NCBI GenBank assembly: GCA_030741225.1
Contig: JASLVU010000002.1
Coordinates: 1-34,292, forward strand
Origin: Candidatus Poseidoniaceae archaeon
GTDB lineage: Archaea; Thermoplasmatota; Poseidoniia; Poseidoniales; Poseidoniaceae
Reading direction: 5' to 3'
Length of the DNA: 34,292 bases
Shown here: piece after piece, positions 1-34,292 of the stretch
Position numbering within the stretch: position 1 is the first letter of the stretch
Layout of the letters: the number at the start of each line of letters is the position of its first letter
Position numbers and translations under genes: made by a program
Notes under the pieces: model-generated
Seen by the model: the letters and a program-made list of their open reading frames with translations, nothing else
Told to the model about the DNA's origin: nothing
Database searches by the model: none

Positions 1-2214
1 CGCTGTGTTCTTCTTGGCGTAACTGGAAGTGGCAAAACCTTCGCTATGGCCCATGTCATACAGAAACTGAACATACCAACACTCATTATGAGCCACAACA
101 AAACTTTGGCGCGGCAACTCTACCAAGAGATGGCAGGGTATTTCCCCGAGAATGCAGTGGATTACTTTGTATCACACTATGACTATTATCAACCCGAAGC
201 ATATCTTGCAAAAAAAGACCTCTACATAGACAAAGAACTTTCGATTAACGAAAGGATTGAACAAGAGCGTTTTGCTGCAGTTGCTTCCCTCGTCACGCGT
301 CCTGATTGCGTCATTGTATCTTCGGTGTCGTGCATCTACGGATTAAATCCTCCAGAGACATTTCTTGAATACCATGTTCGCGTCCATGTAGGCCAAAATA
401 TCGAAACCAGTGATTTACTGAAAGAACTTGTCGTGCTCCAGTATAAGCGAACAACTCTGGACCTTTCGAGAGGCGAATGCAGATTGCGCGGCGAAGTTCT
501 CGATGTATGGATGCCAAGCAGAGACGATCCCCTTAGGATACAATTTGATTTCGATGGTGTCACCAAAATCCAAGTTTGTGATCCGGTTACTTGGGAAGTG
601 CTTGACACCCTAGATGAAGCATGGATTCATCCAAAGGAATTCTTCATGACCAGCCCTGAACGATACGAAGCCGCTTTACAGTCGATTGAGGATGAGCTTG
701 ATGACAGGATTGCCCACTATTCAAGTCTCGGACAAGAACTTGAACGGCATCGAATTGAACAACGTACTCGCTACGACCTCGAAATGATTCGAGAGATTGG
801 GCACTGCCAATCTATGGAAAACTATTCACTTCATTTCGACGGAAGAGAGAGAGGTCAGCGGCCATATTGTCTCTTGGATTTCTTTGCTGCATGCGCTAAG
901 CAATTTCACGGTAATCCAGATAAATTTCTCGTCATTATGGATGAGTCCCACGTAACTCTTCCTCAAGTTGGAGGCATGTATTACGGAGATAGATCACGAA
1001 AAGAAAGTCTCATCGAACATGGTTTCCGATTACCTACTGCTGCAGACAATCGACCGCTCAAAATACCTGAGTTCCAGAAATTGGTTCCTCAAATGGTGTA
1101 TGTTTCTGCAACACCTGGAGAGCGTGAACTTCGTCACCTTTGTGAAATAACAAATCAACCACTCCCAAACGGCCTCCTTCATGCGAAATCCGGAGGCGGT
1201 GCTGGACACGCAGACCGTGACAAAAAGCACCCTGAGAGTGAAAGTTTGTACCAGATGGTTCGGAACATCAAGGGCATCGCTAAGATGGAAATTCGTCCAA
1301 CCGGATTACTTGACCCCGAAATCGAAGTTCGGCCCACCAGTGGACAAGTTGCAGACCTTCTCTCAGAAATAAACATTCGAACACAACGAGGTGAGCGAAC
1401 GCTTGTAACTGTATTGACCATCAAATTCGCAGAAGAAGTATCGCAATATCTCAATGAAATGGGAGTCAAGGCGCATTACCTTCATTCAGAAATTGACACG
1501 ATAGAACGGACTGAAATCATCAATGCTTTGAGAATAGGCCACATCGATGTCATCGTCGGAATTAACCTGTTAAGAGAAGGCCTAGACATACCCGAAGTGA
1601 GTCTTGTTGCTATCTTTGATGCCGATCGTCAAGGGTTCCTACGTAACGAAAGAAGCCTCCTTCAAACCATTGGTCGGGCTGCAAGAAATGTCAATGGGCA
1701 TGTTTTGCTTTATGCTGATGGAATGTCGGCTGCAATGAAAGCCTCAATTCAGCAAACCATTGAACGTCGAGAACGGCAACAGGCTTCAAATGAAAAGCAT
1801 GGCGTAATTCCCAAAACCATTGAAAAAGCTCTTCCGAAGATGAATTCGGACATTGAAGATCTGATTGCAGGAACTTCAACCTCAAAAGACGGCACTCGCC
1901 GACTGATTGCCAAAAAAGGAGGGAGGCGAGAAGGGGATTGGGCTCAAAATCTCAACATTGGCGCTGGTGCATGGAGCATTGGGTCTGGACAGGATGGTTC
2001 AAGTGGATTTTTGTCTAAAAAATCAATTGGAAATTTAAAAACGCAATTGACATATGATGAGCCCGATGATGTGTTGAGTGACCTCGAGCCTTCTCAGATT
2101 CAAGATTTGTTGAATGAACTTCGTTCTGCAATGAAAGAGGCTGCCCAAAATCTCGACTTTGAAGAAGCTGCACGCTTGCGTGACAGAGTGTTTGAACTGG
2201 AACAACGACTGTGA
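1..2214 (+). CDS. uvrB: Excinuclease ABC subunit B (UvrB), N-terminus cut by the window edge
   Basis: Frame 1 is open from base 1. The codons before the tool's Met at 46 read RCVLLGVTGSGKTF (Walker A). Later motifs are DESH, SATPG, RPTGLLDP, QTIGRAARN and a C-terminal UVR motif (DFEEAARLRDRVFELEQ). Confidence 0.93.
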   Translation, partial: RCVLLGVTGSGKTFAMAHVIQKLNIPTLIMSHNKTLARQLYQEMAGYFPENAVDYFVSHYDYYQPEAYLAKKDLYIDKELSINERIEQERFAAVASLVTRPDCVIVSSVSCIYGLNPPETFLEYHVRVHVGQNIETSDLLKELVVLQYKRTTLDLSRGECRLRGEVLDVWMPSRDDPLRIQFDFDGVTKIQVCDPVTWEVLDTLDEAWIHPKEFFMTSPERYEAALQSIEDELDDRIAHYSSLGQELERHRIEQRTRYDLEMIREIGHCQSMENYSLHFDGRERGQRPYCLLDFFAACAKQFHGNPDKFLVIMDESHVTLPQVGGMYYGDRSRKESLIEHGFRLPTAADNRPLKIPEFQKLVPQMVYVSATPGERELRHLCEITNQPLPNGLLHAKSGGGAGHADRDKKHPESESLYQMVRNIKGIAKMEIRPTGLLDPEIEVRPTSGQVADLLSEINIRTQRGERTLVTVLTIKFAEEVSQYLNEMGVKAHYLHSEIDTIERTEIINALRIGHIDVIVGINLLREGLDIPEVSLVAIFDADRQGFLRNERSLLQTIGRAARNVNGHVLLYADGMSAAMKASIQQTIERRERQQASNEKHGVIPKTIEKALPKMNSDIEDLIAGTSTSKDGTRRLIAKKGGRREGDWAQNLNIGAGAWSIGSGQDGSSGFLSKKSIGNLKTQLTYDEPDDVLSDLEPSQIQDLLNELRSAMKEAAQNLDFEEAARLRDRVFELEQRL

Positions 2215-2281
2215 AAAACACACTTTGTGGGTGTGAAGAATATTCAAGCAAGTTCTTGAAGGACGATTCAATGGATGGTTT

Positions 2282-3295
2282 ATGGCGATACAACCTGAAG
2301 ACTTTGATGTCCCGGTGGTCGATTATGCATTCAATGAATCCGTAACACCTCGTGGTTTACTGGACCAAATGGCCAATGCAGGAGGATTTACCGCAACAAA
2401 ACTCGCAGTTGCTCGAGATATTTTACTCGACATGAAAAGTCAACTCGATGTCGTCAATGGCGACAGCAGCAAAGTATGCAATTGGCTCTCATTCCCTGCA
2501 TGCTTGTGCGCAACCGGAACCCGTGGTTTCTTCGTGGAGTCACTCAAGCGGAAAATGTTCAATGTGGTTTCGACAACCTGCGGCATGCTTGACCACGACA
2601 TTGCCCGGTCGCACAAGCACTACTATCACGGAGCGTTTGAACTGGATGACAGAGAACTTGGAGAACATTCCTTAATGCGTTTAGGTAACGTCATCGTTCC
2701 AAACTCTTCTTATGGAGAAATCATCGAAGAAGTATTGACTCCCGTTCTTGAGCAAATGTACCAAGATAGGCTCAAAGAAACCGGTAAAACTGGAGCGGAT
2801 GCATGGCTAGGATTTGGTTCGATACATCTCGTATGGGAACTCGGAAAACGCATTGGAACGCCAGATTCTTTGATTTACTGGGCTTACAAACACAAAATTC
2901 CAGTCGTCATCCCAGGAATTACTGACGGTTCAATTGGTGCCCAATTGTTTATGCTGCGTCAAAAGCACCGTGATTTTCACATCGATACCCTCGCTGACGA
3001 ACAGGTGATGAGCGACTTGACATGGGATGTCGATGTTTCGAATGCACTCATGGTCGGTGGTGGAATCTCAAAGCACCATGTTATTTGGTGGAATCAATAC
3101 AGAGGCGGACTGGATGCTGCAGTTTACATCACTACCGCACCTGAACACGACGGCAGTCTTTCTGGTGCACGGCTTCGTGAAGCGATTTCATGGGGAAAAA
3201 TGCGCCCAGAGGCCCCGAACGTTTGTGTTGAAGGTGATGCAAGCGTCTTGCTGCCCCTGTTAGGTGCAGATTTGTTCTCAAGGAGTGATGAATAA
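2282..3295 (+). CDS. dys: Deoxyhypusine synthase
   Basis: 337 aa with DHS-typical segments: STTCGMLDHD, PGITDGSIG and MVGGGISKHHVIWWN (NAD site). The length is typical of archaeal DHS. Confidence 0.9.
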   Translation: MAIQPEDFDVPVVDYAFNESVTPRGLLDQMANAGGFTATKLAVARDILLDMKSQLDVVNGDSSKVCNWLSFPACLCATGTRGFFVESLKRKMFNVVSTTCGMLDHDIARSHKHYYHGAFELDDRELGEHSLMRLGNVIVPNSSYGEIIEEVLTPVLEQMYQDRLKETGKTGADAWLGFGSIHLVWELGKRIGTPDSLIYWAYKHKIPVVIPGITDGSIGAQLFMLRQKHRDFHIDTLADEQVMSDLTWDVDVSNALMVGGGISKHHVIWWNQYRGGLDAAVYITTAPEHDGSLSGARLREAISWGKMRPEAPNVCVEGDASVLLPLLGADLFSRSDE

Positions 3296-4734
3296 TGAGC
3301 GTAAAACCACTCGCATTTTTTCTCGCTTCTTTGGTTGTCTTGATGCCGCTTGCAGGATGTTTTGGAACCGAGTCTGACGATACAAACCTTGAGGAAATAA
3401 ACGGTGTTTTTGATTTTGAAAAGGAACCAACTACATGGTATCATTATCCTGGCGGCGCTAATGCTGAGAACAATACTTCTGGACTAACCGGTAACAATAT
3501 CCCCTATTACAGCAAAGGCACCTACTACAGCACTGGTTTCTCAACCTTCGAGCCAACGATGGGGATCACTTCAACTGACAATATTTACTTCACAAGTTAC
3601 GGTAACGGCCCCGCAGGCTCAACTGCCATTGTGCAGTGCAGCAACATGATTGAAATGAAGAGTTTAGACGATTTCACTTGTCAAAATGTTTACGGACCTG
3701 TGCTCCCAGTTGCAAATTCAAACGATCCTTATGTTTATGTCGACCCGTGGACCGACCGAATCATGAAATTTGACATGCATGCCTTGTTGGGAATGACGGT
3801 CGAATGGAGCGATGATGAAGGCGATTCTTGGTTTGGACCATCCGTAGCTACATCTTATTCGGTTCAAGACCATCAAACAATTGCTTCTTCACCCTATGGC
3901 GGCATTTTGCATGAGACTCTGTGGGTGTTTTGTATCAATGGAAACTATCCTTCACCGTTGTGCTCTCAAAGCCAAGATGGGGGCCTTACTTGGGGGCCAG
4001 AATTGCCCGGTGCTCCAGTTGACTGTCAAAGCGGTGGTTTATCTGCACACATTATCGGGGCTGAAAACGGTAATTTCTATCGTGGGCAAAAAGGCTGTGA
4101 TGGTCAAGGATATTCAATGTACAAGACTGAAGACGGAGCAATAACATGGACTGAACACGTTCTTCCTACGGAAGATTCCGGCACTGCTGATACATGGAAT
4201 GCCGAAGAGGCACAAGTAGATACAGACAGTGAAAGCAATGTATACGCCATGTGGATGGGTATTGATAACATGCCTTACTTCTCGTATTCAGTTGATGATG
4301 CCAACACGTGGTCAGACGCAATTATGATTGGACCAAGTCATTTGGATGGCACCGGGTTTCCAGTCGTTATCGCTGGAGACCCCGGACGAGTCGCTTTCGG
4401 GTACATCGGTACTGAAGGTGACGGAGTTTGGCACGGCTATATCTCTGTAATCACCGATGCATTCAACGAAAATCCACTTATTACGACTGTTCAATTGAAC
4501 AATCCTGACGATCCTCTTGATAATGCAAGCCCTACTTGTGGCTACGAGCGATGTGGCGGCTTTGGAGATTTTATTGACATGCAGATTGATGCATTTGGCC
4601 GCCCTTGGCTCTCTCTCTCACACAATCCCAACGGCGACACTGGAATTATGGGTACATTCACGCACGGTCCAACACTTGTTGGGAATCTAACCGCATTATC
4701 TGTTCTGCCCGAAGGTGGAGTCCAAACTTTGTGA
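3295..4734 (+). CDS. Secreted lipoprotein with BNR/Asp-box (sialidase-like beta-propeller) repeats
   Basis: The signal peptide ends in a lipobox-like LAGC (MSVKPLAFFLASLVVLMPLAGC). Four Asp-box-like motifs are present: SDDEGDSWF, SQDGGLTWG, TEDGAITWT and SVDDANTWS. AAGGAG lies 9 nt upstream of the ATG, and the start overlaps the dys stop codon by 1 nt (TAATG). Confidence 0.7.
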   Translation: MSVKPLAFFLASLVVLMPLAGCFGTESDDTNLEEINGVFDFEKEPTTWYHYPGGANAENNTSGLTGNNIPYYSKGTYYSTGFSTFEPTMGITSTDNIYFTSYGNGPAGSTAIVQCSNMIEMKSLDDFTCQNVYGPVLPVANSNDPYVYVDPWTDRIMKFDMHALLGMTVEWSDDEGDSWFGPSVATSYSVQDHQTIASSPYGGILHETLWVFCINGNYPSPLCSQSQDGGLTWGPELPGAPVDCQSGGLSAHIIGAENGNFYRGQKGCDGQGYSMYKTEDGAITWTEHVLPTEDSGTADTWNAEEAQVDTDSESNVYAMWMGIDNMPYFSYSVDDANTWSDAIMIGPSHLDGTGFPVVIAGDPGRVAFGYIGTEGDGVWHGYISVITDAFNENPLITTVQLNNPDDPLDNASPTCGYERCGGFGDFIDMQIDAFGRPWLSLSHNPNGDTGIMGTFTHGPTLVGNLTALSVLPEGGVQTL

Positions 4735-4738
4735 GAGT

Positions 4739-5602
4739 TTATTCCTTGAGATAACCTGCTAAAGTATGCATTAAAGCCGTACGTATTGGAACCAAAGGAC
4801 GCCAGCCGTCTCCATCGATGCTGTGCAGCACATCATGTATTGGCGATAAATCAGGTCGTTGGCGGGAATTGTCTTCAACGCCCATAGGAAGATTCGGATT
4901 TACGACCAATGTCTTCACTTCAAAGTTCGGCGAAGGAGAGGCAGTGAGATGTTCAATAGAGAAATCACCGGTTTGGCCAGCTTTCGTACGCTGATACAAC
5001 AGCACGAGTTCTTCAATTGATTGTTCTTGACCCCAAGCCCGACGACCAGACATTTTTACTCTGGCAGGGAAAGGCAGTTCGCTCAAGAGAATTCGAACAA
5101 GAGCATCGGCCACATCAATATCACTCACCCACCAATGTTGTTGATCGTCAACCATACACGGTTGTTCGTCCATTTGTAGTGTATTCATCCATGTCGAAAT
5201 AGTTTGATTCTGCCATGTGCGGTCAAAGGAACGCGGTAACATATCATATACTTCCACAATGGAATCCATTGAATGTGCATCGAACTCTGGTACCAATCCG
5301 CCAGGAACAACTAGAATTATTTCCAATTCGTCAATATCAAAACCTGATTGTTCATCCGAAGTATCCCCAAACGGCCCCAAACCGATGAGCATTAATCGAT
5401 GGCCAGGGCATAACGGTATGTCATTGGAACTGTAAAACTCGCATTCACTGTATTCGAGCTCTGTAGAATGCTGTTGAAGGAGAATTGAATGTATGTCATC
5501 CGGAACGATAACATTGACACGTGAACGAAGGAATCGTTCAACGATAGCGACACCAAGTGAAGAGTCGGAACCTCTCAAATGGACCGTTGGAGCCTTACGC
5601 AT
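4739..5602 (-). CDS. Hypothetical protein, degenerate NAD(P)-binding epimerase/dehydratase-like (Rossmann) fold
   Basis: The ORF is open to 5683, but that codon is TTG with no RBS. The ATG at 5602 gives MRKAPTVHLRGSDSSLGVAIVERF, which is a Rossmann-type beta1-loop-alphaA position. WVSDIDVADALVRIL and the C-terminal ...ALMHTLAGYLKE resemble extended-SDR proteins. The glycine motif is degenerate (GSDSSLG). The start is uncertain (5602 versus 5683). Confidence 0.55.
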   Translation of the reverse strand: MRKAPTVHLRGSDSSLGVAIVERFLRSRVNVIVPDDIHSILLQQHSTELEYSECEFYSSNDIPLCPGHRLMLIGLGPFGDTSDEQSGFDIDELEIILVVPGGLVPEFDAHSMDSIVEVYDMLPRSFDRTWQNQTISTWMNTLQMDEQPCMVDDQQHWWVSDIDVADALVRILLSELPFPARVKMSGRRAWGQEQSIEELVLLYQRTKAGQTGDFSIEHLTASPSPNFEVKTLVVNPNLPMGVEDNSRQRPDLSPIHDVLHSIDGDGWRPLVPIRTALMHTLAGYLKE

Positions 5603-5727
5603 AAATTCCCTAAATGCGGGTTCTACATCAAGATATTCATCCAGAGCGGCACTTCGAAGAACCTCATCTCGTCTAAAAATCAAATTTTCAATTGGATTAT
5701 TTACAAAATGGGTGTTTTCGGGAGATT

Positions 5728-5768
5728 GACAATTCGTCAGAATTAAGCAAAATTAGATCCGAATTGTC
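5728..5768. repeat. 9-bp inverted repeat GACAATTCG (5728-5736) / CGAATTGTC (5760-5768), 23-nt spacer
   Basis: Read directly from the sequence. The arms are exact reverse complements. Confidence 0.8.
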
Positions 5769-5897
5769 CCGTTTATATTTTGCGAATAACATCAATATCG
5801 TATTGAAAAACCCTTTTGACAAAGTTAGCACGATTAAAATTCTATAGATAAAGGGACAAAAAATGTCGTCGGCTAAATTTAATTCATATTAGTAAAA

Positions 5898-5969
5898 TAA
5901 ATTATACGACATTATTAAAATTGAAAAAAAATGGGTTTTCCAATTGGAATGGCGTTAAATTATACGACA
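5898..5969 (+). repeat. Exact 14-nt direct repeat TAAATTATACGACA (5898-5911 and 5956-5969) flanking the palindrome TTCCAATTGGAA (5938-5949)
   Basis: Read directly from the sequence. Each copy contains a TATA-like AAATTATA. The 12-nt palindrome lies between the copies. Confidence 0.85.
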
Positions 5970-6068
5970 AATGCAATTGGATTTTGCATATATTTATCCA
6001 AAGAGTATAAGACCTTTCAAGTGAAGCAGGGGGTAAGCCGGGACAAACTGGCAAAGGAGATGGGAAAA

Positions 6069-6656
6069 ATGCCGAATGACAAATATGACATCCAGGAGCT
6101 ACTCCAAAGAGATGTTTATGTAAACGATAAGAAAGTAGGAAAGATAGTTGGTGAGCGTCACCATCCGAACGAAGCGCGTGTGCGATCTATGCGATTGCAG
6201 GTGGAGTCGGATGTTGCTGATGAATTCATGCGGAAGCCCGCAGAACTCGCACCACTGCCAAAAGAACTGGTTCACAGTATACGAAACGATGGAACAGTTA
6301 AACTTTCGAAATCTATGAGAGAATTGCAACGCAGATGGAGAAACACCGTTCGTATTGACGAGAAATTATACGCACCAGATGAAATGCTTGATCGAGCTGT
6401 ATTGGATAACCAAGGAGATGAAATTGGAGTTATTACTGATTTGTTCAAAGTGAAGCGAACCTACAAAGGCGTTATTGTTCAAGTCCGGATTGGAATACAA
6501 AAGCAGTATGGGGTGGATGCTCAAATCCGAATCCCAATAAATGCCTTTTCGAGAACCCGAGAACGACTTGATGAAGTTGTACTTTCGCGAACCTTCGACA
6601 AAGTGCTTTCACTTCCATCGTATGTCTCAATCAATGAGATGGGCGAAGAAGAGTAA
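6069..6656 (+). CDS. Hypothetical protein with two PRC-barrel-like segments
   Basis: The ORF is open from 5931, but its first 45 or so codons lie in the AT-rich repeat region. GGAG (6056-6059) sits 9 nt upstream of the ATG at 6069. The segments RDVYVNDKKVGKIVGE and RAVLDNQGDEIGVITDLF resemble PRC-barrel strands. The product call is tentative. Confidence 0.55.
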   Translation: MPNDKYDIQELLQRDVYVNDKKVGKIVGERHHPNEARVRSMRLQVESDVADEFMRKPAELAPLPKELVHSIRNDGTVKLSKSMRELQRRWRNTVRIDEKLYAPDEMLDRAVLDNQGDEIGVITDLFKVKRTYKGVIVQVRIGIQKQYGVDAQIRIPINAFSRTRERLDEVVLSRTFDKVLSLPSYVSINEMGEEE

Positions 6657-6727
6657 ATCGAGTTAGAAACAATTTGACACCAGCCGTCACTCTTATGACG
6701 GGGAGGCAAGTCGGCCGAACTACAGTT

Positions 6728-6801
6728 GCGCGGGTAGCTTAGTCGGCTGGAGCACCCGGCTGATAACCGGGAGGTCGCAGGTTCAAGTCCTGCCTCGCGC
6801 A
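6728..6801 (+). tRNA. tRNA-Ile (anticodon GAU)
   Basis: I folded the cloverleaf by hand. The acceptor is GCGCGGG/CTCGCGC (one G-U), the D stem GCTT/GAGC, the anticodon stem CCCGG/CCGGG with loop CTGATAA, the variable loop AGGTC, and the T arm GCAGG-TTCAAGT-CCTGC. The discriminator is A and no CCA is encoded. Confidence 0.92.
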
Positions 6802-6892
6802 CTCTTCTTCATTTGAATCGCTGAGTTTCACGGTTCAATCCACTCGCAAAGAACATGAAGGGTCACTTCTTCGCTTCGAATAAGGGAATCTC

Positions 6893-7840
6893 ATGGTCGT
6901 GCTATCTGGCAGTAATTCACGCTTGTTGGCGGAACAACTCGCTGATTCACTCGGATGGGAACATCACCAACTTGAAACACGCCGTTTTCCTGATTCTGAA
7001 GGATATATTCGAATCCCGACTGAAACGATCGAAGCAGTTCGAAACGAACCAGTTGTTCTTGTTTCAAACACATTCCCTGATTCGGGAATTGTCGAAACAT
7101 TGTTGATGCTTGAAGCAGTTAATGATGTGCGAAAAGGAAGAATGGAAAACTTAAGGGAAATTGGGCCTCAAAAGATGGAAGATGTTGGTGAAGGAATTCT
7201 GCTGGCAGTACCGTATTTCGGTTATTCACGTCAAGACAAGCGTTTCAAACCCGGTGAGGCCATTTCTGCTCGTGCAATTGGACACCTGCTTGCCTCAAGA
7301 TGCGACGGCATTATCGTGTTTGATCTACACGCTCCTTCGGTGTTGAAAGAGTTACCAGTCCCCGTAGCATTCACTTCTGCGATGCCGGAACTTGCTCGAC
7401 ACCTACAAGAAGTAGTCCAACCCGATTTCATTCTCTCTCCGGATAAAGGCGCTATTGAGCGTGCATCACAAGTCGCTCAGGAAATTAACTGTGAATTTTC
7501 GTATTTAGAAAAAACACGTATCGACGCTCACACTATCGTTCACAAGGCAAAAAACCTCGATGTCGATGGAAAAACAGTTGCTATCGTTGATGACATGATT
7601 GCTACTGGGGGAACTATCTGCCGCGCTGCGGAAGCACTTCGCAACCAAGGTGCAGTGGCGGTGCATGCCGCTTGTTCTCACGGCCTTTTTACTGGAGGAG
7701 CTATCGCTCGATTGATTCGATATGTCGACGGCGTACATGCGACAGGTTCGCTTTCGAATCCTCGAGATGTGATTTCCGGCGGACCAGCACTTGCCCGAGG
7801 CGTTGTTGAATTGTTCGAAAAACTGAACTGGAAAATATAG
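6893..7840 (+). CDS. prs: Ribose-phosphate pyrophosphokinase (PRPP synthase)
   Basis: MVVLSGSNSRLLAEQLA at the N-terminus, YFGYSRQDKRF, and the PRPP-binding loop VAIVDDMIATGGTI. Confidence 0.9.
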   Translation: MVVLSGSNSRLLAEQLADSLGWEHHQLETRRFPDSEGYIRIPTETIEAVRNEPVVLVSNTFPDSGIVETLLMLEAVNDVRKGRMENLREIGPQKMEDVGEGILLAVPYFGYSRQDKRFKPGEAISARAIGHLLASRCDGIIVFDLHAPSVLKELPVPVAFTSAMPELARHLQEVVQPDFILSPDKGAIERASQVAQEINCEFSYLEKTRIDAHTIVHKAKNLDVDGKTVAIVDDMIATGGTICRAAEALRNQGAVAVHAACSHGLFTGGAIARLIRYVDGVHATGSLSNPRDVISGGPALARGVVELFEKLNWKI

Positions 7841-7925
7841 TACTCAGTACACCTTTTATGTGACATAATTGTCCAAGTTTCTCCTGTTCTTTGGGAAATC
7901 GCTGCTGTGTTTTCGTTCCGTTGCG

Positions 7926-7933
7926 TTTATATT
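7926..7933 (+). promoter_or_regulatory. TATA-box-like element upstream of rpl7ae
   Basis: TTTATATT lies about 42-49 nt upstream of the GTG start at 7975. GAGGA (7966-7970) lies between them as a possible SD. Confidence 0.4.
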
Positions 7934-7974
7934 CGCGGGGCTGTGCGGTGGAACGCCCATAACATGAGGACAGA

Positions 7975-8355
7975 GTGATTCCAGTGACTGTACACGTGCA
8001 ATTTGAAACCCCTGAAGACGTAATGAACCAAATCTACGATATGCTACAAGCCAATTCAAACGGCCGTATCAAAAAAGGTAGCAATGAAGTGACAAAAACC
8101 GCAGAACGTGGTACTGCTCAATTCATTATCCTCGCAGAAGATGTCAATCCTCCTGAACTCCTTGCACACATTCCTTTGATTTGTGCTGAAAAGGGAATCC
8201 CATTCGGATATGTTGCTGATCAAGAACATTTGGCACAAGCCGCTGGTCTACCTGCAGGTGTCAAGGCAGCATCAATTGCTGTAATGGAGATCACCAAAGG
8301 CGCTCAAGAAGATTTCAATAATGTTGTCAAAGCAATTGAAGGCCTCAAGGCATGA
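7975..8355 (+). CDS. rpl7ae: 50S ribosomal protein L7Ae (K-turn binding)
   Basis: [48 protein letters not shown] is the canonical L7Ae core. The start is GTG at 7975 (alternative GTG at 7984). Confidence 0.92.
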
Positions 8356-8378
8356 AACAAAATTCGGAGAGGATGAAA

Positions 8379-8603
8379 ATGAGCGAAGAACTCGGTGGAT
8401 GGCCAGCAGAAGTCGTCGAAATTGTCGGACGTACTGGTATGACCGGCGAAGCAACTCAAGTGAAAGTTCGTGTCAACGATGCACCGAATCCACGTGACGT
8501 AGGGCGCATCATTTCTCGAAATGTTCTCGGCCCAATTCGTGTTGGAGATATTTTGATGCTCAAGGATACTGGCCGAGAAGCCAGAAAATTAAACGCACGG
8601 TGA
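8379..8603 (+). CDS. rps28e: 30S ribosomal protein S28e
   Basis: [23 protein letters not shown]...[20 protein letters not shown]. The ORF is open from 8352, but GGAGAGG precedes the ATG at 8379, which gives the typical length of about 74 aa. Confidence 0.9.
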
Positions 8604-8609
8604 TGAACA

Positions 8610-8798
8610 ATGCCTGAACGACGTATATGCAACTTTTCTGGAGAAGAAATCGAACCTGGTACGGGCATGATGTTCGTTCGAAGGGATGGAAGTGTCCTTT
8701 GGTTCAAAAATTCAAAGGCTCGCAAGAATATGGTGAAACTCAAGCGTAATTCTCGACGTGTGAAATGGACTCGTCATTATGTGAAAGGCGGAATTTGA
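8610..8798 (+). CDS. rpl24e: 50S ribosomal protein L24e
   Basis: 62 aa: RICNFSGEEIEPGTGMMFVRRDGSVLWFKNSKARKN. Confidence 0.92.
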   Translation: MPERRICNFSGEEIEPGTGMMFVRRDGSVLWFKNSKARKNMVKLKRNSRRVKWTRHYVKGGI

Positions 8799-8904
8799 TT
8801 TCCAAATTTCGATGACTCGCTGATTTGTTTGTTGCAGTGTACTGCTGTTGCTTATTGCGTATGCCTCATAAAGGGGCGTCAAGTGGGCTGAAACGGTGAA
8901 CAAC

Positions 8905-9351
8905 ATGGAAACAACATATGTGATGGTCAAACCTGACGGAGTACAACGAGGATTAATTGGAGAAATTATCGGCCGATTTGAAAGAAAAGGGCTCAAACTC
9001 GTGGGTTTGAAATCCGTTGTCCCATCAAAGGAAACAGCTGAAAGCCATTATGCAGTTCACTCCGAACGCCCGTTTTATCCGGGACTCATTGAATTTGTTA
9101 CATCCGGACCAGTGGTTTGCATGGCATGGAATGGTAAAGATGCAATCGCCGTTGCTCGAACACTCATCGGTGCCACCAACGGTCGTGAAGCCGCACCTGG
9201 AACCATTCGAGGAGATTTCGGAATGGACATGGGATTCAACATGATTCACGGCTCCGATGCCGCTGAAACCGCAGAATTTGAACTCGGACTGTGGTTTCCA
9301 GAAGGGCTCATGGATTGGGAACAAACCATCACCTCTTGGGTTTATGAATAG
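8905..9351 (+). CDS. ndk: Nucleoside diphosphate kinase
   Basis: [33 protein letters not shown] and the active-site NMIHGSD. The ATG at 8905 is preferred over the upstream GTG at 8896. Confidence 0.92.
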
Positions 9352-9376
9352 TCGAATCATACAGTAGTTGATTCTC

Positions 9377-11461
9377 ATGGCTTCTGATGATGTTGAACAC
9401 ACGACTGACGATGAAGTCAAAGCCAAACTGAGGCAACCTATTGTTGCCGTTACTGGTCACGTTGACCACGGTAAAACCAGCCTTCTCGATCATCTCCGAC
9501 GCTTAGGAGAGAACACTGGAGAAACAAACGTCATGGACAGAGAGGCTGGAGGTATTACTCAAGAGATTGGAGTTACGCAAATACCGCTCAGTATACTCAC
9601 CGATTCGATTGCTAAAATGCCTTTCAAAAGTGATGCTTTCAAATTCGACAGTCCCGGTCTAATTTTCATTGACACTCCCGGGCACGAATCTTTTGGTTCC
9701 ATTCGCAAGCGTGGAGGAGGAATTGCTGACCTAGCAATACTTGTTGTTGACATTCAAGACGGTTTAAAGCCACAAACAATTGAAGCAATCCGTATTCTTG
9801 AAAATTTCGTGGTTGATGACAACAATGAAGTCGACTTCTCAAAGTCGAGAGGTGGCACCCCCTACATTGTCGTTGGAAACAAAATCGATAAAATTCATCA
9901 GTGGGAATCAAAACAAGACCGTTCAAGTTACACTTCCTGGACCGAACAATCAAAAGATGCAAGTCAATATGCTGAACAGCATTTCAACAACTTGGTAGGG
10001 CAGTTTGCGAAAGAATCCGGAAAAAACCTCGTCAAATTTTGGGAAGGTTTGTCGAGTTTCAATTCTGATGACGATCGCCTCTTTGTGCCAATGAGTGCAC
10101 TCAAAGGCGAGGGGATGCAAGACCTGTTGTTCACGATTTTACTCATGGCAGAGCGCCTCTCTGAAGAAAAAAGGGAAAGTATCACCATTAAGCCCAATGA
10201 AGTGGCTGAGGGATATGTTCTAGAATCACGAGAAGAAGTGGGCCTCGGGAAAACAATCGACATTATTTTGACAAAAGGTTCGATCAAAACTGGAGATGAC
10301 GTTGCATACAATACAAACGAAGGGCCTGTTGGAAATATTGCTGATGAAAGCATTCGCCCTCGAATACGAGCAATTCGGAAACCTAGAGGTTTGTCAGAAA
10401 TGCGTGATGCTGGAGATCGTTGGGAATCACTGGATGAAGCAGATTCTGCCGCTGGCTTGAAATTGGTAATTCCGAACATGCAAGATGTTTTGATTGGAAG
10501 CAGAATTTTCTTTCCGAAACCAAACGATGACTACAATAAAATACGCAGTGACATGAACGATGAGAACAAGAAACTTCGTGAATCTCATCCAGTTATGTGC
10601 AGTGTTTGCAATGAAGTGTTTACCAGTAAAGATTTCTCAGGCGTACATACGAACAAGAATGCTGGAACCAAAAATGGATTCTCAGAGCAGTGCCAATATG
10701 CAGAAGCTCTGCGAAAAGGCGCAGTCGTTAAAGCCCGGACTATTGGAGGTCTAGAGGCGATTTTGTATGAACTTGCAAAAAGAAAAATACCTATCAGTTC
10801 TGCTGAGGTTGGCCCAATTAAAAAATCCGATTTGCGACGTCTTCAGGCAACGGATAAACCTGAACATCGATTCCTTATCGGCCTCTCAGTAGAGGGTAAC
10901 GACCAAGTTCAAGACCAATTAGAGCAAGTTTTAGAGAACAAAGACTCTGCTGATTTCCATTATCTGCAATCGGATTTGATTCACCAAATTACTGAACAAA
11001 TTGATGAGGTTCTCGACGAAATTCAAGCAAAACTCTCAGGGTCTGAACAAATTTTCAAGCCCGGGCAAATACGACATATCCTCTATAATGGCATGAGCCA
11101 CTTCAAAGACAAACCTGCCGCATTCCCCGTCCATGTCGTCAAAGGTCAAATTCGCGTTGGACAAGAGTTGCTTAGGAATGATGGTAGTGGAAGAACGCTC
11201 GGGAAAATTCTCTCTATTGGAAAAGATGGACAACTTACAGCCCATCAAGGAGAAAAAGTCTCCATTGGAATGAACATACGATTCACGAGAAGCAATATCT
11301 CTGAAGATGACGAGTTTTATGCCGATATACCTGAAAAACAGGCTGCACAGATGAAAAATTCGAAACTGAATGATTCTGAAAAAGATGCTTTCGCAGAAAT
11401 TGTAAAAATACACCGTGAAATTTTACAGAATCATGGTTATGCTTGGGGTTGGAATCCTTAA
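9377..11461 (+). CDS. infB: Translation initiation factor aIF5B (IF-2 family GTPase)
   Basis: PIVAVTGHVDHGKTSLLD, GGITQEIG, DTPGHESF and GNKID. Its position after ndk in the conserved archaeal string supports the call. The ATG at 9377 is preferred over the TTG at 9368. Confidence 0.9.
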   Translation: MASDDVEHTTDDEVKAKLRQPIVAVTGHVDHGKTSLLDHLRRLGENTGETNVMDREAGGITQEIGVTQIPLSILTDSIAKMPFKSDAFKFDSPGLIFIDTPGHESFGSIRKRGGGIADLAILVVDIQDGLKPQTIEAIRILENFVVDDNNEVDFSKSRGGTPYIVVGNKIDKIHQWESKQDRSSYTSWTEQSKDASQYAEQHFNNLVGQFAKESGKNLVKFWEGLSSFNSDDDRLFVPMSALKGEGMQDLLFTILLMAERLSEEKRESITIKPNEVAEGYVLESREEVGLGKTIDIILTKGSIKTGDDVAYNTNEGPVGNIADESIRPRIRAIRKPRGLSEMRDAGDRWESLDEADSAAGLKLVIPNMQDVLIGSRIFFPKPNDDYNKIRSDMNDENKKLRESHPVMCSVCNEVFTSKDFSGVHTNKNAGTKNGFSEQCQYAEALRKGAVVKARTIGGLEAILYELAKRKIPISSAEVGPIKKSDLRRLQATDKPEHRFLIGLSVEGNDQVQDQLEQVLENKDSADFHYLQSDLIHQITEQIDEVLDEIQAKLSGSEQIFKPGQIRHILYNGMSHFKDKPAAFPVHVVKGQIRVGQELLRNDGSGRTLGKILSIGKDGQLTAHQGEKVSIGMNIRFTRSNISEDDEFYADIPEKQAAQMKNSKLNDSEKDAFAEIVKIHREILQNHGYAWGWNP

Positions 11462-11490
11462 GCGGATGTCGTCTATCCGTAATTCCACGA

Positions 11491-11507
11491 AATATGTTTG
11501 ACATATT
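11491..11507. promoter_or_regulatory. 17-bp palindrome AATATGT-TTG-ACATATT upstream of the MoxR gene
   Basis: The 7-bp arms are perfect. It lies about 60 nt upstream of the ATG at 11568 and about 12 nt upstream of a TATA-like CATATATGG. It may be an operator. Confidence 0.3.
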
Positions 11508-11567
11508 CACACCTCACATTCATATATGGATAGTTGTGGTTGTTTAATTATCACGGAGGCATCAAGT

Positions 11568-12578
11568 ATGGAATCTGGTATGACTGGAGCGCCCGCTATG
11601 GGTCAAAACCCCGCTGCGCAGGACCTAATTGGTACTGTTTCTGCAATTTCGAACAGCCTCATGAATGAAGTTGGGAAAGTCATTATCGGAAAACCACAAA
11701 ACCTTCGCCGTGTTACTGTCGGAATTCTATCAAACGGAAACATGCTGCTCGAAGATTTTCCAGGTTTAGCAAAAACATTACTGGCAAACACCTTCGCTCG
11801 TGCCCTTGGATGTAAATTCAAGCGTGTACAGTTTACTCCCGACCTGCTTCCTTCCGATATCATGGGCACCTACATGTACGACCAGAAGTCTGGTGAATTC
11901 AAACTACGTGCAGGTCCTCTATTCTCAAACATTTTACTTGCTGACGAAATCAACAGAGCACCTCCAAAGACTCAAGCAGCACTCCTTGAAGCAATGGAAG
12001 AAAAGCAAGTTACAATCGAAGGTATTACACACAAACTTCCTGCTCCTTTCGTTGTATTGGCAACCCAAAACCCAATTGAACAAGAAGGTACTTACCCGCT
12101 TCCAGAGGCTCAAATGGACCGTTTCTTGATGAAAATGAGTATGGGCTATCCAGACCGGCCACAAGAAAAAGCAATCCTTGCGCGTAGAAAACTACGTGGA
12201 AAAGACAATCACGATGTTGAACAGATTACAACTCCCAAGAAACTGGTAGCAATGCAAAAAGCACTTGAGACGGTGCATGTAGATCCTGCCATTCTATCGT
12301 ACATTGTTGAGATTGTACAAAGAACACGTGAAGATCATCGTGTCACGAACGGAGCTTCGCCTCGTGCTTCGCAGTCCCTGTTCAAGACCGGGCGAGCTGC
12401 TGCTGCAATCGCTGGTCGAAATTACGTAATTCCAGATGATATCAAAGACATCGCATTACAGATAATTTCTCACAGAATCAACATGAAACCTGAAGCTAAG
12501 ATACGAGGTATAACTGGGATGCACATTGTCCGAAAAATCCTCTCCGAAGTTCCTGTTCCTGTCATTCAACCTGCTTGA
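11568..12578 (+). CDS. MoxR-family AAA+ ATPase
   Basis: GNMLLEDFPGLAKT (Walker A region), LLADEINRAPPKTQAALLEAMEE (Walker B/sensor), VLATQNPIEQEGTYPLPEAQMDRF and GASPRAS. GGAGG lies 7 nt upstream of the ATG at 11568 (the ORF is open from 11526). Confidence 0.88.
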   Translation: MESGMTGAPAMGQNPAAQDLIGTVSAISNSLMNEVGKVIIGKPQNLRRVTVGILSNGNMLLEDFPGLAKTLLANTFARALGCKFKRVQFTPDLLPSDIMGTYMYDQKSGEFKLRAGPLFSNILLADEINRAPPKTQAALLEAMEEKQVTIEGITHKLPAPFVVLATQNPIEQEGTYPLPEAQMDRFLMKMSMGYPDRPQEKAILARRKLRGKDNHDVEQITTPKKLVAMQKALETVHVDPAILSYIVEIVQRTREDHRVTNGASPRASQSLFKTGRAAAAIAGRNYVIPDDIKDIALQIISHRINMKPEAKIRGITGMHIVRKILSEVPVPVIQPA

Positions 12579-12650
12579 AACTGTATACTCTAGGGTCTGC
12601 ATTGAAAGAGGAGGACCTTTTTCCCGTAATCGTCGGAGGTGGCAGTTAAG

Positions 12651-13610
12651 ATGAATCCTTACAAAATGGTCGTTGCTGTCGCCAATCAAAAAGGAGGTTG
12701 TGCAAAAACAACTACCGCCGTGAACTTGGCTGCAGCATTAGCAAAAGGCTCCTCGCGTCAAGGTTTGCCAAAAGCAAAAGTTCTGCTTATCGATTTAGAT
12801 CCTCAAGGAAATTGTGCTACGTCGTTCGGCGTTGAAAAAAAGAAAATCAAAAAGACAGCCTACGATTTACTTACCAATGATTCAGGCGAAGATTTGCCAC
12901 TTATGGAGGAATACCTGATTGGACCTGATGAATTAACGCAGTCAATGCGTGATGCCTGGAGTCTTCGAAACAACAACAAAAAACCACCAGAAAATCTCTC
13001 AGTGGGACACTTGTGGCTTTTACCAAGCGACATCCATCTCTCTGGCGCTGAAATCGAACTGAGTCATAAAATTGGTCGAGAAACTCGTCTGCGTGAAGCT
13101 CTTCAACCCATCATCGACCAGTTTGATTACATCATCATTGACACCCCACCATCGCTAGGATTGCTTTCAATCAATGCGATGTGTGCTGCAAACTGGGTTA
13201 TGGTACCTGTACAAGCAGAGTACTATGCGCTTGAAGGATTTAGCATGTTGATGAATTCCATAAAAATGATTCAACGAAGAATCAATCGTAATCTGAAAAT
13301 TTTCGGTATTGCAATGACTATGGTTGATGCTCGCTCGAAACTTAGTCGGCATGTATGCGATGAAGTGAACCGTAAAATGCCGAATAAATTATTCAAAACA
13401 ACAATTCGAAGACTGGTAAAAGTCGCTGAAGCCCCATGGAGTGGTGCTCCAACAGTGTTGTTGAATAAACCAACAAATTCCGGTGCTGGAGCAGGTTCTC
13501 TGGAGTATTGGACTCTTTCCAAAGAATTTCATCAACGAGTAATGGAGATGAGGCGAGAATTTGGAGTGAACGAAGACCCTCGGCTTCTCTTAGAACGTAA
13601 AAACCGGTGA
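12651..13610 (+). CDS. ParA/Soj-family partition ATPase
   Basis: Deviant Walker A VANQKGGCAKTT, then DLDPQGN, IIIDTPPSLG and VPVQAEYYALEG. A loop of about 45 aa (LIGPDELTQ...NLSVGH) is inserted relative to the compact Soj proteins I recall. The ATG at 12651 is preferred over the GTG at 12639. Confidence 0.85.
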   Translation: MNPYKMVVAVANQKGGCAKTTTAVNLAAALAKGSSRQGLPKAKVLLIDLDPQGNCATSFGVEKKKIKKTAYDLLTNDSGEDLPLMEEYLIGPDELTQSMRDAWSLRNNNKKPPENLSVGHLWLLPSDIHLSGAEIELSHKIGRETRLREALQPIIDQFDYIIIDTPPSLGLLSINAMCAANWVMVPVQAEYYALEGFSMLMNSIKMIQRRINRNLKIFGIAMTMVDARSKLSRHVCDEVNRKMPNKLFKTTIRRLVKVAEAPWSGAPTVLLNKPTNSGAGAGSLEYWTLSKEFHQRVMEMRREFGVNEDPRLLLERKNR

Positions 13611-13634
13611 AACGGCGTTTCGAAACTGAGACAT

Positions 13635-13656
13635 ACCTCGACAAAACGAGGTTTTC
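13635..13656 (+). terminator. Hairpin plus T-tract after the ParA gene
   Basis: ACCTCG-ACAAAA-CGAGGT followed by TTTT, 25 nt after the stop codon. Confidence 0.35.
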
Positions 13657-13716
13657 AAGCCATATCCTTTCGCGCAGGTTAAGTATGCTATAGAACAGAG
13701 GAGGTTCGGGATAGCC

Positions 13717-13959
13717 ATGACAGGTGAAGGGATGACCTCGGTCAGTGTGAGTTACGAAGTACGACGTCAACTCAACACAATGCGAACAATGAGCGGACAC
13801 AAAAGTGTCAATGAACTACTGACGGATTTAGTTCGTGCACACAAGTTGAAGACCATGAACGGAGATATTGAAACGCTGCGAGAGCGGATGAAAGCAATTG
13901 CAGATGTCGATATAGAGCACTTGGTTGACCGACTTAACCTCGCACCATTCAAGGTTTGA
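13717..13959 (+). CDS. Ribbon-helix-helix (CopG/ParG/SegB-like) DNA-binding protein
   Basis: 80 aa. The N-terminal beta-strand plus two-helix pattern TSVSVSYEVRRQLNTMRTMSGHKSVNELLTDLVRAH is typical of RHH proteins. GGAGG lies 12 nt upstream. Confidence 0.6.
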   Translation: MTGEGMTSVSVSYEVRRQLNTMRTMSGHKSVNELLTDLVRAHKLKTMNGDIETLRERMKAIADVDIEHLVDRLNLAPFKV

Positions 13960-13964
13960 TTGTC

Positions 13965-14219
13965 ATGATGGAATGGCGTCCGAATGGATACGAATTTGAT
14001 GCCAAGAACTTGGTACGGGCTTTGTTTAGTGAAAATACTGATGAAGGTAAGTTGCTGGAAGCGGCTGCTTGTGGATACATTGAAATTTTTGCAAGAGCAA
14101 AAGCATGGAACAGCGTTCTTTGGTTGATAATGAACACGCTCAAGAAGGATGGAAAACCAGTTTACACTGGTGAAGAGTTGAAGGATTTAAGGGATTCACT
14201 GCCGATTGTTTGGCGTTGA
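13965..14219 (+). CDS. Hypothetical small protein (84 aa; 87 aa if TTG 13956 is used)
   Basis: The ATG lies 5 nt after the RHH stop with AAGGT 9 nt upstream. From TTG 13956 it would overlap the RHH gene by 4 nt. I recognise no motif. Confidence 0.5.
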   Translation: MMEWRPNGYEFDAKNLVRALFSENTDEGKLLEAAACGYIEIFARAKAWNSVLWLIMNTLKKDGKPVYTGEELKDLRDSLPIVWR

Positions 14220-14315
14220 TACCCAGACAAGTTCGCCATTGAGAGGATGTTCAAATTACTCACATAACAGGCTTAAAGGAGTTTAATCCTCATATTCTAT
14301 TGAGGAATCAACACA

Positions 14316-16763
14316 TCATTGGTTCTTGTCAAGCCATTCTTGACCGTACCATTTCCATTGGTCCATCGTCCATCCTTCTGGGAGCCCGCTGGCCGGGACT
14401 GGCGGACCTTGCGATTCTTGGACTTGAGGCTCATCAACTACGGCCTCATTTGCCGGTTCTGCATCAGGGACATCTGCATCAGATGAGATTCCTGCGATTG
14501 CCTCAAGACTGTCGTCATCTGAATAAAGAGTAGACGAGTCGACCGAATTCAAACTGCTTTCAGAATCATCAAATTCATCGTCAGCAACGGTAAAATCAAG
14601 TTGAGCAACATCATCGTCCCATGCAGAATCTGAAACGATGCCGCCTTGGGCTGATAAGCCTGCAGTACCTGCAAGAGCTTCAGTTTCAGCTGATTTGTTT
14701 TCAGTTGGTACAAAAGGAACACCGTACATCTTCACCAACGAATTGGTCTTACGTCGTTTCATGATGAAACTGATTACTAAGATTACTGCGGTAAGTCCAA
14801 GGAAAGCGCCACCACCAACCACGACAACCTGCTTTACAATATTGGAATCGACAGAATCAGATTCAAGAAGCCCTGCATTTTTACTTGCATTCCAAGCACT
14901 GTAACTAAGATCGTATTCTCCTTCTTCTTTATCTCGAGTTAGGTAGGATTGGTAATCTTTACTCCTCCATCCTTGACAAGCCGAAGACTCATCATCAAAA
15001 TTGAGTAAACAATGGTCTTCTTCGGTTTGAACTAAAGGACGTGTGTCATCGTAATCGGAGTTCGATCCAACACCGTCTTTGTCTCCATCAAAATGTTCAT
15101 CCGGGTCAAGTTCCATACCTTGAGATTCAGTGACATCTACCCAACCGTCTCCATCCAAATCCTCACAACCGTACGAAGATACCTCGATGAAACCAGTCGC
15201 CGCTGATGCGTTAACTATCCACGCTTTGGTTGAATTTCCGGCTTTCCAATTGCAGTCATCAGCAAAATCTCCAGAGATATTATCTCCGTAGCCGTCTCCA
15301 TCTCCATCACGCCATTGAGAACCAATTGAAGGCAGTGCGTCTGCACCATCAGCAACCGTCCAATTTTCAGTAGGGTTCGACCACCCGTCTAAATCCGAAT
15401 CAAGGCAGCCAAATCGATCCTGATTTGAAAACCCATTAAAATTCGGACAGGCATCTGGAGTGATTCCGTTTGGATTGTCTCCATATCCATCTTGATCCGC
15501 ATCAGACCACTGCGAAGGTTCGTCTTTGAATGCATCTCCATCCAAACCGTTCGAATTATCACCGTAACCATCGTTATCCGAGTCCTGCCACTGCTCGCTG
15601 TTACTGGGGAACATGTCTCCATTCACTCCGCCTGTATTATCTCCATATCCGTCACCGTCATTATCGCTCCATTGCGTCGGCTCGTTCGGGAACGCGTCAG
15701 GAAGGTAGCCACCTGAATTATCTCCATATCCATCGCCATCAGTATCTGCCCATTGCGATGACTCGAGTGGGAAGGCATCGAGTTGGTCGGTATATCCATC
15801 ACCATCGGAGTCCAAATCATAAAGTCGAATCTTTGAAAATGAGGAATATGATGTTACGATATAGACTTCACCGGTAAAAGCTTGGAAAGAACCAACAACT
15901 CTGCCAGAAGAAGAATACGAATTCTGTTCAGTAAAGGAAGATACGTCTACGAGGCTCAACTCACCGTTCTGAGTGCCTGTATGATAGGTCATGTTATCGA
16001 ATTCTTCCAATGAAACGACTGAAGACCCGTGACTCAAAGTTAAAGTTTCATGAGCCCAAGTCGTGGTATTGTAACGAAACAGTTTTCCGTTCGATGTTCC
16101 CACAAGTAAGTCGCCATTATGATCTTCAAGAAGCGAATTCACTATCGAAGTAGACTCGGTTAATGTCGTAAGACTCGTTCCCCCTTGGTTTGAGAAAATG
16201 TACACCTTCTTATCGTATGCACCGATAGCAATGCGCCCATCAGAAAGGACTTCGAAGGCGTTGAATCCTGACTGTATATTGGCAGTAGTATATCCTGTTG
16301 CACCTTCAGAATTGTACTCTTCAGCCCTACGGCGTCCGGCAAAATAAGCCAGCCAAAGGTCGCCTTCATCATCCCAATCTGCGTCACTCACCGATTCAGG
16401 AGTGCTCATGTTCCAATTGACAATTTGAAGATCCATGTGAACAATAGATACACCTGAATCATGGCAAACTACAGTCAATTGTTGAGCGGCGTCAAGACGT
16501 GCTGCATTTGTGGTGAGATTCAATTCAAGAGACCATTGAGGTATGAGTGTCCCACCTGAAAAACTGTTCACGCTTAGATTCCCTGTCTCATCGACGGTAA
16601 GAATTGAACCATCAAACATTTCTTTCCAATACACGAAAGTGGTTTCCGATTGTTGAGTAAACCCTGCATCAACAAGTGAAGTGCTGTTCGCCGCCACATG
16701 GGGAGTGAAAGCACCCAACGGTAGAAGCAAAACTGTAATCACGAAGACGAGTAGTCTCTTCAT
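14316..16763 (-). CDS. Type-I membrane surface protein: signal peptide, beta-propeller-like region, tandem acidic Ca-binding repeats, TM helix, acidic cytoplasmic tail
   Basis: The signal peptide is MKRLLVFVITVLLLPLGAF. Residues 40-315 carry repeated DG.L/NG.L strand patterns (PQQ/BamB-like). Residues 316-573 carry D-x-D-x-DGYGDN repeats. The TM helix is VVVVGGGAFLGLTAVILVISFIM followed by KRRK. The tail of about 148 aa is D/E/S-rich and ends in GWTMDQWKWYGQEWLDKNQ. Confidence 0.8.
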   Translation of the reverse strand: MKRLLVFVITVLLLPLGAFTPHVAANSTSLVDAGFTQQSETTFVYWKEMFDGSILTVDETGNLSVNSFSGGTLIPQWSLELNLTTNAARLDAAQQLTVVCHDSGVSIVHMDLQIVNWNMSTPESVSDADWDDEGDLWLAYFAGRRRAEEYNSEGATGYTTANIQSGFNAFEVLSDGRIAIGAYDKKVYIFSNQGGTSLTTLTESTSIVNSLLEDHNGDLLVGTSNGKLFRYNTTTWAHETLTLSHGSSVVSLEEFDNMTYHTGTQNGELSLVDVSSFTEQNSYSSSGRVVGSFQAFTGEVYIVTSYSSFSKIRLYDLDSDGDGYTDQLDAFPLESSQWADTDGDGYGDNSGGYLPDAFPNEPTQWSDNDGDGYGDNTGGVNGDMFPSNSEQWQDSDNDGYGDNSNGLDGDAFKDEPSQWSDADQDGYGDNPNGITPDACPNFNGFSNQDRFGCLDSDLDGWSNPTENWTVADGADALPSIGSQWRDGDGDGYGDNISGDFADDCNWKAGNSTKAWIVNASAATGFIEVSSYGCEDLDGDGWVDVTESQGMELDPDEHFDGDKDGVGSNSDYDDTRPLVQTEEDHCLLNFDDESSACQGWRSKDYQSYLTRDKEEGEYDLSYSAWNASKNAGLLESDSVDSNIVKQVVVVGGGAFLGLTAVILVISFIMKRRKTNSLVKMYGVPFVPTENKSAETEALAGTAGLSAQGGIVSDSAWDDDVAQLDFTVADDEFDDSESSLNSVDSSTLYSDDDSLEAIAGISSDADVPDAEPANEAVVDEPQVQESQGPPVPASGLPEGWTMDQWKWYGQEWLDKNQ
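15252..15818 (-). repeat. In-frame tandem repeats (27-aa / 81-nt unit) encoding thrombospondin-type-3-like Ca-binding motifs
   Basis: The units are DTDGDGYGDNSGGYLPDAFPNEPTQWS, DNDGDGYGDNTGGVNGDMFPSNSEQWQ and DSDNDGYGDNSNGLDGDAFKDEPSQWS, plus degenerate flanking copies. The DNA shows the recurring TCTCCATATCC(A/G)TC. This repetition also accounts for the shadow ORFs on both strands here. Confidence 0.85.
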
Positions 16764-16820
16764 AACAACCCGATAACCTCAATCAATATGAAGCGAACCC
16801 TTCACAGCATCAGTCAGCAA

Positions 16821-19322
16821 TTAATCATCCTGAGAGGTTTCTTCTTCTTCATCGTCGGATGACGAAGTGGATGTGAGTTTCAATGCAGGCATTTTCTGTA
16901 CTGGAGTCAGGGTTGAAGTCTTGTTCGCACTTGGGACTTGACCTGGCTTTGATTGTGGAGGAGGGCCTCGAGTTTTCTTTGGGACGAGTTGTGCTGGTTT
17001 GGGTGTTATAAGCGCCGTTTTCACCGGTTCGGGGATTTCCAATGTCTCAAGAACCGCTGTGATTGGAGTTAAGGTCGAAGTTCTCTGTTCTGAATCGGTT
17101 TCTTCTGGAACGATTTCCTCTGACACGGTTTCTTCGAGCATAGGTTCGGAAACTGGCTCTGCAACCGTAACAGGTTCTGGAACTTGTTCCATTTGAGTTT
17201 CGGCTTCAGGAGAAGAAGTCGGTTGAAGCGGTTTACGAACCAATTTCTGAACAGGTTGAGGCAGGTTCGATGCTATCGAGCCTCCAATTGGTGCTTTGAC
17301 CGGTTTAGCAAGTGAGGAACCAGGAAGAGGAGACAAAGGCTTGGAGCTTGTCATTGGAGTTCTCATTCCACCTAGACCCATTTGCGGTTGTGGAGCCTGC
17401 AATTGCCCGTCCATTATTCCACGCAATGGCCTTCCACCTGTCGCTCCTAATGCATCAGGACGCGCACCTAGAGACGTCGGATTGGTTTGACTGGACACTT
17501 GAGTGCCACCCTGGCCTGAAATTGATTGCATCCACATCTGCCGCTTCTCGGCTCGACTGTCAGTCGATTGGAGATCTCGGAATTCGGCTTCTCTCGTTCT
17601 CAAATCCGATTCAGCGGTGTTGATTTCGCCCTCAATTTGATTGGTGATTGCATCTCGCATCTTGTCCTCAGCCATTTCTTTGAATGCATCCATCTTTTCA
17701 CTTAGGCTCTGCAAACGTGTACGAATCTCAGCCCGCTTAAGTCCTAACTGAGCTTCAATCTCGGCACGGATATGTGTTTCTCTCTTACGAACATCAATGA
17801 GTGCCTTGTTTCGCATGATTTCTTCTCGCTTGTCCAATTGTCGCTCGAGTTGGGTAGCAACCTCTTCTTCTTTCCGAACTCGGAATTCGTTAAGTCGCTC
17901 CTCCATTTCAACCTCGAGTTCAAGAGATGTCTCTTCCTTAAGCATGTCGAGATCGGTCTCAAACGTGAGGCGCTCATTTCTCAAACCTGCATCTACCTCT
18001 GACATTATTGCCTTACGAGCAGACGCTTCTCTCGATTGGAATTCTAATTCAAGACGTTCAGACCAATCGGTCTTCTTGGAGTCGTACTGTTGTTCAAGTT
18101 GTTCACGCAGTTCTGCTTCTCTTTCGTAGCGGAAACGAGCAAGTCGATTTTGGATTTCAGCTTCACGAGCATTTCGGTAACTGGTGAACTCTTCATCCAT
18201 TCGAACTTGCAGTTCAGACTCAACATCGGACTTGAGAGAGCGGGAAATGTCATCAATGGCTTTGGAAAAGGTGATGTCATACTTCTCTCGAAGACGTGAT
18301 TTGCGTTCTGACAATTTCTCAGAATGTCGAGTCTGAAGTTGTTGTTCAATTTCGACACGCAATTCATCCCTACGTCGAGCAATAGCTAATTCAACATCCT
18401 CGCGCATTCTTTCCTCAAGTTCGTCGGTCTCTTTACGCAGTCGACCTTCAAGTTCCATCTGCAATTGTTCAGCAATATCTTCTTCCAGACGGAGGCTACG
18501 ACGCTCATATTCTGCCTTTAATCGGGCTTCACGTTGCTTTAGCCTTGAACGCAGTTGTTGTTCAAGTCGTGTACGAATTCCACGGCGAAGTTGTTCTTCT
18601 CGTTCAGCGAGGCGAGCCGCATGTCCTTCTTCAAGTCGAGAAATTTCATTCTCCTCCATTTCTTTGAATCGTTCTTCCATCTCGGATTCGAGATTCGCCT
18701 CAATCTCGCGTACACGACGCTGCAATTCTTGGTTGTATTCTATTGCCAGTCGTTCTTTCTGAATTTCCAAGCGTTGACGGTGTTCATCTTGAAGTTGAGT
18801 CTCGATTTGAGCTTTAAGTTGTGCTTTATGTTCTTCTAATCGACGGTCTTGTTCAACATCAAGTTTGTCTTGAAGAGCTTCGAGTTGTCGATTGAGTCTT
18901 AAATCAAGTTCACCGCGAATGCGGGATTCCTCACGTGCTAGAGAATCACGCTCCAATGTACTCAAATCACGTTCCATTCCTTCACGCATCTCTTTTTCAA
19001 GTGAATCAAGTGTAAGTTCATGTTGAATTGATAGGTCTTGCGCTAATGCTTCCTGCATAGCAACAACACGTTCAGTAATTGCTTGTTGGCGAAGTCGTCG
19101 TTCACGACGAATATCCGCTCGCAAACGCTCTTCTTGCCGGAAGCGAGCGCTGGTCATGACTGCTTGGTCAAGAGTCGAGGTTTCAGTCGAAGTAAACTGT
19201 GAACGGAGAGCTGATAACGAGACTTTTTGCGCGTTTTCCCGCTTCTTACGAGCCTCGTCGAGAGCATCGTCATTCTTGCTTGCGCTCATTCCCATCGTTC
19301 CCATCAAGTAGTTCATGCACAT
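16821..19322 (-). CDS. Very long E/R/Q/L-rich coiled-coil protein with a Pro/Thr/Ser-rich disordered C-terminal tail
   Basis: 833 aa with no signal peptide or TM helix. Residues 20-590 are almost uninterrupted charged heptad-like sequence. The I/L-E-x-Q-L motif recurs: IETQLQ, LEQQLR, AEQLQMELEGRL, IEQQLQ, LREQLEQQ, ATQLERQL, IEAQLG. Residues 590-833 are low complexity (PQPQMG, PLSPLPGS, TSTLTP twice, GPPPQSKPG) and end in SSSDDEEEETSQDD. The start could instead be one of the downstream Met codons (MGTMGMSAS). Confidence 0.8.
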   Translation of the reverse strand: MCMNYLMGTMGMSASKNDDALDEARKKRENAQKVSLSALRSQFTSTETSTLDQAVMTSARFRQEERLRADIRRERRLRQQAITERVVAMQEALAQDLSIQHELTLDSLEKEMREGMERDLSTLERDSLAREESRIRGELDLRLNRQLEALQDKLDVEQDRRLEEHKAQLKAQIETQLQDEHRQRLEIQKERLAIEYNQELQRRVREIEANLESEMEERFKEMEENEISRLEEGHAARLAEREEQLRRGIRTRLEQQLRSRLKQREARLKAEYERRSLRLEEDIAEQLQMELEGRLRKETDELEERMREDVELAIARRRDELRVEIEQQLQTRHSEKLSERKSRLREKYDITFSKAIDDISRSLKSDVESELQVRMDEEFTSYRNAREAEIQNRLARFRYEREAELREQLEQQYDSKKTDWSERLELEFQSREASARKAIMSEVDAGLRNERLTFETDLDMLKEETSLELEVEMEERLNEFRVRKEEEVATQLERQLDKREEIMRNKALIDVRKRETHIRAEIEAQLGLKRAEIRTRLQSLSEKMDAFKEMAEDKMRDAITNQIEGEINTAESDLRTREAEFRDLQSTDSRAEKRQMWMQSISGQGGTQVSSQTNPTSLGARPDALGATGGRPLRGIMDGQLQAPQPQMGLGGMRTPMTSSKPLSPLPGSSLAKPVKAPIGGSIASNLPQPVQKLVRKPLQPTSSPEAETQMEQVPEPVTVAEPVSEPMLEETVSEEIVPEETDSEQRTSTLTPITAVLETLEIPEPVKTALITPKPAQLVPKKTRGPPPQSKPGQVPSANKTSTLTPVQKMPALKLTSTSSSDDEEEETSQDD

Positions 19323-19408
19323 CTCATCATAGATAAGGAGCGCGACGGGAAAACAGGGCTACAAGGCTGTTTAGGAGGGTTATACGACTCACCAAATTGC
19401 CCACTGGT

Positions 19409-19801
19409 TCAAAAGGTAACTTTGAAACTCTTCGAACAGGCAGGGCAATCGATATTCCGTTCACCTGGGCGTCGCTTCATGCGTAGTTTTCGATCACAAC
19501 TTGGACATGTCACTTCAACCCGAGGCACATGAGGAGTGAGCGTGAAATGTATTGAGCATGATGCACATTGAAGGTGTGCTGGGCGTTTGTTCACTCCAGC
19601 AATTAGGACCTTACCACATTCTGGACAACCAATTTTTTCTTCGGCCCATTTTTTCCGCGTGACAGGATGGTCAACACGAACACGAGCATCACAAAGCGTG
19701 CAGTTAATTTCTCCCAACTCGTTCGGCAATAACCCACCACACTTTGGGCAGGAAAGTGCCGGAGGAGAGATGCGAGATTCAACAGTCAGTTCTTCGCTCA
19801 T
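19409..19801 (-). CDS. Small protein made of three tandem CxxC...CxxC zinc ribbons (MJ0042-type finger-like)
   Basis: The cysteine pairs are at 20/23+36/39, 61/64+81/84 and 101/104+121/124 (numbering from GTG 19807), so the period is about 40 aa. The last module, TCPSCDRKLRMKRRPGERNIDCPACSKSFKV, matches the MJ0042-type pattern. GAGGGG precedes the ATG at 19801. Confidence 0.7.
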   Translation of the reverse strand: MSEELTVESRISPPALSCPKCGGLLPNELGEINCTLCDARVRVDHPVTRKKWAEEKIGCPECGKVLIAGVNKRPAHLQCASCSIHFTLTPHVPRVEVTCPSCDRKLRMKRRPGERNIDCPACSKSFKVTF

Positions 19802-19853
19802 GTACACCCCTCACATTCGTTCTTCTTGATGTATTTGCTTCAACATTTAGAAA

Positions 19854-20357
19854 TTATTTTTTCTTTGCAATTAATGCAATATTCACAGGGATGAAATTCC
19901 ATGGCAAATTCAATTCTATTCCGTGATCTTTGGCTAAAAGTTCCAACATCTGCTTTGCTCCCACCTGGTCTCGAGAGCCCTCGAGTTGAATGATGTGTAT
20001 TTCCCCACCGTTGAGTACGGCATCAGAAAGAGTGGATGGTAGGGCGTCCAAGTCGCCTACTTGGACTTGAGTAGATGATTTCTGAGACGGCGCTGGATCT
20101 GCAGACAGAAGTTCCGGTAGCTCAACATGGGCTGTTTTCCTCCACCACCTTGCTCTACCTGCATCCCGATGATTTTCAACCAAGTTGAGGGCTACTAACT
20201 TCTTGAGATGATGATAAAGATTGTACCGTTCAACAGATACTTCGTTTTGAAGTTGAACAGTACTCATCTCATCATGTTGAGCCAATGCGATGTACAACGA
20301 ACGTCGGGTTGGATGCGCTAAAGCGGAGGTGATTGGGTCTGCCCGAACTCGTACCAT
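19854..20357 (-). CDS. ArsR-family winged-helix transcription regulator with an uncharacterised C-terminal domain
   Basis: LAHPTRRSLYIALAQHDEMSTVQLQNEVSVERYNLYHHLKKLVALNLVE is an ArsR/SmtB-type HTH. The protein contains no cysteine. It lies 62 nt downstream of the ATPase on the same strand. The start is ATG 20357 or GTG 20360. Confidence 0.7.
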   Translation of the reverse strand: MVRVRADPITSALAHPTRRSLYIALAQHDEMSTVQLQNEVSVERYNLYHHLKKLVALNLVENHRDAGRARWWRKTAHVELPELLSADPAPSQKSSTQVQVGDLDALPSTLSDAVLNGGEIHIIQLEGSRDQVGAKQMLELLAKDHGIELNLPWNFIPVNIALIAKKK

Positions 20358-20422
20358 CACCTCACCGTTGCGAGAGAGTTGCTACTTAGGTTTGAAGATA
20401 CCGAGTCAAAATTGAAAAAAAC

Positions 20423-23146
20423 TTACTGAGGCAAATATCGTAATTTGAGAACTCTAAACGCGTCTTTGGTATCCAACCATAATGAAACGCATATTGAACG
20501 AAGCAGTGAAATCATTCCTTCGCCTGCTAGACGAGCACCGTTTATGATGACCAAAATTGCTGACGCCTCATGTATGAGAACACCAACCCAGAGTTCATCA
20601 TAAAGTTGGAAAATTACGGCAATAACAAGGGAAAGAGTAATTCCTATTGTGATGATAAGATTCCCAAGTAATATTCTTTGAGATTGACGCGAGATATCGA
20701 CAAGGTCCGCCAACATAAGAGGATTATCGCTTGGAATCAAAACATCTGCTGCCTCAAGATTTACAGTTTCACCCGTTCCAACTGCCACACCAACATCAGC
20801 AATTGCAAGTGCTGCTGCATCATTGAATCCATCTCCAACCATCATCGTGATGTGGGTTTTTGAACGATTTTTCACCCATTCAACTTTCTGTTCTGGAGAG
20901 AAACCTCCATGGGCAGAAGAATCTGGCAACCCAACACTCTTTGCAAAAGCCGAAACTGCAGACTGATTATCACCCGATAAAATTTCGACATTAATTGAGC
21001 GTTCACGAAGTGAAGTAATCAATTCTTTGCTTCCAGCATATGTATCGTCATGTATGAAGGTGAACAACGCAATGCCTTCTCCTTCTCGTACAAGCAAACT
21101 GGCACCGTGACCTTTCTTTTCAGTGGCAGTGTACGCTACGGCCAATTCTTCAGGCACACGTACTTTCAATTTATCAGCACGATCAAAACGAATGAACATC
21201 ACATCCTTACCGCTCACCTTGCCTTTCACACCTGCCTCAATATCGGATATATTGGAGACGGAATTAGGGGCTATGTTTTGCTGCTGGATATAGTCCATGA
21301 CCGAGAGGGCATATGGGTGGGAGGAACGAGACTCGAGTCCTCCGGCTAATTTCAATGCGGCATTTCGTTGTCTTCCCTTCGCCATGTGAACATCACCTAG
21401 TCGTGGTCTTCCAGATGTGAGCGTTCCCGTTTTATCCAAGAGAATATGATTGACCTTTGACAGGCGCTCAATGACATCTCCACCCCGGGCAATTGCCCCA
21501 AACTGCGCAGATCTTGAGAGGGCTGCTGCATGAGGTATTGGATTCGCTAAAAGCAGCGCGCACGGACATGCAACTACCCAAATAAGAAGAATAATTTTCC
21601 AGTTATCAGGGAATAACGCATACCATACTCCAAAAGCACCAAGCAGAACTATCGGAACCCATATCGCGGTGAACAACTCAATTGTACTTTGCAACCGCGG
21701 TGGCTCCTCACGGAAGGTATGAACTGCATCAATCAAACCGGAAAGGCGTGTGTCGTCTCCTACTGCAGTTACTTGAACAACAACTGGGCCGCGAGCCAAA
21801 ATTAATCCGGCTTGAATTTCATCACCTTTAGTTACCTCTACCGGAACAGACTCACCGGTTAACGGTGCCTTATCCAATGAGCCGTAGCCATCAGTGATTA
21901 CACCATCTGCTGGAATCAATTCACCGCTTCGAATCTCAATGAAATCTCCGATGCGAATCAATTCAATAGGCACAGATTCAGGTTCTTCATGTGAATCGGG
22001 AATTGAACCTGGCCCCACACCGAGCAACGGTGAAGGTGCTGCCATTTGAAGAGTAAATCCCGTCACGGATAAATCGCTCAAACTGGTTGGTTTCTTTCCA
22101 GTTACTCGACGAGCAGTACGTGGTAAACGGTCAAGACCCCCTTGCATTGCTTCTCGGGCTTTGAGCAGAGCATCACCTTCAAGATGTGCGGTAAATGCTA
22201 CCAATATTGCTACAATCAATGCCTCCTCCCACATTCCCAAAACAGCAGCACCAATAACTGCTAAACTGGTTAGAACTTGAAATCCAAGTTGTCGGTTACG
22301 TACACTAGCAAAGGCTTCTTTGAACATCTGGGAACCACCGATTACCAATCCGGGTAAAGCGATAATTCCTAGAACGGTTGAAGACCAACCAAGGATTTCT
22401 CCCAAAATGACAATTAGCAACAATGGAAGAGCAATACCTCCGCCAATAAGTCTCCACTGATCTGGGCGCAAACGATTCGATTCAGCAGGTACAAACTTTG
22501 GAGGAGAACCGATTATTTCCGAGAGTGAAGTGTTTCGCAGGTCGAATAATTCCTTTGGATTCTCAGGTGGAAATTGAAGTAAAATTCGTTCATCATCTGT
22601 AATTTCGACATCTAAAATACCCGGCTGCAACTTCAAAATCTTCGTGAGTTTCCTTTGGTCAACTCCATTCCTAAGGGCAACCTGAGAACTTCGAACACCA
22701 ACCAATTGATTGAAACCAACATCTGGGGAATGGCCCAAAGCACGGAGGACAGATGATGCCTCTGACATCGAGCCCTGTTCAAGGTCAATGTTGAATTTCA
22801 CAGTTCCTGCGGTAGCCGAGACTTTGGGTTCATCGACTTGAAACAGCGTATTCAGTGCACGTGTTGCTTTACTTGCACAATCTGGGCAATCCATTCCTAC
22901 CAAAGGCCATTCAACAACAAAGATTCCTGTAGCTTGTTTTATGATTGTCGAATCCAAAATTTCAGCATCGAGTATAACGGGCTCAGGTGCCTTCTTCGTA
23001 GGAGAATCTATCTGTGGAAGGGGATTGGTTTTTTGCTTCGTTTTTTCCTTGGTTTTTTGCTTGGTTTTATCCACTTTGGTTTCTACTGGTTTTGAATCAT
23101 CGTCATCAAGAGATAGAAACACATCGTTCTCATCACCCTTTGACAT
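20423..23146 (-). CDS. Heavy-metal-translocating P1B-type ATPase
   Basis: N-terminal HMA domain with GMDCPDC, TGES (LTGESVPV), TM CPC (VVACPCALL), DKTGTLT and GDGFNDAAAL. A K/T-rich low-complexity N-terminus (KTKQKTKEKTKQKT) precedes the HMA domain. Confidence 0.9.
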   Translation of the reverse strand: MSKGDENDVFLSLDDDDSKPVETKVDKTKQKTKEKTKQKTNPLPQIDSPTKKAPEPVILDAEILDSTIIKQATGIFVVEWPLVGMDCPDCASKATRALNTLFQVDEPKVSATAGTVKFNIDLEQGSMSEASSVLRALGHSPDVGFNQLVGVRSSQVALRNGVDQRKLTKILKLQPGILDVEITDDERILLQFPPENPKELFDLRNTSLSEIIGSPPKFVPAESNRLRPDQWRLIGGGIALPLLLIVILGEILGWSSTVLGIIALPGLVIGGSQMFKEAFASVRNRQLGFQVLTSLAVIGAAVLGMWEEALIVAILVAFTAHLEGDALLKAREAMQGGLDRLPRTARRVTGKKPTSLSDLSVTGFTLQMAAPSPLLGVGPGSIPDSHEEPESVPIELIRIGDFIEIRSGELIPADGVITDGYGSLDKAPLTGESVPVEVTKGDEIQAGLILARGPVVVQVTAVGDDTRLSGLIDAVHTFREEPPRLQSTIELFTAIWVPIVLLGAFGVWYALFPDNWKIILLIWVVACPCALLLANPIPHAAALSRSAQFGAIARGGDVIERLSKVNHILLDKTGTLTSGRPRLGDVHMAKGRQRNAALKLAGGLESRSSHPYALSVMDYIQQQNIAPNSVSNISDIEAGVKGKVSGKDVMFIRFDRADKLKVRVPEELAVAYTATEKKGHGASLLVREGEGIALFTFIHDDTYAGSKELITSLRERSINVEILSGDNQSAVSAFAKSVGLPDSSAHGGFSPEQKVEWVKNRSKTHITMMVGDGFNDAAALAIADVGVAVGTGETVNLEAADVLIPSDNPLMLADLVDISRQSQRILLGNLIITIGITLSLVIAVIFQLYDELWVGVLIHEASAILVIINGARLAGEGMISLLRSICVSLWLDTKDAFRVLKLRYLPQ

Positions 23147-23249
23147 AACTTGCCCTTGCAGCCTTCACAAATAATCTCTCGCTTTCGTAGTTAAGGAACC
23201 CAAAAAAACGAGTAAGAAATTTGATGATGAACTGAGAATTGGGCGCGTT

Positions 23250-23972
23250 ATGGAGTGGCTACCTGCGAACTGGTCTCCAAAGATTGTTGCTGTAGATATT
23301 GACGGTACACTTACCGACACTAAAAAACAACTCAATACTCGAGCATTGGATGCCCTCAAGCGATTGGAAGAACATGGTATTCCAGTTATTCTAGCCACTG
23401 GAAATGTTCGAGCAATTACCTATGGACTTTGGAGATTCTTGAAATTGACTGGACCAATATGCTGTGAGAATGGAGGCGTTCTTTGGCATCCAAGTTTTGA
23501 AAGACCAATGTTACAGGCAAACGGAGAAGAGGCAAGGCAAGCAGCAGAATGGCTTTCCACCGTTATGGAATTGGACCCAGAAGGTATTGAATCAAATCAA
23601 TGGAGAGAAAGTGAGTGGTGCCTCAATCCTGATGAGAATCTAGAACTGATTCGTCATCACCTTGCTCAAAGCGATTGGTCCCACCTGATTGCATTAAGGA
23701 CTGGTTTTGCAATACATTTGATGGAGCCGCATCTTTCCAAAGGCAACGGTCTTGAGATTCTGTTCAACCACATGGGGTGGTCATTGGAAGACATGCTGTG
23801 TGTAGGAGATGCTCCGAATGATTTATCCATGTTCGAAAAAGCAGGTTGGTCAATAGCTGTGAAAGGGGCATTTGATTCAGTCATGCAAGCAGCAGATGTA
23901 TGTTCACCGCACCTCCATGGGGATACTTTTGAACCGCTTGTAGAAGCGATACTACAGGCACATAACGGCTGA
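23250..23972 (+). CDS. HAD-IIB phosphatase, archaeal phosphoglycolate-phosphatase-like
   Basis: Motif I IVAVDIDGTLTD, ILATGN, CENGG, and motif IV GDAPNDLSMF. The 240-aa length fits. Confidence 0.7.
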   Translation: MEWLPANWSPKIVAVDIDGTLTDTKKQLNTRALDALKRLEEHGIPVILATGNVRAITYGLWRFLKLTGPICCENGGVLWHPSFERPMLQANGEEARQAAEWLSTVMELDPEGIESNQWRESEWCLNPDENLELIRHHLAQSDWSHLIALRTGFAIHLMEPHLSKGNGLEILFNHMGWSLEDMLCVGDAPNDLSMFEKAGWSIAVKGAFDSVMQAADVCSPHLHGDTFEPLVEAILQAHNG

Positions 23973-24018
23973 AAACCTCTAAAGTTGAAGAAATTAAGAA
24001 ATTCTTTACAATATGAAG

Positions 24019-24100
24019 TGCCGGGGGCAGGATTCGAACCTGCGAAGCTTTACGCAGAGGATCTTGAGTCCACCCCCTTTGACCGCTCGGGAACCCCGGC
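24019..24100 (-). tRNA. tRNA-Leu (anticodon CAA), class II with a long variable arm
   Basis: The reverse complement reads GCCGGGG-TT-CCCGAGCGGTCAAAGGG-..-GTGGA-CTCAAGA-TCCTC-long variable arm-GCAGG-TTCGAAT-CCTGC-CCCCGGC-A. The acceptor is perfectly paired and the anticodon stem has one U-U mismatch. Confidence 0.88.
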
Positions 24101-24132
24101 TTCTTGTTGGGCGTGGTACAGTCTGTTTTTGA

Positions 24133-27100
24133 CTATTCCTCTTGAGTTAATTCAACCAAGTCTTTCGGTCGAGGAGGCGGATGACCACTTCTGGCAAGTG
24201 CTTTGTCAACTTGGTCAACAGTGAAGAGATTCATCCTTTCTCTACGCCTTAAGATAGCAGCAATTAGTATCCCACCAGAGAGAAGAACAACAAGTCCAGC
24301 AAAACCGAGAGCGGTTGTAGACTGACTGCTCTTCTGTTCAAATTCCTGAACATCTGCAACCGGTACGGGTACATTGCCTGTATGGTTCACAATTCGAACG
24401 GTAAGCCCCAATCGGCCGGTTTGCCAGGCTTCAATATCCCATACGAAGTCAACCCAAGAACCGCTTTCGATAAAACTAGAATTTTGAGTGATGACCCTGC
24501 CCATGTTGTCATAACATTCCACAGTCATATTACCACCGAGTAAGCCTACATTTGAGACACGAACAAAGATCTCAACTTCTTCACCAACAGATGGGCGGTA
24601 TGGAGTTACCAAAATATTTTCAAATTGAGGCTCAAAAGCAACCCATTGAAAGTTTGGAGAGAAGGGTTCATCCTCCGTCCCGATGCCATTGAGACTTCTA
24701 CCAGACAAGTCTTCTCCCGAGAACCAAACTGAAATTTGGTCGTTTTTTACCAACACTGAGTCGTCAAATGGCTTCATGTTGACGTACGATGAAAACGTAG
24801 ATGTTGAACTTGTACGAGAAAGAAAGTGAACCGGGGCGGAACCCATTGAACCATCAACCACGTTTCCTGCTCGAGTAAAATGCCAATGCATCTTCACAGT
24901 TGAATGCTTAACTCCCACTTCATCACGAAGAAGAAGAGCAACTTCGATTTCTTCTAAATCGTTTGAATCAAGTTGAGAAAGAATACCTGGTGGAAGTGAG
25001 AGACGAGGTGAATCGTAATCAAAGACAATAGCATAAGTTTTGAAATCGGTAAAATTCGCTAGGCCAACGACTTTCAATTGCAGTGATGCTTGCTGAAATT
25101 GAAGAATTGTTGAATTCAAGTGTAATGAAAAATCAATTTGTCCTAACGATGAAAAGGTTGTATTCAAATGACTTGAACGCTCACCGTCTGAGATAAGCGC
25201 TTGCAAATAGACACTTTCAGGCAGATGTTCCGCGACAATTGTGGTATTGCGATGATAAACGGTTGTATGAACTGAAAGAGTATCGTCCTCGTGCACCCAT
25301 ATGTTCGTATCATTTACAGTTCCAACCGGTAAAGTTTGGTCGGTGATGTTCACATTACCCAGTTCAAGTTCACTCTTGAGTGTCCAATCGAAGGCTGACA
25401 TTCGAGAAAAGCCTAAACCGAGGTCTTGGCCTTCATCAAAAATTTTGAGAGAAGGAGTTCCTTCCAAAGTCGAACCAAAAAGGTCCCAGGAAATTCGAAA
25501 TTGTATTTTTACATTCCATTGTGAGAACAGTGGCTTCTTCTCAATGATAATCAATGGCTTGTCTCCAAAGCATTGATTATCGTATGATAGCTGATTTAAC
25601 CGAGGTTTGTAGTTCAAAGCACATTGTTCAGATTCATCACGAGTGAGTAAGGACAGTTCAATCGCATCAAAGGAATCAATGCCATTGCCATCGGTTACGT
25701 CAAATGAAAAGGTATGTTGAAAACCCGGAAGAAGATGCGATTGGAACAAATCAAAAGAAAGCGTCTCTGTGTTGATACTGGCATCCATGCGTTCCTGGAC
25801 CTCAAATGTGGCTAAATCCAATTCCTCACCGAAATCGCCACCCCCAAGAAGTGTATTTCCTGCCATGTCAAAGCCTTTGATGACTATACTTGCCTTGCCT
25901 GAACTTGATTGAGGTGAGCGGATTTGCTGCCATGGAAGGAGTGGGAGGTCGATTTCTACGAGGTTAAGACCCACATTGAACGTCACTGTCTGAACTCTGT
26001 ATTCCTCCGCCTCCATAATGCCATTTTGATTGGAATCATCGTTTGATTCCAACCACGAATACAATTCAACAGAATCTGATAGGCCTTCTGGATCTTGAAG
26101 AGTTAATCGTAATGCGACATCTTGTTGTGCAGTCCAAATATGGCCGTCAGCTGCGACATATTGTCCCGAATCAAGGACCTCGACTTTCGCAGTATTTGGC
26201 TTGATTTTATCAAACAAATAGGGTACATTCTGTGAAGGGCTTGTACGATCCATGCTCGTTGTCGAGTCCTCAGAAAGTGGCCCTGAACGATGCAGATGGG
26301 GTGAAAGAACAATTCGTGTATTACTGGGCAAGTCGTCGTTCATGCTTGGAGTATGAAGAGCGATAGAGAAGAAACCATTCGAATCAAGATTTCCATACCA
26401 AGATGTACTCCAATTAACAGCAACTGAAGGCCATTCATTCGGACCACCAGATTCGTTTATCGGCGGTGATGCGGTCGCATCGATTCGTACTTCAGCATCT
26501 CCTTGATTTGCAAAGGCACCTACAATTCCTTCAAACCGTACTTGCCCAGTAGCCATTAAACTTTGATTGGCCTTAAGATGAAACGGCCACTGAGGGTTTG
26601 ACCAATCTGCTAAATTACGATTGGTCATATCTATGACATTGAAATCAATAATCTCAAGGTCATTTTCAATTTCGTTAAACGAGGTCTGTCGATAGAATAC
26701 TGCAGGTCCTGTAGAGAACCCTTCAACATCAGTGGCCTTTGCAAGAATGTAGACATCATCGACATCATCCATAAGCCACCGACTTGTAAATGACCAATTC
26801 ACCGAACAAGTATTTTTTGTGCAATGAACGGCCGACTGTGCCACATTTAGCGAGGCTAAACCAGCCCCAGATAGTTGTCGGAAACTTGGATTTGAATCGA
26901 GGTCGAATGCTTCCACCTCGACGAAACGACCGAGTTCGGTTGGGTTTGAGGAGAGCATGAATCTCACCGAAGAAATATCCGGGGCATCGAATTCCAAGCT
27001 GTGGGCATCCCCTCGCCAATGCTGTGTCTCAAATGAAACTGTTTGTTTTGGTAGCCATCTGTCATAATTTGGTTCAAGAATGTGGTCTACCATCTTGGTT

Positions 27101-30100
27101 TGCATAGAATATGTGAGATTAACCATAAGTGATCCTGTTTCTGTCATAATTGTCAACGGCAACTGCACAGTATCGGCCACCACTGAATCTGTTGCATTAT
27201 CAAGAATCGAATTGAGCAATTGGTGAGAAAGTGATGAAGACAGAAGTTGTTGATAGGGAACAAATTGCAATTCCGATAATTTTGCCGAGAAATTTCCGTT
27301 AAGTTGGATTTGAATGGTGCATATGTCCAAATGCTGTGTTAATTGTACTTGATTTGAACATGTTCCAGAGGCATGAATTCTATGAAATTGTGGGAATGTC
27401 GTGGCCTCGAAATTCGTCGTTTGCGAGGATGAAAGAGGACGGAATGATGCACCGTTTCCATCGGTTGTGGCTTCAATGAGGAAACTTACATCATAACCAG
27501 AGTTTCCCGAACCAATTGCTCTGTTTCGTGCCATTAAAATTGATAAATTTGCGATACTGTATCCTGTGCTATGAACAAACGTGAGGTTATGAAGACCGGA
27601 TTGGAAACTCGAATTTGCCAACTCAAAACCGTAGAAATGCTGATTGAAACCAAAGTCATTACTCGCACTTGATTGAGGCCAAGAAAACAGAGTTGTTGGA
27701 GATACACCAATCTTTACATCCGCCTCCTTAGGAGCGGTAGAACACATTGGTTCAAACATAAATCCCTGCAGTGACTGCCCAGGTGCCCAAGTCAGCGAAA
27801 AATCTGTCGACATTTGAGGACGTCCTTGGCGTTCAATGGTTTGTGCTAATGTGGGGTTGATGGACTGGTCCCAACGTGTAGCAATAACCGTGTATTGATT
27901 ATGTGATGCGGTGAGGTTGCCACCAATTAATTGAAATTCTGCTATATTGAATGGGCAGAATGGAATGGTTGGCCACGAGATGGAAGTATAACTACTCGAA
28001 GATTGGGATTGTAAAGCAAAATCACTGTTCACATTCAACAGATTGAGGTTTGTACTGGTAAAGGAGTGAGGATATTTTAGATGATACGCATTCAAGTAAG
28101 TAGAGGCTCCAATCGATAATTTCTCGATATTTGGGGTAATGAGTCGATCAAGACTTGACATACGGACTTTCACCTTAATCGAGGGATAACGGTCAACATC
28201 GAGAGGTAAATCAATGGGCAGAGTACGGTTTTGAAAACCTGGTATGGGTATGTCATTGTCATCAAGAATATCGAAACGTACAGTCGTATTCTCTGGCTCT
28301 TGGACAAACCCGTCAAGTTGACCCCATCCAAAAGAAGGGTCTGGAACAAGTAATTCAGAAATCCATGAACCTTCAGGTTCATAGACATCAATCTCAATAC
28401 CAGCATCATCGATGTACCAACCATCCAATTCGATAAGTTGGTCTGAGAAAAAGGTAAATTTAGCGCGAACTGACTGACCTGTAAGATTGGATAAATCGTA
28501 TTGTTTGAGGTCAAAGCCGCGTTGCACATTGTGACATCCACCCACAACACGCGAACCATCAAAAATTCCTTGATTGAACAAAGGGGAATTGACATTTGTT
28601 GTCGAAATTTGGTCATGGAAACTCCCCAGTGTTGGAGGAATAAACCACCAATTATCTCCCCCATCTGTCGATATTGAAACTGCACCTCCATCCCAATTCG
28701 CTTCAGTACAAACCCAGCTTCGGAAGGTTAAGCGCGATGTTGAATTATCCGGAATGAAATACTCTGGAGTGTAAAGCTCTGTCCACATATTGTTTCGATA
28801 TTCATCATTCAGGTAAATTCCAGCACCATTGACGCCTGAATGCCACACGCCCGGCCCGAAGCCTGAACTGTTACTGGTCGAGCCAATATCCCAACTCCGA
28901 CTCGATTGAGCCCACAGGGACCATCCAGCAGGAAGTTGATTTCCTGAATCAAAATTATACGATGTGGTTGAAGCAGTGTTATGACCAAAAGAAGTCAGCC
29001 ACTGCCATTCGTTCGCACCTGAGGTCGATACGAGCCATCCATCAACTGAACCGTTAATACCCGATGGTTGTTGGGTGAAATTTTTCACTCGCTTGTAGAC
29101 TTGAGATGCCGTACCACGATCAGTCCAAACAGCAATGTCATCAATGGCGATTCCTTCCCAACCAGAAGATGCCATTCCACCATAATTTACCTGAGCGTCT
29201 GTTTCAACAACTATTCGCAAAAAAATCGTGCTGGCGTTAAGAGGGGCTGTTGTTGTCCAAGGTAATGAATAATAAATTGGGCACCACTGATTTTGAGAAT
29301 CGGCGCCATTGAACCATTGCCCGTTGCATACAGCACCACGATTTGGATGGCCAGGATAAATCGAGATTGGAAAAAAGCTGTAACCATTATCAAGTGAAAT
29401 TTCTGTGACGAGATAATCGCTTGCACCCCCTTGAATATCCCAATTTACCCACAATTCAAGTTCAACATTCTGTCCGGTCATGTTTGAAAGATTAACCGGA
29501 AGTATCAGTTCTCCGAAAGCATTTGGCAGGTAATCGCCCGTCATGTTACCGTGAAACCATGCTCCATGAGGGTCTCCTTCATTGCGAATCTCAAAATTAT
29601 CGACAAACCAGCCTCCACGCAAACCTTGTGTTGAACTCGTATGGAAACACAATCGAAATTGCACGGTTGATTGGAATTGAGTAACGAGTGAGTCAAGTTG
29701 GAAATGAGCAGTACTCCAATTCGAAACTTCTCCATTCCAAACAGAAGGTGGAGTGTTGTTGAGCGATGCGGATGAAGGATATCCAGATGATGGAGAAAGT
29801 AAACCCCAACTCCCATTGGTATGACGGATGTCAATCCAAGCAGCATCATCAGCAAGTAAAGCGGTCCAATGTTCGAACGTTAGTGTGTAATTGTTGATGA
29901 GAAAAGGAGTATCTACGACTGGTGATTGAAGGCATCCTTCCATGTTTGGACCAATATCGCCAAATGCTTGAGTTGACAAAAATCCGACAGAGTTAGAACC
30001 GTTATCGGGCACAAGCATGCCTGAATTTGTGTTTACAGGAACAATACTTGGTCGCTGGATTGACCACACCTCATGGTCCAGCCCAGAACCCAACCACCTC

Positions 30101-30543
30101 GGTGCTGAAGTAACTGTCGATTCAAAATCAGTGATGGTTCCGAGTGAGGAATTGGTCGCCAATGTCAATCGACCTCCATGACCGATGCCATTGGAAGAGA
30201 TATGAGTCCCATTCCATTGGTTGGAAGTACCAATCCCAAAGTGCGTTCCGTTTGATGAAGAGGTATTCCATATTGGCTCTACCTCAATTGTGCCATCCAA
30301 GAAAGTCTTGTTCGTTGGCACTTGAATCAAAGTAGGTAGCGTTGAATTGATGCTGGTTTGATTCGGCCCAGGATGAAACATTTTCTCGCCCGTAATCTCG
30401 AGTTGAGGTTCGGGCAAGAGTGATTCCGAAAAGGAGGTATCGGAGGCAGTCGTTATTGTACTGCAGAGCATCAACATCACAAGGAAAATTGCCGTGAAGG
30501 AGGAGGAGGAAGAACGAGAAATCCGATGCTTTTCAACAGACAC
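24133..30543 (-). CDS. Giant (2136 aa) type-I membrane-anchored surface protein, probably N-glycosylated
   Basis: GTG start. The signal peptide is ...FTAIFLVMLMLCSTITTASD. The first 720 aa or so contain three beta-sandwich modules ending in MAM-domain-like motifs (GGWFVDNFEI, GWEGIAIDDIAVW, DGWYIDDAGIEI), each preceded by L.F..W....D....I..S.DGG..W-type strands. There are many N-x-S/T sequons. A CARDB-like module (EEVEIFVRVSNVGLLGGNMTVECYD...) precedes the C-terminal TM helix FAGLVVLLSGGILIAAIL followed by RRRER. Confidence 0.85.
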   Translation of the reverse strand: MSVEKHRISRSSSSSFTAIFLVMLMLCSTITTASDTSFSESLLPEPQLEITGEKMFHPGPNQTSINSTLPTLIQVPTNKTFLDGTIEVEPIWNTSSSNGTHFGIGTSNQWNGTHISSNGIGHGGRLTLATNSSLGTITDFESTVTSAPRWLGSGLDHEVWSIQRPSIVPVNTNSGMLVPDNGSNSVGFLSTQAFGDIGPNMEGCLQSPVVDTPFLINNYTLTFEHWTALLADDAAWIDIRHTNGSWGLLSPSSGYPSSASLNNTPPSVWNGEVSNWSTAHFQLDSLVTQFQSTVQFRLCFHTSSTQGLRGGWFVDNFEIRNEGDPHGAWFHGNMTGDYLPNAFGELILPVNLSNMTGQNVELELWVNWDIQGGASDYLVTEISLDNGYSFFPISIYPGHPNRGAVCNGQWFNGADSQNQWCPIYYSLPWTTTAPLNASTIFLRIVVETDAQVNYGGMASSGWEGIAIDDIAVWTDRGTASQVYKRVKNFTQQPSGINGSVDGWLVSTSGANEWQWLTSFGHNTASTTSYNFDSGNQLPAGWSLWAQSSRSWDIGSTSNSSGFGPGVWHSGVNGAGIYLNDEYRNNMWTELYTPEYFIPDNSTSRLTFRSWVCTEANWDGGAVSISTDGGDNWWFIPPTLGSFHDQISTTNVNSPLFNQGIFDGSRVVGGCHNVQRGFDLKQYDLSNLTGQSVRAKFTFFSDQLIELDGWYIDDAGIEIDVYEPEGSWISELLVPDPSFGWGQLDGFVQEPENTTVRFDILDDNDIPIPGFQNRTLPIDLPLDVDRYPSIKVKVRMSSLDRLITPNIEKLSIGASTYLNAYHLKYPHSFTSTNLNLLNVNSDFALQSQSSSSYTSISWPTIPFCPFNIAEFQLIGGNLTASHNQYTVIATRWDQSINPTLAQTIERQGRPQMSTDFSLTWAPGQSLQGFMFEPMCSTAPKEADVKIGVSPTTLFSWPQSSASNDFGFNQHFYGFELANSSFQSGLHNLTFVHSTGYSIANLSILMARNRAIGSGNSGYDVSFLIEATTDGNGASFRPLSSSQTTNFEATTFPQFHRIHASGTCSNQVQLTQHLDICTIQIQLNGNFSAKLSELQFVPYQQLLSSSLSHQLLNSILDNATDSVVADTVQLPLTIMTETGSLMVNLTYSMQTKMVDHILEPNYDRWLPKQTVSFETQHWRGDAHSLEFDAPDISSVRFMLSSNPTELGRFVEVEAFDLDSNPSFRQLSGAGLASLNVAQSAVHCTKNTCSVNWSFTSRWLMDDVDDVYILAKATDVEGFSTGPAVFYRQTSFNEIENDLEIIDFNVIDMTNRNLADWSNPQWPFHLKANQSLMATGQVRFEGIVGAFANQGDAEVRIDATASPPINESGGPNEWPSVAVNWSTSWYGNLDSNGFFSIALHTPSMNDDLPSNTRIVLSPHLHRSGPLSEDSTTSMDRTSPSQNVPYLFDKIKPNTAKVEVLDSGQYVAADGHIWTAQQDVALRLTLQDPEGLSDSVELYSWLESNDDSNQNGIMEAEEYRVQTVTFNVGLNLVEIDLPLLPWQQIRSPQSSSGKASIVIKGFDMAGNTLLGGGDFGEELDLATFEVQERMDASINTETLSFDLFQSHLLPGFQHTFSFDVTDGNGIDSFDAIELSLLTRDESEQCALNYKPRLNQLSYDNQCFGDKPLIIIEKKPLFSQWNVKIQFRISWDLFGSTLEGTPSLKIFDEGQDLGLGFSRMSAFDWTLKSELELGNVNITDQTLPVGTVNDTNIWVHEDDTLSVHTTVYHRNTTIVAEHLPESVYLQALISDGERSSHLNTTFSSLGQIDFSLHLNSTILQFQQASLQLKVVGLANFTDFKTYAIVFDYDSPRLSLPPGILSQLDSNDLEEIEVALLLRDEVGVKHSTVKMHWHFTRAGNVVDGSMGSAPVHFLSRTSSTSTFSSYVNMKPFDDSVLVKNDQISVWFSGEDLSGRSLNGIGTEDEPFSPNFQWVAFEPQFENILVTPYRPSVGEEVEIFVRVSNVGLLGGNMTVECYDNMGRVITQNSSFIESGSWVDFVWDIEAWQTGRLGLTVRIVNHTGNVPVPVADVQEFEQKSSQSTTALGFAGLVVLLSGGILIAAILRRRERMNLFTVDQVDKALARSGHPPPRPKDLVELTQEE

Positions 30544-30550
30544 TCATACA

Positions 30551-30569
30551 CACCTCGCTTCGCGAGGTG
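30551..30569 (-). promoter_or_regulatory. Perfect 8-bp GC-rich hairpin in the leader of the giant gene that contains its Shine-Dalgarno sequence
   Basis: The minus strand reads CACCTCGC-GAA-GCGAGGTG-TGTATGA-GTG(start). GAGGTG is the only SD-like element, lies 7 nt from the start, and forms the 3' arm of the stem. Confidence 0.45.
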
Positions 30570-30653
30570 AGTCATCAAATATGAAAGAGTGTACTCTATG
30601 TTCGACAAATCTTCAATGAAGGGTTCAAAGTGTGTCGGCCATACGGTGGAACG

Positions 30654-31679
30654 ATGTCGAACCTCGGCGACCTTGATAGTGCACAGTCACGCGAGGTCGA
30701 AGAACAGTTGTTTGCAACCCATCGCCTCCAAGCAAACAGGCATGTCCCAGTTCCACTACCGCGTCAAGATTTCTGGAATATGGTTCACCAACTCTTGAAG
30801 ACGCTCGATTTAGAAATACAAACCATGATGCAGAAAGGTATGACTGGAATGAGGTTGCAAAATTTGCAAAAAAGACAGGCGAACATTCGATTGATTGCGT
30901 CGGAACTTGCACGTAAACGGCTTGTTGCAATGATGCAACACGTTTCATCACAATCGCTTCGAACCTCTGCTCAATCCGGCATGAGTCAAGATTTACCGGC
31001 ATTAGACTGGCAAAGACATGACCCCGCTGAGAAGGCAATTTATCATATGATGCAAGTCCAAATCGATCGATTCAAAATGGAAGTCGATTGGAGTTCAATG
31101 CAGAATGGAATCGCCGGTGAGGTAAGTGTTCAACAACCTCTACACGCACCTGGAACGATGCAACTCGATTCATTTGTGAACTCAAATATCACAGGTAATG
31201 CACCGCCAGACTTGGCGTTTGAAGACGATGAACCAACAGCAGAGCCACTCGAATTTGCTGGAGATGAAGAAGACCGCCTTGTCCATGAAGAATGGCCGGA
31301 TTTAGACGAGTATATTCACGCAGACTTGGAGGACTCATCTCCTCCAAAAACACAAACCTCTGCCCATACAGGCAAAGAAAAAGAATCGTCAAAAAAACAT
31401 GCTGCTGCTCTTGAACTTGCGCCATCAAAAAAGCCTCAATCTCAAATTGAATCTTTCGAATTGGAACCTCAACCAAGTGGTGCTGAAGATTTGGTTGAAA
31501 CCACTGTTGAAGTCACAGATGATTTGCATCGAATTCGTGTTCTTGTCTCAAGCCCCGAGCCTGTTGCTACGAAAAGCGGGGAGGAATTGATGCTTGAAGA
31601 AGGCGACATTCAATTTGTCGATGGGGACACTGCCGAGTGGCTTATTGATTCAGGGGTCGCAGAATCAGCAAAACTTTGA
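30654..31679 (+). CDS. GINS-like replication protein (Gins51-type A-domain ... B-domain order) with a long acidic linker
   Basis: The N-terminal helical region (LPRQDFWNMVHQLL...LQNLQKRQANIRLIASELARKRLVAMMQH) resembles the GINS A domain. The C-terminal IRVLVSSPEPVATKSGEELMLEEGDIQFVDGDTAEWLIDSGVAE resembles the small GINS B domain. About 150 acidic, low-complexity residues separate them. The call is tentative. The ATG at 30654 is preferred over the GTG at 30630. Confidence 0.5.
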   Translation: MSNLGDLDSAQSREVEEQLFATHRLQANRHVPVPLPRQDFWNMVHQLLKTLDLEIQTMMQKGMTGMRLQNLQKRQANIRLIASELARKRLVAMMQHVSSQSLRTSAQSGMSQDLPALDWQRHDPAEKAIYHMMQVQIDRFKMEVDWSSMQNGIAGEVSVQQPLHAPGTMQLDSFVNSNITGNAPPDLAFEDDEPTAEPLEFAGDEEDRLVHEEWPDLDEYIHADLEDSSPPKTQTSAHTGKEKESSKKHAAALELAPSKKPQSQIESFELEPQPSGAEDLVETTVEVTDDLHRIRVLVSSPEPVATKSGEELMLEEGDIQFVDGDTAEWLIDSGVAESAKL

Positions 31680-31696
31680 GCAAAAGACACAAATCA

Positions 31697-31717
31697 TCGA
31701 CTTGTGATTCAAGTCGA
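31697..31717. terminator. Hairpin between convergent genes (GINS-like / rps10)
   Basis: TCGACTT-GTGATTC-AAGTCGA, a 7-bp perfect stem in the 47-nt convergent spacer. Confidence 0.3.
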
Positions 31718-31726
31718 GATTACCTA

Positions 31727-32056
31727 TCAGTTCACTGAACGCATCGAAAGTTCAATACTTACAGTGTCTGGAATAGGAATTCGAGTGACCTGTCGTAGAG
31801 CAGATTCACCTTTTCCGGAAGTGATGTCCATTTCAAGCAGACGCTTGTGGACACGTAGCTCCCAGTGGTCATAGGTTTCAACGCCTTCTCCATCAGGTGA
31901 CTTACGAACTGGCACAACAATGTGTCGGGTTGGAAGAGGGATCGGCCCTCGAAGGGAGATTCCGCCGTTATCACAAATCGTTTTGATTTGACCAGCAACA
32001 TTATCGATATCTCGGTGGTTTTGACCAGTGAGTTTGATGATTGTGACTGCTGCCAT
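31727..32056 (-). CDS. rps10: 30S ribosomal protein S10
   Basis: IKLTGQNHRDIDNVAGQI...LRGPIPLPTRHIVVPVRKSPDGEGVETYDHWELRVHKRLLEM. The ATG at 32056 (GGAAGGA upstream) gives the usual size; the ORF is open to 32077. Confidence 0.92.
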   Translation of the reverse strand: MAAVTIIKLTGQNHRDIDNVAGQIKTICDNGGISLRGPIPLPTRHIVVPVRKSPDGEGVETYDHWELRVHKRLLEMDITSGKGESALRQVTRIPIPDTVSIELSMRSVN

Positions 32057-32095
32057 ACTGATTCCTTCCGATTCCAAATGATTCTAGAGTGAAGT

Positions 32096-33385
32096 TCACT
32101 TCTTGTCAATCTTCAAACAAACACCAGCTGCGACGGTCTTACCCATGTCACGGATAGCGAAACGAGAGAGTTCAGGGAATGTATCCATCTGCTCAATCGC
32201 CATTGGCTTGTTTGGTTGGAAACGGATAAGACATGCGTCACCGGTCTTAAGGAAAGACGGGTTTGCTTCTTTACCGGACCTGTTGGTCTTCTCAAGAAGT
32301 TCGAGGAATCGAACTGCAACTTGAGCGGTGTGTGCGTGGAAAACAGGAGTGTATCCAACGGAAACAGCCTTTGGAATGTCCATCAACTGAATCTGTCCAA
32401 CGAATGTTTCGTCGTGTCGAACAAACATAGGCTCGTTGTCAGCGTAACCAGCAACGTCACCACGTCGAATATCGACTTGAGCAAGTCCACGAACGTTGAA
32501 ACCAACGTTGTCCCCTGGCTCTGCCTTAGGGACCATTGTGTGGTGCATCTCAATCGACTTGACTTCAGCGGACTTCTGTGAGGGGTTGAAGACAACGGTC
32601 TTACCGACGTTCAAAGTACCTGTTTCAATCTTGCCGACTGGAACTGTACCAATACCAGAAATCTTGTAGACATCTTGAATTGGCAAGCGAAGTGGCTTGT
32701 CAATTGGCTTGTCAGGCATGGTGATCTTATCAATTGCTTCGAAAAGTGTAGGTCCGTTGTACCATGGGCAATTGTCGGACTTGGTGAACACATTGTCACC
32801 GTTCAATGATGAAGCAGGAATCATTGGAATATCATCAGGCTTGAATCCAGCCATCTTGAGGAGAGCACCAACTTCTGAGCAAGCAGCTTTGTACTTGTCT
32901 TCAGACCAGTCAACACCGGAAATGTCCATTTTGTTGACGTGAACAATAAGTTGCTTAACACCAAGTACCTTTGCAAGGAAAGCGTGTTCCTTGGTTTGGG
33001 CGTTGACACCGTCGTTAGCAGCACAAAGAAGTACTGCAGCGTCAGCTTGCGAAGCACCGGTAATCATGTTCTTGACGAAATCTCGGTGACCTGGGGCATC
33101 GATAACAGTCCAGTAATAATTTGGAGTGAAGAACTCTTTGTGAGCAACGTCAATGGTAATACCACGTTCACGCTCTTCCTTGAGTCCGTCCATGACGTAT
33201 GCAAGTCCGAATCCAGCCTTACCGGATTCAGCAGCGAGTTTTTCGTTCTTTTCAATAACGTGACCTTCAATGTGACCGGAGTCCAGTAGTAGACGTCCGA
33301 CAGTTGTTGACTTTCCGTGATCGACGTGTCCGATGAACACAATATTTAGGTGAGGCTTGCTCTTATCTTCCCATTGACTTCCCAT
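32096..33385 (-). CDS. tuf: Translation elongation factor EF-1 alpha
   Basis: IGHVDHGKSTTVGRLL, DAPGHRDF and NKMD. The 429-aa length fits, and AAGGAG precedes the start. Confidence 0.95.
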   Translation of the reverse strand: MGSQWEDKSKPHLNIVFIGHVDHGKSTTVGRLLLDSGHIEGHVIEKNEKLAAESGKAGFGLAYVMDGLKEERERGITIDVAHKEFFTPNYYWTVIDAPGHRDFVKNMITGASQADAAVLLCAANDGVNAQTKEHAFLAKVLGVKQLIVHVNKMDISGVDWSEDKYKAACSEVGALLKMAGFKPDDIPMIPASSLNGDNVFTKSDNCPWYNGPTLFEAIDKITMPDKPIDKPLRLPIQDVYKISGIGTVPVGKIETGTLNVGKTVVFNPSQKSAEVKSIEMHHTMVPKAEPGDNVGFNVRGLAQVDIRRGDVAGYADNEPMFVRHDETFVGQIQLMDIPKAVSVGYTPVFHAHTAQVAVRFLELLEKTNRSGKEANPSFLKTGDACLIRFQPNKPMAIEQMDTFPELSRFAIRDMGKTVAAGVCLKIDKK

Positions 33386-33423
33386 GGTAATTACTCCTTA
33401 GCATCCCATCCGAACCACCACCC

Positions 33424-33433
33424 CTATTTGAAA
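33424..33433 (-). promoter_or_regulatory. TATA-box-like element upstream of tuf
   Basis: The minus strand reads TTTCAAATAG about 40-48 nt upstream of the ATG at 33385. The SD AAGGAG (plus strand 33394-33399) lies between them. Confidence 0.35.
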
Positions 33434-33533
33434 AGCGCGACGCGGCATTGGATGCCTCATTACCAAAGAATGTCACTCAGCAATGCGTTTTTTTCGTCTG
33501 CGAGAGTATTTTTAGCAAAGTTGCGTAAATCAA

Positions 33534-34292
33534 TTACTCAGCCCCGTGAATTGAGCCGTCCTCAGCGATTTTGTACAATCGAATTGTGCTGGTTGCACCA
33601 GATATTGCCTGAGGACTACCAGAGATGGCAACAACTCGGTCTCCAACACCAATTGTTCCGTCTTCAAGCAGCATGTGTATCGAAGATTGCATCGTTTGCG
33701 AACCTCGCTCAAATTCCTCGACCATGAGGCCTTTGACTCCAGGAATAAGTTGAAGACGACGCATTGCTCGAATACGATTACTCACTGCAGTAACAGGAAT
33801 ACCAGGGCAATATCCTGCTACAAGTCGAGCCGCATTACCGTGTTGAGTTGCCACAACAATATGTTTGGCTTTGGAGATTTTCGCAAGTTCAACACCTGCA
33901 TGAGCAACAGACCGGGTTGAAACAAATCGGGCAAGACCGCTTGGACGTTGGTCCGATGAATTCAAACCCTTTTCACTTGCCACAGCAATCTTCGCCATTG
34001 TTTCAACAGCTTGTAGAGGGTACTTTCCAAGTGCGGTTTCACCTGAGAGCATGACTGCAGTTGCACCATGCCGAATCGCACCAGATACATCGCTCACTTC
34101 GGCACGTGTTGGCCGTGGCTGAAGGGTCATAGACTCGAGCATTTGAGTGGCGACAATGACAATTTTTCCACGAGTTAGGGCTCCATCGATGATTCTCTGT
34201 TGGGCCTCAGGCACGTCTTCGAGAGGAATTTCAACACCTAAATCTCCTCGCGCCACCATTACGGCGTCTGCAGAATCAAGGATTTCATCAAG
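33534..34292 (-). CDS. pyk: Pyruvate kinase, C-terminal part (N-terminus beyond the window edge)
   Basis: The frame stays open to base 34292 (LDEILDSADAVMVARGDLGVEIP...). Also present are VIVATQMLESM and MLSGETA. Confidence 0.9.
   Translation of the reverse strand, partial: LDEILDSADAVMVARGDLGVEIPLEDVPEAQQRIIDGALTRGKIVIVATQMLESMTLQPRPTRAEVSDVSGAIRHGATAVMLSGETALGKYPLQAVETMAKIAVASEKGLNSSDQRPSGLARFVSTRSVAHAGVELAKISKAKHIVVATQHGNAARLVAGYCPGIPVTAVSNRIRAMRRLQLIPGVKGLMVEEFERGSQTMQSSIHMLLEDGTIGVGDRVVAISGSPQAISGATSTIRLYKIAEDGSIHGAE

What the first reader, a model, noticed from the sequence alone, without database searches (positions are those of the whole stretch)
14316..19807. Candidate undescribed three-gene module: zinc-ribbon adaptor, giant coiled-coil rod and membrane-spanning Ca-repeat surface protein
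The three genes lie head-to-tail on the minus strand with gaps of 86 and 57 nt, downstream of the ArsR-like regulator (gap of about 46 nt). A TATA-like CGTATAAC (plus strand 19381-19388) precedes the coiled-coil gene. The parts could fit together. The surface protein has a long acidic cytoplasmic tail with a Trp-rich end. The coiled-coil protein has a proline-rich, partly basic tail (KPVKAP, KKTRGPPPQSKPG). The zinc-ribbon protein is basic. This fits a trans-membrane assembly that links an extracellular Ca-dependent binding domain to an intracellular filament or scaffold, for example for cell-shape control, surface organisation or attachment. That model is a hypothesis built only from domain architecture and gene order.
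Basis: inference. Interest (0 to 1): 0.7.

Follow-up and report, generated by a model that had tools for sequence, protein, structure and literature searches.

The report
Odd coiled-coil rod beside membrane protein
The three genes are real and stay neighbours in all marine Group II archaea examined, but they are two units rather than one: a zinc-ribbon gene tied to metal-handling genes, and a pair made of a calcium-motif membrane glycoprotein and a fixed-length helical rod with a very rare 19-residue repeat.

Summary
The sequence observation holds. Three minus-strand ORFs lie at the stated coordinates with gaps of 57, 86 and 46 nt, and the described tails are there. The window comes from a Poseidoniales (Marine Group II) archaeon.

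The three-gene reading is only partly supported. The triple zinc-ribbon gene always follows the ArsR-like HTH gene and the P1B heavy-metal ATPase (80/80 and 77/77 loci). It is separated from the rod gene in 34 of 85 loci, by a CDP-alcohol phosphatidyltransferase gene or by a ZnuABC cluster.

The rod and surface genes are adjacent in 84/84 loci, 49-80 nt apart. Each has its own conserved promoter-like box.

The rod family has no detectable relatives outside Poseidoniales. It shows no heptad signal. Instead it has 24 uninterrupted 19-residue repeats (periodicity 3.80), and the helical stretch has the same length in 78 of 81 loci.

The surface protein is a 7-bladed beta-propeller, followed by seven DxDxDGxxD repeats, one membrane helix and an acidic tail. 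The tail ends in a near-invariant Trp-rich motif.

A physical link between rod and tail is plausible but untested. Interest is moderate to high, mainly because of the rod.

The parts
14316..16763 (-). Surface protein gene (815 aa). Type I membrane glycoprotein candidate, pI 4.05, with 11 N-x-S/T sequons in the ectodomain.
   Evidence: ORF; topology; AlphaFold2 model; orthologues; sequons.
15813..16676 (-). Seven-bladed WD40-like beta-propeller (aa 30-317).
   Evidence: AlphaFold2 gives 28 strands with pLDDT above 90. Foldseek against PDB gives E about 1e-15 and TM up to 0.80 to WD40 propellers at 11-16% identity. The Pfam propeller hits are all below their cut-offs.
15045..15812 (-). Acidic repeat region (aa 318-573) with seven DxDxDGxxD calcium-loop motifs. 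Five of them follow the form QWxDxDGDGYGDN...D.FP.
   Evidence: Regex count; the Asp and Gly columns are invariant in 28 orthologues; no Pfam or PDB sequence match.
14754..14828 (-). Single transmembrane helix (aa 646-670), followed by KRRK.
   Evidence: Hydropathy scan; helix 640-678 in the AlphaFold2 model.
14319..14753 (-). Cytoplasmic tail (aa 671-815). It has a conserved juxtamembrane stretch (61% mean identity), a variable acidic linker (27%) and a C-terminal motif.
14328..14405 (-). C-terminal motif PP[LVI]PxxGLP[ED]GWT[MT][DE]QWxWYG[QH]E[WY]L. It is the best-conserved part of the protein (75% mean identity) and is predicted to be an amphipathic helix.
   Evidence: A looser form of the motif, W...[QE]W.[WFY][YFW]G, was found at the C-terminus of the orthologue in 69 loci plus the window and in no other ORF of the 87 sequences scanned, about 1.3 Mb. 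Conservation figures; helix 800-814.
16785..16792 (-). Promoter-like TATA box TTCATATT, centred about 25 nt upstream of the ATG of the surface gene.
   Evidence: TTCATAT[TC] or TTGATAAT sits at this fixed distance in most of the 78 loci compared, while the rest of the 49-80 nt spacer varies. Similar boxes lie upstream of the EF-1alpha gene and the giant surface protein gene.
16821..19322 (-). Rod protein gene (833-aa ORF; the real start is probably Met10 at 19295 or Met12 at 19289). No signal peptide and no membrane helix, so it is predicted to be cytoplasmic.
17805..19172 (-). 24 consecutive 19-residue (nonadecad) repeats, aa 51-506. Hydrophobic residues sit at positions 1/2, 5, 9, 13 and 17. 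The periodicity is 3.80 and the underlying sequence repeat is 38 aa.
   Evidence: Spectral power 4.6-6.0 against a shuffled maximum of 2.3 or less, with about zero power at 3.5, in 14 orthologues. Register table; consensus. The peak is at 3.80 in 78 of 81 loci.
18261..18305 (-). Conserved 'elbow' RLREKYDxTFSKAxDD (aa 340-354), the most conserved stretch of the rod (85% mean identity). AlphaFold2 breaks the helix here, yet the 19-residue register runs through it.
17520..17804 (-). C-terminal helical segment (aa 507-601) with a shifted periodicity. It overlaps the nearly invariant block that begins at aa 491, QLERQLDKREEIMRNKALIDVRKRE..IRAEIEAQLG.
16824..17519 (-). Disordered Pro/Ser/Thr-rich tail (aa 602-833) with conserved short motifs: GLGGMRAP, RPVKAPIG, T.LTP[VI] (two or three copies), [KR]RG[PS]PP.S..G in 9 of 14 orthologues, and an acidic end.
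   Evidence: pLDDT below 50; alignment; composition.
19322..19346 (-). Invariant block upstream of the rod gene, GTCGCGCTCCTTATCTATGATGAGA, holding the TATA-like box TTATCTAT (19336-19329).
   Evidence: Identical in 9 of the 10 loci aligned and differing at two bases in the tenth (L021). It is kept in L009, where the upstream neighbour is a different gene. It resembles the EF-1alpha promoter region.
19409..19807 (-). Triple zinc-ribbon protein (132 aa, pI 8.9, six invariant CxxC pairs). It belongs with the HTH and metal-transport unit, not with the rod.
   Evidence: Pfam Zn_ribbon_6 at 32.8 bits, above the cut-off of 25; alignment; synteny.
19854..20360 (-). ArsR-like winged-helix regulator (168 aa, HTH_20). 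It has no cysteine.
   Evidence: Pfam PF12840 at 44.7 bits, above the cut-off of 27. NCBIfam HTH_metalloreg at 45.1 bits, below its cut-off of 55.
20423..23146 (-). P1B-type heavy-metal ATPase (907 aa) with an HMA domain and a CPC motif.
   Evidence: TIGR01525 at 420 bits (cut-off 346) and TIGR01512 at 345 bits (cut-off 313.5); Pfam.

Best explanation
The region holds two units rather than one three-gene module.

Unit A is a metal (probably zinc) homeostasis cluster: a P1B-2-type ATPase, an ArsR-like HTH regulator and a 132-aa triple zinc-ribbon protein. The zinc-ribbon protein is most likely a partner of the cysteine-free regulator, for example a metal-sensing or metal-buffering subunit. That role is inferred.

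Unit B is a gene pair restricted to Poseidoniales and present in every genome examined here.
(i) The first gene encodes a type I membrane glycoprotein. Outside the cell it presents a 7-bladed beta-propeller on a stalk of DxDxDG calcium loops. Inside the cell it has a roughly 145-aa acidic tail that ends in a near-invariant Trp-rich amphipathic helix.
(ii) The second gene encodes a cytoplasmic alpha-helical rod of about 550 residues. The rod is built from 24 in-register 19-residue repeats (19/5 = 3.80 residues per turn). That periodicity predicts a strongly right-handed coiled coil roughly 65-80 nm long. Its length is fixed across the order, and it is followed by a disordered Pro-rich tail that carries conserved short motifs.

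Most likely mechanism (inferred). The rod oligomerises and docks, through its disordered tail or its conserved elbow, onto the conserved cytoplasmic motifs of the membrane protein. This would give a trans-envelope assembly that couples a calcium-dependent surface domain to a fixed-length scaffold or tether under the membrane.

Shown: the genes, the domain anatomy, the periodicity, the length invariance, the order-wide adjacency and the separate promoter-like boxes. Inferred: calcium binding, the oligomeric state, the handedness, and any contact between the two proteins.
For: Separation of the units.
- HTH|Zn-ribbon is intact in 80/80 loci and ATPase|HTH in 77/77.
- Zn-ribbon|rod is direct in only 51/85 loci. 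It is interrupted by a CDP-alcohol phosphatidyltransferase gene (about 29 loci) or by inserts of 2.6-7 kb.
- In L009 the insert is ZnuA-ZnuC-ZnuB plus two further ORFs, one of them a short-chain dehydrogenase. L010 and L022 have inserts of the same size.
- The ATPase passes the NCBIfam heavy-metal and Cd/Zn-family cut-offs.
- The invariant promoter-like block travels with the rod gene even when the upstream gene differs.

The pair.
- Rod|surface is adjacent in 84/84 informative loci, with a 49-80 nt spacer in 78 loci. This includes the most divergent lineages, L001, L087 and L088.
- The pair stays together where the downstream synteny is lost (L016, L037) or interrupted (L035, L036) and where the upstream side carries inserts (L008-L010, L022).
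- Relatives of the rod gene were found in 287 GTDB species genomes, and the best 80 are all Poseidoniales.
- In 1.84 billion representative proteins there are only 181 hits. Three are full-length clusters and the rest are fragments.

The rod.
- Periodicity is 3.80 with no heptad signal.
- The register is unbroken over aa 51-506.
- Two anchor motifs are 554 residues apart in 78 of 81 loci.
- It is 46% charged and 26% hydrophobic, with a seam.
- AlphaFold2 predicts helices 54-339 and 353-601 and a disordered tail.

The surface protein. The C-terminal motif is the most conserved part of the protein and is unique to this family within the loci scanned.
Against: - The whole roughly 20-kb neighbourhood, from the PRPP synthase gene to the HAD gene, is syntenic across the order. 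Several other junctions are also never broken. Adjacency alone is therefore weak evidence of a shared function.
- Each gene of the pair has its own promoter-like box, so co-transcription is not indicated.
- No interface was predicted or measured.
- A periodicity of 3.8 has been documented only locally in solved coiled coils (YadA; PMC4786415). A 456-residue version is physically unproven.
- AlphaFold2 gave only a monomer with pTM 0.22.
- Calcium binding rests on motif matching only; Pfam TSP_3 did not hit.
- The zinc role of the Zn-ribbon protein is inferred from its neighbours only.
Confidence: 0.5

Rival explanations
1. Neighbours by descent only. The rod, the surface protein and the zinc-ribbon protein work independently. 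They stay adjacent because this core-genome region is rigidly syntenic in Poseidoniales.
For: The junctions ATPase|HTH, sm2|sm1, sm1|ParA and ParA|MoxR are also unbroken in 62-77 loci. Each gene has its own promoter-like box. There is no interaction evidence of any kind.
Against: The pair is bounded on both sides by the two clearly variable junctions of the region (34/85 and 5/68 interrupted) and is itself never split in 84 loci. Both proteins are lineage-restricted. Their topologies are complementary. The conserved cytoplasmic motifs of the surface protein imply a cytoplasmic partner.
Confidence: 0.3
2. All three proteins form one assembly, in which the basic zinc-ribbon protein bridges the rod and the acidic tail.
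For: The three genes are co-oriented and all three are present in every locus that reaches far enough. The charges are complementary: the zinc-ribbon protein has pI 8.9, the surface tail 4.05 and the rod 5.1.
Against: The Zn-ribbon|rod junction is interrupted in 34/85 loci. The Zn-ribbon gene is tightly spaced to the HTH gene, and to the CDP-alcohol transferase gene where that is present (9 nt), but not to the rod gene (85 nt or more). A ZnuABC insertion lies directly after it. The rod gene has its own invariant promoter block.
Confidence: 0.07
3. A tether between the nucleoid and the envelope. The rod and the membrane protein anchor or position the chromosome, together with the convergent Soj/ParA gene and the small ORFs next to it.
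For: In the most divergent lineage (L087) the cytoplasmic tail of the surface orthologue holds a bona fide SAP DNA-binding domain, 50.5 bits against a cut-off of 23.9. A Soj/ParA ATPase gene (E 5e-53 to a solved ParA family protein, 8ray; also matches Soj segregation proteins) and two small ORFs lie convergent to the surface gene in 63/68 loci. The first small ORF looks like a ribbon-helix-helix protein by eye. The rod is 15% arginine.
Against: The SAP domain is present in 1 of 90 sequences. The link to the ParA module is lost in L016 and L037. The rod is acidic overall and has no known DNA-binding domain. The arcadin-3 hit of the 87-aa ORF is at chance level, E 0.095.
Confidence: 0.08
4. The surface protein is the S-layer or main envelope glycoprotein of Poseidoniales, and the rod is an unrelated cytoskeletal or stress protein.
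For: The surface protein is found in all loci examined, is about 800 aa and is acidic (pI 4.05). It has 11 sequons, a C-terminal membrane anchor, calcium-type motifs and a strong promoter-like box of the leaderless type.
Against: A long cytoplasmic tail with a near-invariant terminal motif is not typical of S-layer proteins (my own knowledge). No lattice or expression data are available. A 2136-aa surface protein in the same window is an equally good candidate.
Confidence: 0.05

Closest known systems
Nonadecad (19/5) segment of the YadA trimeric autotransporter stalk
   Same: It has the same hydrophobic periodicity of 3.8 residues per turn, which implies strong right-handed supercoiling. PMC4786415 calls this the most extreme periodicity known in coiled-coil structures.
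   Different: In YadA the periodicity is local, within an extracellular bacterial trimeric adhesin. Here it runs for 24 uninterrupted repeats (456 residues) in a predicted cytoplasmic archaeal protein. There is no sequence similarity (no PDB hit). The oligomeric state is unknown.
Tetrabrachion stalk of Staphylothermus marinus (right-handed archaeal coiled coil; my own knowledge)
   Same: It is a long, roughly 70-nm right-handed coiled-coil rod of an archaeon and is associated with the cell envelope.
   Different: Tetrabrachion uses 11-residue repeats (3.67), is secreted, forms part of the S-layer and is anchored by its own C-terminus. The rod here has no signal peptide or membrane helix and uses a 19/5 periodicity.
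Bacterial coiled-coil-rich cytoskeletal proteins (crescentin, FilP, Scy; PMC9858780)
   Same: They are long cytoplasmic rods with disordered ends and no enzymatic domain. A role as a scaffold under the membrane is plausible.
   Different: Those proteins are built on heptad or 51-residue patterns. No homology was detected. The rod here has a fixed length and an adjacent transmembrane candidate partner.
Integrin alpha subunit with talin (analogy only)
   Same: The analogy is an extracellular 7-bladed propeller with DxDxDG-type calcium sites, a single membrane helix, and a cytoplasmic tail that recruits a long helical rod.
   Different: There are no FG-GAP repeats, no beta subunit and no talin-like FERM domain or helical bundles. 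The propeller matches generic WD40 folds at 11-16% identity. The resemblance is in architecture, not in ancestry.
Thrombospondin type 3 calcium-binding repeats. 'Thrombospondin' genes were noted as widespread in Poseidoniales by Rinke et al. (PMC6461757).
   Same: They have tandem Asp-rich DxDxDGxxD loops, and the proteins are extracellular.
   Different: Pfam TSP_3 is not matched even at E = 10. The repeat here has its own consensus, QWxDxDGDGYGDN...D.FP.
ArsR/SmtB regulator with a P1B ATPase: metal-resistance operons
   Same: The same HTH regulator class sits next to a heavy-metal P-type ATPase. A ZnuABC cluster is inserted at the same place in some genomes.
   Different: The regulator has no cysteine, so it lacks the cysteine-based metal sites of classical sensors. 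An extra triple zinc-ribbon protein is always encoded right after it, and its role is unknown.

Membership tests
Canonical heptad coiled coil | Hydrophobic periodicity of 3.5 (7/2). | tested here: not met
   Power at 3.50 is 0.06-0.49, against 4.6-6.0 at 3.80, in 14 orthologues. All local windows show about zero power at 3.5.
Non-heptad right-handed coiled coil (nonadecad, 19/5) | A sustained hydrophobic seam with periodicity above 3.63, here 3.80. | tested here: met
   The peak is at 3.80 in 78 of 81 loci. The register is unbroken over aa 51-506. Core positions 5, 9, 13 and 17 are 60-87% hydrophobic.
Non-heptad right-handed coiled coil (nonadecad, 19/5) | Two or more helices packed knobs-into-holes, with a defined oligomeric state and handedness. 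| not testable with these tools
   Only a monomer AlphaFold2 model was available (pTM 0.22). Foldseek found nothing in PDB.
Single alpha-helix (ER/K SAH) domain | Very high E/K/R content with almost no hydrophobic seam. | tested here: not met
   The region is 46% charged and 26% LIVMFYW, with a strict seam. Opposite-charge i/i+3 and i/i+4 pairs are only modestly above shuffled sequences: 117 against 96.5, sd 7.8.
WD40-like 7-bladed beta-propeller | Seven four-stranded blades. | tested here: met
   AlphaFold2 gives 28 strands over aa 30-317 at pLDDT above 90. Foldseek gives E 1e-15 and TM up to 0.80 to WD40 domains.
WD40-like 7-bladed beta-propeller | A sequence match to a curated propeller family above its cut-off. 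| tested here: not met
   The best Pfam hits score about 24 bits against cut-offs of 133-320.
Thrombospondin type 3 repeat (PF02412) | A Pfam profile match. | tested here: not met
   No TSP_3 hit at E up to 0.1 on the whole protein or up to 10 on the repeat region.
DxDxDG calcium-binding loop proteins | The DxDxDG(xxD) motif. | tested here: met
   There are seven copies, and the Asp and Gly columns are invariant in 28 orthologues. Calcium binding itself was not tested.
Integrin alpha | FG-GAP repeats in the propeller. | tested here: not met
   There is no FG-GAP hit in Pfam. The structural neighbours are generic WD40 proteins.
Operon (single transcription unit of three genes) | No internal promoters, and tight or overlapping gene junctions. 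| tested here: not met
   Conserved promoter-like boxes lie before the rod gene and before the surface gene. The Zn-ribbon|rod junction is interrupted in 34/85 loci. Read-through transcription cannot be excluded without RNA data.
Conserved gene pair (rod and surface protein) | Adjacency kept across the clade, including where the flanks are rearranged. | tested here: met
   84/84 loci. The flanking junctions vary in L008-L010, L022, L016, L037, L035 and L036.
Zinc ribbon (Pfam Zn_ribbon_6, PF07191) | A profile match above the cut-off, and paired CxxC knuckles. | tested here: met
   32.8 bits against a cut-off of 25. There are six invariant CxxC pairs.
ArsR/SmtB metalloregulator | A winged HTH of the ArsR type. 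| tested here: met
   PF12840 at 44.7 bits, above the cut-off of 27.
ArsR/SmtB metalloregulator | Passes the NCBIfam HTH_metalloreg cut-off and has metal-ligand Cys/His sites. | tested here: not met
   45.1 bits, below the cut-off of 55. The 168-aa sequence contains no cysteine.
P1B heavy-metal P-type ATPase | Subfamily profile matches above their cut-offs. | tested here: met
   TIGR01525 at 420.1 bits against 346.25, and TIGR01512 at 344.6 bits against 313.5.

The most novel reading that the evidence does not exclude
Poseidoniales, among the most abundant planktonic archaea, may all carry a previously undescribed trans-envelope device. It would consist of a fixed-length rod (about 554 helical residues) that is an extremely right-handed 19/5 coiled coil, docked to the invariant Trp-rich cytoplasmic end of a calcium-binding propeller glycoprotein. 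The device would act as a cortical skeleton or molecular ruler, or as a tether between the envelope and the nucleoid. The nucleoid idea rests on the SAP domain in the tail of one lineage and on the neighbouring Soj/ParA module. The rod would be the first natural protein built almost entirely of nonadecads.
Probability: 0.2. Interest if true: 0.8.

Novelty: new variant of a known kind. Interest (0 to 1): 0.6.

Why it matters
Poseidoniales are uncultured and dominate surface-ocean archaeal communities, yet nothing is known about their cell envelope or cytoskeleton.

A conserved, lineage-specific pair of a transmembrane glycoprotein and a long cytoplasmic rod is a concrete, testable entry point into their cell biology.

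Separately, the rod matters for coiled-coil structural biology. It has 456 residues of strictly in-register 19/5 periodicity, and the length of its helical stretch is unchanged in 78 of 81 loci. That would be a natural test case at the upper limit of coiled-coil periodicity, which has been documented only locally in YadA.

Splitting off the zinc-ribbon gene also points to an uncharacterised partner of an ArsR-like regulator in a metal-homeostasis cluster.

Tried and rejected
- Sequence and profile searches of the rod against PDB found nothing. Foldseek of its AlphaFold2 model against PDB gave 0 hits. Pfam and NCBIfam gave no family.
- A homology search with the last 54 residues of the surface tail returned only 13 short fragments of the same gene.
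- Pfam on the isolated repeat region and on both tails found nothing significant. A PDB sequence search of the repeat region gave only chance-level C-type lectin hits.
- The bacterial-type promoter and terminator scan was uninformative, with counts at the level of shuffled sequence.
- Rfam found no RNA family in the region, only two tRNAs elsewhere in the window.
- Apparent 4- and 11-nt overlaps between the rod and surface genes were rejected as artefacts of taking the longest ORF. When the start is placed at the signal-peptide Met, the spacer is 49-80 nt in all 78 loci.
- The single alpha-helix reading was rejected on composition and the presence of a seam.
- Literature searches for Poseidoniales with coiled-coil, and for nonadecad coiled coils, found no description of this protein or pair.
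- The arcadin-3 hit of the 87-aa ORF (E 0.095) was treated as chance.

Full report
OBSERVATION

The three ORFs exist as described. The surface protein gene is at 14316-16763 (815 aa), the rod gene at 16821-19322 (833 aa) and the zinc-ribbon gene at 19409-19807 (132 aa). All are on the minus strand, with gaps of 57 and 86 nt. The ArsR-like HTH gene (19854-20360) lies 46 nt upstream, and a P-type ATPase gene (20423-23146) lies before that.

- The surface protein has a signal peptide, one membrane helix (aa 646-670), a 142-aa tail of pI 4.05 ending in WTMDQWKWYGQEWLDKNQ, and seven DxDxDGxxD motifs.
- The rod protein has no hydrophobic segment. Its C-terminal third is Pro/Ser/Thr-rich.
- The zinc-ribbon protein has pI 8.9.

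The window is archaeal. It encodes deoxyhypusine synthase, aIF5B, L7Ae and EF-1alpha. The names that sources give to homologues place it in Poseidoniales, the Marine Group II archaea.

ARE THE THREE GENES ONE MODULE?

Homologues of the rod gene were found in 287 species-representative genomes. The best 80 are all Poseidoniales. I compared those 80 loci and nine metagenome loci with the window by tblastn and by ORF analysis.

The whole roughly 20-kb neighbourhood is syntenic. The order runs from HAD through the P1B ATPase, HTH, Zn-ribbon, rod and surface genes. Convergent to these are two small ORFs, ParA, MoxR, aIF5B, NDK, ribosomal protein genes and the PRPP synthase gene. So the three genes do co-occur outside this genome, but that fact alone says little.

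The informative signal is where the synteny breaks.

| Junction | Intact / informative loci |
|---|---|
| HAD, ATPase | 63/65 |
| ATPase, HTH | 77/77 |
| HTH, Zn-ribbon | 80/80 |
| Zn-ribbon, rod | 51/85 |
| rod, surface | 84/84 |
| surface, small ORF | 63/68 |

- The rod|surface figure uses the ORF analysis. Seven loci looked wider by tblastn extent only.
- In about 29 loci a CDP-alcohol phosphatidyltransferase gene follows the Zn-ribbon gene after only 9 nt.
- In L009 a cluster of ZnuA, ZnuC and ZnuB plus two further ORFs is inserted between the Zn-ribbon and rod genes. L010 and L022 have inserts of the same size, and L008 has a 2.6-kb insert.
- The ATPase passes the NCBIfam cut-offs for heavy-metal and Cd/Zn-type P1B pumps.

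The zinc-ribbon protein has six invariant CxxC pairs and reaches the Pfam Zn_ribbon_6 cut-off. It therefore belongs with the regulator and the metal transporters.

The rod and surface genes form a pair that is bounded on both sides by the two clearly variable junctions of the region.

PROMOTERS

Upstream of the rod gene lies a 25-nt block, GTCGCGCTCCTTATCTATGATGAGA (19346-19322). It is identical in nine of the ten loci aligned, whose coding sequences are only 70-97% identical. The tenth, L021, differs at two bases. The block is kept in L009, where the upstream gene is different.

The reading frame between this block and Met10 is not preserved in relatives. The real start is therefore probably Met10 or Met12.

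In the 49-80 nt spacer before the surface gene, a box TTCATAT[TC] or TTGATAAT sits about 25 nt from the ATG in most of the 78 loci, while the rest of the spacer varies. This is the geometry of an archaeal TATA box driving a leaderless mRNA (established knowledge).

Similar boxes precede the EF-1alpha gene and the giant surface protein gene, so these look like ordinary strong promoters.

The sequence therefore does not indicate a single operon. Read-through cannot be excluded.

THE ROD

The rod has no Pfam, NCBIfam or PDB relative. Foldseek of its model found nothing in PDB.

A profile search of 1.84 billion representative proteins found only 181 hits. Three are full-length clusters and the rest are fragments. 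This is a family without detectable relatives outside Poseidoniales.

AlphaFold2 predicts two long helices, 54-339 and 353-601, and a disordered tail.

The unexpected result concerns periodicity.
- There is no heptad signal.
- The hydrophobic periodicity is 3.80, that is 19/5. Its spectral power is 4.6-6.0, against at most 2.3 in shuffled sequences, in all 14 orthologues down to 43% identity. The same peak appears in 78 of 81 loci.
- Written in rows of 19, the hydrophobic positions (1/2, 5, 9, 13, 17) stay in register from residue 51 to 506. That is 24 repeats, and the register runs through the break predicted by AlphaFold2.
- The underlying sequence repeat is 38 residues.
- The aligned helical region of 14 orthologues contains no gaps. 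Two anchor motifs are exactly 554 residues apart in 78 of 81 loci.
- The composition is 46% charged and 26% hydrophobic with a seam. This fits a coiled coil and not a single ER/K helix.

According to Hartmann et al. (PMC4786415), 3.8 (19/5) is the most extreme periodicity seen in coiled-coil structures, and it is seen only locally, in YadA. Periodicities above 3.63 mean right-handed supercoiling (PMC8016460).

A 456-residue nonadecad rod of fixed length would therefore be unusual. Its oligomeric state and handedness are inferred, not shown.

The most conserved stretches are the 'elbow' RLREKYDxTFSKAxDD (85% identity) and the block QLERQLDKREEIMRNKALIDVRKRE. The disordered tail carries conserved short motifs.

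THE SURFACE PROTEIN

AlphaFold2, run with 28 orthologues, gives a confident 7-bladed propeller (aa 30-317, pLDDT above 90). It also gives a confident but irregular Asp-rich repeat segment, a small helical juxtamembrane domain, the membrane helix, a disordered tail and a terminal helix at 800-814.

Foldseek matches generic WD40 propellers: E about 1e-15, TM up to 0.80, 11-16% identity.

The repeats match the DxDxDG calcium-loop motif but not Pfam TSP_3.

The C-terminal motif PP[LVI]PxxGLP[ED]GWT[MT][DE]QWxWYG[QH]E[WY]L is the most conserved part of the protein. Its mean identity is 75%, against 51% for the propeller and 27% for the acidic linker. In a six-frame scan of the loci it occurred only at the C-terminus of this family.

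Such a conserved cytoplasmic end implies a conserved cytoplasmic partner. The neighbouring rod is the obvious candidate, but that is an inference.

Rinke et al. (PMC6461757) noted 'thrombospondin' genes as widespread in Poseidoniales and linked them to adhesion. I found no description of this protein pair.

MECHANISM AND RIVALS

My best reading, with confidence about 0.5 for the whole statement, is two units.
- Unit A is a metal-homeostasis unit in which the Zn-ribbon protein partners the cysteine-free ArsR-like regulator.
- Unit B is an envelope-spanning pair. The calcium-stabilised propeller faces outward, and the fixed-length right-handed rod is recruited to the cytoplasmic motifs of the membrane protein, forming a scaffold or tether.

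The main rival (0.3) is that adjacency is only inherited synteny.

One hint points elsewhere. In the most divergent lineage (L087), the tail of the surface orthologue contains a bona fide SAP DNA-binding domain, 50.5 bits with E 1.5e-13. In addition, a Soj/ParA gene and two small ORFs lie convergent to the surface gene in most loci. A role as a nucleoid tether is therefore not excluded (0.08). However, the SAP domain occurs in only one of 90 sequences.

VERDICT

The finding is not one new three-part machine. It does contain a real, order-wide pair of proteins of unknown function. One of them is structurally peculiar enough to interest coiled-coil specialists and archaeal cell biologists.

Novelty: a new variant of known kinds, namely a coiled-coil rod and a propeller/calcium-loop membrane glycoprotein. 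Interest: 0.6.

Noticed in passing
L087:3340-5880 (aa 751-783 of the surface orthologue): A bona fide SAP (SAF-A/B, Acinus, PIAS) DNA-binding domain (PF02037, 50.5 bits, E 1.5e-13) is inserted in the cytoplasmic tail, between the membrane helix and the conserved Trp-rich end. It occurs only in this most divergent lineage, 1 of 90 sequences.
   Followed up: partly
window 12639-14219 (+): A Soj/ParA-type ATPase (323 aa; E 5e-53 to a solved ParA family protein, 8ray) is followed by an 80-aa ORF that looks like a ribbon-helix-helix protein and an overlapping 87-aa ORF (NCBIfam arcadin-3 at E 0.095, chance level). This looks like a chromosomal partition module. It is convergent to the surface gene in 63/68 loci.
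   Followed up: partly
L009:1274-7891; inserts of the same size in L010 and L022; a 2.6-kb insert in L008: Five ORFs are inserted exactly between the Zn-ribbon gene and the rod gene. They are a 922-aa ZnuA with EF-hand-like hits, ZnuC, ZnuB, a 250-aa ORF without a family, and a short-chain dehydrogenase. In about 29 other loci a CDP-alcohol phosphatidyltransferase gene sits at this spot, 9 nt after the Zn-ribbon gene.
   Followed up: partly
window 19322-19346 (-): The invariant block upstream of the rod gene contains ATGATGAGA, which resembles a C-box, and a possible 5-codon upstream ORF (MMRxx-stop) whose start and stop are conserved. It is far more conserved than the coding sequence, so it may be more than a TATA box.
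   Followed up: no
window 24133-30543 (-): A giant 2136-aa surface protein has a signal-like N-terminus, an InhA-like MAM domain (PF20773, 40.6 bits), a C-terminal membrane helix and a short basic tail. Its upstream region carries a promoter-like box (ctctttcatatttgatga) similar to those of the rod and surface genes. It lacks the Trp-rich motif.
   Followed up: partly
window 16821-19322 (-), N-terminus: The first-ATG ORF call (833 aa) probably overextends the rod gene by 9-11 codons. The conserved start is Met10 or Met12 (19295 or 19289). That makes the gap to the Zn-ribbon gene about 113 nt rather than 86.
   Followed up: yes
L016-L020 and L037 (downstream of the surface gene); L035 and L036 (2.5-kb insert): Downstream of the surface gene, the small ORFs, ParA and MoxR are absent in L016 and L037, the loci that reach far enough to tell. 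They were also not found in the shorter L017-L020. In L016 they are replaced by unrelated ORFs, including proteins with Excalibur-like and beta-propeller-repeat hits. In L035 and L036 about 2.5 kb is inserted between the surface gene and the small ORFs.
   Followed up: partly
window 11526-12578 (+): A MoxR-type AAA+ ATPase (AAA_3 at 218 bits) has no adjacent DUF58 or vWA partner gene. It is directly followed by the ParA gene.
   Followed up: no
window 6728-6802 (+) and 24018-24100 (-): tRNA-Ile(GAT) and tRNA-Leu(CAA). These are the only Rfam or ARAGORN hits in the window.
   Followed up: yes

Follow-up and report, generated by a model that had tools for sequence, protein, structure and literature searches.

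A long cytoplasmic rod protein of Poseidoniales archaea with a 19-residue hydrophobic periodicity, and its possible role as a scaffold beneath the membrane

The window, that is the whole 34,292-nucleotide stretch of DNA analysed here, carries on its minus strand a cassette of three genes in conserved order, encoding a triple zinc-ribbon protein, a long rod protein and a type-I surface membrane protein (referred to below as the partner). The central reading frame, noted earlier as an 833-aa ORF at 16821-19322, is present at exactly those coordinates. The features are given below, with the evidence for them in brackets.

19409..19807 (-): upstream triple zinc-ribbon protein, 132 aa, six CxxC (Pfam Zn_ribbon_6)
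16821..19322 (-): rod-protein ORF including the stop codon, 833 aa (ORF list)
19146..19322 (-): head, residues 1-59, disordered (AF2 pLDDT <50 for residues 1-53)
19188..19220 (-): head motif S-L-S-A-L-R-S-Q-F-T-S, residues 35-45 (alignment A1)
17967..19145 (-): coil 1, residues 60-452 (continuous AF2 helix, Fourier peak at 3.80, rows of 19, flat phase)
18132..18815 (-): three best-kept 76-aa (4x19) super-repeats, residues 170-245, 246-321 and 322-397 (hhalign)
17955..17966 (-): probable linker T-F-E-T, residues 453-456 (AF2 break in two members, phase change)
17520..17954 (-): coil 2, residues 457-601 (local period scan, AF2 helix 457-601)
17703..17873 (-): nearly invariant block, residues 484-540, KEEEVATQLERQLDKREEIMRNKALIDVRKRE.IRAEIEAQLGLKRAEIR... 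(invariant columns of alignments A1 and A3)
16824..17519 (-): tail, residues 602-833, predicted disordered (AF2 pLDDT <50, composition)
17061..17081 (-): tail motif copy 1, TSTLTPI, residues 748-754 (family motif enrichment)
16998..17018 (-): degenerate tail motif TALITPK, residues 769-775 (alignment A1)
16899..16919 (-): tail motif copy 2, TSTLTPV, residues 802-808 (family motif enrichment)
14316..16763 (-): downstream partner, 815 aa (weak beta-propeller Pfam matches, TM helix, repeats)
14760-14828 (-): partner TM helix, residues 646-668
14331..14405 (-): partner C-terminal motif PP[LVI]P-x-x-GLP[ED]GWT-x-[DE]QWKWYG-x-[EQ][WY]L (invariant, cytoplasmic)

The true start of the rod protein is probably Met12 (codon 19287-19289) or Met10, because homologues open with MS-x-SES, aligned to Met12. 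Its composition is as first described, rich in E, R, Q and L (128 Glu, 95 Arg, 89 Leu and 61 Gln were counted), with one Cys in the whole protein. Neither a signal peptide nor a TM segment was found in it, in keeping with the earlier reading (a 19-residue Kyte-Doolittle window peaks at 0.91), and the reported lack of an ATPase head likewise stands, the protein having no ATPase or other Pfam/NCBIfam domain match. The motif [IL]-E-x-Q-L, said to recur at least seven times, was counted in 5 copies; the relaxed pattern [ILVM]E.[QE][LIM] has 10 copies and RLEE has 3. The rod protein is cytoplasmic, has a head-rod-tail layout and is specific to Poseidoniales (Marine Group II archaea).

Both ends vary in length across the family, the head between 44 and 106 aa and the tail between 222 and 302 aa, and both carry conserved short motifs. 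In the head motif, L36, L39, R40 and T44 are invariant in alignment A1, whose members, like those of A3, are 43-67% identical to the target. The disordered, proline-rich tail proposed by the earlier note is borne out, since the last ~232 aa are rich in Pro, Thr, Ser and Gly (15% Pro, AF2 pLDDT <50) and the protein terminates, again as described, in an acidic patch, SSDDEEEETSQDD. The duplication of TSTLTP was also correctly recognised, with copies starting at residues 748 and 802; P774 of the degenerate TALITPK is nearly invariant (A1). Each rod-protein tail contains 2-6 copies of T-x-[LIM]-x-P-[VI]. The [LIM]xP[VI] core occurs 99 times in family tails against 14.8 +/- 3.7 in shuffles, and the T-prefixed motif 55 times against 2.3, which corresponds to an enrichment of about 7-fold to 24-fold.

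Between the two ends lies the rod. For two members sharing 44% identity, AF2 predicts residues 60-601 to be helical with pLDDT 80-92; with pTM at 0.23-0.24 the global arrangement of these monomer models is unreliable, and their helix boundaries are usable. Of the helical stretch of ~570 residues claimed earlier, the long helix is upheld and the length is not, at about 542 aa; it is nonetheless a very long helix standing alone, as had been proposed, and Pro is absent from the whole of it. Its supposed heptad-like character was contradicted, as Fourier power is ~0.07 at 3.5 residues against 5.1 at 3.80 (shuffle maximum 2.2), and normalised power at 3.80 reaches 33-35 against a shuffle 95th percentile of ~8. 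This single sharp peak, with none at 3.5, represents a hydrophobic period of 19/5, spaced 4-4-4-4-3. From residue ~70 to ~450, 20 nonadecads follow one another in one register without a break (~380 residues), the 19/5 phase remaining flat at -100 +/- 15 degrees. The peak at 3.79-3.81 recurs in all 24 aligned members and in 86/86 family ORFs from the loci retrieved, whereas 357 other ORFs of >=300 aa all lack it; P(3.5) is <=0.4 in 24/24 members.

Near residue 455 the 19/5 amplitude falls and the phase shifts, where the T-F-E-T linker sits in the conserved N-E-R-L-T-x-E-T-D-L-D. Along coil 2 the local period eases from about 3.75 to 3.70, and residues 560-600 are heptad-like (about 3.4-3.5). 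A canonical heptad coiled-coil rod was rejected, as the 3.5-residue a/d pattern is wanting and only residues ~560-600 approach it. What the rod does possess is a period of ~3.8 on a continuous alpha-helix, the property by which nonadecads are recognised, and we regard its nature as a nonadecad helical rod as very probable.

The periodicity is reflected in how the helix is conserved. Family-wide, the hydrophobic share at register positions a, e, i, m and p is 86, 61, 66, 42 and 57%, respectively, and large hydrophobics, amounting to 25% of rod residues, form one conserved seam. In the 19/5 frame, the degree of conservation tracks the angle around the helix (r = 0.88), the conserved face being centred on the hydrophobic seam and the back face variable across the family. 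This is the pattern expected of a buried interface, and it agrees, indirectly, with two or more helices wound into a right-handed supercoil. The rod has 80 opposite-charge pairs at the i to i+4 spacing, against 56 +/- 6 in shuffles, an enrichment that persists after register control (z about 3, seven divergent members). No interhelical charge offset is enriched, only the intrahelical i to i+4 spacing, and parallel in-register pairing is therefore without direct sequence support. The rod likewise showed no significant charge periodicity of the kind known from myosin and intermediate filaments, the best peak (~9.6 residues) lying below the shuffle 95th percentile.

The ancient tandem repeat suspected in the earlier note was recovered as 76-aa alignment slices that match one another in register (hhalign probability 87-91%, E 1e-6 to 4e-6). 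Weaker copies occupy residues 113-169 (a 57-aa unit) and 398-473, and self-similarity at lags of 38, 57 and 76 residues is higher than in the column-shuffle control. Judged by these alignments, internal duplication in the distant past gave rise to three to four of the 76-aa (4x19) units. A recent DNA tandem repeat behind the periodicity was ruled out, because Tandem Repeats Finder finds no repeat within the rod DNA.

The family occurs in 307 species genomes, which are Poseidoniales by label except for two MAGs that are probably mis-binned; the gene is widespread in the order and, among the loci seen, single-copy. An exhaustive HMM search of 1.84 billion representatives returned only the family itself, mostly as fragments, and no remote relatives. 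The rod is 542 aa long in 22 of the 24 members, and within coil 1 the members differ in length only by the loss of exactly 19 residues. Rod dN/dS is 0.011-0.022, as against 0.06-0.07 for the head and 0.11-0.15 for the tail; it equals that of the neighbouring MoxR and ParA ATPases, and the very low values reach flanking positions as well. The gene is thus not the genome-restricted, unexpressed one that had been envisaged as fatal to the earlier proposal, given its spread and the strong purifying selection, and by the measure of dN/dS it is functional. The evidence of expression is thin and comprises a few 151-nt contigs from one oligo-dT RNA library; the polyA metatranscriptomes of those same samples contained none of the rod gene's sampled words.

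Pfam, NCBIfam, a PDB profile search, Foldseek, PADLOC and PHROGs were all negative, in agreement with the view that no characterised family has this layout (cut-offs: Pfam E <= 0.1, or E <= 10 for sub-regions; PDB profile search E <= 1; Foldseek against PDB). These searches gave no SMC-like, V-ATPase stalk or PspA/ESCRT-III match, the relatives against which the earlier note had warned. SMC/Rad50 was rejected on the lack of a Pfam/NCBIfam domain, the disordered ends and the single Cys; ESCRT-III/PspA/Vipp1 (IM30) on the lack of a Pfam, PDB-profile or Foldseek match and a rod of 542 aa as against a 200-260-aa hairpin core; and a defence or phage origin on the negative PADLOC and PHROGs results.

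Several known rods resemble the protein in part. The A/V-type ATPase peripheral stalk (E/G or E/H) is an archaeal right-handed coiled coil with hendecad and related repeats; it consists of heterodimers, about 100-200 aa in length, that include a globular head domain. In comparison, the rod protein is several times longer, stands alone and has no vATP-synt_E match; stalk subunit E/H was rejected as a candidate in view of the missing Pfam and PDB matches and the disordered C-terminal region. The tetrabrachion stalk is a long archaeal parallel tetramer with large hydrophobic core residues, as the rod protein has. This stalk (RHCC, Staphylothermus marinus) is right-handed with a non-heptad periodicity (PMC8016460), but its period is 11/3 = 3.67, it is only slightly right-handed, extracellular and part of an S-layer, and no sequence or fold match was found. 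A periodicity of 19/5 = 3.8 has been described as the most extreme seen in a coiled-coil structure, where it occurs locally in YadA (PMC4786415), and the YadA stalk shares both this period and a lower periodicity further along (PMC8016460), as in the passage from coil 1 to coil 2. The period is local in YadA, whereas it runs unbroken for ~380 residues in the rod protein; YadA is moreover a bacterial protein, secreted as a trimer of the outer membrane and equipped with a head and a beta-barrel anchor, whereas the rod protein is cytoplasmic and archaeal, with no detectable homology. A YadA-like trimeric autotransporter stalk was rejected on the archaeal lineage and the absence of a signal peptide, TM segment or Pfam domain.

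FilP, Scy and crescentin are likewise cytoplasmic, with long non-heptad rods and a head-rod-tail organisation, and Scy, at >1000 residues, consists almost wholly of hendecads (PMC9858780). FilP and Scy have hendecads (3.67), Ala-rich cores, dimers and a DivIVA-like N-terminal domain, in contrast to the archaeal rod protein with its 3.80 period, its core without Ala and no DivIVA motif. DivIVA/FilP/Scy were rejected on that period (3.80, not 3.67) and on the lack of a DivIVA Pfam match in the whole protein or its N-terminal 77 aa (E <= 10). ER/K single alpha-helices and trichohyalin-type E/R/Q/L rods have a similar composition and i to i+4 opposite-charge pairs, whereas the rod protein shows a strictly periodic conserved seam and one-sided conservation; an ER/K domain was rejected on account of the seam, although the pairs are enriched. 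In the myosin rod and tropomyosin, too, whole multiples of the core unit make up a higher-order repeat (4x7 for the myosin super-repeat, 4x19 here), but these proteins are heptad-based and left-handed, and in myosin the super-repeat is driven by charge periodicity, which was not found in the rod protein.

Supercoiling scales with the period minus 3.63 (PMC9858780), and 19/5 lies within the range accessible to coiled coils (PMC4786415). A period of 3.80 therefore implies right-handed supercoiling, not the canonical left-handed kind. The supercoil would need about 76-81 residues (11-12 nm) to complete a turn, which makes it roughly 1.3 times as strongly wound as a heptad coiled coil, and given such a predicted turn the rod is most likely a right-handed homo-oligomeric coiled coil, an arrangement that, as read from sequence, we consider on balance probable. 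Three or more strands are probable in view of the large residues that form its core (L, I, M, F, Y, W; Ala absent); non-heptad repeats with large cores favour higher oligomers (PMC9858780). Fully extended, the rod would measure ~80 nm, with the nonadecad part contributing about 58 nm.

The partner combines a signal peptide and a beta-propeller with nine DxDxDG Asp-rich repeats and a cytoplasmic tail of 147 aa. This tail is acidic, as is that of the rod protein, a similarity that counts against docking. In about 1.07 Mb of Poseidoniales DNA, all 68 six-frame matches to the Trp-rich C-terminal motif fall within the partner ORF; the motif is conserved in a three-way alignment at 30-44% identity and has no Pfam match, and a homologue search with the partner's 47-aa C-terminus gave 4 candidates. 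A long ORF on the same strand follows the rod gene in 76/84 loci, at gaps of -23 to +80 nt that include 17 overlaps. A GAGGT element precedes the partner ATG by 13 nt, no terminator was found between the two genes and, judged by this arrangement, the partner gene is co-transcribed with the rod gene. The zinc-ribbon gene is the first of the cassette in most lineages; it lies upstream of the rod gene at loci L001, L085 and L086, and overlaps its start at L085. The cassette is kept in the family's most divergent members. Gene order is conserved far past it (IF-2, NDK, ribosomal proteins), and adjacency is therefore weak evidence of physical interaction.

The disordered tail motifs and the conserved head motif may, with less confidence, serve as docking sites. 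Their natural docking partner would be the Trp-rich cytoplasmic end of the downstream surface protein, and the upstream zinc-ribbon protein may be a third component. Membrane docking of the rod protein through the partner is a tentative idea, about which we have some doubt. In such an assembly the rod would act as a fixed-length sub-membrane scaffold or spacer, coupling the surface protein to the cell interior. The overall proposal, namely that a strongly right-handed coiled coil of fixed length serves as a scaffold docked beneath the membrane, with a function that we infer, falls just short of being probable.

A different account, which we think unlikely, is that each chain folds back on itself in antiparallel fashion at about residues 300-316 and 453, giving a two- or three-helix rod of 35-40 nm with head and tail at one end, like an SMC/Rad50 arm without ATPase heads; dimerisation at the apex might occur. 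The AF2 monomers of the two members (44% identical) break the helix near 296-316 and 449-456, and the fold-back at about residue 300-316, seen in both, could be a real hairpin. Furthermore, the segment near residue 310 (MREDVELAIARRRDEL) is among the most conserved, with one additional hydrophobic residue as well as small residues, and the alignment of repeats 246-321 and 322-397 ends at about residue 301. However, the first break shifts by ~10 residues between the models, at a pLDDT of about 56 and without Gly or Pro, and the 19/5 phase and amplitude continue across it unaltered, which a loop would allow only by chance. The models themselves invite caution, with a pTM of only 0.23-0.24, and AF2 reportedly bends long coiled coils spuriously (PMC11676326).

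The rod might also be a self-assembling filament, intermediate-filament-like in function (compare crescentin, FilP and Scy) and independent of its membrane neighbour, in which lateral or end-to-end polymerisation would build a cell-shape or division scaffold. Its tripartite layout with a linker dividing the rod fits this account, as do the order-wide single-copy gene, the non-heptad, hendecad nature of the bacterial cytoskeletal FilP and Scy (PMC9858780), and the very low rod dN/dS, which at flanking positions would suit lateral packing contacts. It is nevertheless distinctly unlikely, as there is no charge periodicity such as drives staggered myosin or intermediate-filament assembly, the back face of the helix is variable, and no DivIVA-like or intermediate-filament motif is matched. 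Between a free filament and a scaffold docked to the membrane, the latter is favoured by the conserved operon, which includes a membrane protein.

Improbable, in our estimation, is a monomeric single alpha-helix of the ER/K type, acting as a stiff ruler between head and tail docking sites and stabilised by i to i+4 Glu-Arg pairs. The E, R, Q, L-rich composition, the enrichment of such opposite charges even under register control, and the invariant rod length would suit it, but such a helix has no privileged face and needs no strict 3.80 register over 380 residues, whereas conservation here is one-sided and the 25% of large hydrophobics form one conserved seam with position a 86% hydrophobic. 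Least probable of all is a tropomyosin- or nebulin-like lattice binder, in which quasi-repeats of 38 and 76 residues (5.6 and 11 nm) would turn equivalent surfaces, once every half or full turn of the supercoil, towards a periodic partner (a cytoskeletal polymer or the array of membrane-protein tails). In its favour, similarity at lags of 38, 57 and 76 residues goes beyond register composition, the 76-aa units align in register and, at 3.62 residues per turn, one predicted turn of the supercoil spans 76 residues. Against it, the super-repeat lacks strict periodicity along the rod (one 57-aa unit, weak outer copies), the cassette holds no candidate polymer gene and the helix back face is variable.

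The right-handed scaffold docked under the membrane is our preferred reading. A bolder version of it, which is doubtful as a whole, would make this the first nearly all-nonadecad natural protein and an order-wide ruler or tether, whose tail motifs dock in multivalent fashion onto the Trp-motif of the receptor-like partner; its exact length would then be conserved across the order because the rod acts as a molecular ruler or tether. If this were true, the periodicity would lie near the predicted upper limit for coiled coils, and the transmembrane link between the surface protein and an internal scaffold would resemble eukaryotic receptor-cytoskeleton coupling, here in the planktonic Euryarchaeota of greatest abundance.

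The 20 consecutive 19/5 repeats would be a test of the degree of right-handed supercoiling that alpha-helices can bear, and a rod with so short a pitch (about 11-12 nm) would be a new geometry for protein designers. Several hundred "hypothetical protein" entries can now be gathered into one defined family with a diagnostic signature. The Poseidoniales, which have not been cultured, rank among the most abundant archaea of the surface ocean, and to our knowledge nothing is known of their internal architecture. Because it is order-wide, single-copy in the loci seen, constrained to the level of ATPases and placed in an operon with a surface protein, the rod gene provides a concrete, recombinantly expressible entry point to the cell biology of the Poseidoniales.

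The open reading frame at 16821-19322 on the minus strand encodes, as the earlier note had it, an 833-residue protein, which comprises a head, a rod (coil 1 and coil 2) and a tail. Its composition is led by E (128), R (95) and L (89), followed by S, Q and A, in keeping with the E/R/Q/L richness described there. The reported lack of a transmembrane segment and of an ATPase head is borne out, with a maximum Kyte-Doolittle value of 0.91 over a 19-residue window (threshold ~1.6) and no domain match in Pfam and NCBIfam searches. The tail is Pro/Thr-rich as proposed (15% Pro over the last ~232 residues, which are T/S/G-rich), contains TSTLTP twice and ends in the acidic residues SSDDEEEETSQDD. The short-motif counts were overstated: [IL]-E-x-Q-L, put at seven or more copies, occurs five times, and RLEE three times. 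Because homologues begin at MS-x-SES, the true start is probably Met12 or Met10. The protein lies outside every known family.

The rod had been described as heptad-like, a reading that its hydrophobic pattern contradicts. Fourier analysis of LIVMFYW positions over residues 56-600 yields a single sharp peak at 3.80 residues (power 5.1, against a shuffle maximum of 2.2; normalised power 33-35, against a 95th-percentile shuffle of ~8), and essentially zero power at 3.5, 3.6 and 3.67. When the sequence is written in rows of 19, hydrophobic residues occupy columns 4, 8, 12, 16 and 19, a 4-4-4-4-3 spacing that corresponds to a nonadecad, a 19-residue unit with five hydrophobic positions a, e, i, m and p (19/5 = 3.80). 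Between about residues 70 and 450 the local 19/5 phase stays flat (-100 ± 15 degrees), spanning 20 consecutive nonadecads without stutter, stammer or skip. Past about residue 455 the local period drops to ~3.75 and then 3.70, reaching ~3.4-3.5 over 560-600. Core positions are filled by L, I, M, F, Y and W, with Ala absent, and across the whole family the hydrophobic share at a/e/i/m/p is 86/61/66/42/57%. No charge periodicity was found in the rod. A peak at 3.79-3.81 is present in 24/24 aligned family members and in every one of the 86 family ORFs encoded by 1.07 Mb of retrieved Poseidoniales DNA (power 17.7-34.4); none of the 357 other ORFs of at least 300 aa in that DNA exceeds a power of 10, and no other long frame of the window rises above 7.2.

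The ancient tandem repeat suggested in the earlier note stands as far as the duplications are concerned, although the unit proves to be 4 × 19 residues. No DNA-level tandem repeat is found in the rod, which makes the duplications ancient. When slices of 76 residues from the alignment are compared by hhalign, residues 170-245, 246-321 and 322-397 align in register and nearly full length (probability 87-91%, E 1e-6 to 4e-6). Residues 398-473 form a weaker copy, and the upstream copy is shifted by 19 residues, giving a 57-aa unit. Self-similarity at lags 38, 57 and 76 exceeds a control for 19-column composition (z = 3.2-4.0).

Hydrophobic periods above 3.63 lead to a right-handed supercoil, to a degree proportional to the difference, which is -0.13 for heptads and +0.12 for pentadecads (PMC9858780). 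By published coiled-coil theory, the corresponding value for the nonadecad would be +0.17. The 19/5 periodicity is listed among those accessible to coiled coils (PMC8016460); Hartmann et al. describe a local value of 3.8 in YadA as the most extreme in known structures, and expect an upper limit near 3.9 (PMC4786415). The same theory predicts a seam drift of 4.4-4.7 degrees per residue, so that the supercoil would complete a turn every 76-81 residues, or 11-12 nm. With a helix of 3.62 residues per turn, this would equal the length of the super-repeat (76 residues). Oligomers of at least three strands are favoured, since large side chains in non-heptad cores are said to favour higher oligomers (PMC9858780). 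If extended, coil 1 would measure ~58 nm and the whole rod ~80 nm, as computed estimates.

Column conservation follows helical angle in the 19/5 frame (r = 0.88). The conserved face, centred at +5 degrees, lies over the hydrophobic seam (+10 degrees) and takes in the charged positions on either flank (d, h, l and q); the most variable register positions (c, g, n and r) form the back. This is the pattern that marks a buried seam flanked by salt-bridge positions. A monomeric single α-helix is countered by this one-sidedness, despite an enrichment of opposite charges at i to i+4; no interhelical-type charge offsets are enriched.

AF2, run on the rod protein with the family alignment, predicts helix over residues 60-601 (pLDDT 80-92) with gaps at 305-316 and 453-456, and places residues 1-53 and 602-833 under pLDDT 50. 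In a 44%-identical member the breaks fall at target-equivalent ~296-299 and ~449-451. The break near 453-456 is treated as a real linker in these models, because it is reproducible, coincides with a drop in 19/5 amplitude and a phase shift, and lies within the conserved N-E-R-L-T-x-E-T-D-L-D. The first break shifts by ~10 residues between the two members, contains neither Gly nor Pro and leaves the register intact; as AF2 is also reported to introduce spurious bends into long coiled coils (PMC11676326), it is probably an artefact of prediction, with a soft hinge or hairpin as the alternative.

The rod is 542 residues long in 22 of the 24 aligned members (43-67% identical to the target), and one member carries one additional residue in coil 2. 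Coil 1 changes length only in the member P0015, which lacks exactly 19 residues (one nonadecad) at target residues ~340-358; the loss keeps the register, comes from a 6.5-kb contig and may be either genuine or an artefact of assembly. Head length varies between 44 and 106 aa and tail length between 222 and 302 aa. The head carries a conserved motif, SLSALRSQFTS, and residues 484-540 of coil 2 form a nearly invariant block. At the end of coil 2 (17546-17653), contigs of two sequencing runs of unknown library type, 90-95% identical to the window, have joints at which 106 or 91 nt are missing and unknown letters intervene; since rod length is otherwise invariant, these joints are probably divergent strain sequence and not a real deletion. 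Substitution rates were estimated against two fetched loci, L010 (97% identical) and L005 (90% identical).

dN/dS of the rod protein by segment and of neighbouring genes
Rod: 0.022 (L010), 0.011 (L005)
Head: 0.068 (L010), 0.059 (L005)
Tail: 0.147 (L010), 0.111 (L005)
MoxR: 0.006-0.013
ParA-like: 0.013-0.016
P-type ATPase: 0.063-0.093
Partner gene, directly downstream of the rod gene: 0.038-0.083

It is unusual for a coiled-coil rod to evolve as slowly as adjoining ATPases, and this implies constraints beyond helix maintenance.

A word-indexed search recovered 53 clusters, all unnamed or "hypothetical", a few labelled Euryarchaeota or Candidatus Poseidonia, while an exhaustive HMM search of 1.84 billion representatives returned 180 proteins, all of the same family and mostly fragments. 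The earlier note had allowed for a gene restricted to this genome and without expression; instead, relatives are encoded in 307 genomes (GTDB species representatives), with rod dN/dS at 0.011-0.022. The 80 of these genomes that were listed are Poseidoniales, Poseidoniaceae, Poseidonia or generic Euryarchaeota/Thermoplasmatota MAGs, and include the closed MG-II genome CM001443. The 97% identity of L010 to the window indicates that the window derives from a Poseidoniaceae (MGIIa) genome. Two contigs from bacteria-labelled MAGs (CALDQY010000225.1, Rhodobiaceae bacterium; NZEQ01000094.1, Verrucomicrobiales bacterium), with relatives at 61-63% identity, are most likely mis-binned archaeal contigs. 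RNA support for expression is weak: several 151-nt contigs in a single oligo-dT marine RNA library match the rod gene at 96-99% identity, and polyA metatranscriptomes of samples holding the DNA contain none of its sampled words. The gene is judged functional on the strength of selection and distribution.

The rod gene lies in the order P-type ATPase, ArsR, triple zinc-ribbon protein, rod protein and membrane protein of ~800-846 aa. Converging on this block from the opposite strand are two small ORFs and the genes for a ParA-like ATPase, MoxR and IF-2.

Features around the rod gene
11526-12578, plus strand: MoxR-type AAA+ ATPase (AAA_3, E 3e-65)
12639-13610, plus strand: chromosomal ParA/MinD-like ATPase (AAA_31/CbiA)
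13717-13959, plus strand: 80-aa ORF, N-terminus ribbon-helix-helix-like by sequence reading, without a Pfam match
13956-14219, plus strand: 87-aa ORF, 4-nt overlap with the 80-aa ORF
14316-16763, minus strand: partner membrane protein
19409-19807, minus strand: triple zinc-ribbon protein, 132 aa, six CxxC, 86 nt upstream of the rod gene

Gene order is kept from the window to members of 43-44% identity. Contiguity of the cassette is not strict everywhere: in some lineages a CDP-alcohol phosphatidyltransferase, absent from the window, separates the zinc-ribbon and rod genes (L001, 6996-7892; L003, 7036-7896). The zinc-ribbon gene is also upstream in the loci L001, L085 and L086, overlapping the rod-gene start by 29 nt in L085, and several PHROGs, all of unknown function, match the last ribbon of its product (E 5e-7). 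The ParA trio (12639-14219) converges on the rod operon, is kept in every divergent locus examined and is tightly constrained (ParA omega 0.013-0.016; 80-aa protein 100% identical in L010); it resembles a ParA + RHH partition module of type Ib or SegAB-like. No vWA-domain gene lies beside MoxR in the window. MoxR also gives a weak match to bpMoxR, a model for MoxR-vWA-beta-propeller ternary systems. That the partner contains a beta-propeller as well may be no more than coincidence. A 2136-aa ORF at 24133-30543 on the minus strand, whose sole Pfam match is an InhA-like MAM domain (E 2.5e-10), presumably encodes a large surface or secreted protein; a homologue lies at the equal position in the loci L003 and L004.

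In 76 of 84 loci the next gene after the rod gene is a long ORF on its own strand, with gaps of -23 to +80 nt and 17 overlaps; most of the remaining eight loci end at a contig edge. In the window the gap is 57 nt, GAGGT precedes the partner ATG by 13 nt and the stretch separating the genes has no predicted terminator; co-transcription of the pair is very likely. The partner consists of a signal peptide, a weakly matching beta-propeller, nine DxDxDG Asp-rich repeats, one transmembrane helix (residues 646-668) and a 147-aa acidic cytoplasmic tail that is variable save its end. Over the repeats (15156-15898), contigs of several public runs leave out 54-555 nt or step back by 39-48 nt, which suggests strain variation in repeat number or assembler collapse.

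The C-terminal 25-30 residues of the partner are PPVPASGLPEGWTMDQWKWYGQEWL, and here the motif PP[LVI]P-x-x-GLP[ED]GWT-x-[DE]QWKWYG-x-[EQ][WY]L is essentially invariant. This motif has no Pfam family match, and in 1.07 Mb of Poseidoniales sequence all 68 of its matches lie in the partner. The rod-protein tail is poorly conserved apart from 2-6 copies of [LIM]xP[VI], which mostly take the form T-x-x-[LIM]-x-P-[VI] and read TSTLTPI and TSTLTPV in the target. There are 99 copies of the core, compared with 14.8 ± 3.7 in shuffles, and 55 of the form with the T prefix, compared with 2.3. An invariant cytoplasmic peptide and multivalent linear motifs on operon partners suggest docking, in which the tail motifs would bind the partner's cytoplasmic end. 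Adjacency itself is weak support for such an interaction, since synteny here is conserved well beyond the cassette.

The object described in the earlier note is thus real, but its defining property was misread, the rod being built of 20 nonadecads. The protein was likened to the YadA stalk, tetrabrachion and Scy/FilP as long non-heptad coiled-coil scaffolds; by tests of membership it belongs to none of the three. It is a lineage-specific head-rod-tail protein with an uninterrupted 20-nonadecad run. Judged from its sequence, it would most plausibly assemble into a homo-oligomeric coiled coil that has a fixed length and a strong right-handed twist, and would dock to the surface membrane protein co-transcribed with it.
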